From: an uncultured bacterium
GTDB lineage: Bacteria; Patescibacteriota; Patescibacteriia; Patescibacteriales; UBA12465
Length of the DNA stretch: 64,000 nt
Reading direction: 5' to 3'
Assembly: GCA_942492765.1 (NCBI GenBank)
Contig: OW818634.1
Coordinates: forward strand, 6,627 to 70,626
A program made the translations under genes and the position numbers. A model generated the notes under the pieces. It was not told the DNA's origin. It made no database searches and saw nothing but the letters and a program-made list of their open reading frames with translations. Positions within the stretch are counted from its first letter, which is position 1; each line of letters begins with the position of its first letter. Positions 1 to 64,000 of this stretch are shown here, piece by piece.

Positions 1-1565
1 CGGAGCCGATCGCCACTTCGACTAAGGAGTCTATCATAGCTGCTTACTTGAAACGCTTAGATAAGCCGGGCGACGTCTATGAGCCGCTCGAAGGCAAGAA
101 GATCGACACGGATAAGCTCTTATCTCTCTTCGCTTATCTAGGCAGCGCTACTTCCACCCCCCTGACGGCTGCTAATCTAGAATTGAAGAACGGCAAAGTC
201 TTGATAAAAGCAACTCCTGGTTCCGTCGCCTCGACGACGGCCACGCAATTGAAGATACCTGGACTGAGCTTTGATTTGCAGAGCTTCCGGTATTATCCGG
301 AAAACGAGATTGCTGCGCACGTTTTGGGGTTCGTCAGTTATTCTAATGATGAAGGCAACGGCAAATATGGATTGGAAGAATTTTTTAATGATGAATTGTT
401 CGGAAAATACGGTTCTCTCAAATCGGAAAAAGGCGGGCAGGGCAGCGTCATCATCGTTAATGATCGCGAATACGTGCCGCCGGTGGCTGGATCTGATCTA
501 GTCTTAACGCTTGATCGCAACGTGGAGTTCACTGCCTGCGAGAAGCTTAAGGAAGCGGTTAAGAAGCATGGCGCCGATGGCGGCTCAGTTATCGTCATCA
601 ATCCTAAGACCGGAGCAATCATCGCGATGTGTTCGCTTCCAGATTTCAACCCGAATAATTACAAGGATGTTTCCGACATCAGCGTCTATAATAATCCGGC
701 CCTATTCAATCAGTATGAGCCGGGTTCGGTTTTCAAGACCGTAACCATGTCCATCGCTATCGATCAAGGAAAAGTCTCTCCGGCGACGACCTATAAGGAT
801 GAGGGGCAGATCATGATCAACGGCTGGCCTAAGCCGATCAGGAATTCCGATTTTTCCACTAAAGGAGCCCATGGCATCGTCGATATGAATTTTGTCTTGG
901 AAAATTCTTTGAATACCGGCGCGATCTTCGCGATGCGCCAAGCCGGACCTAAGGTCTTCGCCAGTTACGTTAAGGATTACGGTTTCGGTGAAAAGACCGG
1001 CATTGAACTGGAAGGGGAAGCGGCTGGCAGCATCGGCAATCTCTTATCCAGCAAGGTCAGGGAGATCGATGCGGCCACTACCTCTTTCGGCCAAGGCCTT
1101 TCCGTTACGCCGTTGCAGATGGTCATGTCTTATCAAGCTATCGCCAATAAAGGCGTCATGATGAAGCCTTATATAGTCCAGGCGATCATCAGGGATGGCA
1201 AGCGGGAAGAGATGATCCCGAAGCAGCTGCGCCAAGTCATCAGCTCTAAGACGGCGGCGACTATCTCCGCCATGCTCGTTAATGTCGTCGAGAATGGCCA
1301 CTCTAAGCGCGCTTATATCGACGGTTATTATATCGGCGGCAAGACCGGCACGGCTCAGGTGGCTGTCAATGGCGGATATAGCACTGACAAGTATATCCAT
1401 ACTTTCATCGGCATCGCTCCGATTGACGAACCGGCCTTTGTCATGCTAACTAAGATAGATGCTCCGAGGGATGTCGAGTTCGCCGAAGGGTCGGCTTTGC
1501 CTCTTTGGACAGAGATAGCTGATTTCATGCTGAAGTATTACCAGGTCCCGAAAACTAGAAAATAA
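1..1565 (+). CDS. Penicillin-binding protein 2 / FtsI-type peptidoglycan transpeptidase; 5' end truncated by the window edge (the frame is open back to nt 3, and the first in-frame start in the window is a TTG at 48).
   Basis: Transpeptidase motifs are present in the translation: SxxK (SVFK), SxN (SLN) and KTG(T) (GGKTGTAQ). The gene sits immediately upstream of a Mur ligase, which is the classic ftsI-mur order. Confidence 0.8.
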   Translation, partial: EPIATSTKESIIAAYLKRLDKPGDVYEPLEGKKIDTDKLLSLFAYLGSATSTPLTAANLELKNGKVLIKATPGSVASTTATQLKIPGLSFDLQSFRYYPENEIAAHVLGFVSYSNDEGNGKYGLEEFFNDELFGKYGSLKSEKGGQGSVIIVNDREYVPPVAGSDLVLTLDRNVEFTACEKLKEAVKKHGADGGSVIVINPKTGAIIAMCSLPDFNPNNYKDVSDISVYNNPALFNQYEPGSVFKTVTMSIAIDQGKVSPATTYKDEGQIMINGWPKPIRNSDFSTKGAHGIVDMNFVLENSLNTGAIFAMRQAGPKVFASYVKDYGFGEKTGIELEGEAAGSIGNLLSSKVREIDAATTSFGQGLSVTPLQMVMSYQAIANKGVMMKPYIVQAIIRDGKREEMIPKQLRQVISSKTAATISAMLVNVVENGHSKRAYIDGYYIGGKTGTAQVAVNGGYSTDKYIHTFIGIAPIDEPAFVMLTKIDAPRDVEFAEGSALPLWTEIADFMLKYYQVPKTRK

Positions 1566-1566
1566 T

Positions 1567-2853
1567 ATGAGAAAGATATTAGAGATAAAATTGCGGCTGC
1601 TGGCCAGATTGATACTGAAGAAGTATCAGCCTCTTGTAATCGGCATCACCGGCTCTGTCGGCAAGACGAGCGCTAAGGAGGCGATCTTCGCAGTCTTGAA
1701 GGATCGGGAAGCGGTCGCCATGAGCCAGAAAAATTATAATAATGAGATCGGCCTGCCTCTTACTATCATCGGCGCTGAATCAGCCGGTCGTAGCCTTTTC
1801 GGCTGGATCAGGATATTTTTCAAAGCCGCCGGACTCATCTTATTTAAAGATAAGAAATATCCGCGCGTGCTGATCTTAGAGATGGGCGTCGATCGTCCGG
1901 GCGACATGGCTTATCTCACCGCTATCGCTCCGCCCAATATCGGCATCATCACCGCCATCAGCTATTCGCATTTAGAGTATTTTGGCAGCCTCGTGAATAT
2001 TAAGAAAGAAAAGCAAGTCTTGATTGAGAATCTTGATAATAAAGGCCTGGCCATACTTAATTATGATAATGAATCGGCTCGAGAGATGGCCGGCGCCAGC
2101 AAGGCGAAGGTTCTGACCTATGGATTGAAGGCCGGGGCCGATCTGCAGGCCCAAGATATCGTCTATAATTTCACCAAAGGCAATTATGAATTATCTGGCC
2201 TTAATTTCAAGATGAACCATCAAGGCTCGATCGTGCCGGTCTTCATGGATAATGTCATGTCAGAAACCGTCTTGTATGCGGCTTTAGCCGCTGCTGCCGT
2301 CGGCTTGTATTTCGGAATGAACCTGGTCGAGATTGCAGCGGCTTTGAAAGATTTTTCTCTGCCGCACGGGCGTATGAATATCTTACCGGGCATCAAGCAT
2401 ACTTTCATCATCGATGATACCTATAATTCTTCTCCGGAAGCGACCGAGAGCGCTTTGGATATTCTCAGTCGCATCAAGATCGATCCGTCCGCCTCAAAAT
2501 ATGCAGTCCTAGGCGACATGCTGGAGATCGGGCATTATACGGTCGAGGGACACCAGCTAGCGGGGAAGAAAGTCGTGAGCGGCGGCATTGATTATTTGGT
2601 TGCCGTCGGCGAAAAGTCCCGCGATTCTGTCAGGGCAGCGATAGCGGACGGCCTGAGCGAGGATAATGTCTTCCATTTCGATCAAGCCCTCGAAGCCGGC
2701 GCGTTCTTGCAGGAAAGACTCAAGGCCGGCGATGTCGTTTTGGTCAAAGGATCGCAAGGCATGCGCATGGAAAGAACGGTCAAGGAGATCATGGCTGAAC
2801 CGGAGCGCGCGCGCGAATTATTAGTGCGCCAAGGAGCGGAATGGACAGAATAA
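1567..2853 (+). CDS. murF: UDP-N-acetylmuramoyl-tripeptide--D-alanyl-D-alanine ligase (MurF-type Mur ligase)
   Basis: It has the Mur ligase P-loop GITGSVGKTS and a DDTYNSSPEA motif resembling the MurF DDSYNANP box. It lies 1 nt after the PBP stop. Confidence 0.75.
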   Translation: MRKILEIKLRLLARLILKKYQPLVIGITGSVGKTSAKEAIFAVLKDREAVAMSQKNYNNEIGLPLTIIGAESAGRSLFGWIRIFFKAAGLILFKDKKYPRVLILEMGVDRPGDMAYLTAIAPPNIGIITAISYSHLEYFGSLVNIKKEKQVLIENLDNKGLAILNYDNESAREMAGASKAKVLTYGLKAGADLQAQDIVYNFTKGNYELSGLNFKMNHQGSIVPVFMDNVMSETVLYAALAAAAVGLYFGMNLVEIAAALKDFSLPHGRMNILPGIKHTFIIDDTYNSSPEATESALDILSRIKIDPSASKYAVLGDMLEIGHYTVEGHQLAGKKVVSGGIDYLVAVGEKSRDSVRAAIADGLSEDNVFHFDQALEAGAFLQERLKAGDVVLVKGSQGMRMERTVKEIMAEPERARELLVRQGAEWTE

Positions 2854-2869
2854 TCTTTTGGAAAATATA

Positions 2870-2900
2870 AAAGCCTCGATTTTATTCGAGGCTTTTTTTG
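2870..2900. terminator. Rho-independent terminator; hairpin aagcctcga/tcgaggctt followed by a T-run. It sits between convergent genes and may act in both directions.
   Basis: A perfect 9-bp inverted repeat with a 7-nt loop, followed by ttttttt, read directly from the sequence. Confidence 0.7.
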
Positions 2901-2919
2901 ATCAAGTTGCTTGATCGGG

Positions 2920-3420
2920 TTATTCTTTAGGATTATTTACCCAAACTTTTCTTATCCTATCGCAATAACATTTATCGATAGCCGCTCTAGTGCTGCCATC
3001 GGTTATTCGCGCTAGTTCTCTCATTTCTCCGTCAGAAAGATAGCCCGGGTCTTCTTGGTTGCGGCAGGATATCCTGTTGCCCAAGAATTTAGAATATAAG
3101 ACTGCCAGAAAAGGAGTTATGATCAAACTGCCTTTGCCATGGACATCAACCATCATGATGTAGAGGTCTCTGCCTATCTCATAATATTTTTTCTGCCATT
3201 CAACCTCTCTTCTCATATCTTCTTGCCGGTTGCCTGTTGGTATTGGAGATTCCAGCCTGTATAGAAGCCAGCCGAGGTAATTGCAGATTTCCGGTCCTTC
3301 AAGGATATCAGAGAGCTTGAAATTATTCCTGCTATTGCTGTAGCGGCGGATTATTTTTTCAGCTTCTTCGATATCTTGAGTTTTGAGAATCTTGTTCAAG
3401 ACACTGCTTAATGTTTCCAT
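2920..3420 (-). CDS. Hypothetical protein (166 aa)
   Basis: An ORF with no recognisable motifs. It is convergent with murF. Confidence 0.4.
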   Translation of the reverse strand: METLSSVLNKILKTQDIEEAEKIIRRYSNSRNNFKLSDILEGPEICNYLGWLLYRLESPIPTGNRQEDMRREVEWQKKYYEIGRDLYIMMVDVHGKGSLIITPFLAVLYSKFLGNRISCRNQEDPGYLSDGEMRELARITDGSTRAAIDKCYCDRIRKVWVNNPKE

Positions 3421-3443
3421 TTTTTAGATTTTTAAATTGAGGT

Positions 3444-4397
3444 TTAAGCTTCTAATTTTTCTGATGAAGGAATGACAAATTTTTTTTTGGAATCCCGTTT
3501 GCCTTTCCAGAAAGGAAAAAAATAAGCGAGCAAGCCGGCGCTTAGGCTGAGTAGCAGGAATTGGCGATAGCCTAGACTCATCCACAGGCTGACGCCGAGG
3601 AGTAGGCTCATGCCGATCACGACTATAAATTTCAGCCGCGTTCCTTTTCTATTCCTCCTGTCGCTCAGGACTACAATGATAGGATAATTATGGTTAGCGA
3701 TCATGACAAATAAGCTGAAGAAAGCGACCATTAAGGTGATGGTGACGCTATTTTGGATATTCGGCACCATCCACGGCATGAGAAAAGCGATTCCTATGCT
3801 CGTATAGATTATGGCGACTAAAGCGAGGCTCACTTGTCCGCAATTTCTGAAGACATTTCGGGTCTTTAGTCCGGCGAAGAACAGAGCTATGAATAAAGCG
3901 ATATTCTCCCAAGGGAAGCGCGTCCTTGATTTTTCGGTCAAGTCAGCTTTCATTTCATGGGTCGCGCGATCATAATAGATCGTGGTTTCGATCGTCCTGA
4001 CGGTGCTCAGCGTCAGCCAGGAGTTATAACCGCCGCGATAGATTTTCTTGGAAACTTTCTTTTGTCCGCTCTTCCAGATATGGTAAGCATCGACAGAAAG
4101 GACTTTTCCAAAAGCAGCCAGAGTCTCTTTGACGAGCGGGTCGATAGATCTGATAGTGTCTTTGATGATATAGACATCATCGAATTCGCTATTATCTATC
4201 TCGTAGAAATGAACAGCGCCGAAACCTTCCTTGTAGTAGATGAAAGATATTTCCTGCGCGCTGGCTGGCCGGCCCTCTTCTATGACTAGGAATTGGCCGT
4301 CGCGGCTGATGATGGCTCCTTGCGGGGCGTATAGGTCTGCGGCCTGGCCAAGGCAAGCCATTAGGACTAAGCCTGAAAAAATCATGATTTTTCTCAT
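3444..4397 (-). CDS. Hypothetical membrane protein with an N-terminal signal peptide, a soluble domain and a C-terminal multi-TM region
   Basis: There is a hydrophobic N-terminus (MIFSGLVLMACLG) and about 5 hydrophobic helices in the C-terminal third. Confidence 0.45.
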   Translation of the reverse strand: MRKIMIFSGLVLMACLGQAADLYAPQGAIISRDGQFLVIEEGRPASAQEISFIYYKEGFGAVHFYEIDNSEFDDVYIIKDTIRSIDPLVKETLAAFGKVLSVDAYHIWKSGQKKVSKKIYRGGYNSWLTLSTVRTIETTIYYDRATHEMKADLTEKSRTRFPWENIALFIALFFAGLKTRNVFRNCGQVSLALVAIIYTSIGIAFLMPWMVPNIQNSVTITLMVAFFSLFVMIANHNYPIIVVLSDRRNRKGTRLKFIVVIGMSLLLGVSLWMSLGYRQFLLLSLSAGLLAYFFPFWKGKRDSKKKFVIPSSEKLEA

Positions 4398-4503
4398 TAT
4401 TTCCTGGTTTTTATTTAGTGAATATTTGAATGTTAAGTTACGTAAATTCCTATAAGTTTATAGTTTTTCTTGATTTTTGTCAACGGCTTGATATACTGAA
4501 ACC

Positions 4504-5367
4504 ATGTCTATATTAATACTTGGAGGGGGCGGAAATCTCGGCTCCCAACTAACTAAATTATTTTCGGCCGACTATGAGACGGTGTCTTTGGATCGGGAAG
4601 ACTTGGACGTGCTTGATTCTGCCGCTTTAGGCGCCAAGGTCCGAGAACTTAAGCCGGAACTCATTATCAATACCGTCGCCTATAACGCGGTTGATAAGTG
4701 CGAGGATAAGGACGGCTTTGCCGCCGCCTTTAAGCTTAATGTCGCTCTGCCGGAAAATCTGGCCGAGCTGGCTTTGGAAATCGGAGCGACCTTGATCCAT
4801 TATTCTTCTGATTATGTCTTCAGCGGCACGGAACAGAAGCAGTCTTTTGATGAGGAAGATACGCCTAATCCGGTCAATAAGTATGGAGAGAGTAAATTCC
4901 AGGGCGAAAGGGAGGTCTTGCGCCGCGCTAGCCTAGGCTTGAACTATTATCTGATCAGGACTTCGAAGCTGTTCGGACCGTCCGGAAGCAGCCCCAGCGC
5001 TAAACCCAGCTTTTTTGACATCATGCTGAATCTGGCTCAAGATAAGAAAGAGCTGACGGTCGTAAACGAGGAATTGAGCTGCTTCACCTATACTCCTGAT
5101 CTGGCGGCCGCGACTAAGCGCCTTTGGGAACTGGAAGTGCCGTTCGGAATATATCATCTGATGAACGAAGGTCCGGTAACCTGGTACGAAGCAGCCATAG
5201 AATTATTCCGCCAGAAGAAGATGAAGGTGGCCCTGCGCGCCGTCCGCAGCGAGAATCTGCTCCGCGCCGCGCGCCGTCCGAAATATTCCGTGCTCGTAAA
5301 TACTAAGGTCCATAAGCTGCGGAATTGGAAGGATGCTCTCAGGGAGTATCTGGAAACTGAAAAATAA
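4504..5367 (+). CDS. rmlD: dTDP-4-dehydrorhamnose reductase (RmlD/RfbD family)
   Basis: It has an N-terminal Rossmann motif (ILILGGGGNLG), a YSSDYVFSG motif resembling the RmlD STDYVFDG box, and is about 287 aa long. Confidence 0.75.
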   Translation: MSILILGGGGNLGSQLTKLFSADYETVSLDREDLDVLDSAALGAKVRELKPELIINTVAYNAVDKCEDKDGFAAAFKLNVALPENLAELALEIGATLIHYSSDYVFSGTEQKQSFDEEDTPNPVNKYGESKFQGEREVLRRASLGLNYYLIRTSKLFGPSGSSPSAKPSFFDIMLNLAQDKKELTVVNEELSCFTYTPDLAAATKRLWELEVPFGIYHLMNEGPVTWYEAAIELFRQKKMKVALRAVRSENLLRAARRPKYSVLVNTKVHKLRNWKDALREYLETEK

Positions 5368-5397
5368 AGCTATTAAATAATTCAATCATATAAAATT

Positions 5398-6123
5398 ATG
5401 CGAGGCATCATCCTTTCCGGCGGTTCCGGCACTAGGCTCAAACCGCTCACCAAGATCACTTCTAAGCAATTGCTCCCGATCTATAATCGGCCGATGATCT
5501 ATTATCCGTTAAATACGCTCATCAAGGCGGGCATCAAGGAGATTTTGATCATCGTCGCCCCGGAACGCGCCGGCGATTATCTTAATCTGCTCGGCTCCGG
5601 CAAGGAGTTCGGCGTCAAGTTCACTTATGAGATCCAGGATCATCCCGAAGGCTTGGCCCAAGCCTTCATCATCGGCGAGAACTTCATCGATCAGGAAGAT
5701 GTGGTGATGATTCTCGGCGATAATATTTTCGAGGACGATATCTCCGAAGCCGTGAAGAGCTTCAAGGGAGGAGCAAAAGTCTTTGCCAAGAAAGTTCCGG
5801 ATCCGGAGCGTTTCGGCGTCGTCAAATTCGATGAGAACATGAAAGCTGAAAAGATCGTGGAGAAGCCTCAGGAGTATCTTAGCGACTATGCCGTCACCGG
5901 TTTGTATATCTATGATCAGCGCGTCATCAAGATCGCTAAAGAGATGAAGCCGTCTCCTCGCGGCGAGTTGGAAATAACCGATGTCAATAATTGGTTTCTG
6001 GAGAAAGGGGAACTGGAAGTCGCGACTATCGAAGGAGAATGGCTGGATGCTGGAACTTTCGATAGCCTGCTCAAGGCGCAGAATTTTGCTAAGGAAAAAT
6101 TAGCCGATAAGATGGTCATATAA
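5398..6123 (+). CDS. Sugar-phosphate nucleotidyltransferase (RmlA-like glucose-1-phosphate thymidylyltransferase, short form)
   Basis: It has the canonical N-terminal G-rich motif MRGIILSGGSGTRLKPLT and lies directly downstream of rmlD. Confidence 0.7.
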   Translation: MRGIILSGGSGTRLKPLTKITSKQLLPIYNRPMIYYPLNTLIKAGIKEILIIVAPERAGDYLNLLGSGKEFGVKFTYEIQDHPEGLAQAFIIGENFIDQEDVVMILGDNIFEDDISEAVKSFKGGAKVFAKKVPDPERFGVVKFDENMKAEKIVEKPQEYLSDYAVTGLYIYDQRVIKIAKEMKPSPRGELEITDVNNWFLEKGELEVATIEGEWLDAGTFDSLLKAQNFAKEKLADKMVI

Positions 6124-6130
6124 ACAAATT

Positions 6131-7102
6131 ATGAAGCTGGCTGTCGGTTTCCTAACTTATAACGAAGCGACCGCTAAGTATTTAGGCGATTTTTTGTCGA
6201 GCCTGGAAACGGCTCTAAGCTTTCTGAAGCCGGATGATTACCGGGTCTATGCCTTCGACAATAGCGATAAAGGCCGGTCTGAAAACAGCCAGATCCTGCA
6301 GCGGCATGAAAACATCGCTTACTTCTGCCAAGGCCATAATCTGGGCTTTGCCCGAGCTTATAATATCCTGATTAAGGAAGCGATTAAGGATCGCGCCGAT
6401 TATTTTCTGGTCATCAACCCGGATACGCTGATCGAGCCGGAAGCGATCGAGAGGCTGATGAGCGCCTTAAATGCCGATGGTTCGCTCGGTTCAGTCGCGC
6501 CGAAATTACTGCGCTGGGATTTTGCTGGTCAGAAGAAGACGAACTTGATAGATTCGCTCGGATTAGTCTTGAAACCAGGCTTGAAATTCATCGACCTAGG
6601 ACAAGGAGATGAAGATGATGGGAAAAACACCGCCCACGCCATATTGGGTCCGTCGGGAGCGGCCGGCTTATTCCGTCTCAGCGCTTTGAGAAAAGTCGCA
6701 GAAAGCCGCCAGGGCGGCAGTGAGCAGTATTATGATGAACGCTTCTTCATGTATAAGGAAGACTGCGATCTAGCTTATCGCCTCTTTCTGAACGGTTATT
6801 CTTCGCGGTTGATACCAGAAGCTATAATCTATCACGACCGGACGGCCGCCGTTTCCGGCCGAGGAGTAGGAGATTTTTGGCGCGACCGGCAAACGAAAAG
6901 CCGTCAGATAAGGGCTTGGTCTTTTCGAAATCAGCATCTCATATTCTTAAAACACTGGAAAAAACAGAACCTTGTCAATAAAGTTATTGCAGGTTTTAAA
7001 ATTTTAGTTTTATTTACTTTTTCGCTTATATTAGAGCAATTTCTCTTAAAAGAGTATTTCTGTGTTTTGAGGCTTTCGCGGGGGTTGACTAATACAAAAT
7101 AA
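6131..7102 (+). CDS. Family 2 glycosyltransferase (rhamnosyltransferase-like)
   Basis: It has GT-A fold features (LTYNEA..., an acidic DNSD motif, a YHDR region) and continues the rml operon. Confidence 0.6.
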   Translation: MKLAVGFLTYNEATAKYLGDFLSSLETALSFLKPDDYRVYAFDNSDKGRSENSQILQRHENIAYFCQGHNLGFARAYNILIKEAIKDRADYFLVINPDTLIEPEAIERLMSALNADGSLGSVAPKLLRWDFAGQKKTNLIDSLGLVLKPGLKFIDLGQGDEDDGKNTAHAILGPSGAAGLFRLSALRKVAESRQGGSEQYYDERFFMYKEDCDLAYRLFLNGYSSRLIPEAIIYHDRTAAVSGRGVGDFWRDRQTKSRQIRAWSFRNQHLIFLKHWKKQNLVNKVIAGFKILVLFTFSLILEQFLLKEYFCVLRLSRGLTNTK

Positions 7103-7153
7103 TGTGATAAATTAGGGGAGAAATAAATATCACTGTCGGTTTATTTTTTTTAT

Positions 7154-8197
7154 ATGGAAAATATGGAAAACTTATTAGAAAAAATGATTAAGGATAAGAA
7201 ATCCGAAGAGCTGACCCGCTTAGACGCGATTAGCATCGTCGATTCCTTGTTCTCAGAACTGCTTGACCGGGAAAAGGATATCCTGTCCCGCCGCTTCGGA
7301 TTGAAGGGCGACAAGGGCGAAACTTTGGAAAAGATCGGCAGCCTTCATAAATTGACTAGAGAGCGCGTCCGCCAAATCGAGGCGGCCAGCATCAAGAAGA
7401 TCAAGAAGCTGGAAAAGCTAGAAGAATCGATCTCTTCTCTGAAAGAAGTCGTCGAGAGCTTGCTTACCGAGCATGGCGGATTGATCAGACGCGATTATCT
7501 CTTGGATATCCTGACCGTCATTTCGCTTGAGCTTAACGGCTCGACTGAAGCCGGCGCTGATACTGAAGCTAACCGTCAGTCTTATCGCAACCATTTTAAT
7601 TTTTTGATCTCTAAGCTCATGAGCGACGACTTGGAGCTCGTCGGAGACTCTGAGCAGTTCAACCCTTCTTTCAAGAAAAAGAATACGGAAGTCGGCCACC
7701 TGGAAGAGCTCGCCTCTGACTTATTGAAGAAAGTCGACGGCTTGAAGAAGACTTTTACGACCGAAGAGCTCCTGGATCTCCTCAAGAAATTGGAAGCTTA
7801 CAATAAGCATACTACCAAGCTGACCGGCAGCTCTGCCGATATCACCAGCGTCTTTAAGAGCCAGGTTTTCCCTGATAAGGCCGAAGTCATCAATAGCAAT
7901 AAGATCTTATATTCTCTCATGCAGGCTTTGAAGAACCTGGAGCAGAATAAATACGGAGAATGGGGTATCGCCGATTGGGGCGAAGTCAAGCCTAAGACCG
8001 TCAACGATAAGATCTATCTGATCCTGAAGCATGCCGGAGCTCCTCTGCATTTCACCGAGATCGCCAAGAAGATCAATGAGATGAAATTCGATAAGAAGAC
8101 CGCGAATGCCGCGACTGTCCACAATGAACTGATTCTTGATGACCGCTACGTGCTTGTCAACCGCGGAACTTACGGCCTCAAGGAATGGCAGAAATAA
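7154..8197 (+). CDS. Sigma-70 region 4-like HTH protein with a C-terminal HARE-HTH / RNA-polymerase delta-like domain
   Basis: Its N-terminus (DREKDILSRRFGL...ETLEKIGSLHKLTRERVRQIEAASIKKIKKL) matches the sigma-70 region 4 pattern. Its C-terminus (YLILKHAGAPLHFTEIAKKINEM...) resembles the HARE-HTH domain. Confidence 0.55.
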   Translation: MENMENLLEKMIKDKKSEELTRLDAISIVDSLFSELLDREKDILSRRFGLKGDKGETLEKIGSLHKLTRERVRQIEAASIKKIKKLEKLEESISSLKEVVESLLTEHGGLIRRDYLLDILTVISLELNGSTEAGADTEANRQSYRNHFNFLISKLMSDDLELVGDSEQFNPSFKKKNTEVGHLEELASDLLKKVDGLKKTFTTEELLDLLKKLEAYNKHTTKLTGSSADITSVFKSQVFPDKAEVINSNKILYSLMQALKNLEQNKYGEWGIADWGEVKPKTVNDKIYLILKHAGAPLHFTEIAKKINEMKFDKKTANAATVHNELILDDRYVLVNRGTYGLKEWQK

Positions 8198-8237
8198 GGC
8201 GCCTCGAACCGCTAGCAATCAACTATAAAATGAAACC

Positions 8238-8275
8238 CGTTTTTACTGAAAACGGGTTTTATTTTTTATTTTATA
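8238..8275 (+). terminator. Rho-independent terminator (aaacccgtttt...aaaacgggttt followed by a T-run)
   Basis: An inverted repeat plus a poly-T tract follows the gene 7154..8197. Confidence 0.65.
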
Positions 8276-8305
8276 TATGGTAAAATGTCTCCATAATCTC
8301 CTGAT

Positions 8306-9760
8306 ATGGATATAGTGATAAATACAAGCAGACTGGAACAATTCTTAAGCTTGCCTCCGGACGAGATGCTTTGGGTTTTTATGGGTAATTTCGGCTGGCT
8401 GATCGTCGCCATCGTCTTCCTTTACGGAATGCGGGAGGTTTATCTTTTCTGGTTGAGGAACGAATGGGAAAAGAACCATAAGAGCCTGCTTCTGGCTGTC
8501 GATATCCCGAAAGGCAATGAACAATCTCCGAAGGCGGTCGAAAATATGTTCACCTATCTCGGCGGCGCCCATGGCTCGATCAATTTTTTTGAGAAATGGT
8601 TCGAAGGCAAATTTCAGAAAGCTTTCAGTTTCGAGATAGTTAGTCTTGAGGGTTATACGCAATTCCTTATCCGTACGCCCTTGGAATACCGTAATCTCGT
8701 GGAATCGGCGGTCTACTCGCAATATCCCGACGCCGAAATCTCCGAAGTCGATGATTATGTGAGTGACGTGCCTCATAAAGTGCCGGACGAAGAATATGAT
8801 CTCTGGGGGACGGAATTCATCCAGGCTAACGCCTGGCCTTATCCGATAAAATGTTATCAGGAATTCGAGCATCAGATGGGACCGAGCGAGACTCAGTTCA
8901 AGGATCCGATGGCGAGCTTGATGGATCTCTGCGGCTCTTTGCGCCAAGGAGAATATTTTTGGTTTCAGATCATCGTCATCCCGACGGGCTTCAGCTGGGT
9001 CAAGGATTCGGAGAAGGAGATCAATAGGATCTTAGGCAGGAAAGAGAAGGCTAAGCCAGGACTGGCCGCGAAAGGCGTCGTCGCGCTCGGCGAAGCGAGC
9101 GAGATATTCTATCCGATCTGGGGCGATATCGGACCGGCCAAGGAAGAGAAGGCCAAGTCCATGATGGAATTATCTCCGGGCGAGAAGCGCAAGGTCGAGG
9201 GCATCCAGCTTAAGGCCGGCAAGCTCGGTTTCGAAGCCAAGATCAGGGCTGTTTATATCGCTAAGAAAGAAGTCATGAATAAGGCGAAAGTCGCTAACGG
9301 CTTAGTCGGGTATATGAAGCAATTCTCATCCTTAGATCTGAATAATCTTAAGCCGGACGTAGACATGACTTTCACGAAGACGGTTTATTTTTTTACCGCG
9401 CCGCGCCTGTTAGAGAAGAAACGCAAGATTCTGCGTGCCTATATAAATCGGTCGGATAATCGAGGCCGGAGGCCGGGCTTATACAATATCGAAGAACTGG
9501 CGACTCTCTGGCATTTTCCAGTTGAAGCTAATGTCAAGGCGGCCATGATCCAGAAGGCGCCGGGACGGAAAGCTGACGCGCCGGCATCGCTGCCGATCGC
9601 TGAAGATAGGGCGGTCGAGATTCCGGATATTTTTAACGAACCCTTCGCTGCTAAATCGGCTGCAGCCGCATCGGGAATGGCCGTGTCATTTTCGGCTGAG
9701 ACTGCTAAAGATTTGACCGAGAAGAAGGCGACGCCGCCGGCTAATCTGCCCTTCGTTTAA
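8306..9760 (+). CDS. Hypothetical membrane-anchored protein (484 aa)
   Basis: There is a single N-terminal TM helix (WLIVAIVFLYGM), no known catalytic motifs, and a lysine- and alanine-rich C-terminus. Confidence 0.45.
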   Translation: MDIVINTSRLEQFLSLPPDEMLWVFMGNFGWLIVAIVFLYGMREVYLFWLRNEWEKNHKSLLLAVDIPKGNEQSPKAVENMFTYLGGAHGSINFFEKWFEGKFQKAFSFEIVSLEGYTQFLIRTPLEYRNLVESAVYSQYPDAEISEVDDYVSDVPHKVPDEEYDLWGTEFIQANAWPYPIKCYQEFEHQMGPSETQFKDPMASLMDLCGSLRQGEYFWFQIIVIPTGFSWVKDSEKEINRILGRKEKAKPGLAAKGVVALGEASEIFYPIWGDIGPAKEEKAKSMMELSPGEKRKVEGIQLKAGKLGFEAKIRAVYIAKKEVMNKAKVANGLVGYMKQFSSLDLNNLKPDVDMTFTKTVYFFTAPRLLEKKRKILRAYINRSDNRGRRPGLYNIEELATLWHFPVEANVKAAMIQKAPGRKADAPASLPIAEDRAVEIPDIFNEPFAAKSAAAASGMAVSFSAETAKDLTEKKATPPANLPFV

Positions 9761-9771
9761 TCATAACTCCC

Positions 9772-10953
9772 ATGAAAATAGGCATTGATGCCCGCTTCTA
9801 TGGCCCGATAGGGAAAGGTCTGGGCCGCTATACGCAAGAGGTGGTCGATAATATCATCAAGATAACGAGCACCGCCGAAGGTGAATCTTTCGAATACGTC
9901 ATCTTCTTGAGTCCCGGAAATTTCGATGAATTCGATTCTGGGCGTCTGGGCATCAAGAAAATCAAGCTTGATTGTCCTTGGTATGGCTGGAAAGAGCAGA
10001 TCTTGATGCCGTTTTATCTCTGGCGCGAAAAGCTGGATTTGATTCATTTTCCCCATTTCAATGTGCCGATACTCACGCCGGGGAAATTCGTCGTGACTAT
10101 CCATGATCTGATCTTGACCCATTTTCCGACCGTGCGGGCGACGACGCGCAGTCATTTTTTGTATTATCTTAAGAATTTCGCTTATCGTCTCGTCATCTTT
10201 TCCGCGCTGCGCCGCGCCCAGAAAGTCATCACCGTTTCTGAATTCACCAAGAAAGATATAGTCGATAAATTTGGTATCAAGCCGGAAAAGATCATAGTCA
10301 CCTATGAAGGCGTCGCTAATCTGGCTAAAGGGCGCGATTCCTTATTCGTTTCCAAGCTCGATAGCCAAGAGATATTGGCGCAATACCATATTCCGCAGAA
10401 TTTCTTGCTCTATGTCGGCAATGCTTATCCGCACAAGAACCTGGAGATATTGCTTCGGGTCTTCGGCCGCTTGCATGCCGAGCGCCATGATCTGCGCTTG
10501 GTGCTAGTCGGTAAGCCGGATTATTTTTATGAACGGGTCAAGGAGACGGCTCGAGCCCTGAACTTATGGCAGAAAGAGAATATCAATAGTCCGGTGATAT
10601 TTCCCGGCTATGTCCCGGACGCGCAGCTAGAAATATTATACGCGGAGGCGCGCGCTTATGTTTTCCCCTCGCTCTATGAAGGCTTCGGCTTGCCGCCCCT
10701 AGAGGCCATGGCTAAAGGCTGTCCGGTTCTTAGCTCTGATCGAGCTTCGCTGCCGGAAATTCTCGGAGCGGCCGCTGCTTATTTCGATCCGGAAGATGAA
10801 GAAGATATGGCCGCCAAGATAAAGGAAGTGCTGAGCGACGAGAAACTGCGCGCTGAGCTGATTGAACAGGGGTTGAAACAGGCGAAGAAATATAATTGGT
10901 GGGAGTGCGCTCGCGAGACCCTGGATGTCTATCGAGCCGCGCTGAAAAAATAA
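9772..10953 (+). CDS. Family 4 glycosyltransferase (GT-B, glycosyltransferase group 1)
   Basis: It carries the C-terminal EGFGLPPLEAMAKGCPV motif typical of GT4 (E-x7-E). Confidence 0.75.
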   Translation: MKIGIDARFYGPIGKGLGRYTQEVVDNIIKITSTAEGESFEYVIFLSPGNFDEFDSGRLGIKKIKLDCPWYGWKEQILMPFYLWREKLDLIHFPHFNVPILTPGKFVVTIHDLILTHFPTVRATTRSHFLYYLKNFAYRLVIFSALRRAQKVITVSEFTKKDIVDKFGIKPEKIIVTYEGVANLAKGRDSLFVSKLDSQEILAQYHIPQNFLLYVGNAYPHKNLEILLRVFGRLHAERHDLRLVLVGKPDYFYERVKETARALNLWQKENINSPVIFPGYVPDAQLEILYAEARAYVFPSLYEGFGLPPLEAMAKGCPVLSSDRASLPEILGAAAAYFDPEDEEDMAAKIKEVLSDEKLRAELIEQGLKQAKKYNWWECARETLDVYRAALKK

Positions 10954-10963
10954 GAATTTTTCA

Positions 10964-13507
10964 ATGGCTAATGACCAGAAGATACAAACGAATAACCCGG
11001 GCCTAGAGAGAGAGCGCTTCTCTAATTTTGTCGTAGATTTGCGCCGGATAGAGAAGCGGGCGGAAGCTGAAATCAAGAAAGAGGCCAAGATCAGCGCTGA
11101 CAAGGGAATGGAGATATTCAAGAAAGAGATGAAAGTCGCCAAGAAAAGATTCCAGATGATTCCGAACCTCTTGGCGCCCAGGAAGAGATATTCTTTTGCG
11201 CCCGCCCTAAGGAGCTTTTTCTCCGGTTGGCGCCTCTTTGCTTCCGACTGGCGTTTTTTCAAGAGTCGCCAGCCTGCTTGGATTGCGGAACTCGAAGCGC
11301 GCAAAGCGGCTTGGCAGAAGAATCTGCGCCTTAAGATCGGGCGCCTTAAGAGCGTAGCCCGAGATGGCGTTGCCAAAGACCGCCTGATAGCGATCGACAA
11401 AGCGGAAGCGCCCTGGTATCGCTCCGTCTTATATTTCTCCCTGATCCTCATCCTGATAATCTTGCCTTTCAAGATATTATCTGCGCTCGATATCCTTGAT
11501 TTTCAGAGCTTAGAAAACAGGATAATCAGCCGTTCTGAATTAGCCGTGAGCAGCTTGATGGCTGCGGCTGATTCCGTGTCCAAACTGGATATGAAAAGCG
11601 CTGATTCTGATTTTCAAGCGGCTGGAGCTAATTTTCTAGAAGCGCAGAATGATCTCAATAAGATCAATGATTCTATTTTGGCGCTCGCCTCTTTTTCGAG
11701 CGACCCCAAGATCAGACTGGCGGCGGAAAGCAAGAAGTTCTTAGCGGCGGGAGCGGCCGCCGCGTCTTTAGGTAGTAATCTAGTGCTCGCGACTGACAGC
11801 CTCTTCGCCGGCGATAAGGATGATTTCCGGTCTTCATTAGATAATTTTCTGGCTTATGGAAATTTAGCCGTGGCCGATGCCAAATCTTTGAAGAAGTCTA
11901 TAGCCAAGATAAATCCGGATAATCTCCCGGAAGCTTATCGGGCTAAGTTCGAATCTCTCAGCCAGCAGGCCGCTCTCTTATCGGATAATCTCGATAATTT
12001 CGTTTCTGCCGGCGCTAAGCTCAAGGAAGTTTTGGGATTAAGCCGAGATAAGAGATATTTATTAGTCTTTCAGAATAACGCGGAGATGCGCGCGAGCGGC
12101 GGCTTCTTGGGCAGTTATGCGCTCGTCGATATCAGGGGCGGTCGGATCAGCAATCTAGAAGTTCCCGGCGGCGGATCATATGATACTGAAGGCGGCATGA
12201 AAGTCCGGGTCGTCGCGCCTGAACCGCTTTGGCTAGTCAATCCTCTTTGGCATTTTTGGGATGCAAATTGGTGGCCGGACTGGCCGACAACAGCGAAGAA
12301 TCTCACCTGGTTCTATGAGAAGAGCGGCGGTCCGAGCGTAGACGGCGTTATCGGCGTCACGCCGACAGTGGTCGAGCGCTTATTGGAAATCACCGGTCCG
12401 ATCGATCTGCAGCAGGAATACGGCTTGACGATAGACAAGGATAATTTTTGGGAAACCGTCCAAAAGATTACTGAACAGAAGAACCTGGCTAAGACTCATC
12501 CGGAGGCCATCGTTGATATTCCGGCAACTTCGACAGCAGTGAAATCCGCCATCCCCTTAGAGCAGGACTTGGATAATAACGCCGGCAATAAGCCGAAGAA
12601 GATCATCGGCGACCTGCTGGCGAAGATATTGGAGACTCTGCCGCAGAAATTGGATCGGGATAATCTGATTAAGATAATCACCGTCTTCGAGGAGAATATG
12701 TCTGAGAAGCAGGTTTTGTTCTATTTTAGCGACCCGGCGCTTCAATCCGAATTCGCGAGCCGCAATTGGGCCGGAATCGTGCGTCCGACCGATAAGGATT
12801 ATCTGATGGTCGTCAATACGAATATCGCCGGTCAGAAATCGGATCGCTTGATGAGCGAGAAGATAGACTTGGCGAGCGAAGCTGGAACTGATGGTAGCGT
12901 CATCAATACTGTTACTATCACTCGGACCCATAACGGGCTGAAGAACGAAGCGCTGACCGGGGTGCGTAACGTCGATTGGATGCGCATCTATGTGCCGCAA
13001 GGCAGCGAACTTATCAGCGCGACTGGCTTTATCGCGCCAGACGCCAGGTATCTGCAAGAGAAGCCGGAGGCTGACTGGGAAAGGACGCCGCTCCTAGATA
13101 ATGAAGCGGCGGCAAAGACGGATAGCGCGACCGGCGTAAAGATTTATCAAGAGAATGGCAAGACTGTCTTCGCCAACTGGCTGATGGTCGATCCGGGGCA
13201 GACTGCGAGCGTAGTCATCAGCTATCGCCTGCCTTTCAATATCTTAAGCAAGAAAGCTGATGATAGCTGGCTGAAACGCTTGAATGGCTGGCTGGATGGG
13301 AATGCGCCTGACTTATTGCCTTATTCTCTCTTAGTGCAGAAGCAGCCAGGATCGCGTCCGAGCGAATTCACGAGCCGCCTGCGCTTGCCCGAAAATATAG
13401 GAGTCTTCTGGCGTTTCCCTGAAAACTTGGCTGGAAATAGCGGCTGGGAAATAAGCGCGCCCCTTGATGCTGACAAGTATTATTCGCTCCTCTTAGAAAA
13501 AAAATAA
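10964..13507 (+). CDS. Large DUF4012-like envelope protein (847 aa) with an N-terminal membrane anchor
   Basis: The block QNNAEMRASGGFLGSYA...VTPTVVERLLEITGPI resembles DUF4012, and there is a TM segment near residue 160. Confidence 0.5.
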   Translation: MANDQKIQTNNPGLERERFSNFVVDLRRIEKRAEAEIKKEAKISADKGMEIFKKEMKVAKKRFQMIPNLLAPRKRYSFAPALRSFFSGWRLFASDWRFFKSRQPAWIAELEARKAAWQKNLRLKIGRLKSVARDGVAKDRLIAIDKAEAPWYRSVLYFSLILILIILPFKILSALDILDFQSLENRIISRSELAVSSLMAAADSVSKLDMKSADSDFQAAGANFLEAQNDLNKINDSILALASFSSDPKIRLAAESKKFLAAGAAAASLGSNLVLATDSLFAGDKDDFRSSLDNFLAYGNLAVADAKSLKKSIAKINPDNLPEAYRAKFESLSQQAALLSDNLDNFVSAGAKLKEVLGLSRDKRYLLVFQNNAEMRASGGFLGSYALVDIRGGRISNLEVPGGGSYDTEGGMKVRVVAPEPLWLVNPLWHFWDANWWPDWPTTAKNLTWFYEKSGGPSVDGVIGVTPTVVERLLEITGPIDLQQEYGLTIDKDNFWETVQKITEQKNLAKTHPEAIVDIPATSTAVKSAIPLEQDLDNNAGNKPKKIIGDLLAKILETLPQKLDRDNLIKIITVFEENMSEKQVLFYFSDPALQSEFASRNWAGIVRPTDKDYLMVVNTNIAGQKSDRLMSEKIDLASEAGTDGSVINTVTITRTHNGLKNEALTGVRNVDWMRIYVPQGSELISATGFIAPDARYLQEKPEADWERTPLLDNEAAAKTDSATGVKIYQENGKTVFANWLMVDPGQTASVVISYRLPFNILSKKADDSWLKRLNGWLDGNAPDLLPYSLLVQKQPGSRPSEFTSRLRLPENIGVFWRFPENLAGNSGWEISAPLDADKYYSLLLEKK

Positions 13508-13528
13508 ATAAATTTTAATACATATAGT

Positions 13529-15538
13529 ATGCCTGAAGAGAAAAAAATAAAAAGAATCTTGAAGGTCGGCCGGGATGAAGAGTCCAGTCTGTCTTCATTC
13601 GTCGAAAGACCCGTGCCGACAGAGAAAGAGGTCGCCACTTTCGAACGTGTCGTTGGACGCGAAGTGCGTGAAGCCGAAATAGACTCCAACCTCTCGGAAA
13701 TATATCGCGATAAGAAAGGCGGGAAAGTCGACGTCAAGAGGATGAGTATCAAGAAGCGTCCGAATTTTTTCGTTAGGCTCCTGAAGAAGCTGATTCTCCT
13801 CGGCCTGCTCGGCGCGGCCGCTTATTTCGCTTATTCGTATTGGCTATCTAACGGCAATGACGTGAATGGCCTGGATTTCAAGATCGCCGCTCCGGAAAAT
13901 ATCCTGGCCGGAGAAGAATTCTCGTATAAGGTGACTTATCATAATCCGACTAAATATATCCTGTCGCACGCGCGCCTGGAGATCCAGTATCCAGAAAATT
14001 TCGTCTTTAGCTCGGCTTCCGTCTCTCCTAATAGCGGCAATTATGGCTGGGATATCGCTGATATGGATCCGGGCGCGACCGGGTCGCTAACAATAGTCGG
14101 CCGCCTTATTAATCAGCCGGATTCCGCCAATGTCGTTGTCGGCTACCTCAGCTATCTCCCCGGCACATTATCCAGCCAATTCAAGAAAGAAGCTTCCGCT
14201 TCGACTATCGTCAGCGGCTTAGGCTTCAATGTCGACCTTAATTATTCCAATACGGCTTTCATCAATCAAGACAATGAGATTTCTCTTGTCTTATCCGATG
14301 TCCAAGATAATTATCTCGGCGATTTTAATATTTCTTTCACTCTACCAGTGGAAGCGAATGCTTCAGTAGTCAGCGCTAGCGGCAGCCAAGCGACGACGAC
14401 CGCCTCTTCTACTATTCCCGCCGGCACTTCGACAAAAATAATCGTCTCTAAATCCGGCGGTGCCAGCTGGCAGATCGGGAATCTCTTGCAAGCTTCCGGC
14501 CGCCAAGAAGTGCCTTTGACCTATAAGATCAAGCAGAAGTCGGATAATCTGGAGATAAAAGTAAGGCTAGAGAAGAAATTGGAGAACGGCGAGTCCTTCA
14601 TCTTCTGGGAAAAATCATTCAAGCCGGAATTGATTTCTAGCGATCTGAACCTGACCATGATCTTAAACGGCTCAAAGAGCGACGGCGCTCTGACTTTCGG
14701 CCAGCCGCTGCATTATTCGCTCGCCTATTCTAACCGCGGCAGCGCTTCTTATAAGGATGTCGTGATCATGGCGGCGCTGGGTAGCGAATTCTTGAATTGG
14801 AATTCTCTTGTCGACGAGAAGAAGGGCGAAGTCAGGAATAATACCATCATCTGGACTAAGAACGAGATCCCCGGATTGGCTGAAGTCAAGCCGGGCGACG
14901 AAGGCACTATCGATTTCAGCCTTAACTTATCCGCTTTCAAGGATAGCGACCAAGGCAAGGATATGAGCGTGGTCTCTTACGGGCAATACAGCATGAATAA
15001 TAAGGCAGTCAAGAATGACGAGAATAAGAGCAATACTATCACTAGCAAGATCAATAGCGACTTGTCGCTGAGCGAAACCATCCTTTATTTCAATAGCGAT
15101 AATATGCCGGTCGGTTCCGGCCCCTTGCCGCCTAAGGTCGGAGAGAAGACTAGCGTCAAGGTTTACTGGACGGTGAAGAATAATCTTCATGAGCTTACCG
15201 ACGCGCGCGTAGCCCTGGTCTTGCCGAGTTATGTGGCCTGGGATAATAATAACAGCACGAATGTCGGCAATATCTATTATGATAATGCGACGCGCCAAGT
15301 GATCTGGGAAATCGGCCGCTTGCCGGTCTCGGTTTATCGCGTGGACGCGGAGTTCGGAATCAGCCTGACGCCGTCAGAGAGCGACCGCAATAAGATATTG
15401 GTCTTATCTCCGGGCGCGACCGTTAGCGCGACCGATACGGAAACCAAGGAGACTATCGTCAAGAAGGCTGATCCTAAGACAACTAAATTAGAAGACGATG
15501 ACATCGCCGGCTTGAATAATTCCGGGCGGGTAGAATAA
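13529..15538 (+). CDS. Membrane-anchored surface protein (669 aa) with repeated beta-rich (DUF11-like) domains
   Basis: An N-terminal cytoplasmic segment, then one TM helix (LILLGLLGAAAYFAY), then about 570 aa of Ser/Thr/Asn-rich repetitive extracellular sequence. Confidence 0.45.
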   Translation: MPEEKKIKRILKVGRDEESSLSSFVERPVPTEKEVATFERVVGREVREAEIDSNLSEIYRDKKGGKVDVKRMSIKKRPNFFVRLLKKLILLGLLGAAAYFAYSYWLSNGNDVNGLDFKIAAPENILAGEEFSYKVTYHNPTKYILSHARLEIQYPENFVFSSASVSPNSGNYGWDIADMDPGATGSLTIVGRLINQPDSANVVVGYLSYLPGTLSSQFKKEASASTIVSGLGFNVDLNYSNTAFINQDNEISLVLSDVQDNYLGDFNISFTLPVEANASVVSASGSQATTTASSTIPAGTSTKIIVSKSGGASWQIGNLLQASGRQEVPLTYKIKQKSDNLEIKVRLEKKLENGESFIFWEKSFKPELISSDLNLTMILNGSKSDGALTFGQPLHYSLAYSNRGSASYKDVVIMAALGSEFLNWNSLVDEKKGEVRNNTIIWTKNEIPGLAEVKPGDEGTIDFSLNLSAFKDSDQGKDMSVVSYGQYSMNNKAVKNDENKSNTITSKINSDLSLSETILYFNSDNMPVGSGPLPPKVGEKTSVKVYWTVKNNLHELTDARVALVLPSYVAWDNNNSTNVGNIYYDNATRQVIWEIGRLPVSVYRVDAEFGISLTPSESDRNKILVLSPGATVSATDTETKETIVKKADPKTTKLEDDDIAGLNNSGRVE

Positions 15539-15544
15539 TAAATT

Positions 15545-16654
15545 ATGTTCAAGATAACTAAGACATCGAAATCAGGACTCCGCCGCGGTCTCCTGAAAAC
15601 TGCCCATGGCTCGCTCAGCACGCCTTTTTATATGCCGGATGCGACGCGCGGCTTTGTTAAGCTGACCGACAACGCAGCGGTAGCGCGCACTAAGACGAAG
15701 GCGCTCGTAGTCAATACTTTCCATCTTTATCTCCAACCGGGATTAAAAGTGATCGAGAAGGCCGGCGGTATCCATAAATTCATGGATTGGTCCGGGCCGC
15801 TCTTATCAGATTCCGGCGGCTTCCAAGTCTTTTCGCTTATTCACAAGAATAAACAGATGGGTAAGATTACGGATGATAAAGTTATTTTCCGTTCTCCTTT
15901 GGATGGCTCTAAGCATGAGCTCACTCCGGAAAAATCCATCCAGATCCAATTCGCTCTCGGCACGGATATGATCGTCTGTCTTGATGATTGCCCGCCGAAT
16001 GATTTTTCCCGTCCTGATTTAGAGAAAGCTGTCGAGCGCACTATCGCTTGGGCGAAACGCTGCAAGATAGAATTTGCCAAGCAAGTCAAGAAAAGAAAGC
16101 TGAGCGGCGTGAAGCGTCCGCTTCTTTTCGCGGTCATCCAGGGCGGCGCGGAAATAGACTTGCGCGCCCATTGCGCCGAGGAATTAGTGAAGATCGGCTT
16201 TGACGGCTACGGCTTCGGCGCGCGTCCAGTCGATAAGGAAGGGAAGTTCTTGGGCGAAGTCTTGGCGGCGACTGCTGATTTCATACCGACCGGCGCTTTG
16301 CGTTTCGCCCTCGGCATCGGCACGCCAGAAGATATCTATCGCTGCGCCCTGATGGGCTGGGATATGTTCGATTGCGTCATTCCGACGCGAGAAGGCCGGC
16401 ATGGAAAATTATTCTTAGCGAAGAAATTCCCTAAATACGAGAATATCAATATCAACAATGCTAGATTCGCGACCGATTTCAGGCCGATCAATAAGAATAG
16501 CCGCTTGCCGGAGATTAAGCGCAATTCTCGTGCCTATCTCCATCATCTCTTCCGCCTGAACGAGCCGCTAGGTCACAAGCTCGCCAGCCTCAATAATCTC
16601 GAATTCTATCAGAAGTTTATCGATGATTTATCTGAAATCAAGGGAAAGAAATAG
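15545..16654 (+). CDS. tgt: tRNA-guanine transglycosylase (queuine tRNA-ribosyltransferase)
   Basis: It has the N-terminal TPFYMPDATRGFVK motif and a zinc-site region CVIPTREGRHG. Confidence 0.8.
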   Translation: MFKITKTSKSGLRRGLLKTAHGSLSTPFYMPDATRGFVKLTDNAAVARTKTKALVVNTFHLYLQPGLKVIEKAGGIHKFMDWSGPLLSDSGGFQVFSLIHKNKQMGKITDDKVIFRSPLDGSKHELTPEKSIQIQFALGTDMIVCLDDCPPNDFSRPDLEKAVERTIAWAKRCKIEFAKQVKKRKLSGVKRPLLFAVIQGGAEIDLRAHCAEELVKIGFDGYGFGARPVDKEGKFLGEVLAATADFIPTGALRFALGIGTPEDIYRCALMGWDMFDCVIPTREGRHGKLFLAKKFPKYENININNARFATDFRPINKNSRLPEIKRNSRAYLHHLFRLNEPLGHKLASLNNLEFYQKFIDDLSEIKGKK

Positions 16655-16661
16655 CCAGGCA

Positions 16662-16690
16662 TTGGCAAAATCCTGATTTTCCCTTATACT
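16662..16690 (+). promoter_or_regulatory. Sigma-70-like promoter upstream of pyk (ttggca, 17 nt spacer, tatact)
   Basis: Hexamers and spacing read from the sequence. Confidence 0.45.
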
Positions 16691-16717
16691 ACCTTAGTAA
16701 TTATTAATTCTAAAGCT

Positions 16718-17749
16718 ATGATGATGACCAAAATTATCGCCACTATCGGGCCGAAATCCGAAGCTCCGGACAAGCTTTTAGCGCTAATTGAAGCCGGCGT
16801 CGATATTATCCGCATAAATTTTTCTCATGCTACCTATGAGCAGTATAAGCGGATCAAGAAATTAATCGACGACTTCAACAAGACATCGGAGCGCAAAATC
16901 AGAATACTGTTGGATCTTCAGGGTCCGCGTATCCGCGTCGGCCAGATGCCGGAAGGGGGCATTATTCTGAAAGATGGCGAAAAATATGATTTTACCTATT
17001 CGAAGCTGCCTTATAAGAAGGGCGGCGTGATTCCGATTGATAATGCGGACCTCTGCCGTGACATTAAGAAGAATCAGCCGCTGTATCTTTGCAATGGCGA
17101 GATTGAACTGATCGTCAAAGAGGTTAAGGGTAAAGTCATCAAGGCCGAAGTTTTGCACGGCGGCTTGCTCAGTTCGCGCAAGGGCATCAATGTGCCGCAT
17201 ACTAATATGAAGAAGGGCGGCCTGACTCCTAAGGATATCCAGGATCTGAAGTTCGGCTTGAAAGCCGGGACTGATTTTGTCGGCCTGTCTTTCGTCCAGA
17301 CTGCAAGCGATGTCTTGAAATTGCGCCGTCTTATCGGCAAGTATAAGGAGGTGAAGATTGTTTCTAAGATTGAGCGCGCTATCGCTCTTAAGAATATCGA
17401 TAAGATCATCATCGCTTCCGATATCATCATGATCGCGCGCGGCGATCTCGGTATCGAGACCCCGATCGAAGAGTTGCCGATAGTCCAAAAGAATCTTATC
17501 CGTCACGCTCATTGGCATCAGACTCCGGCGATTATCGCGACTCAAGTCATGACCTCCATGATTAAGAATCAGTCTCCGACTCGCGCCGAAATTTCTGATA
17601 TCGCTAACGCGGTCCTCGATGGCGGCGATATCATCATGCTTTCTGACGAAACGGCTGTCGGTGATCATGGCTTAGCGGCCGTCAAGATGCTGAGGAAAGT
17701 GATAGTGAGGACAGAGCGCTATATCAATCGCGACTGTATCGTCTGCTAA
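16718..17749 (+). CDS. pyk: Pyruvate kinase, short form lacking the C-terminal allosteric domain (343 aa)
   Basis: [32 protein letters not shown] and [10 protein letters not shown] motifs are present. The gene ends about 120 aa short of typical PykF. Confidence 0.8.
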
Positions 17750-17760
17750 TCAATAAAAAT

Positions 17761-19050
17761 ATGAAAATCAAAGACATCAAAGCCTTAGAAATATTAGATT
17801 CTCGCGGGAATCCGACCGTTTCGGCGACCGTAATCCTAGATAACGGCGTCACGGGAACAGCTATGGTTCCGAGCGGCGCTTCGACCGGCAGCCATGAGGC
17901 GGTCGAGTTGCGCGATGGCGACAAGAATCGCTATAACGGTCTCGGCGTCCTGACTGCCGTCAAGAATATTGAAGCCAAGATCAAGCCAGCGCTCGTCGGG
18001 CACGATCCAGAAGATCAGGCAGGCTTGGATAATATCATGATCAAGCTGGATGGCACTGAGAATAAGGCGAAACTGGGCGCGAATGCGATTCTGGCAGTCT
18101 CTCTGGCGGCGGCGCGCGCGGCGGCTAACGGCTTGAATAAACCCTTATATGAATATCTGACTAAATTCAATCCCGATTTTAGCGGCCAATATGAGATGCC
18201 AGTGCCGATGATGAATGTGCTTAATGGCGGCAAGCATGCGAATTGGGCGACCGATATCCAGGAATATATGATTCTGCCGATAGGCGCCAAGACTATCGCC
18301 GGCGCGATTCGGATTTGTGCGGAGATATATCAAGCGCTTAAGAAAGTCTTGAAGGATCGCGGCTATAATATCACGGTTGGCGACGAAGGCGGCTTTGCTC
18401 CGGCAGTCGCGAGCAACGAAGAGACTTTCATCTTATTGGCGGACGCGGTGCGCGCAGCCGGATATTCCGTGGGCGAAGATGTCGTCTTCGGCATCGATGC
18501 GGCGGCGACCGAATTCTATTCTGACGGCGCCTATGACCTGAAGAAAGAAGGGAAGACTCTCAGCGGCTCCGAACTCATCGATTTTTATAGCGACCTGCAG
18601 ACCAAATATCCGATTCATTCTTTCGAGGACGTCTTTGCGGAAGATGATTGGGCGTCATTTAAGGAATTCACTGCGGCTAATAAGAATCTAGTCCAGGTCG
18701 TCGGTGACGATCTTTATGTGACGAACGTAAAAAGATTAGAAAAGGGCATCGCGGATAAATCTTCTAACTCTATCCTGATAAAGCTCAACCAGATCGGAAC
18801 TTTGACGGAAACGGTCGAAGCGGTCCTGTTAGCCCGCCAGCATAATATGACCTCAGTCATCTCGCATCGCAGCGGCGAGACTGAAGATGCTTTCATCGCC
18901 GATCTCGTCGTCGCTCTCGGCGCCGGACAGATCAAGACCGGCGCGCCGGCGCGCAGTGAGCGGACAGCCAAGTACAATCGTTTGCTGGAAATCGAGGCGG
19001 AACTAGGAAAGAAGGCAGTTTACGCACGCTTCCCGTTCGCCGGAAAATAA
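17761..19050 (+). CDS. eno: Enolase (phosphopyruvate hydratase)
   Basis: It has the N-terminal [10 protein letters not shown] motif and a SHRSGETED motif. Confidence 0.9.
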
Positions 19051-19064
19051 GCCTGTTAATATTC

Positions 19065-19090
19065 AGCCGCCCCTTTTCGGGCGGCTTAAA
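19065..19090 (+). terminator. Probable terminator hairpin (agccgccc/gggcggct) after eno
   Basis: An 8-bp GC-rich inverted repeat with a weak downstream U-tract. Confidence 0.45.
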
Positions 19091-19095
19091 ATTAT

Positions 19096-20205
19096 ATGAT
19101 GCAATTTATCTTTTTCGGAGTCTCTATCATAGTTCTCCTATTGGGGCACACTCTCTTGTGGTATGTCCTGGTAAAATTCTTTCATCTCATTTCTCTACAA
19201 TCACAGATTAGCGTCGCGCTCATCATCCTCTTTCTCTTATTCAGCGCTATCTTATCCTCTTATCTCATCCATAAATGGGATAATCTTTTCACGCGCTGGT
19301 ATTATATGTTTTCCGGCTTCTGGATCGGACTGTTCGTCAATCTGCTCTTAGTGGCTATATTCATATTAGCGCTGAAGTTCGCAGCCGCTTATCTAGGCTG
19401 GCCGATTCCTGAAGCCGTTCTGAAGATAGGCTTGTTCGCGCTCAGTCTATTGATTTCTATTATCGGCGTCTATCGCGCTGTCGCGCCGCATGTCGTCGAA
19501 TACGAAGTGAAGATCAAAGATCTCCCGGATGCTTGGGACGGCAAGGTTATAGTCCAGATTTCCGACGTCCATCTCGGCCCGGTCTATCGCCAGAATTCCT
19601 TCTATCGCCTCTTGGCAAAAGTGAATGGCCTGAAGCCCGAAGCCGTCTTCATCACCGGCGACCTGTTCGACGGCATGGAATCTGATTTTTCCTGGCTGAA
19701 TCATCCGCTTAATCGCCTTGAAGCGCCGAAAGGAGTCTATTACGGTTTTGGTAATCATGACCTCTATCTCGGTTTTGACCGCGTCGTCAATCTCCTGAAA
19801 GGCAATAATATTTCTATTCTTGATAACCGTTTAGAAACCGTGGACGGTCTTCAGTTCATCGGCATAAATTATTCCTTTGATAATGATTTCAACCTAGAGA
19901 AATCTATTCTAGACCAGTCGGGCTATAGCGAAAAATTGCCCAGCATCCTGCTATTTCACGCGCCGAAGAACGTGCCGCTCGCGAAAAGCGCCGGTATCGA
20001 CTTGCAATTATCCGGCCATACTCATGACGGCCAGATCTGGCCTTTCAATTTCGTCGCCAAGTGGGCGCATCAGGGCTATGGCTATGGCTTATTTACGGAA
20101 GGTGATTTCAATCTAGTCGTTTCTAGCGGCGCCGGCTCTTGGGGGCCGCCGATGCGCACGGCCGCTCGGAGCGAAGTCGTCAAGATAATCCTTAAGAAAA
20201 AATAA
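19096..20205 (+). CDS. Membrane-anchored metallophosphoesterase (calcineurin-like phosphatase)
   Basis: GDLFDG and GNHD motifs are present, with N-terminal TM helices. Confidence 0.7.
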   Translation: MMQFIFFGVSIIVLLLGHTLLWYVLVKFFHLISLQSQISVALIILFLLFSAILSSYLIHKWDNLFTRWYYMFSGFWIGLFVNLLLVAIFILALKFAAAYLGWPIPEAVLKIGLFALSLLISIIGVYRAVAPHVVEYEVKIKDLPDAWDGKVIVQISDVHLGPVYRQNSFYRLLAKVNGLKPEAVFITGDLFDGMESDFSWLNHPLNRLEAPKGVYYGFGNHDLYLGFDRVVNLLKGNNISILDNRLETVDGLQFIGINYSFDNDFNLEKSILDQSGYSEKLPSILLFHAPKNVPLAKSAGIDLQLSGHTHDGQIWPFNFVAKWAHQGYGYGLFTEGDFNLVVSSGAGSWGPPMRTAARSEVVKIILKKK

Positions 20206-20236
20206 TCCCGATTAGAGATTAATAAACAGAAATTAT

Positions 20237-21253
20237 ATGAATCTAGAAAAATTGAACGACATCCTGAAGGACGAGCCGAAGTTCCGCTATGTCCAGATAA
20301 ATAAGGCGCTCTGGCAGGATCACATCTCTTCCTGGGAAGAAGCGTCCAGCTTGCCTAAGGCGCTGCGCGAAACCTTGGCAGCCGCCTGTCCTTTAGAGAT
20401 AAAGGCTGAGCTTTTCAAATCATCGGGCGGACCGAAGAGCTTAAAAGCCCTGATCACTTTAGAAGATGGAGAAGTGATCGAGACCGTGCTTATCCGCCAG
20501 AAAGAAGCGCGCAATACGGTTTGCGTCTCGTCTCAGGTCGGTTGTCCTTTGGGCTGCGCTTTCTGCGCGACCGGAATGAATGGTTTCAGCCGCAGCCTGA
20601 CGGCTGAAGAGATCATCATGCAGGTTTCATATTGGGCGCGTTATCTGAAGCAAGAGGGCAAGAGCGAGAAGATCGATAATCTAGTCTTCATGGGCATGGG
20701 TGAACCGTTCTTGAATTATAATGAGTTCATCAAAGCCGTGAAGTTCTTGAATAATCCGGAGACTTTCAATATCGGCGCCCGCCGCATTTCTGTCTCGACT
20801 GCCGGCATCACTGAAGGCATCAAGCGCCTAGCTGGCGAGCAATTGCAGATCAATCTGGCGATATCGCTTCACGCCGCTTTCGATTCCTTGCGCCAATCGC
20901 TAATGCCGATTGCCAAGAAATATTCGCTCCATGATATTTTTCGCGCCGTCGATAATTATATCACCAAGACCGGCCGCCGCGTCATGTTCGAGTACCTGAT
21001 GATCAAGAAGACGAACGATTCTGATAAGGATGCGCTGGAATTAGCCGCGCTCATGAAGAAGCCTTTGTATATGGTCAATCTCATCCCCTATAACGCCACG
21101 GGAAAATTCAAGCCGTCTGACCGCGAACGCGTCGATGCTTTCAAGAAGATTCTGGAAGATAACGGCGTGCCGGCGACTGTCCGTTTAAGTTTCGGCTCTG
21201 GCATCGATGCCGCCTGCGGCCAGCTGAAAGGGAAGATGAAGAAGAGATCGTAA
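20237..21253 (+). CDS. rlmN: 23S rRNA/tRNA m2A methyltransferase, radical SAM (RlmN/Cfr family)
   Basis: It has the CxxxCxxC motif in the context VSSQVGCPLGCAFCATG, and the RlmN-typical domain order. Confidence 0.8.
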   Translation: MNLEKLNDILKDEPKFRYVQINKALWQDHISSWEEASSLPKALRETLAAACPLEIKAELFKSSGGPKSLKALITLEDGEVIETVLIRQKEARNTVCVSSQVGCPLGCAFCATGMNGFSRSLTAEEIIMQVSYWARYLKQEGKSEKIDNLVFMGMGEPFLNYNEFIKAVKFLNNPETFNIGARRISVSTAGITEGIKRLAGEQLQINLAISLHAAFDSLRQSLMPIAKKYSLHDIFRAVDNYITKTGRRVMFEYLMIKKTNDSDKDALELAALMKKPLYMVNLIPYNATGKFKPSDRERVDAFKKILEDNGVPATVRLSFGSGIDAACGQLKGKMKKRS

Positions 21254-21273
21254 GATAAGAGCATGGAAAATAT

Positions 21274-21879
21274 ATGAGTAAATTTTTTATTAAGCTTGAT
21301 CGCATCGCCGCCTGGGTATTAATGATGGTCATAATTATTTATGCTATCAGCGGCTATGGTATGACCAGGGGGCTGATTGACCGCGATCTCGCGCGCGTTT
21401 TGCATCTGTCTTGGCTCGGCGGCGTCGGCATTGTTGCTTTTATTATCCATACCGCTTGCGGTTTTTTCCGATTCTTTTGCCGTAAATGCATCTGGAATAT
21501 CTGGACAAAATGTTTTCTGGTTGCCTTTTACGTCTTATTCGCCGGATTTTTCCTTTACGTTCACTTTTTCTATACCCCGTCTTATGATGTTTTGTCAGCA
21601 TCGAATAATCAAGCCGCGGCGGTTTCCACAAATTCAAGTTTAGTCGCGCCGACAGAAACCAAGGTTTTTACGGCTGCAAGCTTAGCTTATTATGACGGTT
21701 TGGATGGCCGGCCGGATTATGCCGCTGTCAGCGGCGTCGTCTATGACGTTTCTTCGGCTTTTAGGAATGGCGATCACCATGGCTATTCCGCGGGCGTGGA
21801 TCTGACTGATCTTTTTTATACGCAGCATCAGTCCCAGCTTCTTAGCCGCTACCCGATCGTCGGCGCTTATCAGAAATGA
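21274..21879 (+). CDS. Membrane protein with a C-terminal cytochrome b5-like / MAPR-type heme/steroid-binding domain
   Basis: N-terminal TM helices are followed by FTAASLAYYDGLDGRPDYAAVSGVVYDVS..., which resembles MAPR/cyt-b5-like domains. Confidence 0.55.
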   Translation: MSKFFIKLDRIAAWVLMMVIIIYAISGYGMTRGLIDRDLARVLHLSWLGGVGIVAFIIHTACGFFRFFCRKCIWNIWTKCFLVAFYVLFAGFFLYVHFFYTPSYDVLSASNNQAAAVSTNSSLVAPTETKVFTAASLAYYDGLDGRPDYAAVSGVVYDVSSAFRNGDHHGYSAGVDLTDLFYTQHQSQLLSRYPIVGAYQK

Positions 21880-22415
21880 AGCCAGACTTTCCTTACATAA
21901 TAAAGACAGTTCGCCGCTCCCGCCATCTGCGTTTAGCCGTGCATCATGATGGCCGAATCGTCGTTACCAAGCCATATCTCGTCAGCAAGGCCTCGGCTGA
22001 GGCTTTCCTGCTTTCTAAGATCGGTTGGGTCGAGGCGGCTTTAGAACGCTTTAAGAAGATGCCGGCGCCCTTGGCGCGGCCGCATGATCATGAGGATTAT
22101 TTGAAGAATAAGCAGGCAGCGCATGTCTTCGTTCTCAGGCGCTTGGAGCATTTCAATCAGATATATGATTTTAAATACAGCAAGATCAGCATTCGTGATC
22201 AGAAGACGCGCTGGGGTAGTTGTTCGAAGAGCGGCCATCTTAATTTCAGTTATCGCCTGTTAGAGCTGTCGCCGGCCGCCGCTGATTATATCATTGTCCA
22301 CGAGCTCTGTCATCTGAAAGAATTCAATCATTCGGCGCGTTTCTGGGCGCTGGTCGCTAAGACCGTTCCAGATTATGAAGAGCGGCGGAAAGAGTTGAGA
22401 GGGAGAGTTATTTAA
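21876..22415 (+). CDS. YgjP-like (DUF45/M48-type) zinc metallopeptidase
   Basis: HELCHLKEFNHSARFW contains the HExxH-type signature of the DUF45/SprT-like family. It overlaps the upstream gene by 4 nt. Confidence 0.65.
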   Translation: MKPDFPYIIKTVRRSRHLRLAVHHDGRIVVTKPYLVSKASAEAFLLSKIGWVEAALERFKKMPAPLARPHDHEDYLKNKQAAHVFVLRRLEHFNQIYDFKYSKISIRDQKTRWGSCSKSGHLNFSYRLLELSPAAADYIIVHELCHLKEFNHSARFWALVAKTVPDYEERRKELRGRVI

Positions 22416-22416
22416 G

Positions 22417-22445
22417 TTGACACTTTCTCTCTTTTTTGTTAAATT
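22417..22445 (+). promoter_or_regulatory. Promoter for pyrF-pyrE (ttgaca, 17 nt spacer, TGn-taaatt extended -10)
   Basis: Hexamers read directly from the sequence. It lies at the left edge of the AT-rich island. Confidence 0.5.
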
Positions 22446-22521
22446 AATTTGAACATTTTGTTCGCTATTTTGCACGTTAATAATTAAACAAATGTAGTAT
22501 TAACCTAAAAACCGATTAGTC

Positions 22522-23982
22522 ATGAGCTTTAATGAAAAATTACGTCAGAAATGGAGCGAAGGTAAATTTCTTTGCTTAGGTTTGGATAGTGACCGCCGCA
22601 AACTCCCAAAAGGTTTATCGCGTAACGATGAGCCCTCCAAGGTTCTAGAGTTTAATCAAGCGATTATCAATAATACGCACGATATTGTTGCTGCGTATAA
22701 GCCAAACTTCGCATTTTATGAAGATTTGGGGCATGATGGTATTTTTATTCTGCAAGAAACTATTAAGCACATTCGCAGAGTCAACGATACCATCCCGATT
22801 ATTCTTGATTTTAAGCGAGGAGATATCGGTAATACTAATTTAGGTTCTATCAACCTAGCTTTTAATGAGTGGGATGTAGACGCAGTAACCGTATCGCCTT
22901 ATATGGGACGAGAATCATTGGCTCCTTTTCTCGCTAATCCAGATAAAGGGATAATTGTTATCTGCAAAACTTCTAATCCTGGTTCTGGGGAATTTCAGGA
23001 TTTACGCACGCCCGAAGGCTTAATTTATGAAGTAGTGGCAAAAAATGTTTCTCATCAGTGGAATGACAAGAATAATTGTGCCCTAGTCGTCGGCGCTACT
23101 TATCCTGAAGAGCTTCGAAAAGTACGCAATATTTCTGGAAATATGACGATATTGATTCCAGGAATCGGTAAGCAGGGCGGTGATTTAAAAGCTAGTGTTG
23201 CCGCTGGTCTAAACGCTAAGAACAATGGAATTATCATCAACTCTTCGCGAGAAATTTTATTTGCATCCAATGATGATGACTTTGCTCAAAGAGCTCGAGT
23301 TATAGCTTTTGAAACTGATGCTAAAATCAGACAAGCTGTGGCCGAAGTCAAGATTGAAAGACAACGGGATGTTATGGCTATAATGGAAAGAACCGGAGCG
23401 ATGGTCACTAATAGTCATATTGTTTATACTTCTGGTAAACATGGCCGGGAATATATCAATAAAGATGCCGTTTATCCCCACGGAGATTTTATTTCTGACT
23501 TATGCCAAAGAATCGCTGCTTATTTCGTTGATGATGATATCCAAGTGGTGGTTGGTCCGGCGACCGGAGGCATCGTTCTTTCTCAATGGGTAGCAAAGTA
23601 TCTAAGTGCATCAAGCTCTCACAAGGTATTGTCGGTTTATGCGGAAAAAGAAGGCGATTCTTTCGTTATCAAACGTGGTTACGAAAAGTTTATTCCTTAT
23701 TATCGCGTTCTCGTGGTGGAGGATGTATTAAATACTGGCGGTTCCGCCGGGAAAGTAATTGATGCTGTCAGGAAACTCAAAGGAGAGGTTATTGGTTTGG
23801 GTGTTTTATGTAACCGCGGCGGAGTTAAAGCAGAACAGTTTAATTTAGGAGAACTTTATGCTTTAACAAATCTAGATATGGAATCTTGGGAAGAAAAAAA
23901 TTGCCCTTTATGTAAGGACAATATCCCTATAAATACCCAGGTTGGCAAAGGGCGAGAATATTTAGCAAATGGAAATAGGTAA
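22522..23982 (+). CDS. pyrFE: Bifunctional orotidine-5'-phosphate decarboxylase (type 2, N-terminal) / orotate phosphoribosyltransferase (C-terminal) fusion
   Basis: The N-terminal ~280 aa resemble a type-2 OMP decarboxylase (KLCLGLD..., DFKRGDIGNT). The C-terminus carries the PRTase P-Rib-PP motif VLVVEDVLNTGGS. The gene is about 39% GC against about 50% for its flanks. Confidence 0.7.
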   Translation: MSFNEKLRQKWSEGKFLCLGLDSDRRKLPKGLSRNDEPSKVLEFNQAIINNTHDIVAAYKPNFAFYEDLGHDGIFILQETIKHIRRVNDTIPIILDFKRGDIGNTNLGSINLAFNEWDVDAVTVSPYMGRESLAPFLANPDKGIIVICKTSNPGSGEFQDLRTPEGLIYEVVAKNVSHQWNDKNNCALVVGATYPEELRKVRNISGNMTILIPGIGKQGGDLKASVAAGLNAKNNGIIINSSREILFASNDDDFAQRARVIAFETDAKIRQAVAEVKIERQRDVMAIMERTGAMVTNSHIVYTSGKHGREYINKDAVYPHGDFISDLCQRIAAYFVDDDIQVVVGPATGGIVLSQWVAKYLSASSSHKVLSVYAEKEGDSFVIKRGYEKFIPYYRVLVVEDVLNTGGSAGKVIDAVRKLKGEVIGLGVLCNRGGVKAEQFNLGELYALTNLDMESWEEKNCPLCKDNIPINTQVGKGREYLANGNR

Positions 23983-24026
23983 TTTGTAGATGCTAATGAA
24001 AGTAAAAGGCTGTCCTTAAAGACGGC

Positions 24027-24058
24027 CTTTTTTATTGGCATCGCCCCGTCTTTATAGC
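24027..24058 (+). terminator. Rho-independent terminator after pyrFE
   Basis: The hairpin ggctgtcc...gacggcc (one G-U pair) is followed by ttttttatt. Confidence 0.6.
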
Positions 24059-24111
24059 TCCATATCCTTTTTCTTGCTATAATATCCTTATAATTAATTT
24101 ATTATAATATT

Positions 24112-24702
24112 ATGTTTACTTTGCCTAAATTGCCTTATGAGCTAGCCGCCTTAGAGCCGCACATGTCGGCTAAGACTTTAGAATTCCATTACGGCAAGCA
24201 TCATCAGGCCTATATCGATAATCTCAATAAACTAATTACCGGGACAGACTTGGAAAAAGAAACTTTGGAAAATATTATCATGGTTGTCGCGAACAATCCG
24301 GAGAAAGCGAGCATCTTTAATAACGCCGCTCAAGCTTATAACCATGATTTTTTCTGGAAAGGCTTGCGCCCGGCCGACGGCATGATCGAGCCGGCGCCGG
24401 TTTTGCTGGAAGCCATCAATAAAAGCTTCGGTTCTCTGGGAAATTTTTATGGCGAGTTCAAGACGGCTGCGACCGGAGTATTCGGCAGCGGCTGGGTCTG
24501 GCTAGTCAAGGACGGAGAGGTCTTGAAAATTATGAAGACCGCCAATGCTGATACGCCCCTAGCTCATAATCTCCGCCCGCTTTGGTCTCTCGATGTCTGG
24601 GAGCACGCGTATTATCTCGACTATCAGAATCGTCGCGCTGATTTTATCGAAGCGGTTCTGCGCAATCTCGTCAATTGGGAATTCGTCGCTGCTAATTTGT
24701 AG
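24112..24702 (+). CDS. sod: Fe/Mn superoxide dismutase
   Basis: The N-terminus LPYELAALEPHMSAKTLEFHYGKHH and the C-terminus DVWEHAYYLDYQNRR are canonical for the SOD_Fe family. Confidence 0.9.
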   Translation: MFTLPKLPYELAALEPHMSAKTLEFHYGKHHQAYIDNLNKLITGTDLEKETLENIIMVVANNPEKASIFNNAAQAYNHDFFWKGLRPADGMIEPAPVLLEAINKSFGSLGNFYGEFKTAATGVFGSGWVWLVKDGEVLKIMKTANADTPLAHNLRPLWSLDVWEHAYYLDYQNRRADFIEAVLRNLVNWEFVAANL

Positions 24703-24727
24703 TCATTGATAACTTTCTCGATATATT

Positions 24728-25399
24728 ATGTATAAGAATCCTTATGCCAAGCTGAAGCCGTCCAGCCGCCGACCCTATACCGAAATATACCTTATCCGCC
24801 ATTGCCATCCTGATTATGCTCAGGAGAAGAAAGTGGGCGAATATAACATGCCTTTATCAAGGGCCGGCTTGAAGCAGCGGAAATATTTGACTGAAAAATT
24901 GTTGACCCTGAAGATCGATAAGGTTTACGCGAGTAGTTTAGTGCGGGCTCAGGAAACCGCCGCGCTCTACTTGGAAAAGACCGGCAAGAAATTGAATATT
25001 GATGAAAGGCTTGATGAGATCGATTGGAAAGACTGGTACCGCCTCAAGTATTTCAATATGACGGAAAAGACGAGGAGCAAGAAGCTGAAGCGCCATCAGA
25101 CCCTAGATAGGGAACTGGACAAGCTCCAGACTGTCGCTCGCCGCGCGGTCTCCGATTTGTTCCATAGTAATCGCGGCCAGAAGCTGGCAATCTTCTCGCA
25201 CGGAAATTTCATCCGCGCCCTCTTGACTGGGATATTGAACGCCGATGTCATCGGCTTCCTGTCTCTGGAAATATTCCAGTCGTCAGTCAGTAAGATCGTT
25301 ATCGATCGCGACGGCTATATCAAGATCAGCTTCATCAATGACGCCGATCATCTGCCATCGCCGCCGACCGAAGACTTGTATATAACTTTAGCTGATTAA
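24728..25399 (+). CDS. Histidine phosphatase family protein (phosphoglycerate mutase-like)
   Basis: It has the RHG catalytic motif in IYLIRHCHPDY. Confidence 0.6.
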   Translation: MYKNPYAKLKPSSRRPYTEIYLIRHCHPDYAQEKKVGEYNMPLSRAGLKQRKYLTEKLLTLKIDKVYASSLVRAQETAALYLEKTGKKLNIDERLDEIDWKDWYRLKYFNMTEKTRSKKLKRHQTLDRELDKLQTVARRAVSDLFHSNRGQKLAIFSHGNFIRALLTGILNADVIGFLSLEIFQSSVSKIVIDRDGYIKISFINDADHLPSPPTEDLYITLAD

Positions 25400-25408
25400 G
25401 AAACCATT

Positions 25409-26923
25409 ATGAAGATTCTCGCATCATCAAGAGCGCTCAGGCTTATCTCCGGCCTATTCCTGGCTAGCCTTATTTTTTCGGGCATCGCCCTGGAAGCCGC
25501 CCCGGCCGTGGCCGCGACTAATCTTAACGGCCGCATCTTGCTTCAAGTCGAAGCTCATGGCGAAGCCTGGTATGTCAATCCGGTTAACGGTTATCGTTAT
25601 TATCTCGGCCGGCCTGATGACGCCTTCAACGTCATGCGTTCGCTCGGCTTAGGCATAACGAATGCCGACACGGCTAATTTTAAGGTTAATGGCGCACCTT
25701 TGCGTCTTTCGGGTCGCATCTTGCTCCAAGTCCAGGATAAGGGGCAGGCTTATTACGTGAATCCGCTCAATCGGAAATTATATTATCTCGGCCGGCCGAC
25801 TGACGCCTTTAACGTCATGCGCTCGCTCGGCCTGGGTATCACGAATGCCGATCTGATAAAGATCAGGATAGCCTCGGTCGGCGGAACTAGCACGAACGCG
25901 TCGACGACTAGCGCCAGCCTCGATACTCCGCTAGCTTTCAATTTCAAATATAAGACTAATAGCTATACCGTCAATCAGAATTTTTCTTCGGTCCTTTATA
26001 ATTCCTACAAGTCTTCGACAAAAGTTTATTCTTATTCCGGGGCGGCTGTTTCAGACGCGTCTTTGCGGGAATCCTTCTACGGCTTATTTTTTAACGTTAA
26101 AGCTGGAGACACTTCTCTCAGTGATCTGATTTATAAGTTGAAGGCGACCGCGCTTAGCAATAATTGGACGGATGACGAGACTTTGGAATTTACGCTCGCC
26201 CTCGTGCAGTTTATCCCTTATGATAGCGCCAAATTAGCAGCCGGTAATAACCGCAACAATAATCCCTACTATCCTTACGAGACGCTCTACCTAGATAAAG
26301 GGGTCTGCTCTGACAAGACTTTCCTGGCTGTCGCCTTATTGCGTAAATTAGGTTATGGTGCAGCCATCCTTGATTTTCCGACAGCGAACCATAGCGCGGT
26401 CGGCATCGCTTGCCCGACTGATCAATCTTTGAACGGCACCGGATATTGCTATGGCGAGACTACGAATTATTTTCCGCTCGGCGTCGTGCCGCCTAGCCTC
26501 AGCTCCGGCCAAGCGCAAGCTGGCACCGATGAGTTCACTGGCCTTTTTGACGCGACCCATCTTGGAGCCATAGAAATATATCAGAAGACAAGCGGTAAGC
26601 TTTATTACGGAGTGGCCGCGACGCGCGCGAAAGTCGCATTCCTAAAGGCGGCTAAAGATTATTTGAATTCCCAGAGCCCGATTCTGGATGCTCAAGACGC
26701 AGCCCTGAAGACTCAGGAAGCGGAAGTCAGCGCCCTCAAGTCCCAGATGGATGCTTATTATGATAGCGGCCAGATATCTCAATATAACGCCTTAGTGGCG
26801 ACTTATAATGATATGGTCAATAAGTATAATACGGACCTGGGCGCTTATAAGGCGCTAGTGAGCGATTATAATCAGAAGGTGAGCGATTTTAATAAGTCGG
26901 TCAAAGATTTCTATCAAAAATAG
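25409..26923 (+). CDS. Secreted protein with two tandem ~50-aa N-terminal repeats, a transglutaminase-like cysteine protease core and a C-terminal coiled coil
   Basis: A signal peptide is followed by the duplicated block RILLQV..YYLGRP.DAFNVMRSLGLGITNAD. The Cys region GVCSDKTFLAVALLRKLGY and the His in ANHSAVG resemble the transglutaminase-like catalytic core. Confidence 0.5.
   Translation: MKILASSRALRLISGLFLASLIFSGIALEAAPAVAATNLNGRILLQVEAHGEAWYVNPVNGYRYYLGRPDDAFNVMRSLGLGITNADTANFKVNGAPLRLSGRILLQVQDKGQAYYVNPLNRKLYYLGRPTDAFNVMRSLGLGITNADLIKIRIASVGGTSTNASTTSASLDTPLAFNFKYKTNSYTVNQNFSSVLYNSYKSSTKVYSYSGAAVSDASLRESFYGLFFNVKAGDTSLSDLIYKLKATALSNNWTDDETLEFTLALVQFIPYDSAKLAAGNNRNNNPYYPYETLYLDKGVCSDKTFLAVALLRKLGYGAAILDFPTANHSAVGIACPTDQSLNGTGYCYGETTNYFPLGVVPPSLSSGQAQAGTDEFTGLFDATHLGAIEIYQKTSGKLYYGVAATRAKVAFLKAAKDYLNSQSPILDAQDAALKTQEAEVSALKSQMDAYYDSGQISQYNALVATYNDMVNKYNTDLGAYKALVSDYNQKVSDFNKSVKDFYQK
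25527..25860 (+). repeat. Intragenic tandem duplication (2 units of about 165 bp, about 80% identical) encoding the repeated N-terminal module
   Basis: Aligned by eye: ggccgcatcttgcttcaagtcgaagct... versus ggtcgcatcttgctccaagtccaggat... Confidence 0.6.
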
Positions 26924-26969
26924 GCTAATATTAATAAAATAATATAGAAATTTTCGTTCCAATTCAGAC

Positions 26970-26998
26970 TTGACAATAGTCTTTATTTGAGATATCTT
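26970..26998 (+). promoter_or_regulatory. Candidate promoter for the rpsB-tsf operon (ttgaca, 17 nt spacer, tatctt)
   Basis: Hexamers and spacing read from the sequence. Confidence 0.45.
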
Positions 26999-27004
26999 TA
27001 AAGC

Positions 27005-27149
27005 GGAGGTTTTGTGCCTTCGGCCGCAAGCGCGGCCTTTATTAATTATCATGCTCCTATCGGCCTCGCGGCCATTATTTTTCTTCCCCTGCAGACACAG
27101 GGGCGAAGGGAGCAGATGTAACGGGCTACGGCCCTAAAAAAGAAAAAAT
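27005..27149 (+). promoter_or_regulatory. Hairpin-rich ~145 nt 5' leader of rpsB; candidate autoregulatory leader or small structured RNA
   Basis: Four short GC stems with tetraloops: ggccgc-aagc-gcggcc, ggcc-tcgc-ggcc, cccctg-cagaca-cagggg and gggc-tacg-gccc. Confidence 0.4.
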
Positions 27150-27842
27150 ATGTCTAACCTACCAAAGATCGAGGACATGCTTAAAGCTGGCATGCACTTC
27201 GGCCATCGGACTAACCGCTGGCACCCGAAGATGAAGCAATTCATCTTTACTTCTAAGAACGGCGTCTACATTATCGATCTGAAGAAGACGCAGGAAAAAT
27301 TAGGAGAAGCTTTAGAATTTATGACCAAGCTCGTCGCCGAGGGCAAGAGCATCTTGTTCGTCGGCACCAAGAGCCAGGTTTCCGCGCCTCTTAAGAAGAT
27401 GGCGGAAGAGACAGGTCAGTCTTATGTCGTCGGCAAATGGCTTGGCGGCTATCTGACTAATTTTCCGATCGTCAAGAAATCAGTCAAGAAATATTTGGAT
27501 TTGATCGAGAAGAGAGAAACAGGGAAACTCGATAAATATACCAAGAAGGAACGCTTGAATTTTGATCGCGAGATCAAGAAGCTGGAAGTTCGCGTCGGCG
27601 GCTTAGCCGCTCTCTCCAAGCTTCCGGACGCTCTGTTCGTCTGGGACATCAAGGAAGAAGAAACGGCCGTCAAGGAAGCGCAGCAGAAGAATATCCCGAT
27701 CATCGCTATCTGCGACACTAATGTCAATCCGGAACAGGCCAATTATCCGATTCCGGCCAATGACGATTCCACCAAGACCATTAAATTATTATTGGAAGCG
27801 ATTAAGAGCGCTATCTTGGAAGGAAAGAAGAGCCTCAAGTAA
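27150..27842 (+). CDS. rpsB: 30S ribosomal protein S2
   Basis: MLKAGMHFGHRTNRWHPKM is the S2 signature. Confidence 0.9.
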   Translation: MSNLPKIEDMLKAGMHFGHRTNRWHPKMKQFIFTSKNGVYIIDLKKTQEKLGEALEFMTKLVAEGKSILFVGTKSQVSAPLKKMAEETGQSYVVGKWLGGYLTNFPIVKKSVKKYLDLIEKRETGKLDKYTKKERLNFDREIKKLEVRVGGLAALSKLPDALFVWDIKEEETAVKEAQQKNIPIIAICDTNVNPEQANYPIPANDDSTKTIKLLLEAIKSAILEGKKSLK

Positions 27843-27898
27843 ATAAAGTTATAAATCATAAATAAGATCGCGATTTCAATCGTGATCCCCTTAACAAT

Positions 27899-28693
27899 AT
27901 GGAACTCATCAAACAATTACGCGAAATGACCGGCGCTGGCATGGTTGACTGCAAGAAGGCGCTCGATGAAGCGGGTAATGATATCAATAAGGCCGTCGAG
28001 ATCCTGCGCAAGAAAGGCATCTCCAAGGCAGCTAAGCGCACCGATCGCGAAGCGAACGAAGGCGTCGTCAAAGTCGCTGTGAATGACGCGAAGACCGAGG
28101 CTTATATCCTGCAACTTAGTTCCGAAACTGATTTTGTTTCTCGCAATGAGAAATTCCAGTCTTTAGCTGACGAGATCATGAACGTTATCAAAGCGGCTAA
28201 GCCGGCTACCTTAGAGGCTCTTTTGGCTGCGCCTATCAACGGTGCGACCGTTGAAGAGCATATCGGCTCCCTGAGCGGCACTATCGGCGAAAAGATGAGC
28301 GTCAAGCGCTTCGATATCATCAGTGGCGCTTCTGTTGCTTCTTATTCTCATCTCGGCGGACGCATCGGTGTTGTCGTCGCTATGGATCAGGCCGGGAAAG
28401 AAGATTTAGCGGCTGACATCGCGATGCATATCGCGGCGGCTAATCCTAAATATATCCTGCCGTCTGAAGTCGCGGCCGAAGAGATGGCGAAAGAGAAAGA
28501 GATCTATAAGGAATTATTGATCAAGGAAGGCAAGCCGGAAAATATGGTTGATAAGATCGTTGAAGGCAAGATGGGCAAATATTATTCCGAGGTCTGCCTG
28601 ATCGAACAGGAATATATCAAGGACGATAAGAAGAAGATCAAGGATATCTGCGGCGGAGCCAATGTCGTGAAGTTTATCCGCTACTCTCTCTAA
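27899..28693 (+). CDS. tsf: Translation elongation factor Ts
   Basis: The N-terminus is a UBA-like EF-Ts region (LIKQLREMTGAGMVDCKKAL), and the gene is positioned after rpsB. Confidence 0.9.
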   Translation: MELIKQLREMTGAGMVDCKKALDEAGNDINKAVEILRKKGISKAAKRTDREANEGVVKVAVNDAKTEAYILQLSSETDFVSRNEKFQSLADEIMNVIKAAKPATLEALLAAPINGATVEEHIGSLSGTIGEKMSVKRFDIISGASVASYSHLGGRIGVVVAMDQAGKEDLAADIAMHIAAANPKYILPSEVAAEEMAKEKEIYKELLIKEGKPENMVDKIVEGKMGKYYSEVCLIEQEYIKDDKKKIKDICGGANVVKFIRYSL

Positions 28694-28757
28694 ATTCAAG
28701 CTAATTCAGATTAAGCCCCTCTTGCCAGGGGCTTAATGCTATTTAACCATCAATCCC

Positions 28758-29588
28758 ATGTTAATAGCTCAAGTACAATTCGCTCCTTGGGACAAAGTCT
28801 ATAATTTTTCTACCGGCGGACAAGAGCTTTCCTCCGGAGATTATGTCATCGTGAAAACCGAGCTTGGCACCGAGCTTGGAAAAGTCGTCAAGCTGTTCAA
28901 GGATGACGAGGCCGGGAAAGAAGGCCGCGAGATCAAGCCGGTTCTGCGTAAAGCAGACTATGACGATATCGCTAAGCTCCCCAGCCCGGAAAGGAAAGAA
29001 GAGGTCATGGATTTCTGCCGCGAGATGATCGCTAGGCATGATTTGCCTATGAAGCTAGTCGATGTTCATTTCGCTTATGACAATAACCGCTATAATTTCG
29101 CCTTTATCTCGGATAGCCGAGTCGATTTTCGCGAACTCGTGAAAGATTTGGCTGGACGCTTCAGCGCTAATATACGCCTGACTCAGATCGGCACGCGCGA
29201 CGAAGCTAAGATCACCGGCGACTGCGGTCCTTGCGGCCGCGGACTCTGTTGTCGCGGCTTCTTGGATGAGTTCTCCTCGATCACTTCAGAAATGGCCGAA
29301 GCCCAGCAGGTCGTGCATCGCGGCAGCGAAAGGATTTCCGGCATGTGCGGCCGCCTGATGTGCTGCCTAGCTTATGAATATGAAGGTTATAAAGAGATGG
29401 CCGGCCAGTTGCCGCCTATTGGCACTAAAGTGAATGTCGATGGCGCGCGCGGCGTCATTATCGGCCACCATATCTTGAAGCAGACCGTCGATGTCCGCAT
29501 CGCCGGCGAGAAAGAGGGCGACCGAGATACGATAATTTCTGTCGACATCAACCGGCACAAGAAGAAGGACTGCAAGGACTGCAAATAA
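28758..29588 (+). CDS. PSP1 C-terminal domain protein (YaaT/RicT-like)
   Basis: A Cys-rich segment GDCGPCGRGLCCRGFLDEFS...CGRLMCC is typical of PSP1/YaaT. Confidence 0.65.
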   Translation: MLIAQVQFAPWDKVYNFSTGGQELSSGDYVIVKTELGTELGKVVKLFKDDEAGKEGREIKPVLRKADYDDIAKLPSPERKEEVMDFCREMIARHDLPMKLVDVHFAYDNNRYNFAFISDSRVDFRELVKDLAGRFSANIRLTQIGTRDEAKITGDCGPCGRGLCCRGFLDEFSSITSEMAEAQQVVHRGSERISGMCGRLMCCLAYEYEGYKEMAGQLPPIGTKVNVDGARGVIIGHHILKQTVDVRIAGEKEGDRDTIISVDINRHKKKDCKDCK

Positions 29589-29595
29589 ATAATTC

Positions 29596-29625
29596 TTGTA
29601 GGCGCTGGAACGTTTGTGATACAAT
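29596..29625 (+). promoter_or_regulatory. Promoter of the giant RHS gene (ttgtag, spacer, TGa-tacaat extended -10)
   Basis: Read from the sequence. It is followed by a ~30 nt leader before the ATG at 29660. Confidence 0.45.
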
Positions 29626-29659
29626 CAAACCATTAGGATTAATTTTCATAATTAACTAT

Positions 29660-38827: not shown

Positions 38828-39559
38828 ATGAGATTAGAAAATAAAGTCGCTATCGTTACCGGCGCCGCCAGCGGCATCGGTCTAGCCATCGCTAATCTTT
38901 TCGTGGCCGAAGGGGCGAAAGTCGTCTATTCGGACGTGAATGCTCCGGATTTGAAATTGGATGCGGCTCAGGCTATGTTCGTAAAATGCGATGTCGCTAA
39001 TTCCGCTGATGTCGATGCGCTCGTCAAAGCGGCGGTAGATAAATTCGGCCGCTTGGATATCATGGTCAATAATGCCGGTATTGGCGGATTGGGCGGCATC
39101 CTCGATGTAACAGATGCGAACTGGGAAAAGACTCTGAAGATAAATCTGTTCGGCGTCATGTATGGCGCTCGGGCGGCCAGTAACGCTATGAAAGCAGCGG
39201 GCATCAAGGGCAGCATCATTAATATGAGCTCTATCCTCGGGTCTGTCGGTCTAGCTTCAACTATCGCCTATTCCTCGACTAAGGGCGGGGTAGTGCAATT
39301 GACGCATGCCGGCGCCTTGGATTTAGCGCCTTTAGGAATCAGGATGAACGCTATCGCTCCGGGATTTATCGTCACGAATATGACTAAAGCGGTTCTAGCT
39401 GATGATAATTTTAACGCTATGGTCAAGATGAATACGCCCTTGGGTCATGTTGGAGAACCGAATGATATCGCTTATGCGGCTCTATACTTAGCGAGCGATG
39501 AAGCTAAGTACGTGACCGGCACCGTCGTCTATGTTGATGGCGGCTGGACAGCAAGGTAA
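38828..39559 (+). CDS. Short-chain dehydrogenase/reductase (SDR) family oxidoreductase
   Basis: It has the TGAASGIGLA cofactor motif, NNAG, and the YSSTKGG catalytic Tyr/Lys region. Confidence 0.75.
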   Translation: MRLENKVAIVTGAASGIGLAIANLFVAEGAKVVYSDVNAPDLKLDAAQAMFVKCDVANSADVDALVKAAVDKFGRLDIMVNNAGIGGLGGILDVTDANWEKTLKINLFGVMYGARAASNAMKAAGIKGSIINMSSILGSVGLASTIAYSSTKGGVVQLTHAGALDLAPLGIRMNAIAPGFIVTNMTKAVLADDNFNAMVKMNTPLGHVGEPNDIAYAALYLASDEAKYVTGTVVYVDGGWTAR

Positions 39560-39570
39560 TAAATATTTTC

Positions 39571-40605
39571 ATGCCTAGAATAGATATCCTAAAAAAGATT
39601 GCTGACGCCGGCCTAGTCGGCCGTGGCGGCGCTTCATTCCCGACAGCCCAGAAATGGGCGGCGGTTAAGACTGCTCTGAAGACGAAGAAGCTCGGCTATA
39701 TTATAGTTAATGGCGCTGAAGGCGAACCGGGCGTGAAGAAAGATGGCTATATCATCGCGAATTATCCTGAAGAAGTCTTAAATGGCGTTTATGCGGCGGA
39801 CCAATTCCTGGGATCAGCTAAGATAAAGAAAATCTATTTTTTCCTTAACCGCGAATATTATCAGAAATATGGTCCCGGGCTGAAGAAAGTTTTGGCGGCT
39901 AAAAAATATCAGGCGCTCGGGAAGAAGCTGGAATTCCTATTGAAGCCGGAGACTCTGACTTATATCTGCGGCGAAGAAACTACGCTCCTTAATCTGATTG
40001 AAGGGAAGCGGCTTCAGCCGCGCCTGAAACCACCTTACCCGACCGCGAGCGGCCTGCATAATCATCCGACGCTGATTAATAATACGGAAACTTTTTATAA
40101 TGTCGGCCGATTGGCGCGGGATAAATATGAAGAAGATCGTTTTTATACTGTCACCGGCGGAGTCAAGCATCCGGGAGTCCATAGATTGCCGATTAATTTG
40201 ACTATAGAAGAAGTCTTGAAGCGGACCGATAATTATCCGGCCTGGCCCTTCTTTATCCAAACTGGCGGCGAAGCCAGCGGCGAGGTCTTTAATTCTGACC
40301 AGCTCGATAGGCCGGTTGAAGGCATGGGCTCGATCATGGTTTATCATGCCGAAGATACGGACAGGCGGAAGCTGCTCAGATATTGGCTGAAGTTCTATCA
40401 TGAGCAAAGCTGCGGCCAATGCGTCCCTTGCCGTGAAGGCACTTATCGCTTATGGGAACTTATTAATAAGAAAGAAATCGATTATAAGCTATTCTGGGAT
40501 ATAGTCTTGAGCCTCGAAGAGACGAGCTTCTGCGCTCTCGGTTCTTCGCTACCCCTGCCTATCAAGAGTTATTTCAATAATATAGTAAAAATATCTAAAA
40601 AATAA
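39571..40605 (+). CDS. NuoF-like (51 kDa) NADH-binding flavoprotein subunit, short form; likely the hydrogenase diaphorase subunit
   Basis: GRGGASFPTAQKW (NADH site), ICGEETTLLNLIEGK (FMN site) and CGQCVPCREGT (4Fe-4S) are present. Confidence 0.7.
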   Translation: MPRIDILKKIADAGLVGRGGASFPTAQKWAAVKTALKTKKLGYIIVNGAEGEPGVKKDGYIIANYPEEVLNGVYAADQFLGSAKIKKIYFFLNREYYQKYGPGLKKVLAAKKYQALGKKLEFLLKPETLTYICGEETTLLNLIEGKRLQPRLKPPYPTASGLHNHPTLINNTETFYNVGRLARDKYEEDRFYTVTGGVKHPGVHRLPINLTIEEVLKRTDNYPAWPFFIQTGGEASGEVFNSDQLDRPVEGMGSIMVYHAEDTDRRKLLRYWLKFYHEQSCGQCVPCREGTYRLWELINKKEIDYKLFWDIVLSLEETSFCALGSSLPLPIKSYFNNIVKISKK

Positions 40606-40615
40606 TTTTAATCTT

Positions 40616-41353
40616 ATGGACAAAGAAAAAAGGGTCAAGCTGACGCCGGTCTTCGACACTTTCGAGGTCGCGCTGAAGACCTGGTGGAAGAATCTCAAGA
40701 AGATAGTGCTCGTCTATCTCTGGGGTTTGCTATACGCTCTCATCCCGATGGCGGTCATCGCTATCCTCTTGAGCGTTAATTATTGGCTCGGCGATAGCGT
40801 CGGCCTCGGTTTCCGAGTCGCGACGGTCATTATCTCTGCTCTCGGCTTCTTTGCTGCGCTGTATTTCTGCATCCGCGCTTATATAGGCATCTTTTTGCTG
40901 GTCAAGAACGATTACGCTGGCAACGAGAAGAAGCTATTTATGGAGACAAGCCAGTATTTCTGGCCCTATGTCGGACTAGTCGTCTTGACCTCTATCTTCG
41001 TGCTCCTCTGGGCCTTACTCTTGATCATCCCTGGAATCATCTACTCAGTTCTTTATAGTTTCGCTTGCTATGCTTTATTCTTTGAAGACAAGAGAGGCAT
41101 GGCTGCTATCCGCCGCAGCGTCCAGCTGGTGTCTGGTTATTTCTGGCCGGTTTTCGGACGTTTCATTTTCGTTGGCGTCATCGTCTGGGTTTTTTCCCTC
41201 CTGATATCTATCCCGCTATCATTCTCCGAAGAACACACCCTGTTTAGCTCGATCTGGGGCGCCATCGTCCAAGTAGCTAGCTTCTTGGTCGGTCCGGTAG
41301 TACTCATTTATACCTATAGCATCTATCAGGAATTAGTAAAAATAAAAAAATAA
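40616..41353 (+). CDS. Hypothetical polytopic membrane protein (about 6 TM) lying between the hydrogenase genes
   Basis: Repeated hydrophobic helices are present. No catalytic motifs were found. Confidence 0.45.
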   Translation: MDKEKRVKLTPVFDTFEVALKTWWKNLKKIVLVYLWGLLYALIPMAVIAILLSVNYWLGDSVGLGFRVATVIISALGFFAALYFCIRAYIGIFLLVKNDYAGNEKKLFMETSQYFWPYVGLVVLTSIFVLLWALLLIIPGIIYSVLYSFACYALFFEDKRGMAAIRRSVQLVSGYFWPVFGRFIFVGVIVWVFSLLISIPLSFSEEHTLFSSIWGAIVQVASFLVGPVVLIYTYSIYQELVKIKK

Positions 41354-43092
41354 TGAATCTAAGAATAAACAATAAGATAGTCGCGGCTAAAACTGGCCAG
41401 ACTATTCTGGAAATCGCGCGCGAGCACGGAATCAAGATTCCGTCTTTGTGCTACCATCCTGATCTGGATATCAAGGCGAATTGCCGCGTCTGCGTCGTCG
41501 AGATCAAGGGCCGCGATAAGCTTGTGACCGCTTGTTCAACGGCAGCGGCCGCCGGAATGGACATATTGACTGACAGTCCGCGAGTGAAGAAAGCGCGCGC
41601 TATCAATCTCGAATTAGTCCTCTCCGAACATACTAAGAAATGCACTACCTGTATCTCTTTTCCGGATTGCGAATTATTAAGATTGGCGCGCGTCTATAAA
41701 GTCAGATCGGATCGCTTGAAGAATCGTAAATCAGGCCGCAAGACTTATCGTTTCGCTAATGCGGTCGAGATCGACGGCGAGCAGTGCATTGATTGCGATA
41801 ATTGCGTTTCCGCCTGCCATAACCAGGGCATTGATTATTTGAAGATGGCTGGTGTCGGCGCGGCGCAAGAGATCGTGCCGAATAAGGAAAATAAGAGCGC
41901 CTGTATCTATTGCGGCCAATGCGCCTTGCATTGTCCGGCCGCCTCCGCCCAGGAACAGAGCGCTTGGCCGGCGGTAGAGAAGGCGATCAAGGATAAGAAG
42001 AAGATCGTCGTCGCTCAATTCGCTCCGGCCGTCCGAGTCAGCCTAGGCGAAGAATTCGGCTTGCCTTACGGGACTAATTGTGAAGGCTTGATTTATACGG
42101 CTTTGAAGAAATTAGGTTTTAATAGCGTTGTTGATGTTAATTTCGGCGCCGACATCACGACCATGACCGAAGCGGAAGAGCTATTAGAGCGCATGCGTGA
42201 TAAGAAGGCGGTCTGGCCGATGATGAGCTCTTGCTGTCCGTCCTGGGTCGCTTACGCTGAATACTACCATCCGGAATTATTGCCCCATCTGACGATGGCG
42301 CGCTCGCCTCAGATTCATCTCGCCGGCGCCGTCAAGACTTATTGGGCCGAGAAGAAAGGGATTGATCCAAAGAACATCGTGCTTGTCTCTATCATGCCTT
42401 GCACTGCCAAGAAATACGAAGTGGCGCGGCCGGAATTAAGTCTGAATGGCCGCCCGCTTGTTGATTATGTCCTGACGACGCGGGAACTGGCCTATATGAT
42501 CAAGAATAATGGCATTGATTTCAAGAAATTAAAACCGTCTGACGGCGATAAGCTCTTTAATCATGGCAGCGGCGCGGCAGCTATCTATGGCGCCTCGGGC
42601 GGCGTCATGGAATCGGCTCTTAGAAGTGCGGCTTCACTGGCTTGCCAGAGCCGGGCCGGAATCAAGTCCAAGAAGAAGCCAATCTGTAACGAACGCCTGG
42701 AGTTTAAGGACGTTCGCGGCCTAGCCGGTTTCAAAGAGGCGACCGTCGAGGTGGCGGGCCAACGTTTTAAAGTCGGCGTCGTCAATGGCATGGCTAATTT
42801 CTCCAAGGTCTTACCAAAAATCAAACAATATCATTGTATAGAAGTAATGGCTTGCCCGGGCGGCTGCTTAGGGGGCGGTGGCCAACCCATCCCGACGACT
42901 GACGCGATCAGGCAAAAACGCTTAGAAGGTTTGTATAATATTGATAAGGGCCGGACAATTAGGCGGGCGCACGAGAATAAGGCTATGGTCGAGTATTATG
43001 ATTGGGCCAAGAAGCGCGGCTTGACTGCTAAGGTTCTTCATACTAAATTTAAGAAGACGAACGGCTCGATCCTGACGGCCGTCAAGAATTAA
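41353..43092 (+). CDS. hydA: [FeFe]-hydrogenase catalytic subunit (HydA-type) with an N-terminal NuoG-like 2Fe-2S and 4Fe-4S ferredoxin domain
   Basis: All three H-cluster motifs are present: L1 SSCCPSW, L2 IMPCTAKKYE and L3 EVMACPGGCLGGGGQP. There is also an N-terminal CYHPDLDIKANCRVC 2Fe-2S site and two CxxCxxCxxxCP ferredoxin motifs. Confidence 0.8.
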   Translation: MNLRINNKIVAAKTGQTILEIAREHGIKIPSLCYHPDLDIKANCRVCVVEIKGRDKLVTACSTAAAAGMDILTDSPRVKKARAINLELVLSEHTKKCTTCISFPDCELLRLARVYKVRSDRLKNRKSGRKTYRFANAVEIDGEQCIDCDNCVSACHNQGIDYLKMAGVGAAQEIVPNKENKSACIYCGQCALHCPAASAQEQSAWPAVEKAIKDKKKIVVAQFAPAVRVSLGEEFGLPYGTNCEGLIYTALKKLGFNSVVDVNFGADITTMTEAEELLERMRDKKAVWPMMSSCCPSWVAYAEYYHPELLPHLTMARSPQIHLAGAVKTYWAEKKGIDPKNIVLVSIMPCTAKKYEVARPELSLNGRPLVDYVLTTRELAYMIKNNGIDFKKLKPSDGDKLFNHGSGAAAIYGASGGVMESALRSAASLACQSRAGIKSKKKPICNERLEFKDVRGLAGFKEATVEVAGQRFKVGVVNGMANFSKVLPKIKQYHCIEVMACPGGCLGGGGQPIPTTDAIRQKRLEGLYNIDKGRTIRRAHENKAMVEYYDWAKKRGLTAKVLHTKFKKTNGSILTAVKN

Positions 43093-43100
43093 TCTTTACC

Positions 43101-44558
43101 ATGAATATTCCCGCCTACATCAAGGATATAGTTAAAGCTTTACAGGTCTCGGGTTACGAGGCCTATATTGTGGGTGGCTGCGTGCGGGACGTCCTAATGA
43201 ATAAGGAGCCTAAGGATTGGGACATTACAACCAATGCCTTGCCGGAAGAGATCCTGAAAGTATTTACGGCCGCGAAATATGAGAATGTCTTCGGTACGGT
43301 CTTATTGCCGATACGCACTGAACCGGAAGAAGGGGCGAGCAAGGGAGAATTGCAAGATGTCGTCGAGATCACGACTTATCGGAGCGAACAAGGTTATTCC
43401 GATCGCCGGCATCCGGATATCGTCCGTTTCGAGAAAGAATTAGATAAGGATCTGGAGCGCCGCGATTTCACTATCAATGCCTTGGCGCTGAACCCGAATG
43501 AGCCGGATAAGATCATCGACCTGTTCGGCGGCGAGAAAGACATCAAGAAGAAGATCATCCGCGCCGTCGGCCAGCCCGAAGATCGTTTTAAGGAAGACGC
43601 CCTGCGCATGATGCGCGCGATTCGTTTCAGCGCTCAGCTAAGCTTTGAATTAGAGCCGAAGACACAGCGGGGAATAACGAAATTAGCCGGCAGCTTGAAA
43701 TTCGTATCGGGAGAAAGGATACGCGATGAACTCGTGAAGATCTTAGCATCCGACCGTCCAGCTGAAGGGATCATGCTGCTCCATGATTGCAAGCTCTTGC
43801 AATATATTCTGCCGGAACTAGAAGCTGGCGTCGGCGTCAAACAGGATCGCCATCATACGACTTCAGTCTTCGTTCATAACGTCGCCTCCTTGAAGCATTG
43901 TCCGAGTAAGGAGTGGCCGGTGCGCTTAGCTGCCCTATTTCATGATATCGCCAAACCGAAGACGCGCCAGATCATCAAAGGCATCGCCACTTTCTATAAT
44001 CATGAATACTTGGGCGCGAAGATGACTGAGAAGATCATGAATCGCCTGAAATTCTCGACGGAAGACCGGACGCGGGTAGTCAATCTGGTCAAGAATCACA
44101 TGTTCTATTATAATGTCGGAGAGGTGACAGCCGCTTCAGTCCGCCGCTTGATCGTTAAAGTCGGCCGAGAGAATCTCAAGGACTTGATAGCCCTGCGCGT
44201 CGCCGACCGTCTCGGTTCGGGCACGCCCAAAGCCATGCCCTATAAGCTGCGTCATTTGGAGTATATGCTCGAGAAAGTCCAGAATGATCCAGTTTCCGTA
44301 AAGATGCTCAAGATCAATGGCGATGGCTTGATGCGCCTCCTGAACATCCCGCCCGGGCCGAAGATAGGCGCGATCCTCGACGTATTATTAGGCGAAGTCT
44401 TGGAAAATCCGGAATTAAATACCGCAGACAGCCTAGAAGCTCAGGCGCGAGCCTTATCAGATATGGATTTAGAGCAGCTCAGGGCTAAAGCTAAGGAGAT
44501 GATAGAAGAGAAGCGCCAGGAAGAAGATAGGGAGATCAAGAAACATTATAAAGTTTAA
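43101..44558 (+). CDS. cca: CCA-adding enzyme / tRNA nucleotidyltransferase with an HD domain
   Basis: GGCVRDVLMNKEPKDWDITT (the pol-beta nucleotidyltransferase head) and an HD-domain region (LFHDIAKP). Confidence 0.75.
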   Translation: MNIPAYIKDIVKALQVSGYEAYIVGGCVRDVLMNKEPKDWDITTNALPEEILKVFTAAKYENVFGTVLLPIRTEPEEGASKGELQDVVEITTYRSEQGYSDRRHPDIVRFEKELDKDLERRDFTINALALNPNEPDKIIDLFGGEKDIKKKIIRAVGQPEDRFKEDALRMMRAIRFSAQLSFELEPKTQRGITKLAGSLKFVSGERIRDELVKILASDRPAEGIMLLHDCKLLQYILPELEAGVGVKQDRHHTTSVFVHNVASLKHCPSKEWPVRLAALFHDIAKPKTRQIIKGIATFYNHEYLGAKMTEKIMNRLKFSTEDRTRVVNLVKNHMFYYNVGEVTAASVRRLIVKVGRENLKDLIALRVADRLGSGTPKAMPYKLRHLEYMLEKVQNDPVSVKMLKINGDGLMRLLNIPPGPKIGAILDVLLGEVLENPELNTADSLEAQARALSDMDLEQLRAKAKEMIEEKRQEEDREIKKHYKV

Positions 44559-44565
44559 TAAAAAT

Positions 44566-45318
44566 ATGAGTATGAAAAAAATCATGTTCGCGGCCATGCT
44601 GCTTGTCGCCGCGTTAAGCGTTTCCGCTTGCACGAGCAGCGATAATGGTACGGTAGACAGTTATGATAATATTAATAATTCAGCGGCGAAAGGCGACGCT
44701 TTAAACGGAGGCGCCAGCGATTCGTCCGCGCCGGCCACTAGTACTGCCGTCGCCCCGGCTTCGACCGAGGAAACGGCCGCGCCGGTAAATAATACCAATA
44801 TGAATACCTTAGAAGGCCAGGAAGACTTGTTCGCGCAATATTCCCAAGCCCTGATCAAGACTAATTACGGCAATATCACCGTCAAGCTTTATGGCGCTGA
44901 TTCTCCTAAGACCGTTAATAATTTTTTGAATCTCGCTAAGAAGGATTTTTATAATGGCACGAAATTCCATCGCGTCATCAAGGATTTCATGATCCAGGGC
45001 GGCGATCCTTCGAGCAAGGAAGCTGATACCAGCCTTTGGGGAACGGGCGGACCGGGCTATAAGTTCGATGATGAATTCAATGCCCATAAATTAGTCGCCG
45101 GCAGCCTAGCTATGGCTAATGCTGGTCCAGGCACTAACGGCTCCCAGTTCTTCATCGTTACCGCCGCCTCCACTCCTTGGTTAGATAGGATGCATACTAA
45201 TTTCGGCGAGGTCGTCGAGGGGATGGATATCGTCAAAAAGATCGAAGCCGCCCCGACCGGCGCCGCTGATCGGCCGGTCAAGGATGTTATCGTCAATTCC
45301 ATCGAGCTGTTAAAATAA
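44566..45318 (+). CDS. Cyclophilin-type peptidyl-prolyl cis-trans isomerase, probable lipoprotein
   Basis: A lipobox-like LSVSAC is present. The cyclophilin core is FHRVIKDFMIQGGDP...GSQFFI. Confidence 0.8.
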   Translation: MSMKKIMFAAMLLVAALSVSACTSSDNGTVDSYDNINNSAAKGDALNGGASDSSAPATSTAVAPASTEETAAPVNNTNMNTLEGQEDLFAQYSQALIKTNYGNITVKLYGADSPKTVNNFLNLAKKDFYNGTKFHRVIKDFMIQGGDPSSKEADTSLWGTGGPGYKFDDEFNAHKLVAGSLAMANAGPGTNGSQFFIVTAASTPWLDRMHTNFGEVVEGMDIVKKIEAAPTGAADRPVKDVIVNSIELLK

Positions 45319-45345
45319 ATTTGATCTTCAAGCCTAAGTGCAAAT

Positions 45346-45380
45346 TAAAAAGGCGAAATATTATTTCGCCTTTTGTTTTT
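45346..45380. terminator. Bidirectional rho-independent terminator (aggcgaaata/tatttcgcct with a T-run) between convergent genes
   Basis: A perfect 9-10 bp inverted repeat, with an A-run on its 5' side and a T-run on its 3' side. Confidence 0.7.
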
Positions 45381-45963
45381 AGAGAAACCCATTCCGGCCG
45401 ATTCTTCCGACGGCTTTAATTAGAGGATAGCGGCCATTCTTGTGAAAGGGGCCGGTAGATCCGGTGTTCGTGTTGAGCCAGGTGCCTAAATTCGGCCATT
45501 GCTCGAGGAAGGATTCTTCTCTTTCAGCCTCCGTCAGGTAATAGCTGCGATGGGCATAGAATGGTCCGGATAATCCGGAGAAGATAGCCAAGGAAATCGC
45601 TTCACTAAAATTTAAGCCCGCGCTCTGATCTTTTTTATATTTAGTCCCTTTTATGAGACTGACGCCAATCAGATAATAAGGCTCATCGAGAGAGTTGTCT
45701 TCACGATATTGGCTCTCGTCGATTTGGAGATCTCGGCCGTGCTTAGCTGTAAAAATAGTTTTGCAGAGGTCTAGATAGGGCCTGGGCAAGACGGGGAGTA
45801 GGGGGAAGTGGAAGTCGCTGGCTAACCCGAGGCAGCCGGATAAGACTTTGTCTCTCATATCCTCTAGTTCCCAGATGACTTCTTCTGGACATCCATAGCA
45901 GGATAGATTCGCCAATTGACCTTCATAGGTCTGTTTAAGAAGTTCCGCTTGTGGTTTCCACAT
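45379..45963 (-). CDS. Hypothetical protein (194 aa)
   Basis: An ORF divergent from the CYTH operon. No motif was recognised. Confidence 0.4.
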   Translation of the reverse strand: MWKPQAELLKQTYEGQLANLSCYGCPEEVIWELEDMRDKVLSGCLGLASDFHFPLLPVLPRPYLDLCKTIFTAKHGRDLQIDESQYREDNSLDEPYYLIGVSLIKGTKYKKDQSAGLNFSEAISLAIFSGLSGPFYAHRSYYLTEAEREESFLEQWPNLGTWLNTNTGSTGPFHKNGRYPLIKAVGRIGRNGFL

Positions 45964-46114
45964 GGTTTCTTGATTTTTTATTTATTGTTTGGAAAGACCT
46001 GATTATGCTTAGAAATTATCATTAAGCTGTGTTGCTGTCAACTTTACTTTTTGGCTATTTTAGGTTATATTTTAACTTAGTAATAAAAATTAGTTAAGAT
46101 AATTTCTAATCATT

Positions 46115-46639
46115 ATGAGTCATGAAATAGAAATGGAAAAAACTTATTTGGCAAAATTTTTGCCGGAAGGCTTGAAAGACTGTCGGTCGAAAGAGATACT
46201 TGATATCTATGTCCCCAAAGGCAGCGCTCACGCCAAATTGAGAATAAGAAAGAGCGGTGAGACTTATACTATCACCAAAAAGAATCCGGTCGGCGCCAGC
46301 GCCTCTATTCAGAATGAAGAAAATATCGCCATCCTGCCGGAAGAATTCGAAGCTTTTGCCGGCATGGACGGAAACAGGATGCGGAAGATAAGATATTATT
46401 ATCCTTATCAAGGATTGACGGCCGAAATTGACGTTTTTCTGGAACAGCTGGAAGGATTGGTCTTGGTCGACTTTGAATTCAATGAAGAGAAAAAACTCAA
46501 TGATTTTATCATGCCTGATTTCTGCCTAGCCGATGTCACGGAGGAAGAAGAGATAGCCGGCGGAGTCTTATGCCATCACTCATTCGCCTCTCTTGAAGAG
46601 ATGCTCGAGAGGTTCTCTTATAAGAAGATTTCTCTATGA
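46115..46639 (+). CDS. CYTH-like domain protein (triphosphate tunnel metalloenzyme; class IV adenylate cyclase or thiamine triphosphatase fold)
   Basis: The N-terminal HEIEMEKTYLAKFLP matches the CYTH ExExK signature. Acidic EID/DFEF strands occur near the C-terminus, and the protein is about 174 aa. Confidence 0.55.
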   Translation: MSHEIEMEKTYLAKFLPEGLKDCRSKEILDIYVPKGSAHAKLRIRKSGETYTITKKNPVGASASIQNEENIAILPEEFEAFAGMDGNRMRKIRYYYPYQGLTAEIDVFLEQLEGLVLVDFEFNEEKKLNDFIMPDFCLADVTEEEEIAGGVLCHHSFASLEEMLERFSYKKISL

Positions 46640-47748
46640 ATCATCTTAAGATAAGAGAATTAAGACTGGTCATGACCGGCGATTGTCCTTATAGTTGCCG
46701 CTATTGCAATCTCTATCATAAAAAATTATTAGAATCCGGCCGCCTGTCCCGACACCGCTTCGATAAAGAATATCGGATCGGGAATGAAAGCTTCGGGTTG
46801 CTGGCGGATAATAGCGGTCCGGCCTTTTCTCTGAAAGACTATGAATTTCTGTTCTTAATTTTGTCTTCGAGGTTCGGGCTCGAAGACATAACCTTTACCG
46901 GCGGAGATCCTTTTTTGAATCCTGATATCCGTAAAGTTATCGATTCCGCTGATAAGATGGGGGTGCGGACTACCGCCATCACCAAGGGGGCTCCCTTATT
47001 CGCGATCAAGAGCCGGCGTGACGCCAAGAAAAGATTGGGTAATCTTTCTAGAATAATCTTTTCTCTTGATACTTTTGACGCGAAAGAGCACACCAAGAAT
47101 AATCTGCCGCTTCTGAAGACCGAGATAGCTATCGGTTTTTTGCCGAAGACTCTGAGATTGATTGAAGCACTGGCGGGCTACGGCTATAATATCGAGATTA
47201 ACTCTGTCATCAAGCCCGGCTCGCTCGCTTCTAAAAAAAGTCTGGGCCGGGTTATGGCCAGAATCAGGCAGATGGTAGATTTTTGTTTGAAAAATAAAAT
47301 AAAGAAAGTGAAGTTTCTCGAGCTGGATTCCAAGGATACGCTGGGCGCACCTTATATAGAGGATCATTTTCGGGTCATGATAGCCGCCGGCCTGTTCGCC
47401 GGTTTGAAATTTCAGCCCAGCCGTTTACCGGTTGACTATAAGAAGGGGGCCGTCAGGATAGGCCGGGTCGCCAGAGAGGCAAGTAGGAGTCATGATATGC
47501 ATATCATGGCGTATCGGACGCATTGTCCCACGACTTTTCTGAATAGGCGCGGCCGGAAAAAATGCGAGTTTTCTCAAGGGGGCGAATTGCATCTTGATTT
47601 CAAGGGCAGGTCTTTCCTGTGCCAGCGCGATAATCATTTTAAATCGATCGATATCTTTGATGCCGTGAAAAGTCGGAATATAAAGGAACTAGCTAGCCGG
47701 CTTCGGGAGATAAAAGAAGCGGTCAGGGATCAGAAATGTAAGTTTTAA
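46636..47748 (+). CDS. Radical SAM enzyme (MoaA/BtrN-like) with an additional C-terminal Cys-rich region (possible auxiliary cluster)
   Basis: CPYSCRYC (CxxxCxxC) is at residues 16-23, followed by the GGDPFL SAM-binding motif and SLDTFD. C-terminal cysteines are at HCPTT, KKCEF and FLCQRD. The ATGA overlap with the CYTH gene indicates translational coupling. Confidence 0.7.
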   Translation: MNHLKIRELRLVMTGDCPYSCRYCNLYHKKLLESGRLSRHRFDKEYRIGNESFGLLADNSGPAFSLKDYEFLFLILSSRFGLEDITFTGGDPFLNPDIRKVIDSADKMGVRTTAITKGAPLFAIKSRRDAKKRLGNLSRIIFSLDTFDAKEHTKNNLPLLKTEIAIGFLPKTLRLIEALAGYGYNIEINSVIKPGSLASKKSLGRVMARIRQMVDFCLKNKIKKVKFLELDSKDTLGAPYIEDHFRVMIAAGLFAGLKFQPSRLPVDYKKGAVRIGRVAREASRSHDMHIMAYRTHCPTTFLNRRGRKKCEFSQGGELHLDFKGRSFLCQRDNHFKSIDIFDAVKSRNIKELASRLREIKEAVRDQKCKF

Positions 47749-47752
47749 TCAT

Positions 47753-48982
47753 ATGAAGTCAAAACGAAAAGATAAATCATATAAATTCGTCTGGCCTAAG
47801 ATAAATAAGAAGATAGAGCAAGCGGTCTTAAAGCAATTAAGGACGTCTATCTCGATATATGACGGCGGCGGGATATTGCGAGAATTTGAAAAGAAATTCG
47901 CGGTTTATCATGGTCAAGAATTTGCTGTGCTTTGCAATTCTGGGACGACAGCAATCCATTCCATGTTCGTCGCTGCCGACCTGAAAGTTGGTGACGAAGT
48001 TATCTGTCCGGCTTATACGTTTTTCGCGACCGTGACTCCGCTCCTGTTCACTGGGGCAAAGCCGATTCTTTGCGATTGCGACGAAAATGGGAATATCGAC
48101 CCGAAGGAAATCGCTAAGAAGATTACCAGAAGAACCAAAGCGGTGGTTGTGACGCATATGTGGGGAATACCCGCCGAGATGGATAAGATAGTCTCTATCT
48201 GCCGTAAGAATAAATTGTTATTGCTGGAGGATTGTTCGCATGCTCATGGCGCAACTTATAAGAACAAAATAGTCGGCTCCTTCGGTAATATTTCTGCTTG
48301 GAGCTTGCAGGGAGCCAAGATCATAACCGGAGGCGAAGGCGGAATCATGACGACGAATAATAGAGCTTTTTTTGAGAGGGCCCTGCTGCTCGGGCATTAT
48401 AATAAGAGATGCCGCCAAGAGATGGATGCTAAGGGCGATCTATACCAATATACTCATTCCGGCATGGGGTTGAAATACAGAGCCCATCCTCTAGCTATCG
48501 TCATTGCTGATAAGCTATTTGATGACTTGAAAATAACTTCGAGGTTCCGAAGCAAATACGCCGCCTCATTAATCAGAGACTTGAGGAAAATCGGTTCTAT
48601 CGGCTTGCCGCCAGCTTATTTTGATAAGAATTTGAAGCCTTCCTGGTATTCTTTCATTTTCTTTTTGAAAAATGGTTCAGCCGTCGCCCCGTATCTTAGA
48701 GATATTTTAGATAGATTCAAGAGTGCCGGCTTGGTTGATATTGATAAACCAGATTCAACGATTCCCCTGAACTTATTGCCTCTTTTTCAGAATCCGGCTA
48801 AGCTGTTCCCATCTTATGGGAGTCGAGTTTCTCACTTTGCTTACCGTCCAGGAGACTTTCCTAAAGCCGAAAGTTTTTATCGATCTGTCCTGAAGATGCC
48901 GGTCGGAGTTGACCAGTCGGACGAGCGGCTCGTGAATATTTATAAAAAGGGAATCAAGGATATCCTGTCTCCTCTCGGATGA
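47753..48982 (+). CDS. DegT/DnrJ/EryC1/StrS-family PLP-dependent aminotransferase (sugar aminotransferase/dehydratase type)
   Basis: Fold-type I AT motifs typical of the DegT family: FAVLCNSGTTA, ICPAYTFFATV, and the PLP-lysine context SLQGAKIITGGEGG. Confidence 0.75.
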   Translation: MKSKRKDKSYKFVWPKINKKIEQAVLKQLRTSISIYDGGGILREFEKKFAVYHGQEFAVLCNSGTTAIHSMFVAADLKVGDEVICPAYTFFATVTPLLFTGAKPILCDCDENGNIDPKEIAKKITRRTKAVVVTHMWGIPAEMDKIVSICRKNKLLLLEDCSHAHGATYKNKIVGSFGNISAWSLQGAKIITGGEGGIMTTNNRAFFERALLLGHYNKRCRQEMDAKGDLYQYTHSGMGLKYRAHPLAIVIADKLFDDLKITSRFRSKYAASLIRDLRKIGSIGLPPAYFDKNLKPSWYSFIFFLKNGSAVAPYLRDILDRFKSAGLVDIDKPDSTIPLNLLPLFQNPAKLFPSYGSRVSHFAYRPGDFPKAESFYRSVLKMPVGVDQSDERLVNIYKKGIKDILSPLG

Positions 48983-49003
48983 TGAATTTTATCAGCGCTA
49001 ATG

Positions 49004-49032
49004 AAAAAGGACCATTGTTTAATGGTCCTTTA
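49004..49032. terminator. Bidirectional terminator hairpin (aggaccatt-gttt-aatggtcct) between the convergent DegT and GreA-like genes
   Basis: A perfect 9-bp inverted repeat flanked by A-runs and T-runs. Confidence 0.65.
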
Positions 49033-49636
49033 ATTTTATAATTTTGTTCTTTCCTCCGATAATTTTTTGCGCCAAAGGAGACGCATAGGATAATTCATTG
49101 TCGGAAAAAGTAATGAAGCTGCCTATCTTCTTTTTGATAGTGCCGCCGTCTTCTGTCTCGATCCATACTTCGCTGCCGATCCCGACATGTTCCTGGAGAC
49201 CATCGCTCTTTATTATTTTGGCATTTTCTTGAAAGCGTTCGAGCTCTCTGAGATAGTCTACCCACATTTTTTTCTGGCGCGTCCCTTCTTCGTAGTCGAA
49301 GTTATCGTGAAAAGTCTCTGACTCCGAACAGCTTTCCCCGATCTCTTCACCCAATCTCCTAATCTCTTCCCGAATCTTATTTATCTTTCCTAGTAATAGG
49401 AGATAATCAGGTTCAGTAAAGAAATATCTTATTTTAGCGGCTCGATGAGCATTTTTATGTCTTTTTGTCTGAAAAGGAATCGGCTGTTTTTCGGGGACTG
49501 GCTTAGTAGCTGACATGGAAGAAGGAGTGGTCGGAAGCTTACGAATGGTTTTCCTGTCCAAGAGATCGATTATCTCTTTTTCCGGAATGCTGAATTTCGT
49601 GCTGATCTTTTTGATAGCTATTTCTTTTTCCATTGC
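49019..49636 (-). CDS. GreA/GreB-like transcription elongation factor homolog with a unique N-terminal extension. The start is reassigned to the internal Met (MEKEIAIKK); the ORF-track start at 49726 would overlap the upstream paralog.
   Basis: The C-terminal 140 aa parallel GreA: NFDYEEGTRQK resembles NAEYHAAREQQ, and LSYASPLAQKIIGGK resembles ISVNSPIARGLIGK. The proposed N-terminus MEKEIAIKKISTKFSIPEKEIIDLL aligns with the neighbour's MELKESEIDKISKKFKVPKKDILDFL. Confidence 0.6.
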   Translation of the reverse strand, partial: AMEKEIAIKKISTKFSIPEKEIIDLLDRKTIRKLPTTPSSMSATKPVPEKQPIPFQTKRHKNAHRAAKIRYFFTEPDYLLLLGKINKIREEIRRLGEEIGESCSESETFHDNFDYEEGTRQKKMWVDYLRELERFQENAKIIKSDGLQEHVGIGSEVWIETEDGGTIKKKIGSFITFSDNELSYASPLAQKIIGGKNKIIKLKDH

Positions 49637-49637
49637 T

Positions 49638-50108
49638 TCAATTATTATATTTTTTGATAATCTTCTTGATGCCGGCTTTATGCTCGTCGCTGTCTTTAGT
49701 GGCATGAGATATGGCTTCGCGGACATCTTCCAGGGAATCAGCCCCCTCTATCCAGATTTTGATGAATCTTTTTTTTAGGTCTTCATCTCCGACGAGGCAT
49801 AAATAGACATCTCTCTTTTCCTTATAGCCTCGGCATAACCGTAACCAATTTTCGAAGAATTCTGCCGGGATATTTTCAGGTTCTAGGATGACGTAGATTT
49901 CTTCGTAGTCATGAAAGCTTTTGCAGCTCTTTAGCCAATTCTTAAGGATTTCGGCTCTGCCGATAGCGCTATCATTCTCAAGGAATGATCTTTTTAGGGA
50001 AAGAAAGCGTTCGATTCGCTCTTCCTCAATCAGAAAATCTAAGATATCTTTTTTAGGCACCTTGAATTTCTTGCTGATCTTGTCTATTTCAGATTCTTTT
50101 AGTTCCAT
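49638..50108 (-). CDS. Hypothetical protein (156 aa) sharing the N-terminal ~30-aa motif with the downstream GreA-like gene
   Basis: See the N-terminal alignment above. The rest has no recognisable motif. Confidence 0.45.
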   Translation of the reverse strand: MELKESEIDKISKKFKVPKKDILDFLIEEERIERFLSLKRSFLENDSAIGRAEILKNWLKSCKSFHDYEEIYVILEPENIPAEFFENWLRLCRGYKEKRDVYLCLVGDEDLKKRFIKIWIEGADSLEDVREAISHATKDSDEHKAGIKKIIKKYNN

Positions 50109-50185
50109 CTTTTCCGATTTATAATGTTAATGTCCGATTTTCTAATAATATTAATACGTTTTTTGATAAATGTCAACTTCATTAA

Positions 50186-50215
50186 TTGGACATAAGTCAA
50201 ATACTGTGGTATAGT
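50186..50215 (+). promoter_or_regulatory. Promoter for iscS (ttggac, 18 nt spacer, TGg-tatagt extended -10)
   Basis: Read from the sequence in the 150-bp divergent intergenic region. Confidence 0.45.
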
Positions 50216-50258
50216 AAAAACTCATAAAAAATCTATAAAACTAAGATAAATCATTCAT

Positions 50259-51413
50259 ATGCAAGTATATCTAGATAACGCCGCCACGACGCGGCTAGAT
50301 GAGCGGGTTCTGGCCAAAATGAAGCCCTATTTGACGACTAAATACGCCAACCCCTCGTCTATCCATCTTCCGGGGCAAGAGGCCTTCCTAGACCTGTCTA
50401 AGGCGCGCCAGACAGTCGCCAAGATTATCGGCGGGGAAGCAGAGAGCGTCATATTTACTGCTAGCGCTACCGAAGCTAATAATTTCATCATCAAGGGCGT
50501 AGCTCGAGCTAATCGGACCGAAAAGAAGAATAAGATTATTGTTTCTGCCATCGAGCATCCTTGCGTGCGCGAGTCGGCTTTGGAATTAGAAAGGGAAGGC
50601 TTTAAAGTTGAATTCATTCCGGCCGATCACGAGGGCATCATCGCTCTGGCGGCTTTGGAGAAATTAATTGATGATTCTACGATTCTGGTTTCGGTCATGG
50701 CAGTCAATAACGAGATCGGAACTATCCAGGATATCGCGGCGCTAGCTAAGATCGCTCATAAGCATGGCGCTTATTTCCATAGCGACGCGGTTCAGGCCGT
50801 CCCGTATCTGAAGCTCGACGTCAAGAAGATGGGCCTTGATTTCCTAACCTTATCCGCGCATAAGTTCTACGGGCCTAAGGGCGTCGGCTTGGCTTATATC
50901 AATCGCAAGATTAAGATTCGTCCGCTCATCGTCGGCGGCGGCCAAGAGGATGGTTATCGCTCCGGTACTTATAATCTTCCTGGTATCATCGGTCTCACGG
51001 CCGCTTTGGAATTAGCTTATAAGGAAAGAACGGCTTATCTGAAGAAGGTGACGGCGCTGCGCGATTATTTCTGGAAGAGCATCAAGAGAGAGATTCCGGA
51101 AGTGAAGTTGAACGGCAGCCTAACCAAGCGCGTTCCGGCCAATCTCAATATCATGTTCGGCTATATCGAAGGGGAGGCTATCCTGATCGACCTGTCTTTC
51201 AAGGGCATCCATGTTTCGACCGGTTCGGCTTGCTCGGCGACTAACCTGAAATCCTCTCATATCTTGCGCGCTATCGGCTTAGAAAAGAATTTCTTGAACA
51301 GCAATATCCGTTTTTCTTTCGGACGCTATAATACGAAGGCGGAAATAGACTACACGATCAAGCGCCTGAAAGAGACAGTTAAGAGGTTGCGAAGTTTTTC
51401 CCCGGTTGTCTAG
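50259..51413 (+). CDS. iscS: Cysteine desulfurase (IscS/NifS class V aminotransferase)
   Basis: The PLP-lysine region LSAHKFYGPKGVG and a catalytic Cys loop SGSACS are present. Confidence 0.85.
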   Translation: MQVYLDNAATTRLDERVLAKMKPYLTTKYANPSSIHLPGQEAFLDLSKARQTVAKIIGGEAESVIFTASATEANNFIIKGVARANRTEKKNKIIVSAIEHPCVRESALELEREGFKVEFIPADHEGIIALAALEKLIDDSTILVSVMAVNNEIGTIQDIAALAKIAHKHGAYFHSDAVQAVPYLKLDVKKMGLDFLTLSAHKFYGPKGVGLAYINRKIKIRPLIVGGGQEDGYRSGTYNLPGIIGLTAALELAYKERTAYLKKVTALRDYFWKSIKREIPEVKLNGSLTKRVPANLNIMFGYIEGEAILIDLSFKGIHVSTGSACSATNLKSSHILRAIGLEKNFLNSNIRFSFGRYNTKAEIDYTIKRLKETVKRLRSFSPVV

Positions 51414-51453
51414 CCCACTCAAAATATTTGTGGATTTTGTTTTATCTCATAAA

Positions 51454-51480
51454 AATAGGCCGAATAAGCCTATTTTTGTT
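51454..51480 (+). terminator. Terminator hairpin (ataggc-cgaataa-gcctat followed by a T-run) after iscS
   Basis: A 6-bp stem followed by tttttgtttg. Confidence 0.55.
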
Positions 51481-51482
51481 TG

Positions 51483-51511
51483 TTGACAAATAGCTATAAA
51501 TATGCTAATAT
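51483..51511 (+). promoter_or_regulatory. Near-consensus sigma-70 promoter (ttgaca, 17 nt spacer, taatat) with a ~140 nt leader before the ATG at 51657
   Basis: Hexamers read from the sequence. Confidence 0.5.
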
Positions 51512-51656
51512 ATCATCATTCCTAAAGCTTGGAATTATGGGGTAAGACAATATCCTGAATGGCCAGTAGCAAGGCGCAAGCCAATCCGTTTTCTAGCAAC
51601 GACCCGCTAGAATAGTCCCCAGTGGTGCCGGGACGATAAGCAAGCACTTTAAAAAT

Positions 51657-52430
51657 ATGTTACTAATTATTTTGATGTCTCCCTATATCATAGGGATATC
51701 AGCTATTCTATCTTTCGGAATAGTCTTTGGGCTTTTAGCTATTTTTGGGCCTAAAAAAAAGAAGGCTATCAAAGAGGTTCTGGAAAAAGAAGAAACTTCC
51801 CCCGTCGACCCTGGAGATTATAAGGTCGATGAATTCGAGAAGAATGTTTTTATCAGCGAGAGGCATAGCGGCCTGAGGATCAGGATTATGTCGGTTTATT
51901 CCGGCAGGAAAAGAAATCCTGACCAGCTGATATTCTCCATGTCTTGGCCGCATAGCTTTAATGCTGCCAAAGCTCACGCTATGTACGCTCTTATGCCGGG
52001 ATTAGCTGAGATTGATTTTAACGATCGCCATAGCCTGACGATCACGAAATCTCCGGCCGCTAAATTCAGCGACCTGGAAGATCCTATCCTGAGAGCCTTG
52101 TTCTCTCATCTCCATCGCGAGCATGGCCTGAGATTAGAAAAGCAGTCTATAATTTTAGTCCGAGAACCGGATCCTAATGTTATGTTTCTTAATTTCAAGG
52201 TTGAAACCGATAAGCTGATCCTGCTCGGAAAGATGCTAGTGCTCCTTGAGGGCATAGTCAAGCCGGAAAATGGCATTCCTGAAGGGATGGATATGCCGGG
52301 AAAATACGCCTTTTCTATCCAGAAGGCCGAGGCTTTCGAGTGGGCAGAATTGATGCCTAAGATAAAACGGACTCTCACGAGCTTTTTCCCCGAAGGCATA
52401 GAAATCGTTCCTATGGAAATAGAATTCTAA
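51657..52430 (+). CDS. Hypothetical protein with an N-terminal TM helix (257 aa), inserted between iscS and iscU
   Basis: An ORF with a hydrophobic N-terminus and no recognisable motifs. Confidence 0.4.
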   Translation: MLLIILMSPYIIGISAILSFGIVFGLLAIFGPKKKKAIKEVLEKEETSPVDPGDYKVDEFEKNVFISERHSGLRIRIMSVYSGRKRNPDQLIFSMSWPHSFNAAKAHAMYALMPGLAEIDFNDRHSLTITKSPAAKFSDLEDPILRALFSHLHREHGLRLEKQSIILVREPDPNVMFLNFKVETDKLILLGKMLVLLEGIVKPENGIPEGMDMPGKYAFSIQKAEAFEWAELMPKIKRTLTSFFPEGIEIVPMEIEF

Positions 52431-52491
52431 GAAAAATAACTTTGTTCCTCTAAATGAAGCCCCGGTCGTCAGACTAGGGCTTTTTCATTGG

Positions 52492-52520
52492 TTGACATTT
52501 GTCTAAAGTTGATATAAAAT
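52492..52520 (+). promoter_or_regulatory. Promoter for the iscU-like gene (ttgaca, 17 nt spacer, taaaat)
   Basis: Read from the sequence. It is preceded by a weak terminator hairpin at about 52457-52486. Confidence 0.45.
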
Positions 52521-52549
52521 ATTACTTATGTCAAATTAATTAAAAATAT

Positions 52550-53020
52550 ATGGCTCTTAATTATACCAAGAAAACTATTAATCACTTTTTGAAGCCGCAG
52601 AATATCGGCAAGATCGCTAAGCCGGACGGCTATGCGCAGATCGGCAATATGGTCTGCGGCGACCAGCTTGATTTCTTCTTGAAAGTCGAGAAGGGAAAGA
52701 TCAAGGACGTGAAGTTCTTGTCTTTCGGCTGCGCTTCCAATATCGCGACAGCCTCGCTTTTGACTGAAAAAGTCAAAGGCCTGACCGTCGACCAGGCTAA
52801 GAAATATAATTGGAAACAGGTTGTCGAAGAGTTGGGCGGTTTGCCTAACCAGAAGATCCATTGCTCGGTCATGGCTGTCCAAGGCTTACAGAAAGCCATT
52901 GCCGATTATGAGAAGAGAAGCGAGGGCATAGCGAAAAAACCCACGGCGAAAAAGAAGCTCGTGATCGTCAAGAAACCCGTGGCTAAGAAGCCGGCTCCTA
53001 AGAAGAAAACAAAAAAATAA
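52550..53020 (+). CDS. iscU: IscU/NifU-like Fe-S cluster scaffold with a lysine-rich C-terminal tail
   Basis: Three conserved Cys contexts are present (NMVCGDQ, FGCASN, HCS), with a C-terminus of KKPTAKKKLVIVKKPVAKKPAPKKKTKK. Confidence 0.75.
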   Translation: MALNYTKKTINHFLKPQNIGKIAKPDGYAQIGNMVCGDQLDFFLKVEKGKIKDVKFLSFGCASNIATASLLTEKVKGLTVDQAKKYNWKQVVEELGGLPNQKIHCSVMAVQGLQKAIADYEKRSEGIAKKPTAKKKLVIVKKPVAKKPAPKKKTKK

Positions 53021-53048
53021 TCCTCGGACAAATACTCGGATATACAAA

Positions 53049-53080
53049 AAACGCCTCCCTTGCGGGAGGCATTTTTTTAT
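53049..53080. terminator. Bidirectional rho-independent terminator (cgcctccc-ttgc-gggaggc followed by a T-run)
   Basis: A perfect GC-rich stem between convergent genes. Confidence 0.75.
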
Positions 53081-53103
53081 TTGATCAGTTCATCTAAAAT
53101 TCA

Positions 53104-53361
53104 TTAGAATCTCTTCTCGAGAGGACGAGCCTCGTTGACAACAACCTTGCGGCCGTCTAATTCCTGATTGTTGTACATGGTGATAGCATTTTCAGCTTCA
53201 TCATCATTCTCCATCTCTACGAAGCCGAAGCCCTTAGAACGATGGGTCATTCTGTCCATGATAACTACCGCGGAGATAACCTTGCCAGCTTTAGCGAAAG
53301 CCTCAGCTAAGCTCTGATCAGTGGTCTTGAAATTCAAGCCGCCGACAAATAATTTTTTCAT
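53104..53361 (-). CDS. RRM-type RNA-binding protein
   Basis: RNP-1 octamer KGFGFVEM and RNP-2 LFVGGL are present. Confidence 0.85.
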   Translation of the reverse strand: MKKLFVGGLNFKTTDQSLAEAFAKAGKVISAVVIMDRMTHRSKGFGFVEMENDDEAENAITMYNNQELDGRKVVVNEARPLEKRF

Positions 53362-53513
53362 CTTGTTTGCTTTTTTACTTAATTTATTAACGTAAGACGA
53401 CCTTTTAGTAAAGAAAAAGCGGGATTTTGGTCCGCTTTTCTTTAAAAATTGCTTACCTGTGAATAGTATAGCCTATTTTGAGGAGGTAGTCAATAGGGAA
53501 AATTGTGCAGTAA

Positions 53514-54272
53514 TTAGGAGATATTCACCTTAACACCCTGGCTCATGGACGAAGAAATGCTGATATTCTTGATGAAGCTGCCCTTAGAAGAGGCTGGTTT
53601 GGCCTTCTTAACGACATCGAGCAGAGTCTGGTAATTATCGACTAATTTTTTAGTGTCGAAGCTGACTTTGCCGATGACGGTGTGGACATTGGCAGTATCG
53701 TCATTCTTGAAGCTGATTTTTCCTTTCTTCAATTCTTCGACGGTCTTAGCTGGGTTGGTCGTGACCGTGTCGTTCTTCGGGGAAGGCATCAGGCCTCTAG
53801 TTCCTAATATCTTGGCGATGACGGCTAGATTTTTCATCAAAGCCGGTTCAGCGATAGCGACCTGGAAATCAGTCTTTTCAGTCTTCTTGATTTCGTTGAT
53901 CAACTCTTCGCCACCGACGAAATCAGCGCCCGCCGCTTTGACGGCCTTCTCGTTCTCCGGAGAGACGAAGGCTGCGACTTTGACGGTCTTGCCAGTGCCG
54001 TGAGGCAGGCTGACAGCGCCGCGAACTTGCTGGTCGCCTTTCTTGGTATTGATACCGAGGCGGAAATGAACTTCGACGGAAGCGTCGAATTTAGTCTTGC
54101 TGATCTTCTTAACGATCTCAAGAGCTTCTTCCGGAGAATAAGCCTTCAAGCGGTCGTAGACAGCGGAGTGATCCGCTTTCTTGACAGCCTTAACTTTCTT
54201 CACGGTCTCTTTCTTGCCTTTGGCGGCTTTCGGAGCCGCTTCTTTCTTTTCTGCTTTTTCAGTCTTTGCCAT
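53514..54272 (-). CDS. rplA: 50S ribosomal protein L1 with a lysine-rich N-terminal extension
   Basis: L1 core motifs are present (GTGKTVKVAAF..., LMPSPKNDTVT), and the gene sits in the rplK-rplA position. Confidence 0.85.
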   Translation of the reverse strand: MAKTEKAEKKEAAPKAAKGKKETVKKVKAVKKADHSAVYDRLKAYSPEEALEIVKKISKTKFDASVEVHFRLGINTKKGDQQVRGAVSLPHGTGKTVKVAAFVSPENEKAVKAAGADFVGGEELINEIKKTEKTDFQVAIAEPALMKNLAVIAKILGTRGLMPSPKNDTVTTNPAKTVEELKKGKISFKNDDTANVHTVIGKVSFDTKKLVDNYQTLLDVVKKAKPASSKGSFIKNISISSSMSQGVKVNIS

Positions 54273-54328
54273 AGTTTTATTTCGTGGTCAGACGCTTGGG
54301 TGAGCCAAGCTCCCACAATTATAATTAA

Positions 54329-54751
54329 TTATTTAATTTCTACTCCCATCTGGCGGGCAGTGCCAGCGATGATATTCTTAGCCGCCTCTAAGTCATTAGC
54401 ATTCAGGTCAGGCATCTTCATCTTAGCGATCTCTTCGAGCTGGGCCGGGCTGATCTTGCCGACTTTTTCAGTCAGCGGTTTGCCAGAACCTTTCTTGATG
54501 CCGGCAGCCTTCTTGATGAGCTCAGAAGCCGGAGGGGTCTTCAGGATGAAATCATAGCTGCGATCCTCATAGACGGTAATCTCTACCGGGATGATATCGC
54601 CAGCCTTGTCCTTAGTCTTATCGTTGAATTCTTTACAGAATTGGGCGATATTCAAGCCGTGCTGGCCTAAGGCCGGACCGACTGGAGGGGCTGGGTTAGC
54701 GCCTGCTCCCGGAATCTGTAATTTGATCTTGGTTTTTATTTTCTTAGCCAT
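54329..54751 (-). CDS. rplK: 50S ribosomal protein L11
   Basis: The L11 N-terminus is [24 protein letters not shown]. Confidence 0.9.
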
Positions 54752-54813
54752 ATTATTATTTTAGTTGGAGCGTTAGAAGCCCGCTCATTATGTTAATCCT
54801 GAATAGTCAGGAA

Positions 54814-55359
54814 TTATACCTTCTTGATCTGTAAGAAATCGAGTTCGACCGGCGTTTCGCGTCCGAACATCGAGACGGAAACTTTGACTTTGCCCTTAGC
54901 TTCGTCAATCGCGGTGATCTTGCCTTCCATGTTCTTGAACGGCCCCTCGTTGATCCTGACCGGAGTGCCGACGGCGACATCGATCTGGAACTTAGGTTCT
55001 TCGACGCCCATTCTTTTCTGCAGCGCCTTGACCTCGGTATCGCTGATCGGGGTCGGGATGGTGCCCGTGCCGATAAAGCCGGTGACGTTCGGGGTGTTTC
55101 TGACGATATACCAGGATTCATCCGTCACTTCCATCTCTACGAGGATGTAGCCGGGGAAGATCTTTTCTTCCGTGACTTTGCGCTTGCCGTTCTTGATCTT
55201 GATCTTCTTCTCGGTCGGGATGAGGATATTGAAAATCTTATCTTCCATATCCAGAGATTCGACTCTCTGCTTCAAGTTTTGGGCGACGTTTTCTTCGTAG
55301 CCGGAATAGGTATGGATGACATACCAGCGGCGGCCTTGATTTAAAAGTTGCTTGGCCAT
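54814..55359 (-). CDS. nusG: Transcription termination/antitermination factor NusG
   Basis: The NGN domain begins WYVIHTYSGYEENV, there is a KOW motif near the C-terminus, and the gene is in the secE-nusG order. Confidence 0.85.
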   Translation of the reverse strand: MAKQLLNQGRRWYVIHTYSGYEENVAQNLKQRVESLDMEDKIFNILIPTEKKIKIKNGKRKVTEEKIFPGYILVEMEVTDESWYIVRNTPNVTGFIGTGTIPTPISDTEVKALQKRMGVEEPKFQIDVAVGTPVRINEGPFKNMEGKITAIDEAKGKVKVSVSMFGRETPVELDFLQIKKV

Positions 55360-55392
55360 AAATTTAAGAACAATGTTTTATAAAAATTTGTT

Positions 55393-55578
55393 TTATCTAT
55401 TGATCAGCGCCTGGAAGCCTTGCGCAAAGATATAATCCAGGACTCCTAAGAATATCGCGACGCCTAAGCTGATAGCGATGACTAGCAGGGTATAATTATA
55501 AGTTTCTTTTTTTGTCGGCCAAGTCACTTTTTTCAGCTCGGCGACAGACTCCTTGAAATAGGAAGTTATTTTGCTCAT
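55393..55578 (-). CDS. secE: Preprotein translocase subunit SecE
   Basis: A 61-aa protein with the conserved KEVxKVxWP-like motif (ELKKVTWPTKKE) and one TM helix. Confidence 0.75.
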   Translation of the reverse strand: MSKITSYFKESVAELKKVTWPTKKETYNYTLLVIAISLGVAIFLGVLDYIFAQGFQALINR

Positions 55579-55794
55579 AAGATTAGATTATCTCTATTTA
55601 AAAAAAGGCCCAGAAAGGCTACTTTTATCTACTGAAATGATACAAAATCTGCGAGCTCATGTCAAGGGGTCGGACTAGGCATTTGCAGATAGCCGATATA
55701 GGGGCGATAAAGCCCTCTATCAGGGTCTTTTTATTGCTTTTTATGGACAAACAAGATACAATAATAGCAAGCACTATTAATTCTTAATTTTTTT

Positions 55795-57522
55795 ATGGTT
55801 AGCCCAAATTTAGCTAAACGCGCTGAAGATGACCGCCCTGTGGAGGTCAATGACGATGCCAAGAAGCTTTTTCAGATTATTTATAGCGAAAAGAACAAGA
55901 AAGCGGAGCTGGATGAGAATATTCCGAAGATCAAGGTTTCGACCCTGATTTCTCGAGTCGCTTTTTTCTATGAAAAAGTCAGGAACGCGGTTGATTATGA
56001 AGAAGAGCATCTCCTCCGCAAGAACGCCATTTCTCGCATCCTGCGCCGCCAGATAATTATCGAAGGCGTGGTCATGGAAACCGATAGCGCTAAGATCGCC
56101 GAACATCTGCTCGTTGAATTGATCCGCGCCAGCTATCTGTCGAATAATGCTATTCCAGAAACTAAGATCGGCGAGATCGCCGGCTTATTGGAAAAATATA
56201 TCCGTCTTAAGGATAAGGTCGCGGCCAAGATAAATGCCGGCTTGAATTTAAAAACTGATATCAATAAAGCTAAGGATTTGATCGCAGAGAAGAATAAGCT
56301 GATTCATTGGCTCTTGGATATGGCCGCCTGCGAGATCGAAGAGAATCTGGCGCCCAATCCGATCAAGGCCACTATCGTCGATAATCTCTTTTCCGTCCTG
56401 CGCAAGAACCTGAGATTGCCAGCCGACCTGCCATACGAGGATGACCTGGAGATCCAGATATACCTGAGCATCGGCCGCACTTTTTCAAAATTTGACGCGG
56501 ACATGCTCGGCTTCATCCTATTCAAATATTATAATCCCGGCTGGCCCAGCCTTGCTTCCGAGGCGCAGTTGCCTGAAGCTGAAGATGGCCAGATAAACGA
56601 GATCGCGAGCCATATAGTTTCTTTGCGCGAGAAGATTGACGCGCAGCTCGCTCACCCGCTTATTAAGCAGCTCGACCGCATCGTCAAGGTTTATGCCTTG
56701 TATTTCTCTATCCTGTCGGAAACGATCGAAAGCGATCCGGCTAAAGTCTACGGCGAATTGCAGAAAGGCGAGAAGAGCTTCATTTCTCTTATCCGTAAGG
56801 TCTGCAATAAGAAATACCTGAAAGCTAAATCGCGGTTATGGCGCGCCGCCATAAGAGGCATCATCTATATCTTCCTGACAAAATCTATTTTCGTCGTGTT
56901 GATCGAAGTGCCGGCGATCAAATTCTTCAATGAGCCGATAAACCCGATTTCATTGGGAATAAACATCGCTTTCCCAGCCATACTTTTATTCATCATCGTT
57001 TTCCTGACGCGCACGCCTAAGGAGAATAATACCGATAAGATCGTCAGCGGCATCAAGGAGATCGCTTTTGCGGGCAGCGAGAAGAAGCAGCCGCTCATGC
57101 TCCGCCGCCCTTCGCGCCGCAGCTGGCTCAAGGACGGGATATTCCATCTGATTTACGCGGCCTCTTTCTGTTTCTCGGTCTGGGTGGTCATCTGGGCTCT
57201 GAACAAGATAAATTTCAACTGGGTCAGCATCATCATCTTCCTGTTCTTCTTGGCTTTCGTCAGCTTCTTCAGCGTACTGACGACTAAAGGCGTTAAAGAA
57301 TTGATAATAGTGGAACGCCGGGAGAATATCCTGACTTTCCTGCTGGATCTTTTCTATATGCCGATAATCCTGGTCGGCCGCTGGCTGTCCGGACAATTTG
57401 CTAAGGTCAACGTCTTCATCTTCCTGTTCGATTTCGTCATCGAAGCGCCCTTCAAGGTCTTAGTGGAAATAGCGGAAGACTGGACTAAGTATGTCCGGGA
57501 GCGCCGCGATAACATGGATTAA
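55795..57522 (+). CDS. Hypothetical membrane protein (575 aa): a soluble N-terminal ~340 aa followed by a multi-TM C-terminal half
   Basis: ORF and hydropathy only. No recognisable motifs. Confidence 0.45.
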   Translation: MVSPNLAKRAEDDRPVEVNDDAKKLFQIIYSEKNKKAELDENIPKIKVSTLISRVAFFYEKVRNAVDYEEEHLLRKNAISRILRRQIIIEGVVMETDSAKIAEHLLVELIRASYLSNNAIPETKIGEIAGLLEKYIRLKDKVAAKINAGLNLKTDINKAKDLIAEKNKLIHWLLDMAACEIEENLAPNPIKATIVDNLFSVLRKNLRLPADLPYEDDLEIQIYLSIGRTFSKFDADMLGFILFKYYNPGWPSLASEAQLPEAEDGQINEIASHIVSLREKIDAQLAHPLIKQLDRIVKVYALYFSILSETIESDPAKVYGELQKGEKSFISLIRKVCNKKYLKAKSRLWRAAIRGIIYIFLTKSIFVVLIEVPAIKFFNEPINPISLGINIAFPAILLFIIVFLTRTPKENNTDKIVSGIKEIAFAGSEKKQPLMLRRPSRRSWLKDGIFHLIYAASFCFSVWVVIWALNKINFNWVSIIIFLFFLAFVSFFSVLTTKGVKELIIVERRENILTFLLDLFYMPIILVGRWLSGQFAKVNVFIFLFDFVIEAPFKVLVEIAEDWTKYVRERRDNMD

Positions 57523-57523
57523 T

Positions 57524-58216
57524 ATGGGCATATTAAGGATAGTCGCTACGCCGATAGGAAATCTCGAAGATCTGACTCACCGCGCGGAGCGGACGCTTAA
57601 AGAGTCGGATTTCGTGCTGTGCGAAGATACGCGCGTCACTAAGAGATTATTAGATCATTACGGTATCAAGACGCCGACTATCTCTTACCATCAGCATTCC
57701 GGCGACCTGAAGACTGATAAGATTATCGCTCTATTGAAGGAAGGGAAGAATCTAGCGCTCGTGACTGATGCCGGCACGCCGGGCATATCTGATCCGGGCA
57801 GCAAGCTCGTCTCCGCGGTCAGGGAAGAATTCGGGAATTCAGTCTTGATTGAAAGCGTTCCCGGAGTTTCCGCGCTCGCAACAGCTATATCTATTGCCGG
57901 AGTCGGTTTCGACCGCTTCTTATTTTTAGGCTTCCTGCCGCATAAGAAAGGCCGACAGACCATGCTGAAGCAGATATTCAAGAGCGAATATCCGGCCGTC
58001 ACTTATGAATCAAAGCACCGGATCGTAAAATTATTAGAAGAATTAATAGTCATGAGCGGAGAATTACAGATTCCAGTGGAAGTCAAAGTCGCGCGCGAGC
58101 TGACTAAGATGTTTGAGAGCTTCTATAGCGGCGCTCCGGAAAAAGTTTTAGAGGAATTACAATCTGATCCTAATAGCCTGAAGGGAGAATTTGTCGTGCT
58201 TATTAATAAGAAATAA
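57524..58216 (+). CDS. rsmI: 16S rRNA (cytidine1402-2'-O)-methyltransferase RsmI. The start is taken at the internal Met (MGILRIV), 1 nt after the upstream stop.
   Basis: The tetrapyrrole-methylase-like N-terminus is LRIVATPIGNLEDLTHRAERTLKESDFVLCEDTR. Confidence 0.8.
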   Translation: MGILRIVATPIGNLEDLTHRAERTLKESDFVLCEDTRVTKRLLDHYGIKTPTISYHQHSGDLKTDKIIALLKEGKNLALVTDAGTPGISDPGSKLVSAVREEFGNSVLIESVPGVSALATAISIAGVGFDRFLFLGFLPHKKGRQTMLKQIFKSEYPAVTYESKHRIVKLLEELIVMSGELQIPVEVKVARELTKMFESFYSGAPEKVLEELQSDPNSLKGEFVVLINKK

Positions 58217-58229
58217 AGATAACCCCGAT

Positions 58230-59672
58230 ATGCCTGAGTCAAAAAATTTTTACATCACTACCACTTTGCCCTATATCAACTCCGAGCCGCACATCGGCTT
58301 CGCGGCCGAGATAATCAAGGCGGACGTCATCGCCCGCTATGAGCGCCAGCGCGGCCGGAAAGTCTTTTTCAATACCGGGACTGACGAGCACGGCCTAAAG
58401 ATCTATCAGAAAGCGCAGGAATTAGGCCTGGAGGTGCAGGCTTATTGCGATGAATATTCGGCGAAATTCCGGCCCTTGAAGGAGAAGCTGAATCTGACTT
58501 ATGACAAGTTCATCCGCACGACCGACGCTGATCATGAAGCGGCGGCGCAAGCCTTCTGGAAGAGATGCGACGCGAATGGCGATATCTATAAGAAGACTTA
58601 TAAGATAAAATATTGCGTCGGCTGCGAATTGGAAAAAACCGATTCCGAATTAGTCAACGGGCGCTGCCCGCTGCATCCGAACAGGGAACTGGAAATCATC
58701 GACGAAGAGAATTATTTTTTCCGTTTCTCTAAATATCAGGAACCGCTCTTGAAATTATATGAATCTAATCCGGAATTCGTCCTGCCGTCCAGCCGTTTGA
58801 AGGAGATTAGGACCTTTGTCGAGGGTGGCCTGCAGGATTTCAGCATCTCGCGCGTGAAAGAGAAGATGCCGCACGGTATCGCAGTTCCGGGCGATGACAC
58901 TCAGGTCATGTATGTTTGGTTTGATGCTTTGGTTAATTATATTTCGACGCTCGGCTGGCCTGATGAATCAGGCGATTTTAAGGCCTATTGGCCCGGACTG
59001 CAGGTCTGCGGCAAGGATAATCTTCGTCCGCAAGCGGCCATGTGGCAGGCTATGCTTTTGTCGGCTGGGATTCCTAATTCTCTTCAGGTTTTAGTCTTTG
59101 GTTTCCTGACAGTCAACGGCCAGAAGATCAGCAAAAGCCTGGGCAATACGGTCGATCCTTTCGAATTGGCCGATAAATACGGCGCCGACGCCGTCCGCTA
59201 TTATCTCTTGGCAGAGATTCCGCCCTTTGAAGACGGAGATTACTCGGAAGAGAAATTCAAGGAGCGCTATAATGCCGACCTAGCGAACGGCTTAGGAAAT
59301 CTGGCAGCGCGCGTTTCAAATTTATTAGAGAAGAATGAGATTAAGACTGAACTGAAAATCGATTTAGAGAATGCCTATATCAAGAAGGCTGTTAAAGATT
59401 TCGAGGCGAGTATGTCCGGCTATCGTTTCAATGAAGCCTTGCAGATAATTTGGGGCCAGCTCCGGGATTGCAACGAAACTCTCAGCCATAAGGCGCCTTG
59501 GAAGATGACTGATAAGAAAGAGATCGAAGATGTCCTGAAACCTTTATCGATCACGATCCTTAATTGCGCTTATCTGCTAGAGCCTTTCATTCCAGCCGTG
59601 GCGCAAAAGATACAAAAACAATTTTCCGAAGTGCAGGTGGAAAAAGGAGAAATATTATTTCCAAGAATTTAA
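58230..59672 (+). CDS. metG: Methionyl-tRNA synthetase (short class I form). The start is taken at MPESKNFYITT.
   Basis: A HIGH-region variant (EPHIGFA), a zinc knuckle (CVGCELE...CPLH) and KMSKS (KISKSLGN) are present. Confidence 0.85.
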   Translation: MPESKNFYITTTLPYINSEPHIGFAAEIIKADVIARYERQRGRKVFFNTGTDEHGLKIYQKAQELGLEVQAYCDEYSAKFRPLKEKLNLTYDKFIRTTDADHEAAAQAFWKRCDANGDIYKKTYKIKYCVGCELEKTDSELVNGRCPLHPNRELEIIDEENYFFRFSKYQEPLLKLYESNPEFVLPSSRLKEIRTFVEGGLQDFSISRVKEKMPHGIAVPGDDTQVMYVWFDALVNYISTLGWPDESGDFKAYWPGLQVCGKDNLRPQAAMWQAMLLSAGIPNSLQVLVFGFLTVNGQKISKSLGNTVDPFELADKYGADAVRYYLLAEIPPFEDGDYSEEKFKERYNADLANGLGNLAARVSNLLEKNEIKTELKIDLENAYIKKAVKDFEASMSGYRFNEALQIIWGQLRDCNETLSHKAPWKMTDKKEIEDVLKPLSITILNCAYLLEPFIPAVAQKIQKQFSEVQVEKGEILFPRI

Positions 59673-59684
59673 TTAATAAATATT

Positions 59685-60218
59685 ATGTCAACTTTTGACA
59701 TCGTCCTCATCATCATCGTCGGCCTGTTTATGGTCAACGGCTTATTCAAAGGCCTGATCAAGCTCCTGGGCAATATCGCCGGGCTCATCGTCGGAGCCTA
59801 TGTCTCGAGCCATTTCTATCTCAATTTCTATGCCTTCGCTTTGAAGTGGCAGTGGTTGGCGAATTGGGCGTCTAGCCATGAAAATTTTGCCAAGGTTTTG
59901 GCTTTCATTATCCTGTTCGCGCTGGTGACGCGTTTGACCGCCCTCCTATTTTTAATTATTGAAAAGATTTTTAATTTTATCGCTGTCATTCCGGGAAGCC
60001 GCTATATCAATAACCTCCTGGGCGCCGCTCTCGGTTTGTTAGAAGGAGCGCTGTCGGTTGGATTAATAATCTATGTCGTTTCGCGCTATACGCTCATCAG
60101 CAATTTCTTCGGCGCTCAGCTGACCGATTCCGTCGTCGCCCCGCTCTTGTTGAAAGTCGTAAATATCATCCTGCCGATATTGCCGGAAGCCTTGAAGGCT
60201 TTGAAAGCAATCATCTAA
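59685..60218 (+). CDS. cvpA: CvpA-family membrane protein
   Basis: The N-terminus FDIVLIIIVGLFMVNGLFKGLIK is typical of CvpA, with 4 TM helices. Confidence 0.7.
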   Translation: MSTFDIVLIIIVGLFMVNGLFKGLIKLLGNIAGLIVGAYVSSHFYLNFYAFALKWQWLANWASSHENFAKVLAFIILFALVTRLTALLFLIIEKIFNFIAVIPGSRYINNLLGAALGLLEGALSVGLIIYVVSRYTLISNFFGAQLTDSVVAPLLLKVVNIILPILPEALKALKAII

Positions 60219-60247
60219 TTGCGAATAGTCTATTTAAATAGCGGTCT

Positions 60248-61399
60248 TTAGAGGTGAAGCATCGGCTTCCTATCGAGCTGCAATATCTCTTCGCCCTCGA
60301 TCCAATATTTTTTGTTGACGATATTATAATAAGCGGCGATGCCGATCATGCCGGCGTTGTCGCTGCGGAATCTGGCTTCGGGAAGGAAATAATCTTTTCC
60401 TAGTTTCCTGGCTAGAGAGCCGATTTCGCGGACTATATATTCATTATTGCTCACTCCGCCGCCGACAACGACGGATTTTATCTCCGGGCGGAGCTTGATG
60501 GCTTTGCGCAGCTTAAAGGCTAGCGATTTCGCGATCGCGTTGATGAATTCGCGCGCGAAGTCATAGGACCAATCCGTATCTTTGGCGTATCTAGCTCTGA
60601 GATCGCGGATCTTGTATAAACAAGCGGTCTTCAGGCCGGAAAAGCTGAAATTCAAGTCGCCGGAGCGCATCATCGGTATCGGCAATCCGAAACGGCCGGC
60701 GATTTCTGAGAGCGGCTTCTTGTCGTTTCTCTCCTCGAATCCTAAATGGGCGTCCGCCCATTTTTTGCTGGCTCGTCCGGCTAAGAGAGTGATGACTGGG
60801 CCGCCCGGATAGCCGAGATCAAGCATCCTGGCAACTTTATCGAAAGCTTCGCCGGCAGCATCATCTAGCGTCTCTCCTAGGACTTCGTATTCATTCAAGG
60901 CCGCGGCATATATTATTTCGGTATGATTTCCAGACATCAGGAGCGCTAAGGCCGGGAAGATTCCTCCTTCTTGATTCCGCCCAATCCGCCCCTTAGCCTC
61001 TTTATTCAGGATGAATGAAGCGAGCATATGCCCCTCCATATGGTTTATCGGTACGAGTTTTTTCTTCTGACTATAAGCCAGATTTTTCGCGAAATCGACG
61101 CCGACTTCTAAGGCGATAGCTAGGCCGGGACCGTAAGTGACCGCGACGAATTCGATTTCTTTTTCCGTGATCCGAGCTCTTTTCAGGGCTTCCTGATATA
61201 CTTTTTCAATATTCTCTTTATGGGCTCGCTTGGCGATATCCGGCACGACGCCGCCCCATTTTTTATGGAGTTCGACTTGCGATGAGATTACGCTCGATAG
61301 GACGCACCGGCCTTTCAAGACGGCGACGGAGGTGTCGTCGCAGCTCGTGTCAATCGCTAAGATGAGCGGTCCAGTTTTAGGGGTTGCGATCCTATTCAT
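60248..61399 (-). CDS. tsaD: tRNA N6-adenosine threonylcarbamoyltransferase (TsaD/Kae1 family)
   Basis: SCDDTSVAV and the metal-binding HMEGHM are present. Confidence 0.85.
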   Translation of the reverse strand: MNRIATPKTGPLILAIDTSCDDTSVAVLKGRCVLSSVISSQVELHKKWGGVVPDIAKRAHKENIEKVYQEALKRARITEKEIEFVAVTYGPGLAIALEVGVDFAKNLAYSQKKKLVPINHMEGHMLASFILNKEAKGRIGRNQEGGIFPALALLMSGNHTEIIYAAALNEYEVLGETLDDAAGEAFDKVARMLDLGYPGGPVITLLAGRASKKWADAHLGFEERNDKKPLSEIAGRFGLPIPMMRSGDLNFSFSGLKTACLYKIRDLRARYAKDTDWSYDFAREFINAIAKSLAFKLRKAIKLRPEIKSVVVGGGVSNNEYIVREIGSLARKLGKDYFLPEARFRSDNAGMIGIAAYYNIVNKKYWIEGEEILQLDRKPMLHL

Positions 61400-62492
61400 A
61401 GGTTTTTATGTTTCTAGTGTTCTCATCAAGATAATCGAAGATGACATTGATTATTTTGCCGTCAGCTTTTTTTATCTTCGTTTTCAAGTCATCAAAGAAT
61501 TTATCGGCCCATTCAATTGCAATGATATTGCCAGAGCGAAGATATTGATCGAGTCCGATGGTTTCCAGGTCTTTCAGGCTATCTATTCTCCAAGTGTCGA
61601 TATGGATGAACTTGCCCTGCCTTTGGCCGAGCGCATATTCATATTCGTTCAGGATCGTGAAGGTCGGAGATTTGATAATCTCCTTGATGCCGAGCTGACC
61701 CGCTAATCCTTTCGAGAATTGGGTCTTGCCTGCGCCGAGCTCGCCGCTTAGGAAAAACACGAGCGGCCCGGAGAGCGGTTCGTCGATATATTTCAGCATG
61801 TTCATGGCTCCAAAGCTGACAGTCTGCTCTTCGCCGCCCGTTTCCGCGGACATGACTGCTTTCTGATCGGATAATTGTTGCGCCAGGTTGATCTGACCCG
61901 GTCGCATGACGTTCAGGTTATTCATGCTCGTATCGACTACGGTCGAAGTTTCGCGATGCGGCAATTCTCCGGCATCGATGATCATATCTATCAGTTCCTG
62001 GTTTTTTTTCGGGGTATTCTGCAGCAAGGAGTTCACGCTGTAAGGTTTGGGCATATAGGAGACGTTCGCCGATGTCGCCGTAAACGGTTTTCCGAAGTTG
62101 CGAATAATATTCAGGACCAACTCGTTGTCTGGTATTCGGATTCCCAAGGTGCCGTATTCAGATTCTACTCCTTTAGCGACTCGGCCCAGCCCTTTGGAAA
62201 TCACAGTTATCGGGCCGGGCAGGTAGTTCTTGTAGAGATTCTCGGCCACCTCGTTGAGGGCTGCATATTCAGAAGCCATTTTCATATCGCTGACAGCGAT
62301 AGAGAGCGGCTTACCCTCCCGCCGCGTCTTATAGGAATATAGCTTGTTTATGGCCGCCTGGTTAGTGGCATCGGCGCCGAGGCCGTAGCAGGTTTCGGTC
62401 GGGAATACGAAAATGCCCCCATTCTTTAGGACATTTAGGGCCTTTTTAATGATTAGAGCAGAATTTTCTTTTGTATATCTGATACGTTCCAT
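61392..62492 (-). CDS. Fusion protein: L-threonylcarbamoyladenylate synthase (TsaC/YrdC domain) plus a TsaE-like P-loop ATPase
   Basis: The N-terminal FVFPTETCYGLGADA is the YrdC signature. The C-terminal half has the TsaE Walker A GELGAGKTQFSKG and IHIDTWRI. There is an 8-nt overlap with tsaD. Confidence 0.7.
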   Translation of the reverse strand: MERIRYTKENSALIIKKALNVLKNGGIFVFPTETCYGLGADATNQAAINKLYSYKTRREGKPLSIAVSDMKMASEYAALNEVAENLYKNYLPGPITVISKGLGRVAKGVESEYGTLGIRIPDNELVLNIIRNFGKPFTATSANVSYMPKPYSVNSLLQNTPKKNQELIDMIIDAGELPHRETSTVVDTSMNNLNVMRPGQINLAQQLSDQKAVMSAETGGEEQTVSFGAMNMLKYIDEPLSGPLVFFLSGELGAGKTQFSKGLAGQLGIKEIIKSPTFTILNEYEYALGQRQGKFIHIDTWRIDSLKDLETIGLDQYLRSGNIIAIEWADKFFDDLKTKIKKADGKIINVIFDYLDENTRNIKTYE

Positions 62493-62608
62493 AGGCGGGT
62501 TTTTGGCGTTAAGCTGGCAAGTGTTCGGTTGCCAGTCTCAATAAATAAAAACAATAACATATTTTTGCTATTATTTCAAGCTTCAAACTGAGTGATTTTC
62601 CATCCGGT

Positions 62609-63964
62609 TTGCTTAAAAATAATTTATTGGCTAAAATACTAATGAGCTTAGTTGGAAAATCGTGTGGCGGCATTAAAATAAATAAACAAAGTATGCTTAA
62701 TCTGATTGTTAGGAAATTAAATAGAGTCAGCAGAGAATCATATAAGAAGGCCGGCTTAATCCTGGTCGTCCTGGTTGTCTTGGGCGGCATATTCTTCGTC
62801 GGTTTTTATTCAGGAAAAAAGAAAAGCAATAGCCTTTCTTCCGGCAATCGCCTAATCGCTTATTCGAAAGAAGCGGCTGGCGCCGAGAGCGGCCGAGAAG
62901 GGCAGGCAATCGATTTTAATCTTTATTGGCAGGTTTGGGACAGCTTGAAGACTGACTATGTCGATAATAATAAGGTGAAGGATGAGGATCTTTTCTATGG
63001 CTCCCTGAAAGGCCTGGCCGCCGCCGCTGGCGATCCTTATACTGTCTTCATGGATCCGAAAGAATCTAAAGAATTCACTGACGATCTCGCCGGAACTTTC
63101 GAAGGCATCGGCGCCGAAGTCGGCATGCGCAACGATATCACGACTATAGTCGCGCCTTTAGACGGCATGCCGGCTCAGAAGGCCGGGGTGCGCGCGGGCG
63201 ATAAGGTTTATGCTGTCGACGGCGTCTCGACTCTGGGTCTGAGCGTCAGCGAAGTGGTCGCTAAGATCCGCGGTCCGAAAGACACGAAAGTCGTCCTGAC
63301 TATCATCAGGGGAAAAGAAAAGCCGCGTGATATCACGGTAACGCGCTCCGTTATCATCGTTAAGAGCGTTAAGACGGAGATGCGCGCTGACGGTATATAT
63401 GTCATTAGAGTAAGCAATTTCAACGATGATACCGAAGACCTTTTCAATACGGCCGTTAATAATATATTAATAAAGAATCCGAAGGGAATAATCTTAGATC
63501 TGCGCAATAATCCAGGCGGCTATCTGGAAACAGCCGTCAATATGGCGAGCGAATGGATAGAGGCTGGCCCGATCGTGGCGGAACAATTCAACGGCAATCG
63601 CCGCAATGAATATCCGTCTAGCGGTCGCGCCCGCTTGAAGAATATTCCGACTATTGTACTGGTTAATAACGGCAGCGCCTCCGCTTCGGAAATCTTAGCT
63701 GGCGCTTTGAGAGATTATAAGAAAGCAACTATCGTCGGGGAGATAACTTATGGCAAGGGCTCTGTTCAGAGCTTGAGCGATCTGGCTGGTGGCGCGTCCC
63801 TGAAGATGACTATCGCTCATTGGCTGACTCCGGCTGGCGATTTTATCAATGAGAAAGGCTTAACTCCGAATATAGAAGTTAAATTGACGACGGCCGATGC
63901 TGATAAGGGCCTAGATCCGCAATTTGATAAGGCGGTAGAATTATTGAAAGCAGTGAAGAAATAA
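62609..63964 (+). CDS. ctpA: S41-family C-terminal processing peptidase (CtpA/Tsp-like) with an N-terminal TM anchor and a PDZ domain. The true start may be one of the internal Mets (e.g. 62693).
   Basis: PDZ (GMPAQKAGVRAGDKV) and the S41 catalytic region (LDLRNNPGGYL ... the Ser/Lys dyad context) are present. Confidence 0.75.
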   Translation: MLKNNLLAKILMSLVGKSCGGIKINKQSMLNLIVRKLNRVSRESYKKAGLILVVLVVLGGIFFVGFYSGKKKSNSLSSGNRLIAYSKEAAGAESGREGQAIDFNLYWQVWDSLKTDYVDNNKVKDEDLFYGSLKGLAAAAGDPYTVFMDPKESKEFTDDLAGTFEGIGAEVGMRNDITTIVAPLDGMPAQKAGVRAGDKVYAVDGVSTLGLSVSEVVAKIRGPKDTKVVLTIIRGKEKPRDITVTRSVIIVKSVKTEMRADGIYVIRVSNFNDDTEDLFNTAVNNILIKNPKGIILDLRNNPGGYLETAVNMASEWIEAGPIVAEQFNGNRRNEYPSSGRARLKNIPTIVLVNNGSASASEILAGALRDYKKATIVGEITYGKGSVQSLSDLAGGASLKMTIAHWLTPAGDFINEKGLTPNIEVKLTTADADKGLDPQFDKAVELLKAVKK

Positions 63965-63965
63965 A

Positions 63966-63998
63966 AAAGGGGCGATTTTTTCGCCCCCAATTTTTTGG
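63966..63998 (+). terminator. Rho-independent terminator (ggggcga-tttttt-tcgcccc followed by a T-run)
   Basis: A perfect 7-bp stem followed by caatttttt. Confidence 0.75.
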
Positions 63999-64000
63999 AA

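Follow-up and report, generated by a model that had tools for sequence, protein, structure and literature searches.

The locus described here raises three linked questions: what the product of a two-domain gene does, how its halves came to be joined, and how and when the gene reached a place where its base composition differs from that of its neighbours. The gene, pyrFE, lies in a stretch of 64,000 nucleotides, hereafter called the window. In an earlier note, it had been described from the letters alone as a fusion of a type-2 OMP decarboxylase with an orotate phosphoribosyltransferase, and its AT-richness had been ascribed to recent horizontal acquisition. Matches to the ribosomal protein S2 of the window at 83-86% are named Falkowbacteria, and others 'Patescibacteria group'; by this marker, the host is placed among the Patescibacteria (CPR), with Candidatus Falkowbacteria as nearest named relatives.

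The gene is a single uninterrupted open reading frame of 486 aa, and Pfam and NCBIfam domains were recognized in both its halves, as expected from the description. Since pyrFE is intact in four independent assemblies (the window, L084, L001 and L002), the single frame is not an assembly artefact. Together with a promoter, a conserved leader and a terminator, it forms a self-contained cassette of about 1.64 kb, whose features are reported in Table 1. The left border was set at the first base past the ygjP stop codon, and the right border at the point where homology to the sod promoter of the relative L085 resumes.

Table 1. Features of the pyrFE cassette and of its flanking genes, in window positions.
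Feature	Position	Strand	Basis
Left flank, YgjP-like gene, host-typical composition, GC3 0.57	21876..22415	+	composition, synteny
Whole inserted cassette (promoter, leader, pyrFE, terminator)	22416..24055	+	from ygjP stop codon to sod promoter
Sigma-70-type promoter-like site, TTGACA-17-TAAATT, TG ahead of the -10 hexamer	22417..22445	+	10/12 consensus positions
AT-rich conserved leader, ~75 nt	22446..22521	+	invariant columns across four lineages
Palindrome GAACAttttTGTTC, candidate operator	22451..22463	.	just 3' of the -10 hexamer
pyrFE coding sequence, 486 aa + stop codon	22522..23982	+	ORF, Pfam/NCBIfam domains
PyrF domain, putative type-2 OMP decarboxylase, residues 1-273	22522..23340	+	TIGR02127, motifs, Foldseek
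Junction AEVKIERQR, residues 274-282	23341..23367	+	P0033 alignment end, TIGR01367 start, modelled helix
PyrE domain, putative Thermus/HP1257-type orotate phosphoribosyltransferase, residues 283-486	23368..23979	+	TIGR01367, PRPP loop, Foldseek
Intrinsic-terminator-like hairpin + T tract	23989..24042	+	core GC-rich ~24006-24029, then TTTTTTATT
Right flank, Fe/Mn superoxide dismutase (sod), host-typical composition, GC3 0.56	24112..24702	+	

Within the N-terminal half, the Pfam OMPdecase domain was found at residues 17-252, and the subfamily model TIGR02127 (pyrF_sub2) matched residues 3-258 along positions 1-260 of its 261, with a score of 237.2 bits against a cutoff of 110.6. K60 lies within YKPN (residues 59-62), and the motif D96-F-K98-R-G-D101 is encoded at 22807-22824; among 45 fused homologues K60, D96 and K98 never vary, while at least 90% have D101. 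From established knowledge of OMP decarboxylases, we take K60 and the Asp-x-Lys-x-x-Asp residues to be catalytic. The predicted TIM-barrel fold was matched by Foldseek to 3qw3, with a target-normalised TM of 0.92 and an rmsd of 2.6-2.7 angstroms. Family score, motifs and fold all point to a type-2 OMP decarboxylase, for which the corresponding activity is predicted.

The C-terminal half contains a Pfam Pribosyltran domain (PF00156, residues 328-433, 36.4 bits against a cutoff of 26.3) and the PRPP motif already reported for it, VLVVEDVLNTGGS, at residues 396-408 (23707-23745), which marks it as a type I phosphoribosyltransferase; D401 of this loop is kept in at least 90% of the fused homologues. 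The best match among PRT-family models is TIGR01367 (pyrE_Therm), which covers residues 283-472 along positions 1-183 of its 187. Since its 116.2 bits fall below the curated equivalog cutoff of 150.25, the half is not formally assigned to this family, and specificity for orotate is proposed here from three observations: TIGR01367 is its best PRT model, it is fused to PyrF, and its fold matches 4paw and the OPRT domain of 3qw4. The score would also agree with a PRT-fold domain specific for another base, or with a regulatory role of the PyrR/PurR kind, in which case the protein would be no UMP synthase; weak matches to PurR, Apt and Hpt models in the same half and a flexible-loop sequence (AEKEGDSF...KRGY) unlike that of classical PyrE go in the same direction. 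Such a role is nevertheless very improbable, because all other PRT-family models reach at most 45 bits, and because stand-alone homologues, 55-61% identical, carry the name orotate phosphoribosyltransferase in their source records and are located directly downstream of pyrF in many phyla. The domain also aligns with the OPRT domain of the Leishmania UMP synthase. By fold it corresponds to 4paw (target-normalised TM 0.83), an entry deposited under the title 'hypothetical protein HP1257' but listed as orotate phosphoribosyltransferase in the sequence file of the PDB. Finally, a fused homologue adjoins pyrD in L092.

The AlphaFold2 model of the 486-aa protein has a mean pLDDT of 94.4 and a pTM of 0.89, and places the junction inside a long helix (residues 254-290). 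As judged by family membership, the PyrE domain would convert orotate and PRPP into OMP, which the PyrF domain would decarboxylate to UMP. The protein is thus predicted from its sequence to be a bifunctional OMP decarboxylase-orotate phosphoribosyltransferase, and a single transcription unit would lead from orotate to UMP.

The two genes had been said to be normally separate in bacteria. The fusion is real, as shown above; its rarity is another matter, since a dedicated model (NF004034) exists for such proteins, at least about 50 fused PyrF-PyrE sequences were found in our searches, and cyanobacterial cases have been described. The fused architecture is in fact already known from other organisms: the OMPDC-then-OPRT order, recognized in one polypeptide by Pfam and NCBIfam in the window, occurs in kinetoplastids, oomycetes, diatoms and some cyanobacteria, and known UMP synthase fusions have been treated as independent events (PMC2705460). 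The kinetoplastid enzyme of Leishmania donovani (3QW4), with the same N-terminal OMP decarboxylase and C-terminal OPRT, is the best match in PDB both by sequence (E 3.7e-55, residues 15-444) and by structure across the two domains (Foldseek E 4e-33). However, identity is only 29-30%, the domains are placed differently (rmsd of 8-10 angstroms over the whole chain), the OPRT domain of the window protein is of the Thermus/HP1257 type, and the kinetoplastid protein is that of a eukaryote, located in glycosomes (PMC7052976). The cyanobacterial PyrF/PyrE protein (NF004034, PRK05500) is bacterial, shares both activities and their order with the window protein and is similar in size (478 versus 486 aa), but its model matches only residues 1-253 of the window protein (model positions 1-249 of 478), with 182.7 bits against a cutoff of 656. 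Since the match stops after the PyrF half, the PyrE half belongs to another subfamily, and the protein is not a member of NF004034.

Fused proteins from other Patescibacteria (P0004-P0031 and others) share PF00215 and PF00156 with the window protein and align with it over the full length. Nevertheless, they are at most 53% identical to either half and form no supported grouping with the window clade; their genes are found in other contexts, adjoining pyrD in L092 and within a ribosomal-protein operon in L093, and P0032 has the reverse domain order. The closest proteins are instead stand-alone ones, a type-2 PyrF (TIGR02127; P0033, 63% identity) and a Thermus-type PyrE (TIGR01367; P0121, 61%). 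In phylogenies of the separate halves, as had been proposed as a check, the window clade is monophyletic in both trees with a bootstrap of 100, and in the PyrF tree stand-alone P0033 is its sister (bootstrap 96); the deeper nodes of both trees have values below 10 and point to no donor.

Stand-alone pyrF and pyrE genes in this order, either 3-51 bp apart or with a 4-nt overlap, are common in CPR and in other phyla. A pyrF gene followed by a separate pyrE at a distance of 3-51 bp was found in L004-L007, L014, L021, L024 and L038, in the same frame in all of them except L014 and L024, and the two genes overlap by 4 nt in L091. Among the matches listed by a GTDB genome scan, most 'full-length' ones consist of two such adjacent genes, rather than of fusions. 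Compared with these pairs, the window gene has lost the stop codon between the halves, and its nine-residue junction is accommodated within one long helix. Stand-alone P0033 aligns up to residue 281 and TIGR01367 begins at residue 283, and we infer that AEVKIERQR derives from a read-through spacer. Because the halves are nearer to stand-alone proteins than to other fusions, and in-frame or overlapping pyrF-pyrE neighbours are common, the fusion most likely arose when a pyrF gene, translationally coupled to the pyrE next to it, lost its stop codon, probably independently of the other CPR, cyanobacterial and kinetoplastid fusions.

The base composition of the locus was then computed over its whole length. 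The GC content of 22416-24060 is 0.393, against 0.493 for 20237-22415 and 0.484 for 24112-26923, in good agreement with the hand counts from which an AT-rich island had been proposed; composition is not uniform. The deficit falls almost wholly on third codon positions, GC1 (0.515) and GC2 (0.363) being typical of the window. At 0.324, the GC3 of pyrFE lies 3.6 standard deviations below that of the remaining 53 ORFs of the window, which average 0.572 (sd 0.069; z = -3.6). The noted preference for ggt and tta over ggc and ctg is also borne out by the fractions in pyrFE and elsewhere (GGT 0.38 versus 0.12, GGC 0.21 versus 0.61, TTA 0.41 versus 0.16, CTG 0.03 versus 0.25), and Karlin's codon-usage difference (B), 0.49 against a median of 0.30, is the highest among longer ORFs. 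An equally low GC content is reached by 4.7% of gene-sized segments of the window, for example in 29660-37556 and 48350-49350. AT-rich codons are not an intrinsic property of fused pyrFE genes: the gene in L092 has a GC3 of 0.59 with flanks at 0.42-0.55, that in L093 has 0.41, as its flanks, and unfused pairs likewise equal or exceed their flanks. A 'pyrimidine-sparing' mRNA was also considered and discarded, as third positions are rich in T (0.41) and pyrimidine content is not lowered.

In the window, L084, L001 and L002, the cassette occupies one and the same site, which lies between ygjP and sod; the upstream neighbour differs in L001. In L085 (GCA_964470695.1) ygjP is directly followed by sod after an 87-bp spacer, in L087 (JGI 3300037810) rlmN is directly followed by sod, and in L089/L090 (L089 being GCA_000999715.1) an unrelated gene separates rlmN from sod; none of these carries pyrFE at the syntenic site. 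The backbone sod-HisPhos-DUF553-S2-Tsf-PSP1 is common to these outgroups and the window, and the sod promoter regions of occupied and unoccupied loci are homologous. Carriers sharing one site, together with three more distant relatives in which the site is empty or different, indicate a lineage-specific insertion, and the acquired nature of the gene claimed in the earlier note is upheld to this extent; gain rather than loss is inferred by parsimony on the three outgroup loci, within a region that is itself rearranged. Two other segments, 29660-37556 and 45379-49726, are likewise missing between the same backbone genes in outgroups (the second as judged against L089/L090 only) and are also AT-richer. 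No integrase or transposase was found among the neighbouring ORFs, and no tRNA gene in the whole 64-kb window. The borders show neither a target-site duplication nor terminal inverted repeats, but only short AT-rich chance repeats.

The claim that acquisition was recent does not survive the comparison of carriers. Proteins encoded by the flanks are 76-99% identical across the four lineages, and the pyrFE product of the window is 91%, 78% and 73% identical to those of L084, L001 and L002, with 71%, 40% and 36% identity at four-fold sites; at these sites, the four carriers have diverged by 0.38-1.68 substitutions per site. Nucleotide identity between the window and L084 is 0.84-0.90 in gene and flanks alike, and in a quartet test the pyrFE topology did not conflict with that of the flanks. 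Divergence of the gene thus equals or exceeds that of its flanks, and its acquisition is not recent. Later spread of the cassette among the four lineages by recombination was discarded on the same grounds, divergence of the gene being no lower than that of the flanks, and the quartets being in agreement.

Three readings of the locus were weighed. Recent horizontal acquisition by this genome, with AT-richness as the fresh signature of a foreign donor, is what codon usage, the presence of an own promoter and terminator, and the absence of the gene from the syntenic site in more distant relatives would suggest; it can hardly be maintained, given the shared site in four lineages, the co-divergence and the compatible topologies just described. 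In the reading which we prefer, and to which a probability of roughly 70% is assigned, the cassette would have entered the ancestor of the small clade formed by the window, L084, L001 and L002, in the variable interval that separates rlmN from sod, and would have been inherited vertically thereafter, its gene being probably an independent fusion produced by stop-codon loss. The AT-rich third positions resemble those of low-GC relatives and of possible low-GC CPR donors; the contig of P0033, the sister of the PyrF half, has 37.7% GC and a GC3 of about 0.33-0.40.

Composition also fits another history, in which pyrFE would be an ancestral resident from a low-GC era, lost from this site in L085, L087 and L089, that escaped a later rise in GC3. 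Within the clade pyrFE has a GC3 of 0.32-0.355, whereas backbone values are about 0.51-0.65 in all but one of its lineages; in L002, the earliest-branching, low-GC lineage, they are 0.38-0.45, and in L085 and L087 0.33-0.44, so that the gene stands near what a resident would have had. Moreover, its third positions have not drifted to the GC3 of about 0.58 of the present host backbone: low GC3 has lasted through 1.3-1.7 substitutions per four-fold site, longer than simple neutral drift towards host composition can explain, and at these sites the flanks share an AT-to-GC change, while those of pyrFE turn over with no net increase. If evolution were neutral, towards an equilibrium GC of 0.58, the four-fold sites of the window gene would have to have started from a negative GC value, and an old transfer not yet at equilibrium thus does not explain the lasting low GC3. 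A resident gene would require that the force raising GC3, be it selection on core genes or biased gene conversion in them, spares pyrFE in the window, L084 and L001; the lack of mobility signatures would be natural for it. Against this stand the several losses demanded by three outgroup loci without the gene, the low identity (50-63%) of the nearest homologues beyond the clade, the two further AT-richer segments missing in outgroups, a pattern typical of accessory DNA, and the lack of any known reason why one enzyme gene should escape a genome-wide trend. A resident origin is accordingly regarded as unlikely, and the old insertion followed by vertical descent is retained.

The control elements of the cassette are conserved along with pyrFE, even in L001 with its other upstream neighbour. 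The promoter and terminator of its own, attributed to the gene in the earlier note, were recovered as predicted sites. TTGACA and TGTTAA(A/G)TT are kept in all four loci. The terminator hairpin has a dG of -28.4 kcal/mol (z = -6.1), none of 200 shuffles being as stable, and its stem is kept in all loci with paired changes (GGCTGTCC/GGACGGCC versus GGCTATCC/GGATAGCC). Many columns of the leader are invariant, in lineages with only 36-40% identity at four-fold sites; its predicted fold is no better than random (z = 0.0), and it contains no obvious Shine-Dalgarno sequence. Searches of leader and terminator against Rfam gave no family at gathering score, and a riboswitch or other known RNA was discarded, the sub-threshold matches being chance-like and falling on the terminator. 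The palindrome has the same letters in every lineage but L001, where one position of the central spacer is changed and the arms are intact; it is the sole conserved pairing of the leader, and no covariation was seen in it among the four lineages. GAACA-N3-TGTTC is therefore a candidate operator, to which a protein may bind. A regulon defined by it was not supported, as the 64-kb window holds one perfect copy only, with a one-mismatch copy at chance level.

CPR/Patescibacteria are considered dependent on other cells for their nucleotides. The earlier suggestion that pyrFE may compensate for a missing de novo pyrimidine pathway is compatible with a published account of incomplete UMP synthesis in CPR classes outside Microgenomatia (PMC9166423); in the literature, no paper linking CPR and orotate was found. 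A more speculative and rather doubtful extension is that fused pyrFE genes are single-gene, self-expressed 'orotate-to-UMP' cassettes which recurrently form and move among ultra-small CPR bacteria without pyrB/C/D. In the present lineage, the cassette would then be controlled by a repressor acting at GAACA-N3-TGTTC, and its AT-rich codons would be actively maintained, rather than being the fading mark of an import. If this were true, an episymbiont would make all its pyrimidines from orotate leaked by its host or neighbours.

The finding is real but modest, and does not overturn current views. It offers a clean natural example of a bifunctional enzyme formed from adjacent, translationally coupled genes, apparently several times. 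The GC3 of pyrFE, kept at about 0.32-0.355 while substitutions exceeded one per synonymous site, adds a minor but helpful observation to the debate on whether mutation bias, or selection or biased gene conversion, is the cause of high GC3. Lineage-specific gain of a one-gene module leading from orotate and PRPP to UMP would be a concrete case of reduced genomes patching their metabolism, and would make orotate a candidate for a metabolite that is exchanged.

The protein encoded by pyrFE, the fused pyrF-pyrE gene, is on record in identical form (P0001), and its close relatives are 91% (P0241, locus L084), 78% (P0002, L001) and 73% (P0003, L002) identical to it. Each of the three loci has sod-HisPhos immediately after the gene. 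The contigs of L084 and L001 reach further, and there the rest of the backbone follows (a DUF553-like gene, rpsB and tsf). The upstream neighbour is ygjP in L084 and L002 also, and a different gene in L001. More distant relatives with the same backbone were fetched by using ribosomal protein S2. Only an 87-bp spacer separates ygjP from sod in L085, with no pyrFE between them; sod comes right after rlmN in L087; and L089 and L090, both from Falkowbacteria, have an unrelated opposite-strand gene between rlmN and sod. By flanking-protein identities, the window, L084, L001 and L002 cluster together (the ingroup) and L085, L087 and L089 fall outside; every sampled ingroup member thus carries pyrFE, and none of the three outgroups has it at this site. 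Loci with and without the insert share a homologous sod promoter region, which sets the right border at about 24050; the left border is the first base past the stop codon of ygjP. These borders enclose an inserted unit of about 1.64 kb, in near-exact agreement with 22416-24060 as given in the earlier note. A search of the cassette borders gave no transposase, integrase, tRNA gene, target-site duplication or terminal inverted repeat.

Nucleotide identity between the window and L084 is 0.84-0.90 in pyrFE, and the same over 16 kb of flanks. Four-fold sites of pyrFE are 71%, 40% and 36% identical to those of L084, L001 and L002, respectively, saturation being about 29%, and quartet bootstraps of both pyrFE halves favour the same grouping as the flanks. 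Because of this co-divergence and quartet agreement, the compared sequences indicate that the cassette has been inherited vertically, together with its neighbours, since the ingroup ancestor. Recent horizontal acquisition, as proposed in the earlier note, therefore stands in part: the insertion is supported by the empty sites in three outgroups, but its recency is contradicted by divergence in step with the flanks.

Elements of the pyrFE cassette and other segments of the window
Feature	Position	Strand	Description
High-identity tract	21177-21926		window vs L084 95-98% nucleotide identity; 84-90% elsewhere
ORF in this tract	21274-21879		201 aa
Promoter-like site	22417-22445	+	TTGACA-17-TAAATT, upstream TG; rated good
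Palindrome GAACAttttTGTTC	22451-22463		GAACA-N3-TGTTC; right after the -10 hexamer of pyrFE in each of the four lineages
pyrFE	22522-23982	+	single ORF, 486 aa
Strong hairpin, then T tract	23989-24042	+	dG -28.4 kcal/mol, z = -6.1
PSP1-GAPDH segment	29660-37556		2490-aa ORF (GC3 0.40), its end overlapped by a 149-aa ORF (GC3 0.31)
Cyclophilin-cysteine desulfurase segment	45379-49726		five ORFs, GC3 0.44-0.53

The promoter and terminator attributed to the gene are recognizable as the promoter-like site and the hairpin, both putative signals read from sequence. Conservation extends over the promoter, the invariant palindrome and a large part of the 75-nt leader, also in L001, despite near-saturated synonymous sites. 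No structure was predicted for the leader (z = 0.0), and it matched no Rfam family. At a reasonable guess, the palindrome is a candidate protein operator; its spacing is unlike that of the Gram-positive LexA box, GAAC-N4-GTTC. Neither tRNA genes nor Rfam families at gathering score were found in window positions 1-64000.

The GC content of 22416-24060 is 39.3%, against 49.3% in the preceding and 48.4% in the following genes; these values agree with the hand counts (about 39% and 50%) by which an AT-rich island had been noticed. Other low-GC stretches exist in the window, 4.7% of gene-sized windows being equally low. Only the synonymous positions of pyrFE deviate: GC1 (0.515) and GC2 (0.363) have usual values, and GC3 is 0.324 (z = -3.6), the other 53 window ORFs averaging 0.572 (sd 0.069). 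The described preference for ggt/tta over ggc/ctg codons is visible in the codon shares of pyrFE and the comparison genes (GGT 0.38 vs 0.12, GGC 0.21 vs 0.61, TTA 0.41 vs 0.16, CTG 0.03 vs 0.25). GC3 of pyrFE is 0.32-0.355 across all four ingroup lineages; that of the backbone is 0.51-0.65 in the window, L084 and L001, 0.38-0.45 in L002, 0.33-0.44 in L085 and L087, and about 0.5 in L089.

The AT-richness of pyrFE is not simply a foreign signature yet to fade, because neutral drift towards 0.58 GC would require a negative ancestral GC for the window gene. By rough F81-corrected distances, about 1.3 substitutions per four-fold site separate pyrFE of the window from that of L001, and these sites show turnover with no net gain of G/C; in the flanks, G/C states are common to the window and L001 often where L002 has A/T. 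Possibly, the high GC3 of the backbone is upheld by something besides mutation bias, without effect on pyrFE; another possibility is that the pyrFE codons are under constraint. An AT bias inherent to pyrFE genes was ruled out by fused homologues in L092 (GC3 0.59, flanks 0.42-0.55) and L093 (0.41, like its flanks), and by the unfused pyrF/pyrE pairs of nine further loci, whose GC3 is inside or near the range of the flanking genes.

That pyrF and pyrE are fused was confirmed by Pfam, which matched OMPdecase at residues 17-252 and Pribosyltran at residues 328-433 of the one ORF; the PRPP motif VLVVEDVLNTGGS reported for the PyrE half occupies residues 396-408. The N-terminal half scores 237 bits with NCBIfam TIGR02127 (pyrF_sub2, type-2 OMP decarboxylase; cutoff 110.6). 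For the C-terminal half the best model is TIGR01367 (pyrE_Therm), at 116 bits, under its cutoff of 150.25, a score far exceeding that of every other NCBIfam phosphoribosyltransferase model. The alignment of 45 fused homologues shows K60 and D96-x-K98-x-x-D101, the OMP decarboxylase signature, and likewise the PRPP loop, to be invariant or nearly so. From this alignment AlphaFold2 gave a confident model (pLDDT 94.4, pTM 0.89), whose best structural match for both domains is the Leishmania donovani UMP synthase 3qw4 (E 4e-33). Target-normalised TM is 0.92 for the PyrF domain against 3qw3 and 0.83 for the PyrE domain against 4paw, deposited as Helicobacter hypothetical protein HP1257, its chain being named orotate phosphoribosyltransferase in the PDB sequence file. 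Given the signature residues, the PRPP loop and the structural matches, PyrFE most likely converts orotate and PRPP to OMP and then UMP.

Proteins named Candidatus Falkowbacteria share 83-86% identity with ribosomal protein S2 of the window, and many closer matches carry only the name 'Patescibacteria group'. Falkowbacteria belong to GTDB class ABY1, among the classes reported incomplete for UMP synthesis. No other pyr genes are visible among the annotated ORFs of the 64 kb, and in its own genome PyrFE may complete a de novo pathway or may serve orotate salvage. Among the freshwater CPR genomes of one survey, a complete UMP synthesis seems to be encoded in Microgenomatia alone, while the step from UMP to CTP is common (PMC9166423). 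Completion of the de novo pathway and orotate salvage probably both exist among fused genes, since the L092 homologue adjoins pyrD in another CPR lineage. In that locus (9525-12586), the fused gene (P0011) is preceded by a small GIY-YIG ORF and directly followed by the dihydroorotate dehydrogenase gene, with a Y1 transposase and an AT-rich restriction-modification cluster nearby. In L093 (GCA_964456475.1, 7584-11971, another CPR), the fused gene (P0018) lies within the ribosomal-protein operon between rplB (L2) and rpsS (S19), a junction normally highly conserved; alongside it are three ORFs, unannotated or LamG-like, and a diacylglycerol kinase.

About 50 proteins found by searches have both domains. 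Each half of PyrFE is at most 53% identical to the halves of other fused proteins; stand-alone proteins are closer (PyrF P0033, 63%; PyrE P0121, 61%). Neighbour-joining trees of both halves recover the window clade as monophyletic (bootstrap 100). In the PyrF tree, P0033 is its sister (bootstrap 96), and deeper nodes lack support. A GTDB scan matched both halves in ten loci among the matches listed. Eight of them (L004-L007, L014, L021, L024, L038) have separate pyrF and pyrE ORFs, in that order and 3-51 bp apart, six of the eight in the same frame; in L035 (Ktedonobacteraceae) the two genes, also separate, stand the other way round, with pyrE first, and in L059 one ORF covers the match. In L091, the gene for P0121 and the pyrF upstream of it share 4 nt. 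In PyrFE, PyrF homology stops at about residue 281 and PyrE homology begins at about 283, the junction AEVKIERQR lying within one long predicted helix (residues 254-290). In the simplest reading, an adjacent pyrF-pyrE pair would have been fused by loss of the pyrF stop codon, independently of other fusions. P0032 (source name Candidatus Nomurabacteria) has the opposite order (PyrE residues 2-205, PyrF 236-481), that of animal and plant UMP synthase, so both orders occur within Patescibacteria.

Two further segments are absent between the same backbone genes in outgroups (the second by comparison with L089/L090 only) and AT-richer than the backbone; AT-richness is a well-known tendency of accessory genes. 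The PSP1 and GAPDH genes are neighbours in L085, L087 and L089, and the segment between them looks like a second lineage-specific insertion; its long ORF resembles an Rhs/Tc polymorphic toxin, judging from its SpvB, TcdB_toxin_midN, FG-GAP, RHS-repeat and CBM_4_9 domains. The other segment, encoding a radical SAM protein, a DegT-type aminotransferase and three proteins with no Pfam hits, may be a third insertion, because its flanking genes adjoin in L089 and L090. The 201-aa ORF of the high-identity tract, which gave no hit in a Pfam scan, is 97% identical between the window and L084 at four-fold sites, the proteins differing at 6.5% of residues, a pattern suggesting a recent recombination tract or unusual constraint.

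Fused proteins with the OMPDC-OPRT order are known from kinetoplastids, oomycetes, diatoms and some cyanobacteria and are regarded as products of independent fusions (PMC2705460; PMC7052976). PyrFE shares the architecture of the cyanobacterial enzyme (NCBIfam NF004034) but is not a member, since it matches this model over the PyrF half only and scores 183 bits where the cutoff is 656. The description that fits it best is a further independent case of a fusion type already known, here with a Thermus-type PyrE domain and in a CPR genome. Among the side results, the clean run of empty and occupied sites and the lasting AT-richness of the codons are the most useful.

Follow-up and report, generated by a model that had tools for sequence, protein, structure and literature searches.

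A rare accessory module of Patescibacteria combining radical SAM, CYTH and DegT-family genes with a dedicated Gre-factor paralogue

Introduction

Puromycin and 3'-amino-3'-deoxyguanosine (ADG) arise from an NTP: Pur10/AdgB oxidises its C3', the Nudix enzyme Pur7/AdgD dephosphorylates it and Pur4/AdgC transaminates it. The triphosphate ADG-TP is a chain terminator of RNA polymerase (PMC9239236, PMC11641026). Pairs of a radical SAM enzyme and a PLP aminotransferase, as in BlsE/BlsH (blasticidin S), DesI/DesII and BtrN/BtrS, act on a sugar or nucleoside-sugar ring. MoaA, the GTP 3',8-cyclase, abstracts the ribose 3'-H of GTP; its C-terminal auxiliary cluster is bound by C-x2-C-x13-C and an RxR motif provides GTP ligands.

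The DNA analysed here (the window) is a stretch of 64,000 nucleotides from an uncultured bacterium (GCA_942492765.1 OW818634.1:6627-70626). An initial annotation had described an operon of CYTH, radical SAM and DegT-family aminotransferase genes, and had offered as its product either a nucleotide-linked or phosphorylated amino-sugar or cyclitol, or a nucleotide-derived small molecule. The evidence given below favours the latter and disfavours the former. The trio is part of a rare conserved accessory module of Patescibacteria (CPR, ultra-small bacteria) with a dedicated Gre factor, and no description of a radical SAM/CYTH/DegT/Gre module was found in the literature.

Organization of the locus

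The three packed genes of the initial annotation were recovered at exactly 46115-48982, all on the plus strand: g1 (46115-46639, 174 aa), encoding a CYTH or triphosphate-tunnel-metalloenzyme (TTM)-type phosphohydrolase, g2 (46636-47748, 370 aa), encoding a radical SAM enzyme that is MoaA-like and belongs to a rare family, and g3 (47753-48982, 409 aa), encoding a DegT/DnrJ/EryC1-family PLP aminotransferase. The ATGA start/stop overlap between g1 and g2 (46636-46639) and the 4-nt gap between g2 and g3 (47749-47752), both reported before, are read directly in the sequence. The limits of the three-gene operon are right, but the functional unit runs past 48982 to two convergent genes on the minus strand, a Gre-factor paralogue (49019-49633) and a small partner gene (49638-50108, 156 aa) with an N-terminus paralogous to that of the Gre-like protein. 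The mechanically derived Gre-like ORF reaches 49726 and overlaps the upstream gene, and the length of 204 aa is that of the database gene call (P0290). A bidirectional terminator had been placed after g3, and an intrinsic-terminator-like hairpin is indeed found at 49006-49031 between the convergent operons, with a perfect 11-bp stem, a 4-nt loop, a T-rich tract downstream and an A-run upstream; it folds at -14.5 kcal/mol (z = -2.9) and overlaps the final codons of the Gre-like gene. Upstream of g2, at a distance of 3.5 kb, there is a HydA-like gene (41353-43092).

Conservation of the module

Synteny of the trio in relatives, on which the operon claim had been staked, was borne out: all related loci of the close group that are long enough keep g1, g2 and g3 together, and the g1-g2 translational overlap is seen in several loci. 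The Gre-like gene adjoins the radical SAM gene in all ten distinct loci with enough flanking sequence, and this adjacency spans four gene arrangements or orientations and a change of genetic code (window, L005, L016 and L027). Of 14 loci, 12 have the CYTH gene next to the radical SAM gene, even where radical SAM identity falls to 29-35% and where the genetic code changes, while L019 and L025 have no adjacent CYTH gene and carry a Nudix gene instead. Eight of 10 loci contain a DegT-family gene, among them the Gracilibacteria locus L027 with its different gene order; none was found within the sequence covered at L016 and L025, and amination may therefore not be universal. Four loci carry a dTMP-kinase-like gene, and one further locus a PRK/uridine-kinase-like gene.

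Beyond the module the flanks differ in every locus. At L027 the cluster extends further, with HD, HD_4 (small-alarmone-hydrolase-type) and second CYTH genes, some loci adjoin defence genes (GmrSD and NERD at L015), and many lie in housekeeping surroundings. No exporter or monophosphatase is conserved among the module loci, no nucleotidyltransferase, 4,6-dehydratase or glycosyltransferase is conserved beside the module in ten loci, and the module is absent from viral contigs and from PADLOC systems.

The radical SAM protein

The radical SAM assignment of g2 agrees with PF04055 (38.9 bits, cut-off 29.5). Its CxxxCxxC motif had been placed at residues 16-23 and in fact consists of C17, C21 and C24, invariant in 24 sequences. 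The extra C-terminal cysteines noticed earlier are C297, C310 and C329, spaced C297-x12-C310-x18-C329 and invariant in the same 24 sequences, and C368, conserved in at least 90% of them; C297/C310/C329, possibly with C368, probably bind an auxiliary cluster. The suggested auxiliary-cluster analogy is closer to MoaA than to BtrN-type dehydrogenases. The fold match of g2 is 22.8 for MoaA, 15.9 for DesII and 11.5 for the twitch dehydrogenase BtrN, and MoaA is the best match by both fold and profile. The fold resembles that of RNA-modifying radical SAM enzymes only poorly, and the nearest relatives outside the g2 family are likewise MoaA-like. BlsE is the best PDB sequence match to the single g2 sequence (E 1.4e-5) and the third-best fold match.

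The likeness to MoaA extends to the N-terminus, where the motif IKELRLVVTDxCPYSCxYC matches MoaA IRDLRLSVTDRCNFRCDYC and g2 carries, before the cluster motif, an Arg equivalent to MoaA R17 (Ala at this position in the 2fb2 sequence). Searches of NCBIfam and PADLOC with g2 gave only sub-threshold matches to MoaA, viperin and BlsE. Scores against the MoaA equivalogs (TIGR02666/TIGR02668) were 44.5 against a cut-off of 325.25, 39.3 against 284 and 34.7 against 231; the viperin/pVip model NF038283 scored 44.4 bits (cut-off 180) and the BlsE family 25 bits (cut-off 400), and PADLOC pVip models gave partial matches with E ~4e-13 at best. Cysteine spacing also differs from that of MoaA, and g2 has an insertion of 40 residues with an invariant GNE motif. 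In the alignment, the MoaA-type C-x2-C-x13-C cluster, the RxR ligands and K69/R71 were not matched. The positions aligned with K69 and R71, which we take to be triphosphate ligands of MoaA, are the invariant D84 and T86 in g2; since these ligands are not conserved, NTP binding by g2, if any, would be remodelled. The gene neighbourhood differs as well, with no MoaC partner, and moaC, moaB and moeA were not found in the window neighbourhood or in related loci. Pfam and NCBIfam profiles detected no RNA-binding domain (TRAM, PUA or similar) in g2.

The CYTH protein and the aminotransferase

Membership of g1 in the CYTH/TTM superfamily is established by sequence comparison in spite of a missing Pfam match, because g1 matches NeuTTM in phmmer (E 1.6e-9 for 2fbl and 4.6e-9 for 3typ, 145 residues aligned) and many of its homologues, which number at least 284 in CPR and DPANN, are marked PF01928. 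The Pfam CYTH model itself gave no match to the g1 sequence at E ≤ 0.1, so that of the three profile assignments proposed before, PF04055 and PF01041 exceeded their cut-offs and PF01928 did not. The CYTH family claim thus stood, whereas the strict ExExK signature did not: HEIEMEKTYLAKFLP is present in g1, yet the family alignment gives E-x-E-[K/R]-T (E6-x-E8-K9-T10 in the window), with both Glu kept. The Lys of classic CYTH proteins is replaced by Thr10, which is conserved to at least 90%.

The tunnel residues E6, E8, R43, R45, K56, E68, K91, R93, E104, D106, D119 and E121 are conserved, and R43, R45, K56, K91, R93, E104, D106, D119 and E121 align to NeuTTM equivalents. In comparison with NeuTTM and CthTTM, g1 has retained every acidic metal ligand and every basic residue of the tunnel; unlike these, it has the Thr replacement with the Lys/Arg moved by one position and an extension at the C-terminus that is conserved (FCLADVT...AGG), and its gene is dedicated to a radical SAM partner. 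CYTH homologues of g1 also occur widely in CPR and DPANN as stand-alone genes whose contexts are unrelated, and so the family might have a general role.

Class IV adenylate cyclases (CyaB) are marked by an HFxxxxExExK extension and by a small residue in place of the central Arg of RxR, and thiamine triphosphatases (ThTPases) by a WxRxR motif (PMC8233210). Neither candidate fits g1: there is no HF and only 5 residues precede ExE, LRIR keeps both Arg, and K-L-R-I-R has Leu where ThTPase has Trp. By its residues, the g1 set is of the phosphatase type, not of the cyclase or ThTPase type.

For g3, the DegT-family assignment holds with 227.6 bits against PF01041 (cut-off 19.8, E 3.6e-67). The best PDB relatives are sugar aminotransferases (E 6.5e-44), and the Lys of LQGAKIITGGEGG aligns to the catalytic Lys of 7b0m, i.e. 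a Schiff-base Lys and not the His of a dehydratase. Its orthologues in related loci show 47-67% identity. All NCBIfam equivalogs compared (PseC, LegC, WecE, RfbH, ArnB and DesI) remained below cut-off, the best being PseC with 171 against 423.5 bits.

The Gre-factor paralogue and its small partner

The Gre-like protein consists of an N-terminal two-helix domain, a disordered linker, a full GreA-like coiled coil and a C-terminal domain. It matches TIGR01462 (greA) with E 4e-8 and 33 bits, against a cut-off of 139. An AF2 model (pLDDT 72.5) gave GreA, GreB and Gfh1 as top Foldseek matches (probability 1.0, TM(target) 0.61-0.69), and in this predicted structure the full Gre fold, coiled coil plus C-terminal domain, was confirmed. 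That fold and the acidic residues at the tip of the coiled coil are common to GreA, GreB, Gfh1 and Rnk, but the Gre-like protein differs from these in the additional N-terminal domain and linker, which it has in common with the small partner, and in a tip with one additional residue, in which Cys, His and Asp-Asn are invariant.

The acidic, distinctive tip motif SCSESETFHDNFDYEE has been kept in three far-diverged loci (window, L016 and L027), and the pattern C-x-x-S-x-E-T-x-H-D-N is extremely conserved and unusual. In SETFHDNFDYEE, Glu and Asp stand at the positions of D41 and E44 of E. coli GreA (aligned by eye and with MAFFT), with a one-residue insertion. As far as the alignment can be trusted, retention of the acidic tip suggests cleavage competence rather than pure ligand sensing. 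The subfamily is rare: a homologue search gave 16 matches and did not retrieve ordinary GreA, and in the data examined its members are seen only beside g2-family genes, again unlike the known Gre factors. The window protein has a shorter C-terminus than its homologues.

The N-termini of the small partner and the Gre-like protein are 30% identical over 76 aa (tblastn). Homologues of the small partner occupy the same position in L001, L005, L007, L014 and L015, and no family was assigned to it in Pfam, NCBIfam, PADLOC or PHROG.

Proposed function and comparison with described pathways

The gene associations are observed, and the pathway steps are what we infer from them. With a probability of about 0.42, and by analogy to puromycin and ADG biosynthesis, the module turns an NTP into an amino-nucleotide analogue directed at RNA polymerase, and the Gre paralogue rescues or mediates the effect. 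In this pathway, g2 would bind an NTP and abstract a ribose H (probably 3'-H) to give a keto- or keto-deoxy-nucleotide, its auxiliary Fe-S cluster would be the electron sink, and the enzyme would act as a radical, anaerobic stand-in for the NAD-dependent NTP 3'-dehydrogenase Pur10/AdgB; the substrate and regiochemistry given for g2 are purely conjectural. The ketone would be turned into an amine by g3, in the role of Pur4/AdgC, and g1 would strip pyro- or triphosphate from substrate or product, in place of the Nudix enzyme Pur7/AdgD. Supply of the nucleotide, or its renewed phosphorylation, would fall to the dTMP-kinase-like enzyme of several relatives, a part played elsewhere by CMPK2 and by the kinases associated with pVips. 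The pathway would end in an amino(deoxy)nucleotide of the 3'-amino-3'-deoxy-NTP type, known as an obligate RNA polymerase chain terminator. The Gre paralogue would act in the secondary channel of the polymerase, most plausibly by excising the terminator from the host's stalled transcripts (self-protection), or alternatively by mediating the effect of the nucleotide on the polymerase.

The inferred chemistry, in which an NTP ribose is oxidised and transaminated and pyrophosphate is removed, is that of puromycin/A201A (Pur10-Pur4-Pur7-Pur3) and of ADG (AdgB-E, Photorhabdus), and the Nudix gene that takes the place of CYTH in L019 and L025 is a further likeness. The likening of g3 to Pur4/AdgC is one of role; the protein itself is identified here as a DegT-family PLP aminotransferase. 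In contrast to those pathways, the module has a MoaA-like radical SAM oxidoreductase and no Pur10/AdgB-type NAD-dependent dehydrogenase, the phosphohydrolase in the window is CYTH and not Nudix, a Pur3/AdgE-type monophosphatase, an exporter and an acetyltransferase resistance gene are lacking, a Gre factor is present, and the hosts are CPR bacteria with genomes of ~0.9 Mb.

With pVips the module has in common the position of g2 in the MoaA/viperin neighbourhood of sequence space, a nucleotide kinase adjoining in several loci, a product that is putatively a transcription-terminating nucleotide analogue, and the defence genes beside some loci. Yet g2 is not a viperin, as its weak model score and probable auxiliary cluster show; the module also departs from pVips in its surroundings, and to our knowledge pVips never carry aminotransferase, CYTH or Gre partners. 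The BlsE/BlsH, DesI/DesII and BtrN/BtrS pairs resemble g2 and g3 in enzyme classes but differ in partners and hosts, and we know of no CYTH and Gre association in their pathways.

A narrower form of the amino-nucleotide proposal, and a rather doubtful one, is a 'make-and-survive' transcription poison, in which the terminator would serve antiviral defence or interbacterial or host antagonism and the Gre factor would excise it from the producer's RNA polymerase. If true, the module would give the first example of a Gre factor that a small-molecule pathway has taken on for immunity or as a partner, and g2 would be the first NTP dehydrogenase of the radical SAM class to have arisen from MoaA.

Alternative explanations

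The same gene associations would also suit a modified nucleotide that serves as alarmone or second messenger, with the Gre-like secondary-channel protein as receptor or co-factor and CYTH/Nudix for turnover, in analogy to ppGpp and DksA. The extremely conserved, unusual tip, the HD, HD_4 and second CYTH genes of L027 and the lack of an exporter or obvious immunity gene point this way; the kept GreA D41/E44 equivalents, the cost of a radical SAM and aminotransferase route for a messenger and the lack of cyclase-type features in g1 make it unlikely, if still the foremost of the rivals. Next to it, and improbable, is an NDP-deoxy-aminosugar of the DesI/DesII or BtrS/BtrN kind for a surface glycan, or an aminocyclitol, with CYTH and Gre-like genes as unrelated neighbours. 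This is disfavoured because conserved sugar-activation and glycosyltransferase genes are lacking nearby and the g2 fold is MoaA-like, not DesII- or BtrN-like; moreover, the genes that are conserved alongside encode CYTH or Nudix enzymes, a Gre factor and nucleotide kinases, and the CYTH and Gre linkage outlasts rearrangement and 70% sequence divergence.

That the genes have no common pathway, g1 being a general triphosphatase, the Gre-like protein a housekeeping GreA and the radical SAM/DegT pair unrelated, would be in keeping with the frequency of stand-alone CYTH genes and with the origin of most close loci from related Patescibacteria, in which ancestral gene order could be shared. It has little likelihood given the adjacency across four gene orders and orientations and between lineages with different genetic codes, the differing flanks, the rarity of a Gre subfamily that does not retrieve ordinary GreA, the g1/g2 overlap in several loci and the GC3 of the five genes. 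Less probable again is an RNA-directed role, in which g2 and g3 would modify tRNA, rRNA or the end of a nascent transcript, CYTH would be a Cet1-like RNA 5'-triphosphatase and Gre would be linked through transcription: g1 is nearest to small bacterial PPPi/NTP-type TTMs and not to Cet1, g2 resembles RNA-modifying enzymes poorly and has no RNA-binding domain, and the presence of Nudix and dTMP-kinase-like partners speaks for free nucleotides. A canonical cofactor role for g2, as MoaA (Moco) or as HydE/HydG maturase of an upstream [FeFe]-hydrogenase, could draw on the best fold and profile match and on the HydA-like gene, but is most improbable; MoaA was rejected on the equivalog scores and on the lack of moaC, moaB and moeA in the window neighbourhood and the related loci, and HydE/HydG on homology and hydrogenase synteny.

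Promoter candidates and base composition

The region upstream of g1 is AT-rich in all loci, and no conserved RNA element was found there across loci. A consensus scan gave two weak sigma-70-like promoter candidates: TTTACT-17-TATATT upstream of g1 (46043-46071, plus strand, 9/12 consensus matches) and TTGACA-17-TAATAT before the minus-strand pair (50148-50176, minus strand, 10/12 matches). The GC3 of all five module genes is below that of the flanks.

Organization of the genes

The CYTH gene g1 (46115-46639, 174 aa), the MoaA-like radical SAM gene g2 (46636-47748, 370 aa) and the DegT aminotransferase gene g3 (47753-48982, 409 aa) were found on the plus strand exactly where the initial annotation had placed them. 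The ATGA overlap that it described between g1 and g2 (46636-46639) and the 4-nt spacer ahead of g3 could both be read in the sequence. Between g3 and the gene convergent with it sits a perfect 11-bp hairpin (49006-49031), flanked by an A-run and, on the opposite side, by a T-rich run; folding against shuffles gave -14.5 kcal/mol and z = -2.9. The convergent gene (49019-49633, minus strand) encodes a GreA-type factor, here termed Gre-like, with a homologue-supported start at M32 (49633), and beside it on the same strand lies a gene for a small partner protein (49638-50108, 156 aa). As called mechanically, the Gre-like ORF (49019-49726, 235 aa) runs 89 nt into the upstream gene. The GC3 of these five genes, hereafter the module, is 0.45-0.53 vs 0.58-0.64 in the flanking housekeeping genes of the window. 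No riboswitch or leader was matched in Rfam across 45300-50400, and six aligned upstream regions showed no conserved 5' element.

Conservation of the module in related loci

At least 14 distinct related loci were collected from exact-protein look-ups and from pattern scans of genomes and metagenomes, and were mapped by BLAST against the window proteins. In the close relatives (L001, L004-L007, L014 and L015) the radical SAM proteins are 40-55% identical. Synteny of the trio, whose loss in relatives the initial annotation had named as counting against its proposal, was kept: L001, L004, L007, L014 and L015 carry CYTH, radical SAM and DegT genes followed by a convergent Gre-like gene (~205 aa) and a gene of ~135-157 aa, in the same order as the window. 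In L005/L006 the Gre-like gene and the small gene precede the trio and share its strand. Neighbours outside the five genes vary from locus to locus among the close relatives. On the NCBI MAG contig of L005/L008 (5745-6965) two ORFs stand in place of a single DegT gene, and the same sequence in an independent assembly (L006, 3071-4294) has the gene intact; either the assembly is at fault or the gene has recently become a pseudogene.

Four more distant arrangements were mapped. L016/L017 (radical SAM identity 35%) carry Gre-like, CYTH and radical SAM genes, then GNAT and uridine-kinase-like genes and no DegT gene; their CYTH protein is 54% identical to g1. L025/L026 (32%), on a 3.2-kb contig, carry the radical SAM gene, convergent dTMP-kinase-like and Gre-like genes and then a Nudix gene, with CYTH and DegT absent. 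In the Gracilibacteria locus L027 (29%) radical SAM, DegT, CYTH and Gre-like genes share one strand and are followed by HD, YecM, HD_4 and a second CYTH gene, and in L019 (profile E 5.5e-53) a Nudix gene directly follows the radical SAM gene; in both L027 and L019 UGA encodes Gly.

A Gre-like gene was present in 10/10 distinct loci with adequate flank, and a CYTH gene adjoins the radical SAM gene in 12 of 14. Both loci without an adjoining CYTH gene (L019, L025) contain a Nudix gene; no specific kinship between the two Nudix proteins was found, so CYTH appears to be replaced by a function class and not by one subfamily. DegT was found in eight of ten distinct loci, the other two being without it in the available sequence. 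Four loci have a dTMP-kinase-like gene and a fifth has a PRK-like kinase; the whole 64-kb window is devoid of dTMP-kinase-like genes. We consider it very probable that the four families (radical SAM, CYTH or Nudix, DegT and Gre factor) form one functional module.

Where relatives have the dTMP-kinase-like gene, the window has a 194-aa minus-strand ORF (45379-45963) divergent from g1. Pfam, NCBIfam, PADLOC and PHROGs gave no match for it and none of the related loci has a homologue, and it was therefore ruled out as a module member.

The radical SAM protein

The g2 protein scored above the PF04055 cut-off and far under all named NCBIfam families (MoaA 44.5 vs 325, viperin 44.4 vs 180, BlsE 25 vs 400). 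Its family is tiny: a search of 5.8 billion clustered proteins recovered 26 homologues, and one of 1.84 billion proteins recovered 19 representatives at E <= 1e-30. The reported CxxxCxxC motif is present, with its cysteines at residues 17, 21 and 24 and not at 16-23. In an alignment of 24 family sequences these three and C297, C310 and C329 are invariant, C368 is at least 90% conserved, and a ~40-residue insertion C-terminal to the cluster motif bears an invariant G-N-E.

The best PDB match of the family profile was MoaA (E 3.8e-7), with the block IKELRLVVTDxCPYSCxYC aligned with MoaA IRDLRLSVTDRCNFRCDYC. R10 of g2 is the counterpart of MoaA R17, which is Ala in the 2fb2 mutant sequence. At the positions aligned with MoaA K69 and R71, which we take, in presumed numbering, to be triphosphate ligands, the g2 family has invariant D84 and T86. 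The nearest proteins beyond the family are themselves sub-threshold MoaA-like. Taken together, the family scores, cysteines, MoaA alignment and MoaA-like outgroup indicate that g2 is a MoaA-derived yet distinct enzyme that probably binds a second Fe-S cluster. Scores, motifs and synteny excluded both a canonical MoaA and an H-cluster (HydE/HydG) maturase, the two identities that the initial annotation had named as fatal to its proposal.

A viral origin of the module was rejected, as the g2 family was not found in IMG/VR and PHROGs had no match for the g2, Gre-like or small partner proteins. A known defence system was likewise rejected, PADLOC giving only weak pVip similarity.

The CYTH protein and the aminotransferase

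Since g1 had no match in Pfam or NCBIfam, its CYTH identity had to rest on PDB sequences and homologues. Against the Nitrosomonas triphosphatase NeuTTM (2fbl) 145 residues were aligned (E 1.6e-9), and more than 280 homologues were found in Patescibacteria and DPANN archaea, several of them marked PF01928 or named CYTH. Among 121 family members aligned with NeuTTM, the metal-binding acids (E6, E8, E104, D106, D119, E121) and tunnel bases (R43, R45, K56, K91, R93) are kept. Of the N-terminal ExExK signature claimed for g1 the ExE part stands; the family motif is E-x-E-[K/R]-T-[Y/F]-L, with Thr at the hallmark Lys position. By published criteria an HF extension marks class IV cyclases and a Trp marks thiamine triphosphatases (PMC8233210). 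With neither feature present when checked in this way, g1 is predicted to be a phosphatase-type tunnel enzyme.

Members of the g1 family also occur elsewhere. In Amesbacteria (L022-L024, 3480-6513) a stand-alone CYTH gene, its product 54% identical to g1, lies between genes for a 476-aa B12-type radical SAM protein and YchF, and in a DPANN archaeon a homologue lies beside GGDEF and DRG-type GTPase genes. A general CYTH-radical SAM link was rejected: the Amesbacteria enzyme is unrelated to g2 (hhalign probability 3%), and that neighbourhood was therefore treated as coincidence.

The g3 protein is a clear DegT-family aminotransferase (PF01041, 3.6e-67) whose Schiff-base lysine lines up with that of solved sugar aminotransferases; it fell under every equivalog cut-off.

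The Gre-like protein and its small partner

The Gre-like subfamily is rare, with 16 matches and no ordinary GreA among them. Its AlphaFold model matched GreA, GreB and Gfh1 at a Foldseek probability of 1.0. A nearly invariant SCSESETFHDNFDYEE motif occupies the tip of the coiled coil, and its core C-x-x-S-x-E-T-x-H-D-N is also present in the far-diverged Gre-like proteins of L016 and L027. The C-terminus of the window protein is ~16 residues short compared with all full-length homologues. The Gre-like protein and its small partner are paralogous over their N-terminal ~75 residues (30% identity), where they have a two-helix domain fold and a common motif, I-x-K-I-S-x-K-F-x-[IV]-P-x-K-[DE]-I.

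Proposed function and alternatives

A radical SAM enzyme of the MoaA/viperin neighbourhood, a tunnel hydrolase swapped with Nudix, nucleotide kinases and a secondary-channel factor together point to free nucleotides and RNA polymerase. MoaA takes the 3'-H from GTP, and radical SAM dehydrogenation is feasible, as in BtrN and DesII. The closest documented logic is that of the 3'-aminonucleosides puromycin, A201A and 3'-amino-3'-deoxyguanosine (ADG), in which C3' of an NTP is oxidised by Pur10/AdgB, the Nudix enzyme Pur7/AdgD takes that NTP down to the monophosphate, transamination is performed by Pur4/AdgC, and ADG triphosphate is an obligate RNA-polymerase chain terminator (PMC9239236; PMC11641026). 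From this precedent and the conserved partners we infer keto, amine and polyphosphate steps. The g2 enzyme would abstract a hydrogen by radical chemistry, the auxiliary cluster accepting the electron, and so yield a keto(-deoxy) nucleotide, g3 would convert the ketone to an amine, and g1 would deal with the polyphosphate. The Gre paralogue would cleave the terminating residue off and so rescue the producer's polymerase, or would mediate the action of the nucleotide. This nucleotide-analogue reading is held tentatively, at a probability of about 0.4.

A serious alternative is that the product is a signalling nucleotide of the alarmone type, for which the Gre-like protein would be the effector. 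An NDP-aminosugar pathway is disfavoured, as sugar-activation and transfer genes are not conserved at the loci and the fold ranking points elsewhere. RNA modification by the module is less likely, as is chance adjacency of its genes, against which count the gene content and order across related loci and the rarity of the Gre-like subfamily.

Under the nucleotide-analogue reading a viperin-like antiviral role is possible, and one locus (L015) lies in a GmrSD/NERD defence neighbourhood. Defence- or toxin-type neighbours occur in some loci only; the others, the window included, are set among housekeeping genes. GmrSD/HNH, DUF4357, NERD and DUF2779 genes adjoin the module in L015 (1-4140), DUF2726 and MazE genes in L001 (4624-5139), and a Fic gene in L016 (5497-6489).

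Novelty and implications

Each fold on its own is known, and there is precedent for the oxidise/transaminate/dephosphorylate logic; undescribed are the g2 enzyme family, the role of CYTH and, most of all, the obligate linkage to a Gre factor. Full-text literature searches turned up no relevant connection between a CYTH protein and a radical SAM enzyme, the two matches being incidental mentions, and no paper linking viperin or chain-terminating nucleotides with GreA/Gre factors. If the proposal is correct, a MoaA-derived radical SAM enzyme that oxidises or dehydrates the ribose of a nucleotide would be new enzymology, and a CYTH enzyme would gain a defined pathway role, which is rare in that superfamily. 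A dedicated Gre factor would be a new answer to the self-poisoning of RNA polymerase in producers of chain-terminating nucleotides (viperin products, ADG, 3'-amino-ATP). CPR genomes are tiny and thought poor in secondary metabolism; the pathway would be one of a very small number attributed to these bacteria in specialised metabolism or defence, and a possible new source of nucleoside analogues. Even with other chemistry, the linkage of radical SAM, CYTH/Nudix, DegT and Gre is a clean, testable and undescribed association.

Genomic neighbourhood

Directly downstream of the module lie genes for an IscS/NifS-like cysteine desulfurase (50259-51413) and a NifU/IscU-like scaffold (52550-53020), which could supply Fe-S clusters to it; this adjacency is not conserved in the other loci. 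The region 39571-43092, 3.5 kb upstream, contains a membrane ORF together with genes for a NuoF-like flavoprotein of 344 aa and a [FeFe]-hydrogenase-like protein of 579 aa, in which the H-cluster motifs SSCCPSW, MPCTAKKYE and EVMACPGGCLGGGGQP can be read; the region is syntenic with the module in no other locus. In L027 the genes that follow the module on the same strand (9147-11644) encode an HD phosphohydrolase, YecM, an HD_4 protein of small-alarmone-hydrolase type and an unrelated second CYTH protein, which suggests a larger nucleotide-polyphosphate gene set. Further upstream in the window, a giant ORF of 2490 aa (29660-37132) has a markedly low GC3 (0.40) and falls in the low-GC stretches of the composition profile at 30-32 kb and 36-38 kb.

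Follow-up and report, generated by a model that had tools for sequence, protein, structure and literature searches.

Two adjacent minus-strand genes of an uncultured member of the Patescibacteriota begin with closely similar protein sequences and then part ways. Why should two neighbours have the start of their products in common and nothing else? A first-pass annotation of the locus described nearly superimposable N-termini of ~30 aa, took the genes for tandem paralogs, and suggested a domain-shuffled regulatory pair, for example a Gre-like factor together with a partner or a competitor that docks by way of the same module. We have analysed the pair in the 64,000-nucleotide stretch of DNA in which it lies (hereafter, the window) and in homologous loci of other MAGs. 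The product of the upstream gene is referred to below as the partner, and that of the downstream gene as the Gre-like protein.

Layout of the locus and start of the Gre-like gene

The features of the locus are collected in Table 1. The long reading frame of the Gre-like gene covers 49019–49726. A start at 49726 would overlap the partner gene by 89 nt, as had been calculated correctly, and an internal Met yields the 204-aa product instead. This internal start had been placed at 49636; read from the sequence, the ATG is at 49633–49631, 4 nt beyond the TGA stop codon of the partner gene (49640–49638). We reject the long version, since the frames of relatives are closed just upstream of the Met: in four loci (L001, L003, L007 and L031) the stop-to-stop frame opens just one to four codons before the equivalent position. 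The NCBI product is 204 aa long as well, and the extension would run over the conserved C-terminus of the partner. All Gre-like homologues except one have M-[ED]-[KR] as the N-terminus at the equivalent Met.

A promoter-like site lies ~40 nt 5' of the partner ATG, and the consensus scan detected no minus-strand site of this kind between the two genes. At the other end, a terminator hairpin (-14.5 kcal/mol, z = -3.6; equal stability in 0 of 200 shuffles) overlaps the Gre-like stop codon and separates the Gre-like gene from the DegT gene that converges on it; the terminator scan picked up the same hairpin on the opposite strand. The best explanation for these predicted signals is a compact two-gene operon that runs from the promoter-like site through the partner gene, the 4-nt spacer and the Gre-like gene to the terminator.

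Table 1. Positions in the window of the genes, protein segments and predicted signals of the locus.
Feature	Position	Strand	Evidence
Promoter-like site, TTGACA-17 nt-TAATAT	50148..50176	minus	Consensus scan, 10/12; pattern match only
Partner gene, 156 aa	49638..50108	minus	ORF; identical to NCBI protein P0017
Module in partner, residues 5-28, ESEIDKISKKFKVPKKDILDFLIE	50025..50096	minus	hhalign, HMM cross-matches, AF2
Partner body, residues 45-156	49641..49976	minus	Alignment; helical hairpins
Gre-like gene, 204 aa + stop	49019..49633	minus	ORF, internal ATG; 100% identical to P0001 (NCBI), full length
Module in Gre-like protein, residues 1-26, MEKEIAIKKISTKFSIPEKEIIDLLD	49556..49633	minus	AF2, alignment, homology to partner module
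Disordered basic linker, residues 27-69	49427..49555	minus	pLDDT 42-59, no secondary structure
Antiparallel coiled coil	49226..49426	minus	AF2; superposes on GreA, GreB, Gfh1
Coiled-coil tip, S101-C-S-E-S-E106-T-F-H-D110	49304..49333	minus	Invariant columns; HMMER alignment to 4wqt
Gre C-terminal (FKBP-like) domain, residues 137-204	49022..49225	minus	Alignment
Terminator hairpin	49001..49031	minus	11-bp stem, AAAC loop, U-run; RNA fold

A short N-terminal module common to both proteins

Sequence comparison identifies a two-helix N-terminal module of ~25-28 aa that is homologous between the partner and the Gre-like protein. In BLASTP the two proteins match at E = 1e-5, with the similarity limited to the N-terminus, where 13 of 28 aligned residues are identical in the window. 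When the two family alignments are compared by hhalign, the sole match spans 28 columns (probability 91%, E = 1e-6), and the modules alone reach a probability of 97% and E = 1.8e-11. An HMM built from Gre-like N-termini recovers partner N-termini at seven further loci, with E values between 4e-7 and 1e-3, and all of its matches with E<0.007 among 2549 six-frame ORFs are Gre-like or partner proteins; the window's own partner is matched at E = 2.6 only. The reverse HMM, built from partner N-termini, matches the window's Gre-like protein at 2.8e-5. The cross-family module score averages 33, versus -18 ± 12 for shuffled modules. BLASTP, hhalign, HMM and shuffle test thus agree on the N-terminal similarity that had been pointed out from the sequence alone, and its statistical significance is borne out. 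The label of tandem paralogs holds for these ~28 residues and fails for the remainder: hhalign gives the 28-column N-terminal match and nothing else, and the bodies are unrelated.

The module follows the pattern h-x2-I-[SA]-x2-[FL]-x-[IV]-[PS]-x3-[IL]-x2-L. AF2 models it in the partner as a helix (residues 5-15), a turn and the first part of a long helix (19-44), and in the Gre-like protein as helices 2-14 and 18-26 (pLDDT 82-88). The alignment has it in all full-length Gre-like homologues. It ranks among the best-conserved parts of both proteins, its amino-acid pattern being kept in genomes of 26-47% GC while the adjoining linker varies freely, and the surface residues K-K-I-S-x-K-F-x-I-P-E are common to both families across very divergent genomes.

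What kind of element is this? No curated family matches it above threshold, and at most three of 27 modules match any one family. Small motifs of the IF2_N type (PF04760) resemble it in consisting of two short helices with the module's pattern. Two modules match IF2_N (best E = 4e-5, 19.8 bits versus a cut-off of 25.3), and matches to HTH models are likewise sub-threshold. In contrast to HTH/IF2_N-type motifs, the module has two helices only, and the second is acidic, not basic, which makes DNA recognition unlikely; overall the helices are acidic to neutral. A signal peptide is rejected as well, the module being amphipathic, charged and modelled by AF2 as a helix hairpin. Nor is it a diverged copy of the repeat in the partner body ('repeat complementation'), given an hhalign probability below 1% for module versus body. 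An RNA-level element behind the similarity is unlikely, with no Rfam match, only 63% nucleotide identity in the window, and an amino-acid pattern that persists from 26% to 47% GC. The shared motif had been proposed for a search elsewhere in the genome; the search covered the 64-kb window and detected no third copy there.

That the two modules evolve in concert, or through gene conversion, was rejected: module similarity is 33.15 within genomes and 33.15 between genomes (permutation p = 0.5 for 13 pairs, a weak test). This equality also means that co-variation gives no sign of direct contact between the modules.

The downstream gene encodes a divergent member of the Gre family

The downstream gene had been recognised as encoding a GreA/GreB coiled coil and an FKBP-like domain, and NCBIfam, PDB profiles and Foldseek agree with this assignment. 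The NCBIfam greA model TIGR01462 matches the window protein at 4e-8; PDB profile matches are to a GreA/Gfh1 chimera, GreA, GreB and Gfh1 (E from 1e-7 to 5e-5); and the structural model, with an overall AF2 pLDDT of only 73, retrieves GreA, GreB and Gfh1 in Foldseek at a probability of 1.0 (TM 0.64-0.67, rmsd 2.7-3.1 Å); the superpositions on these factors span 126-136 columns at rmsd 2.7-3.4 Å. Besides the coiled coil, the model contains a beta-domain. The protein consists of the module, a basic disordered linker of ~40 aa, the coiled coil and the Gre C-terminal domain. In the 15 homologues that we aligned, the linker is poorly conserved in sequence and keeps its composition (29-43 aa, net charge +4 to +10).

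The coiled coil is of GreA-like length, with a short strand (70-73) followed by helices 74-100 and 110-136 (helix pLDDT 90-94). This sets the protein apart from Rnk, the coiled coil of which is markedly shorter than in Gre factors (PMC4598747): in the Gre-like protein its helices account for 27+27 residues, and full-length GreA/GreB can be superposed on it. In NCBIfam, the model for nucleoside diphosphate kinase regulators matches neither the window protein nor its homologues P0003 and L034.

A tip devoid of acidic residues, together with a better match to another FKBP-like family, would have spoken against a Gre assignment; neither applies, as the acidic tip is kept and the body is that of the Gre family. 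Residues E106, D110, C102 and H109 are invariant in 16 aligned Gre-like sequences, and in the homologue from L030 position 106 is occupied by K and 102 by V. In the HMMER alignment with 4wqt, the GreA/Gfh1 chimera, E106 and D110 fall opposite the two acidic residues of its tip, the Gre-like loop being one residue longer, and MAFFT sets E106 one column away from D41. D110 forms the N-terminus of the second coiled-coil helix in the AF2 model. We consider E106 and D110 a candidate catalytic acidic pair.

In its C-terminal domain the window copy carries an in-frame deletion of ~15 aa relative to all full-length homologues, and the Gre-like family profile aligns over positions 1-191 of 212 only. 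Because these residues are missing, the window protein has no Pfam match at E≤1. The full-length homologues P0003, P0011 and L034 score 30.8, 28.1 and 43.1 bits, respectively, with PF01272 (cut-off 26.9). In the light of the deletion and the sub-threshold Pfam score, the window's Gre-like copy may be impaired.

How does the protein compare with known members of the family? It is like GreA and GreB (PDB 1grj, 2p4v, 6rin) in the antiparallel coiled coil, the acidic tip and the FKBP-like C-terminal domain, and the sequence matches to these two have E from 1e-7 to 1e-6. However, it falls well short of GreA/GreB orthologue scores: against cut-offs of 139-188 for the NCBIfam equivalogs TIGR01462, TIGR01461 and NF0012xx, the window protein reaches 33 bits and its homologues 44-57, and Pfam GreA_GreB_N (PF03449) matches none of the module-bearing members scanned. 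The tip reads S-C-S-E-S-E-T-F-H-D-N-F-D-Y-E-E where GreA/GreB have G-D-L-S-E-N-A-E-Y, and its loop is longer, with an invariant Cys and His. The N-terminal extension of ~70 residues (module and basic linker) is additional to the GreA/GreB architecture, as is the dedicated upstream partner gene, and canonical GreA co-occurs in at least one relative. The Gre-like protein is predicted to bind the secondary channel of RNA polymerase.

The Thermus/Deinococcus protein Gfh1 and Rv3788 of M. tuberculosis are comparable in being lineage-restricted paralogues that accompany GreA and have the same fold and an acidic tip. Both belong to other phyla and lack the N-terminal module and linker, and the Gre-like protein is no closer to them in sequence than to GreA. 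We know of no co-encoded partner for either. Gfh1 and Rv3788 co-occur with GreA and inhibit RNA polymerase, and a protein with an acidic tip may lack cleavage activity, Gfh1 being an example (PMC4598747).

A precedent for an N-terminally extended Gre body is provided by the fusions NF004969/PRK06330 (718 aa, 'transcript cleavage factor/unknown domain fusion protein') and NF011309/PRK14720 (906 aa), with weak matches confined to the Gre body at the C-terminal end of these models (profile positions 541-718 and 747-901; 15-46 bits versus cut-offs of 697-714). Their extensions comprise 550-750 residues of other domains, as opposed to a 26-aa module and a 40-aa linker, and, unlike in these fusions, the Gre-like module recurs on a separate neighbouring protein. 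The closest relatives of the Gre body are short Gre-like proteins of the 'WHDNF' type (L010-L029), encoded by Patescibacteria and by other MAGs. These have the tip motif H-D-N-F-[DGS]-[YF]-E-E in common with it and pass PF01272, but are ~150-170 aa long, have no module, linker or upstream partner, and mostly lack the tip-loop Cys. A literature search returned no description of a module, linker and Gre architecture with a partner.

The partner is a small helical protein

The upstream gene had been credited with an unrelated, Cys-containing body, and this is what we find: Cys62 and Cys104 are conserved. The partner has 23 homologues of 151-162 aa, none of them named and none with Pfam matches, and its family is small (26 clusters among 1.84 billion representatives). 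A metagenome scan with the partner profile added a single locus, L030, likewise a pair. The AF2 model is all-helical, with nine helices (pLDDT 93.4, pTM 0.81). The body has the recurring pattern W-x3-[C/S/A]...E-x-Y, and C62, W88, Y95, E97 and W119 are invariant. Self-similarity within the 156-aa partner is weak (E = 0.065); the partner profile matches longer proteins (P0052, P0053 and P0055) in two to six repeated stretches. Two of these, P0053 (304 aa) and P0055 (229 aa), begin with the module, and P0053 has no adjoining Gre gene. For the module or the W-repeat of these three proteins, the search for a named family gave sub-threshold scatter only.

We detected no family for the partner in Pfam, NCBIfam, PHROG or PADLOC; the best Pfam match, Mad3_BUB1_I, lies below the cut-off (E = 0.0055, 17 bits versus 31.4). 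Its sequence profile finds nothing significant in the PDB (E≥0.29), and Foldseek gives no significant fold relative (best E = 0.23 in the PDB and 0.38 in BFVD), the best neighbours being TPR proteins, 14-3-3 and designed helical repeats. The partner resembles helical-repeat adaptors of the TPR/HAT type in its all-helical hairpins and recurring W...E..Y pattern, and its profile weakly matches a generic TPR protein in L009. It differs from TPR and other helical-repeat families in that no Pfam, PDB-chain or BFVD match is significant. The best explanation is a previously undescribed family of small, compact helical-repeat (TPR-like) proteins.

Conservation of the two-gene unit

The partner gene stands directly 5' of a module-bearing Gre-like gene at each of the 13 distinct loci that we examined (the window, L001, L003, L004, L006-L009, L030, L031, L034, L037 and L039), and four further pairs are inferred from contigs of identical length. 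The order, partner then Gre-like, is constant, and the spacer measures -1 to +17 nt in all loci except one, where it is 111 nt. Paired loci range from 26% to 47% GC, so the conservation is at the protein level. Even partner relatives as remote as E = 5e-7 retain the pairing, whereas the partner gene is absent at 20 of 20 loci with short, module-less WHDNF-type Gre relatives. The proposal of a pair thus comes out strengthened, and the conserved pairing suggests a Gre-like RNA polymerase factor with its own dedicated partner.

At L004, L038 and L039, as in the window, a convergent gene for a DegT aminotransferase adjoins the pair. In most loci the flanks vary (thymidylate kinase, NUDIX, S2/EF-Ts and others) and the pair stays intact. 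In L001, a canonical GreA with both Pfam domains (N and C) is encoded 4.4 kb from the pair. The cassette families are limited to a narrow set of related MAGs. We rejected a phage or defence origin: PHROG and PADLOC gave no family, and IMG/VR contigs gave no relative.

Discussion

The reading that we favour, with a probability of roughly 0.45, is that the shared module unites the two bicistronic products within a cassette made up of a Gre-like paralogue of GreA and a helical partner. The product of the second gene is a divergent GreA paralogue. Its coiled coil would reach via the secondary channel towards the active site of RNA polymerase, and the Gre C-terminal domain would keep the protein anchored at the rim of this channel. 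In contrast to ordinary Gre factors, it has a basic disordered tether of ~40 residues, which carries the two-helix module at the N-terminus. Both proteins would be translated from one mRNA and joined through the module as a docking element, in the simplest case with two module hairpins packing into a four-helix bundle. The partner, tethered just outside the channel, could then serve the Gre-like factor as an adaptor or as a regulator. Since longer members that stand alone carry the module as well, it appears to have its origin in the helical-repeat family; most likely the Gre paralogue acquired it from the neighbouring gene. We infer that the module would either associate the partner with the Gre-like protein or bring the two to one RNA polymerase site. 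The putative effect on RNA polymerase could be activating or inhibitory. Several observations count against this reading: the missing co-variation signal, the C-terminal deletion in the window copy, the Lys at position 106 and Val at 102 in L030, the low NCBIfam scores of all members, the 111-nt spacer of one locus, the acidic to neutral module helices that match no curated family above threshold, and the overall pLDDT of only 73 for the Gre-like model.

That the module docks both proteins on one third-party site, for example on the surface of RNA polymerase or on another transcription protein, with the partner competing with the tethered factor or handing over to it and no heterodimer being formed, is possible, though we would hesitate to call it probable. 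Both families retain the same module surface residues even between very divergent genomes, and there is no same-genome co-variation, as would be expected of a conserved external target. Proteins made up of module and repeat also stand alone, with no Gre neighbour, which indicates that the module is used independently of the Gre-like protein. However, the analysis turned up no candidate target, genes that are so strictly adjacent and so tightly coupled in translation more typically encode the subunits of one complex, and a homotypic, self-complementary interface would likewise keep the copies alike. A link without any functional coupling is very unlikely in our view: the module would then be left over from the 5' end of the upstream gene, after its partial duplication or fusion, or be a common localisation or sorting tag, and adjacency would reflect lineage synteny. 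The partly conserved flanks, with DegT aminotransferase at the window and three other loci, and the restriction of the family to a narrow set of related MAGs would fit. Yet a relic would decay, and the module is highly conserved while the linker drifts across 26-47% GC; most flanks differ around an intact pair; and a signal peptide is rejected, as set out above.

It also seems unlikely, if conceivable, that the Gre-like protein is a channel-occupying inhibitor of the Gfh1/Rv3788 type, with the partner neutralising or licensing it in a stress-switch or toxin-antitoxin-like logic. The co-occurrence of canonical GreA in L001 parallels that of GreA with Gfh1 and Rv3788, and Gfh1 shows that an acidic tip need not mean cleavage (PMC4598747). 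The Gfh1 PDB profile matches as well as the GreA ones, and the tip loop S-C-S-E-S-E-T-F-H-D, with its invariant Cys and His, is longer than usual and unusual. Against this, cleavage-stimulating and inhibitory Gre paralogues look alike in sequence, and the pair bears no PADLOC or toxin-antitoxin signature. An inhibitory role concerns only the sign of the activity and fits either docking model.

To our knowledge, no Gre factor or paralogue has a dedicated protein partner. Only tentatively do we propose that the Gre-like protein is the first Gre-type secondary-channel factor with a dedicated co-translated partner, that the two dock homotypically through their two-helix modules, that the partner, tethered at the channel mouth by the 40-residue basic linker, gates entry of the coiled coil into RNA polymerase or recruits the factor to particular complexes, and that the cassette provides lineage-specific elongation control in reduced Patescibacteria genomes. 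Patescibacteria with reduced genomes are, as far as we know, uncultivated, and experimental knowledge of their transcription is almost nil.

Even without a functional link, the locus is a clean case of a 25-residue module common to neighbouring genes. Regulation of Gre factors and their paralogues is generally attributed to their abundance, to competition for the secondary channel, to pH or to small molecules (PMC4598747). If our reading is true, the cassette would add a new control over access to the polymerase active site, an orphan helical-repeat family would gain a function, and genome-reduced Patescibacteria would be seen to retain and elaborate control of transcription elongation.

Gene layout and surroundings

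The partner and Gre-like genes are minus-strand neighbours in head-to-tail order. The first-pass annotation had placed the start of the Gre-like gene at 49636; this is 3 nt off the ATG that we read there, which follows the TGA stop of the partner after 4 nt. The 204-aa product of this ATG matches a protein in an NCBI record end to end at 100% identity, and the contig of that record also encodes a match to the partner. M-[ED]-[KR] begins all but one of the Gre-like homologues at this position, and in several relatives the frame is open for only 1-4 codons 5' of the equivalent start. The long start at 49726 is therefore an artefact, an open frame overlapping the conserved C-terminus of the partner. 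There is no promoter-like site between the two genes, and the Gre-like stop codon lies inside a terminator hairpin. Anatomically, the two genes are a bicistronic operon.

Features of the window and of the Gre-like protein
Feature	Position	Strand	Details
Partner ORF	49638..50108	minus	156 aa
Second ORF (Gre-like)	49019..49726	minus	internal ATG 49633-49631
Promoter-like site TTGACA-17-TAATAT	~40 nt upstream of partner	minus	pattern match
Hairpin, 11 bp and U-run	overlaps Gre-like stop codon	minus	-14.5 kcal/mol, z = -3.6
C-terminal-domain deletion region, Gre-like protein	49022-49090	minus	against all full-length homologues
Two short helices	Gre-like residues 2-14 and 18-26		AF2
Unstructured stretch	Gre-like residues 27-69		AF2
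Antiparallel coiled coil	Gre-like residues 74-100 and 110-136		AF2, pLDDT 90-94
Tip loop	Gre-like residues 101-109		AF2
Beta-rich C-terminal domain	Gre-like protein		AF2
Rhs/Tc-toxin-like ORF	29660-37132	plus	2490 aa; SpvB, TcdB_toxin_midN, FG-GAP, RHS-repeat, CBM_4_9 domains
Radical-SAM and DegT/DnrJ/EryC1 aminotransferase genes	46636-48982	plus	converge on Gre-like gene
NifS-like cysteine desulfurase, 257-aa protein, NifU_N scaffold protein	50259-53020	plus	257-aa protein with weak Nfu_N-like C-terminus
nusG-rplK-rplA cluster	53514-55359	minus	~4 kb from pair

The convergent DegT neighbour recurs beside the pair in three other loci (L004, L038 and L039/L040), accompanied by a radical-SAM gene in L038, and could reflect lineage synteny or a functional neighbourhood. 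The NifS-like, 257-aa-protein and NifU_N genes are transcribed divergently from the promoter region of the partner. The Rhs/Tc-toxin-like giant protein is notable for a contig of ~0.9 Mb. Scans of all 64 kb detected neither a tRNA nor an Rfam family.

The downstream gene encodes a divergent Gre-family factor

The NCBIfam greA model aligns to residues 109-195 of the Gre-like protein at E = 4e-8, though its 33 bits fall short of the 139-bit cut-off, and a profile of 16 homologues retrieves the GreA/Gfh1 chimera 4wqt, GreA (1grj), GreB (2p4v) and Gfh1 from the PDB at 1e-7 to 5e-5. The five-part AF2 model (pLDDT 73) matches GreA, GreB and Gfh1 in Foldseek with probability 1.0, TM 0.64-0.67 and rmsd 2.7-3.1 Å. 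These searches bear out the GreA-like body recognized in the first-pass annotation, as a divergent member of the Gre family. The protein shares fold and tip with the Gre superfamily, and its homologues also share the Pfam C-terminal domain, but it is an orthologue of neither GreA nor GreB; it differs from Rnk, since its coiled coil is full length, and from known long Gre fusions, where the match is limited to their Gre part.

The tip reads S-C-S-E-S-E106-T-F-H-D110-N-F-D-Y-E-E, and all 16 sequences share E97, G99, S101, C102, E106, T107, H109, D110, N111, F112, E115, E116, R119 and Q120; in a further homologue, from L030, residue 106 is K and residue 102 is V. Loss of the acidic tip had been named as evidence against a GreA-like domain; HMMER aligns E106 and D110 with both tip acidic residues of the 4wqt chimera, the Gre-like loop being one residue longer, so the acidic tip is retained. 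The linker, 29-43 aa long, lacks sequence conservation but is always basic (net charge +4 to +10), and could contact nucleic acid.

Several Patescibacteria loci hold a pair of Gre-family genes only a few kb apart (L010 6305-6802, L011 6302-6799 and L018 1557-2033, all minus strand). Since even the Gre protein passing both Pfam Gre domains has a W-H-D-N tip there, not the classical S-E-N, the H-D-N tip could be characteristic of the lineage.

The window's copy has undergone an in-frame deletion of ~15 C-terminal-domain residues that are present in every full-length homologue. It has no Pfam match, whereas homologues exceed the PF01272 gathering score. Only 36 nt separate the Gre-like stop from the end of the convergent DegT gene, so no remnant of the deleted segment is left.

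A homologous N-terminal module on unrelated bodies

The similarity first seen between the two N-termini is real. BLASTP aligns the partner with the Gre-like protein at E = 1e-5, confined to the N-terminus, and comparing the two family alignments profile to profile yields one 28-column match only (probability 91%, E = 1e-6), or 97% and 1.8e-11 for the modules alone. An HMM built only from Gre-like N-termini recovers partner N-termini from seven further loci (E = 4e-7 to 1e-3), and all of its matches below E = 0.007 among 2549 ORFs are Gre-like or partner ORFs; the window's own partner reaches only E = 2.6, and the reciprocal HMM of partner N-termini retrieves the Gre-like protein of the window (2.8e-5). 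Between the two families, module scores average 33 versus -18 ± 12 for shuffled modules. The bodies are unrelated, as had been proposed for that of the upstream gene, so the initial description as tandem paralogs fits the module only. A search for the motif elsewhere gave no third copy in the window, and no curated family matches the module. Profile comparison ruled out that it is a diverged copy of the repeat in the partner body. Its second helix is acidic, which makes DNA recognition by the module unlikely.

The partner is a new family with no curated match

The 23 partner homologues (151-162 aa) are named solely as 'hypothetical protein' and contain no Pfam domains; NCBIfam, PHROG and PADLOC hold no family for the partner, and a profile run exhaustively against 1.84 billion representative proteins yields only 26 members. 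Its AF2 model, of very high confidence (pLDDT 93.4, pTM 0.81), has nine helices. Fold searches returned no significant match in the PDB (best E = 0.23, to TPR, 14-3-3 and designed repeats) or BFVD (best E = 0.38), nor did a sequence-profile search of the PDB. A W-x3-[C/S/A]...E-x-Y hairpin pattern recurs in the body; self-similarity within the 156 aa is weak (E = 0.065), and the partner profile matches three longer, distant relatives, P0052 (953 aa), P0053 and P0055, in 2-6 repeated stretches.

These relatives (P0053 at L033 3001-3915, P0055 at L036 826-1515) carry long arrays of ~33-aa 'F..W[ML]..[SA]....ER' helical repeats, which match no Pfam family and may be an undescribed repeat class. 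P0053 and P0055 open with the same module, and no Gre gene lies beside P0053, which suggests that the module originally belonged to the repeat family and that the Gre paralogue gained it.

Conservation of the pair

In every inspectable locus with a module-bearing Gre-like gene (the window, L001, L003, L004, L006, L007, L008, L009, L030, L031/L032, L034, L037/L038 and L039/L040) the partner lies directly upstream on the same strand, with spacers of -1 to +17 nt and one exception of 111 nt; contigs of identical length for both proteins point to four further pairs. The pairing is kept with partner relatives as remote as E = 5e-7 and over loci of 26-47% GC, and flanking genes vary in most pair loci. 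Short Gre relatives (~150-170 aa) lacking the module, found in 20 loci, have the H-D-N-F-x-[YF]-E-E tip in common and no partner gene. In L001 a canonical GreA is encoded 4.4 kb away from the pair, which makes the module-bearing protein an additional paralogue. There is good support for the pair as a unit of evolution; its mechanism is a proposal.

The closest full-length relatives come from records labelled Patescibacteria. More divergent pairs occur in L008 (CAZFEF010000001.1) and L009 (CAZJSQ010000002.1), MAGs labelled 'uncultured Gammaproteobacteria', and L037/L038 resemble them.

Proposed mechanism

Gre factors place their C-terminal domain on the rim of the RNA polymerase secondary channel and extend the coiled-coil tip to the active site (PMC4598747). 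By homology, the Gre-like body would bind this rim through its C-terminal domain, the coiled coil would insert, and the acidic tip would reach the active site. The N-terminus of the Gre coiled coil sits at the channel entrance, so the basic linker and module would project outside RNA polymerase. The presence of an identical module on a compact, co-translated helical-repeat protein and the strict co-occurrence of the two are most readily explained if the module brings the Gre-like protein and its partner together, either directly or on a common site.

We favour direct association of the two proteins, most simply through a four-helix bundle built from the two helix hairpins, and put this reading, variants included, at a probability of about 0.45. 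Same-genome co-variation of the two modules is absent, which does not favour direct contact; the test is weak, however, and a homotypic interface would likewise keep both module copies alike. Docking of the two proteins on a shared third site, where they would compete or hand over, seems to us somewhat less likely than direct association. The Gre-like factor could stimulate cleavage like GreA or inhibit like Gfh1 and Rv3788, two activities that cannot be told apart from sequence; inhibition is a conceivable reading in view of the unusual tip, in which a Cys and a His are invariant, and of the occurrence alongside GreA.

We found no description in the literature of a Gre paralogue bearing a short module on a disordered tether together with a co-encoded, module-bearing partner. 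What is new here is an undescribed partner protein that accompanies a Gre-type paralogue.
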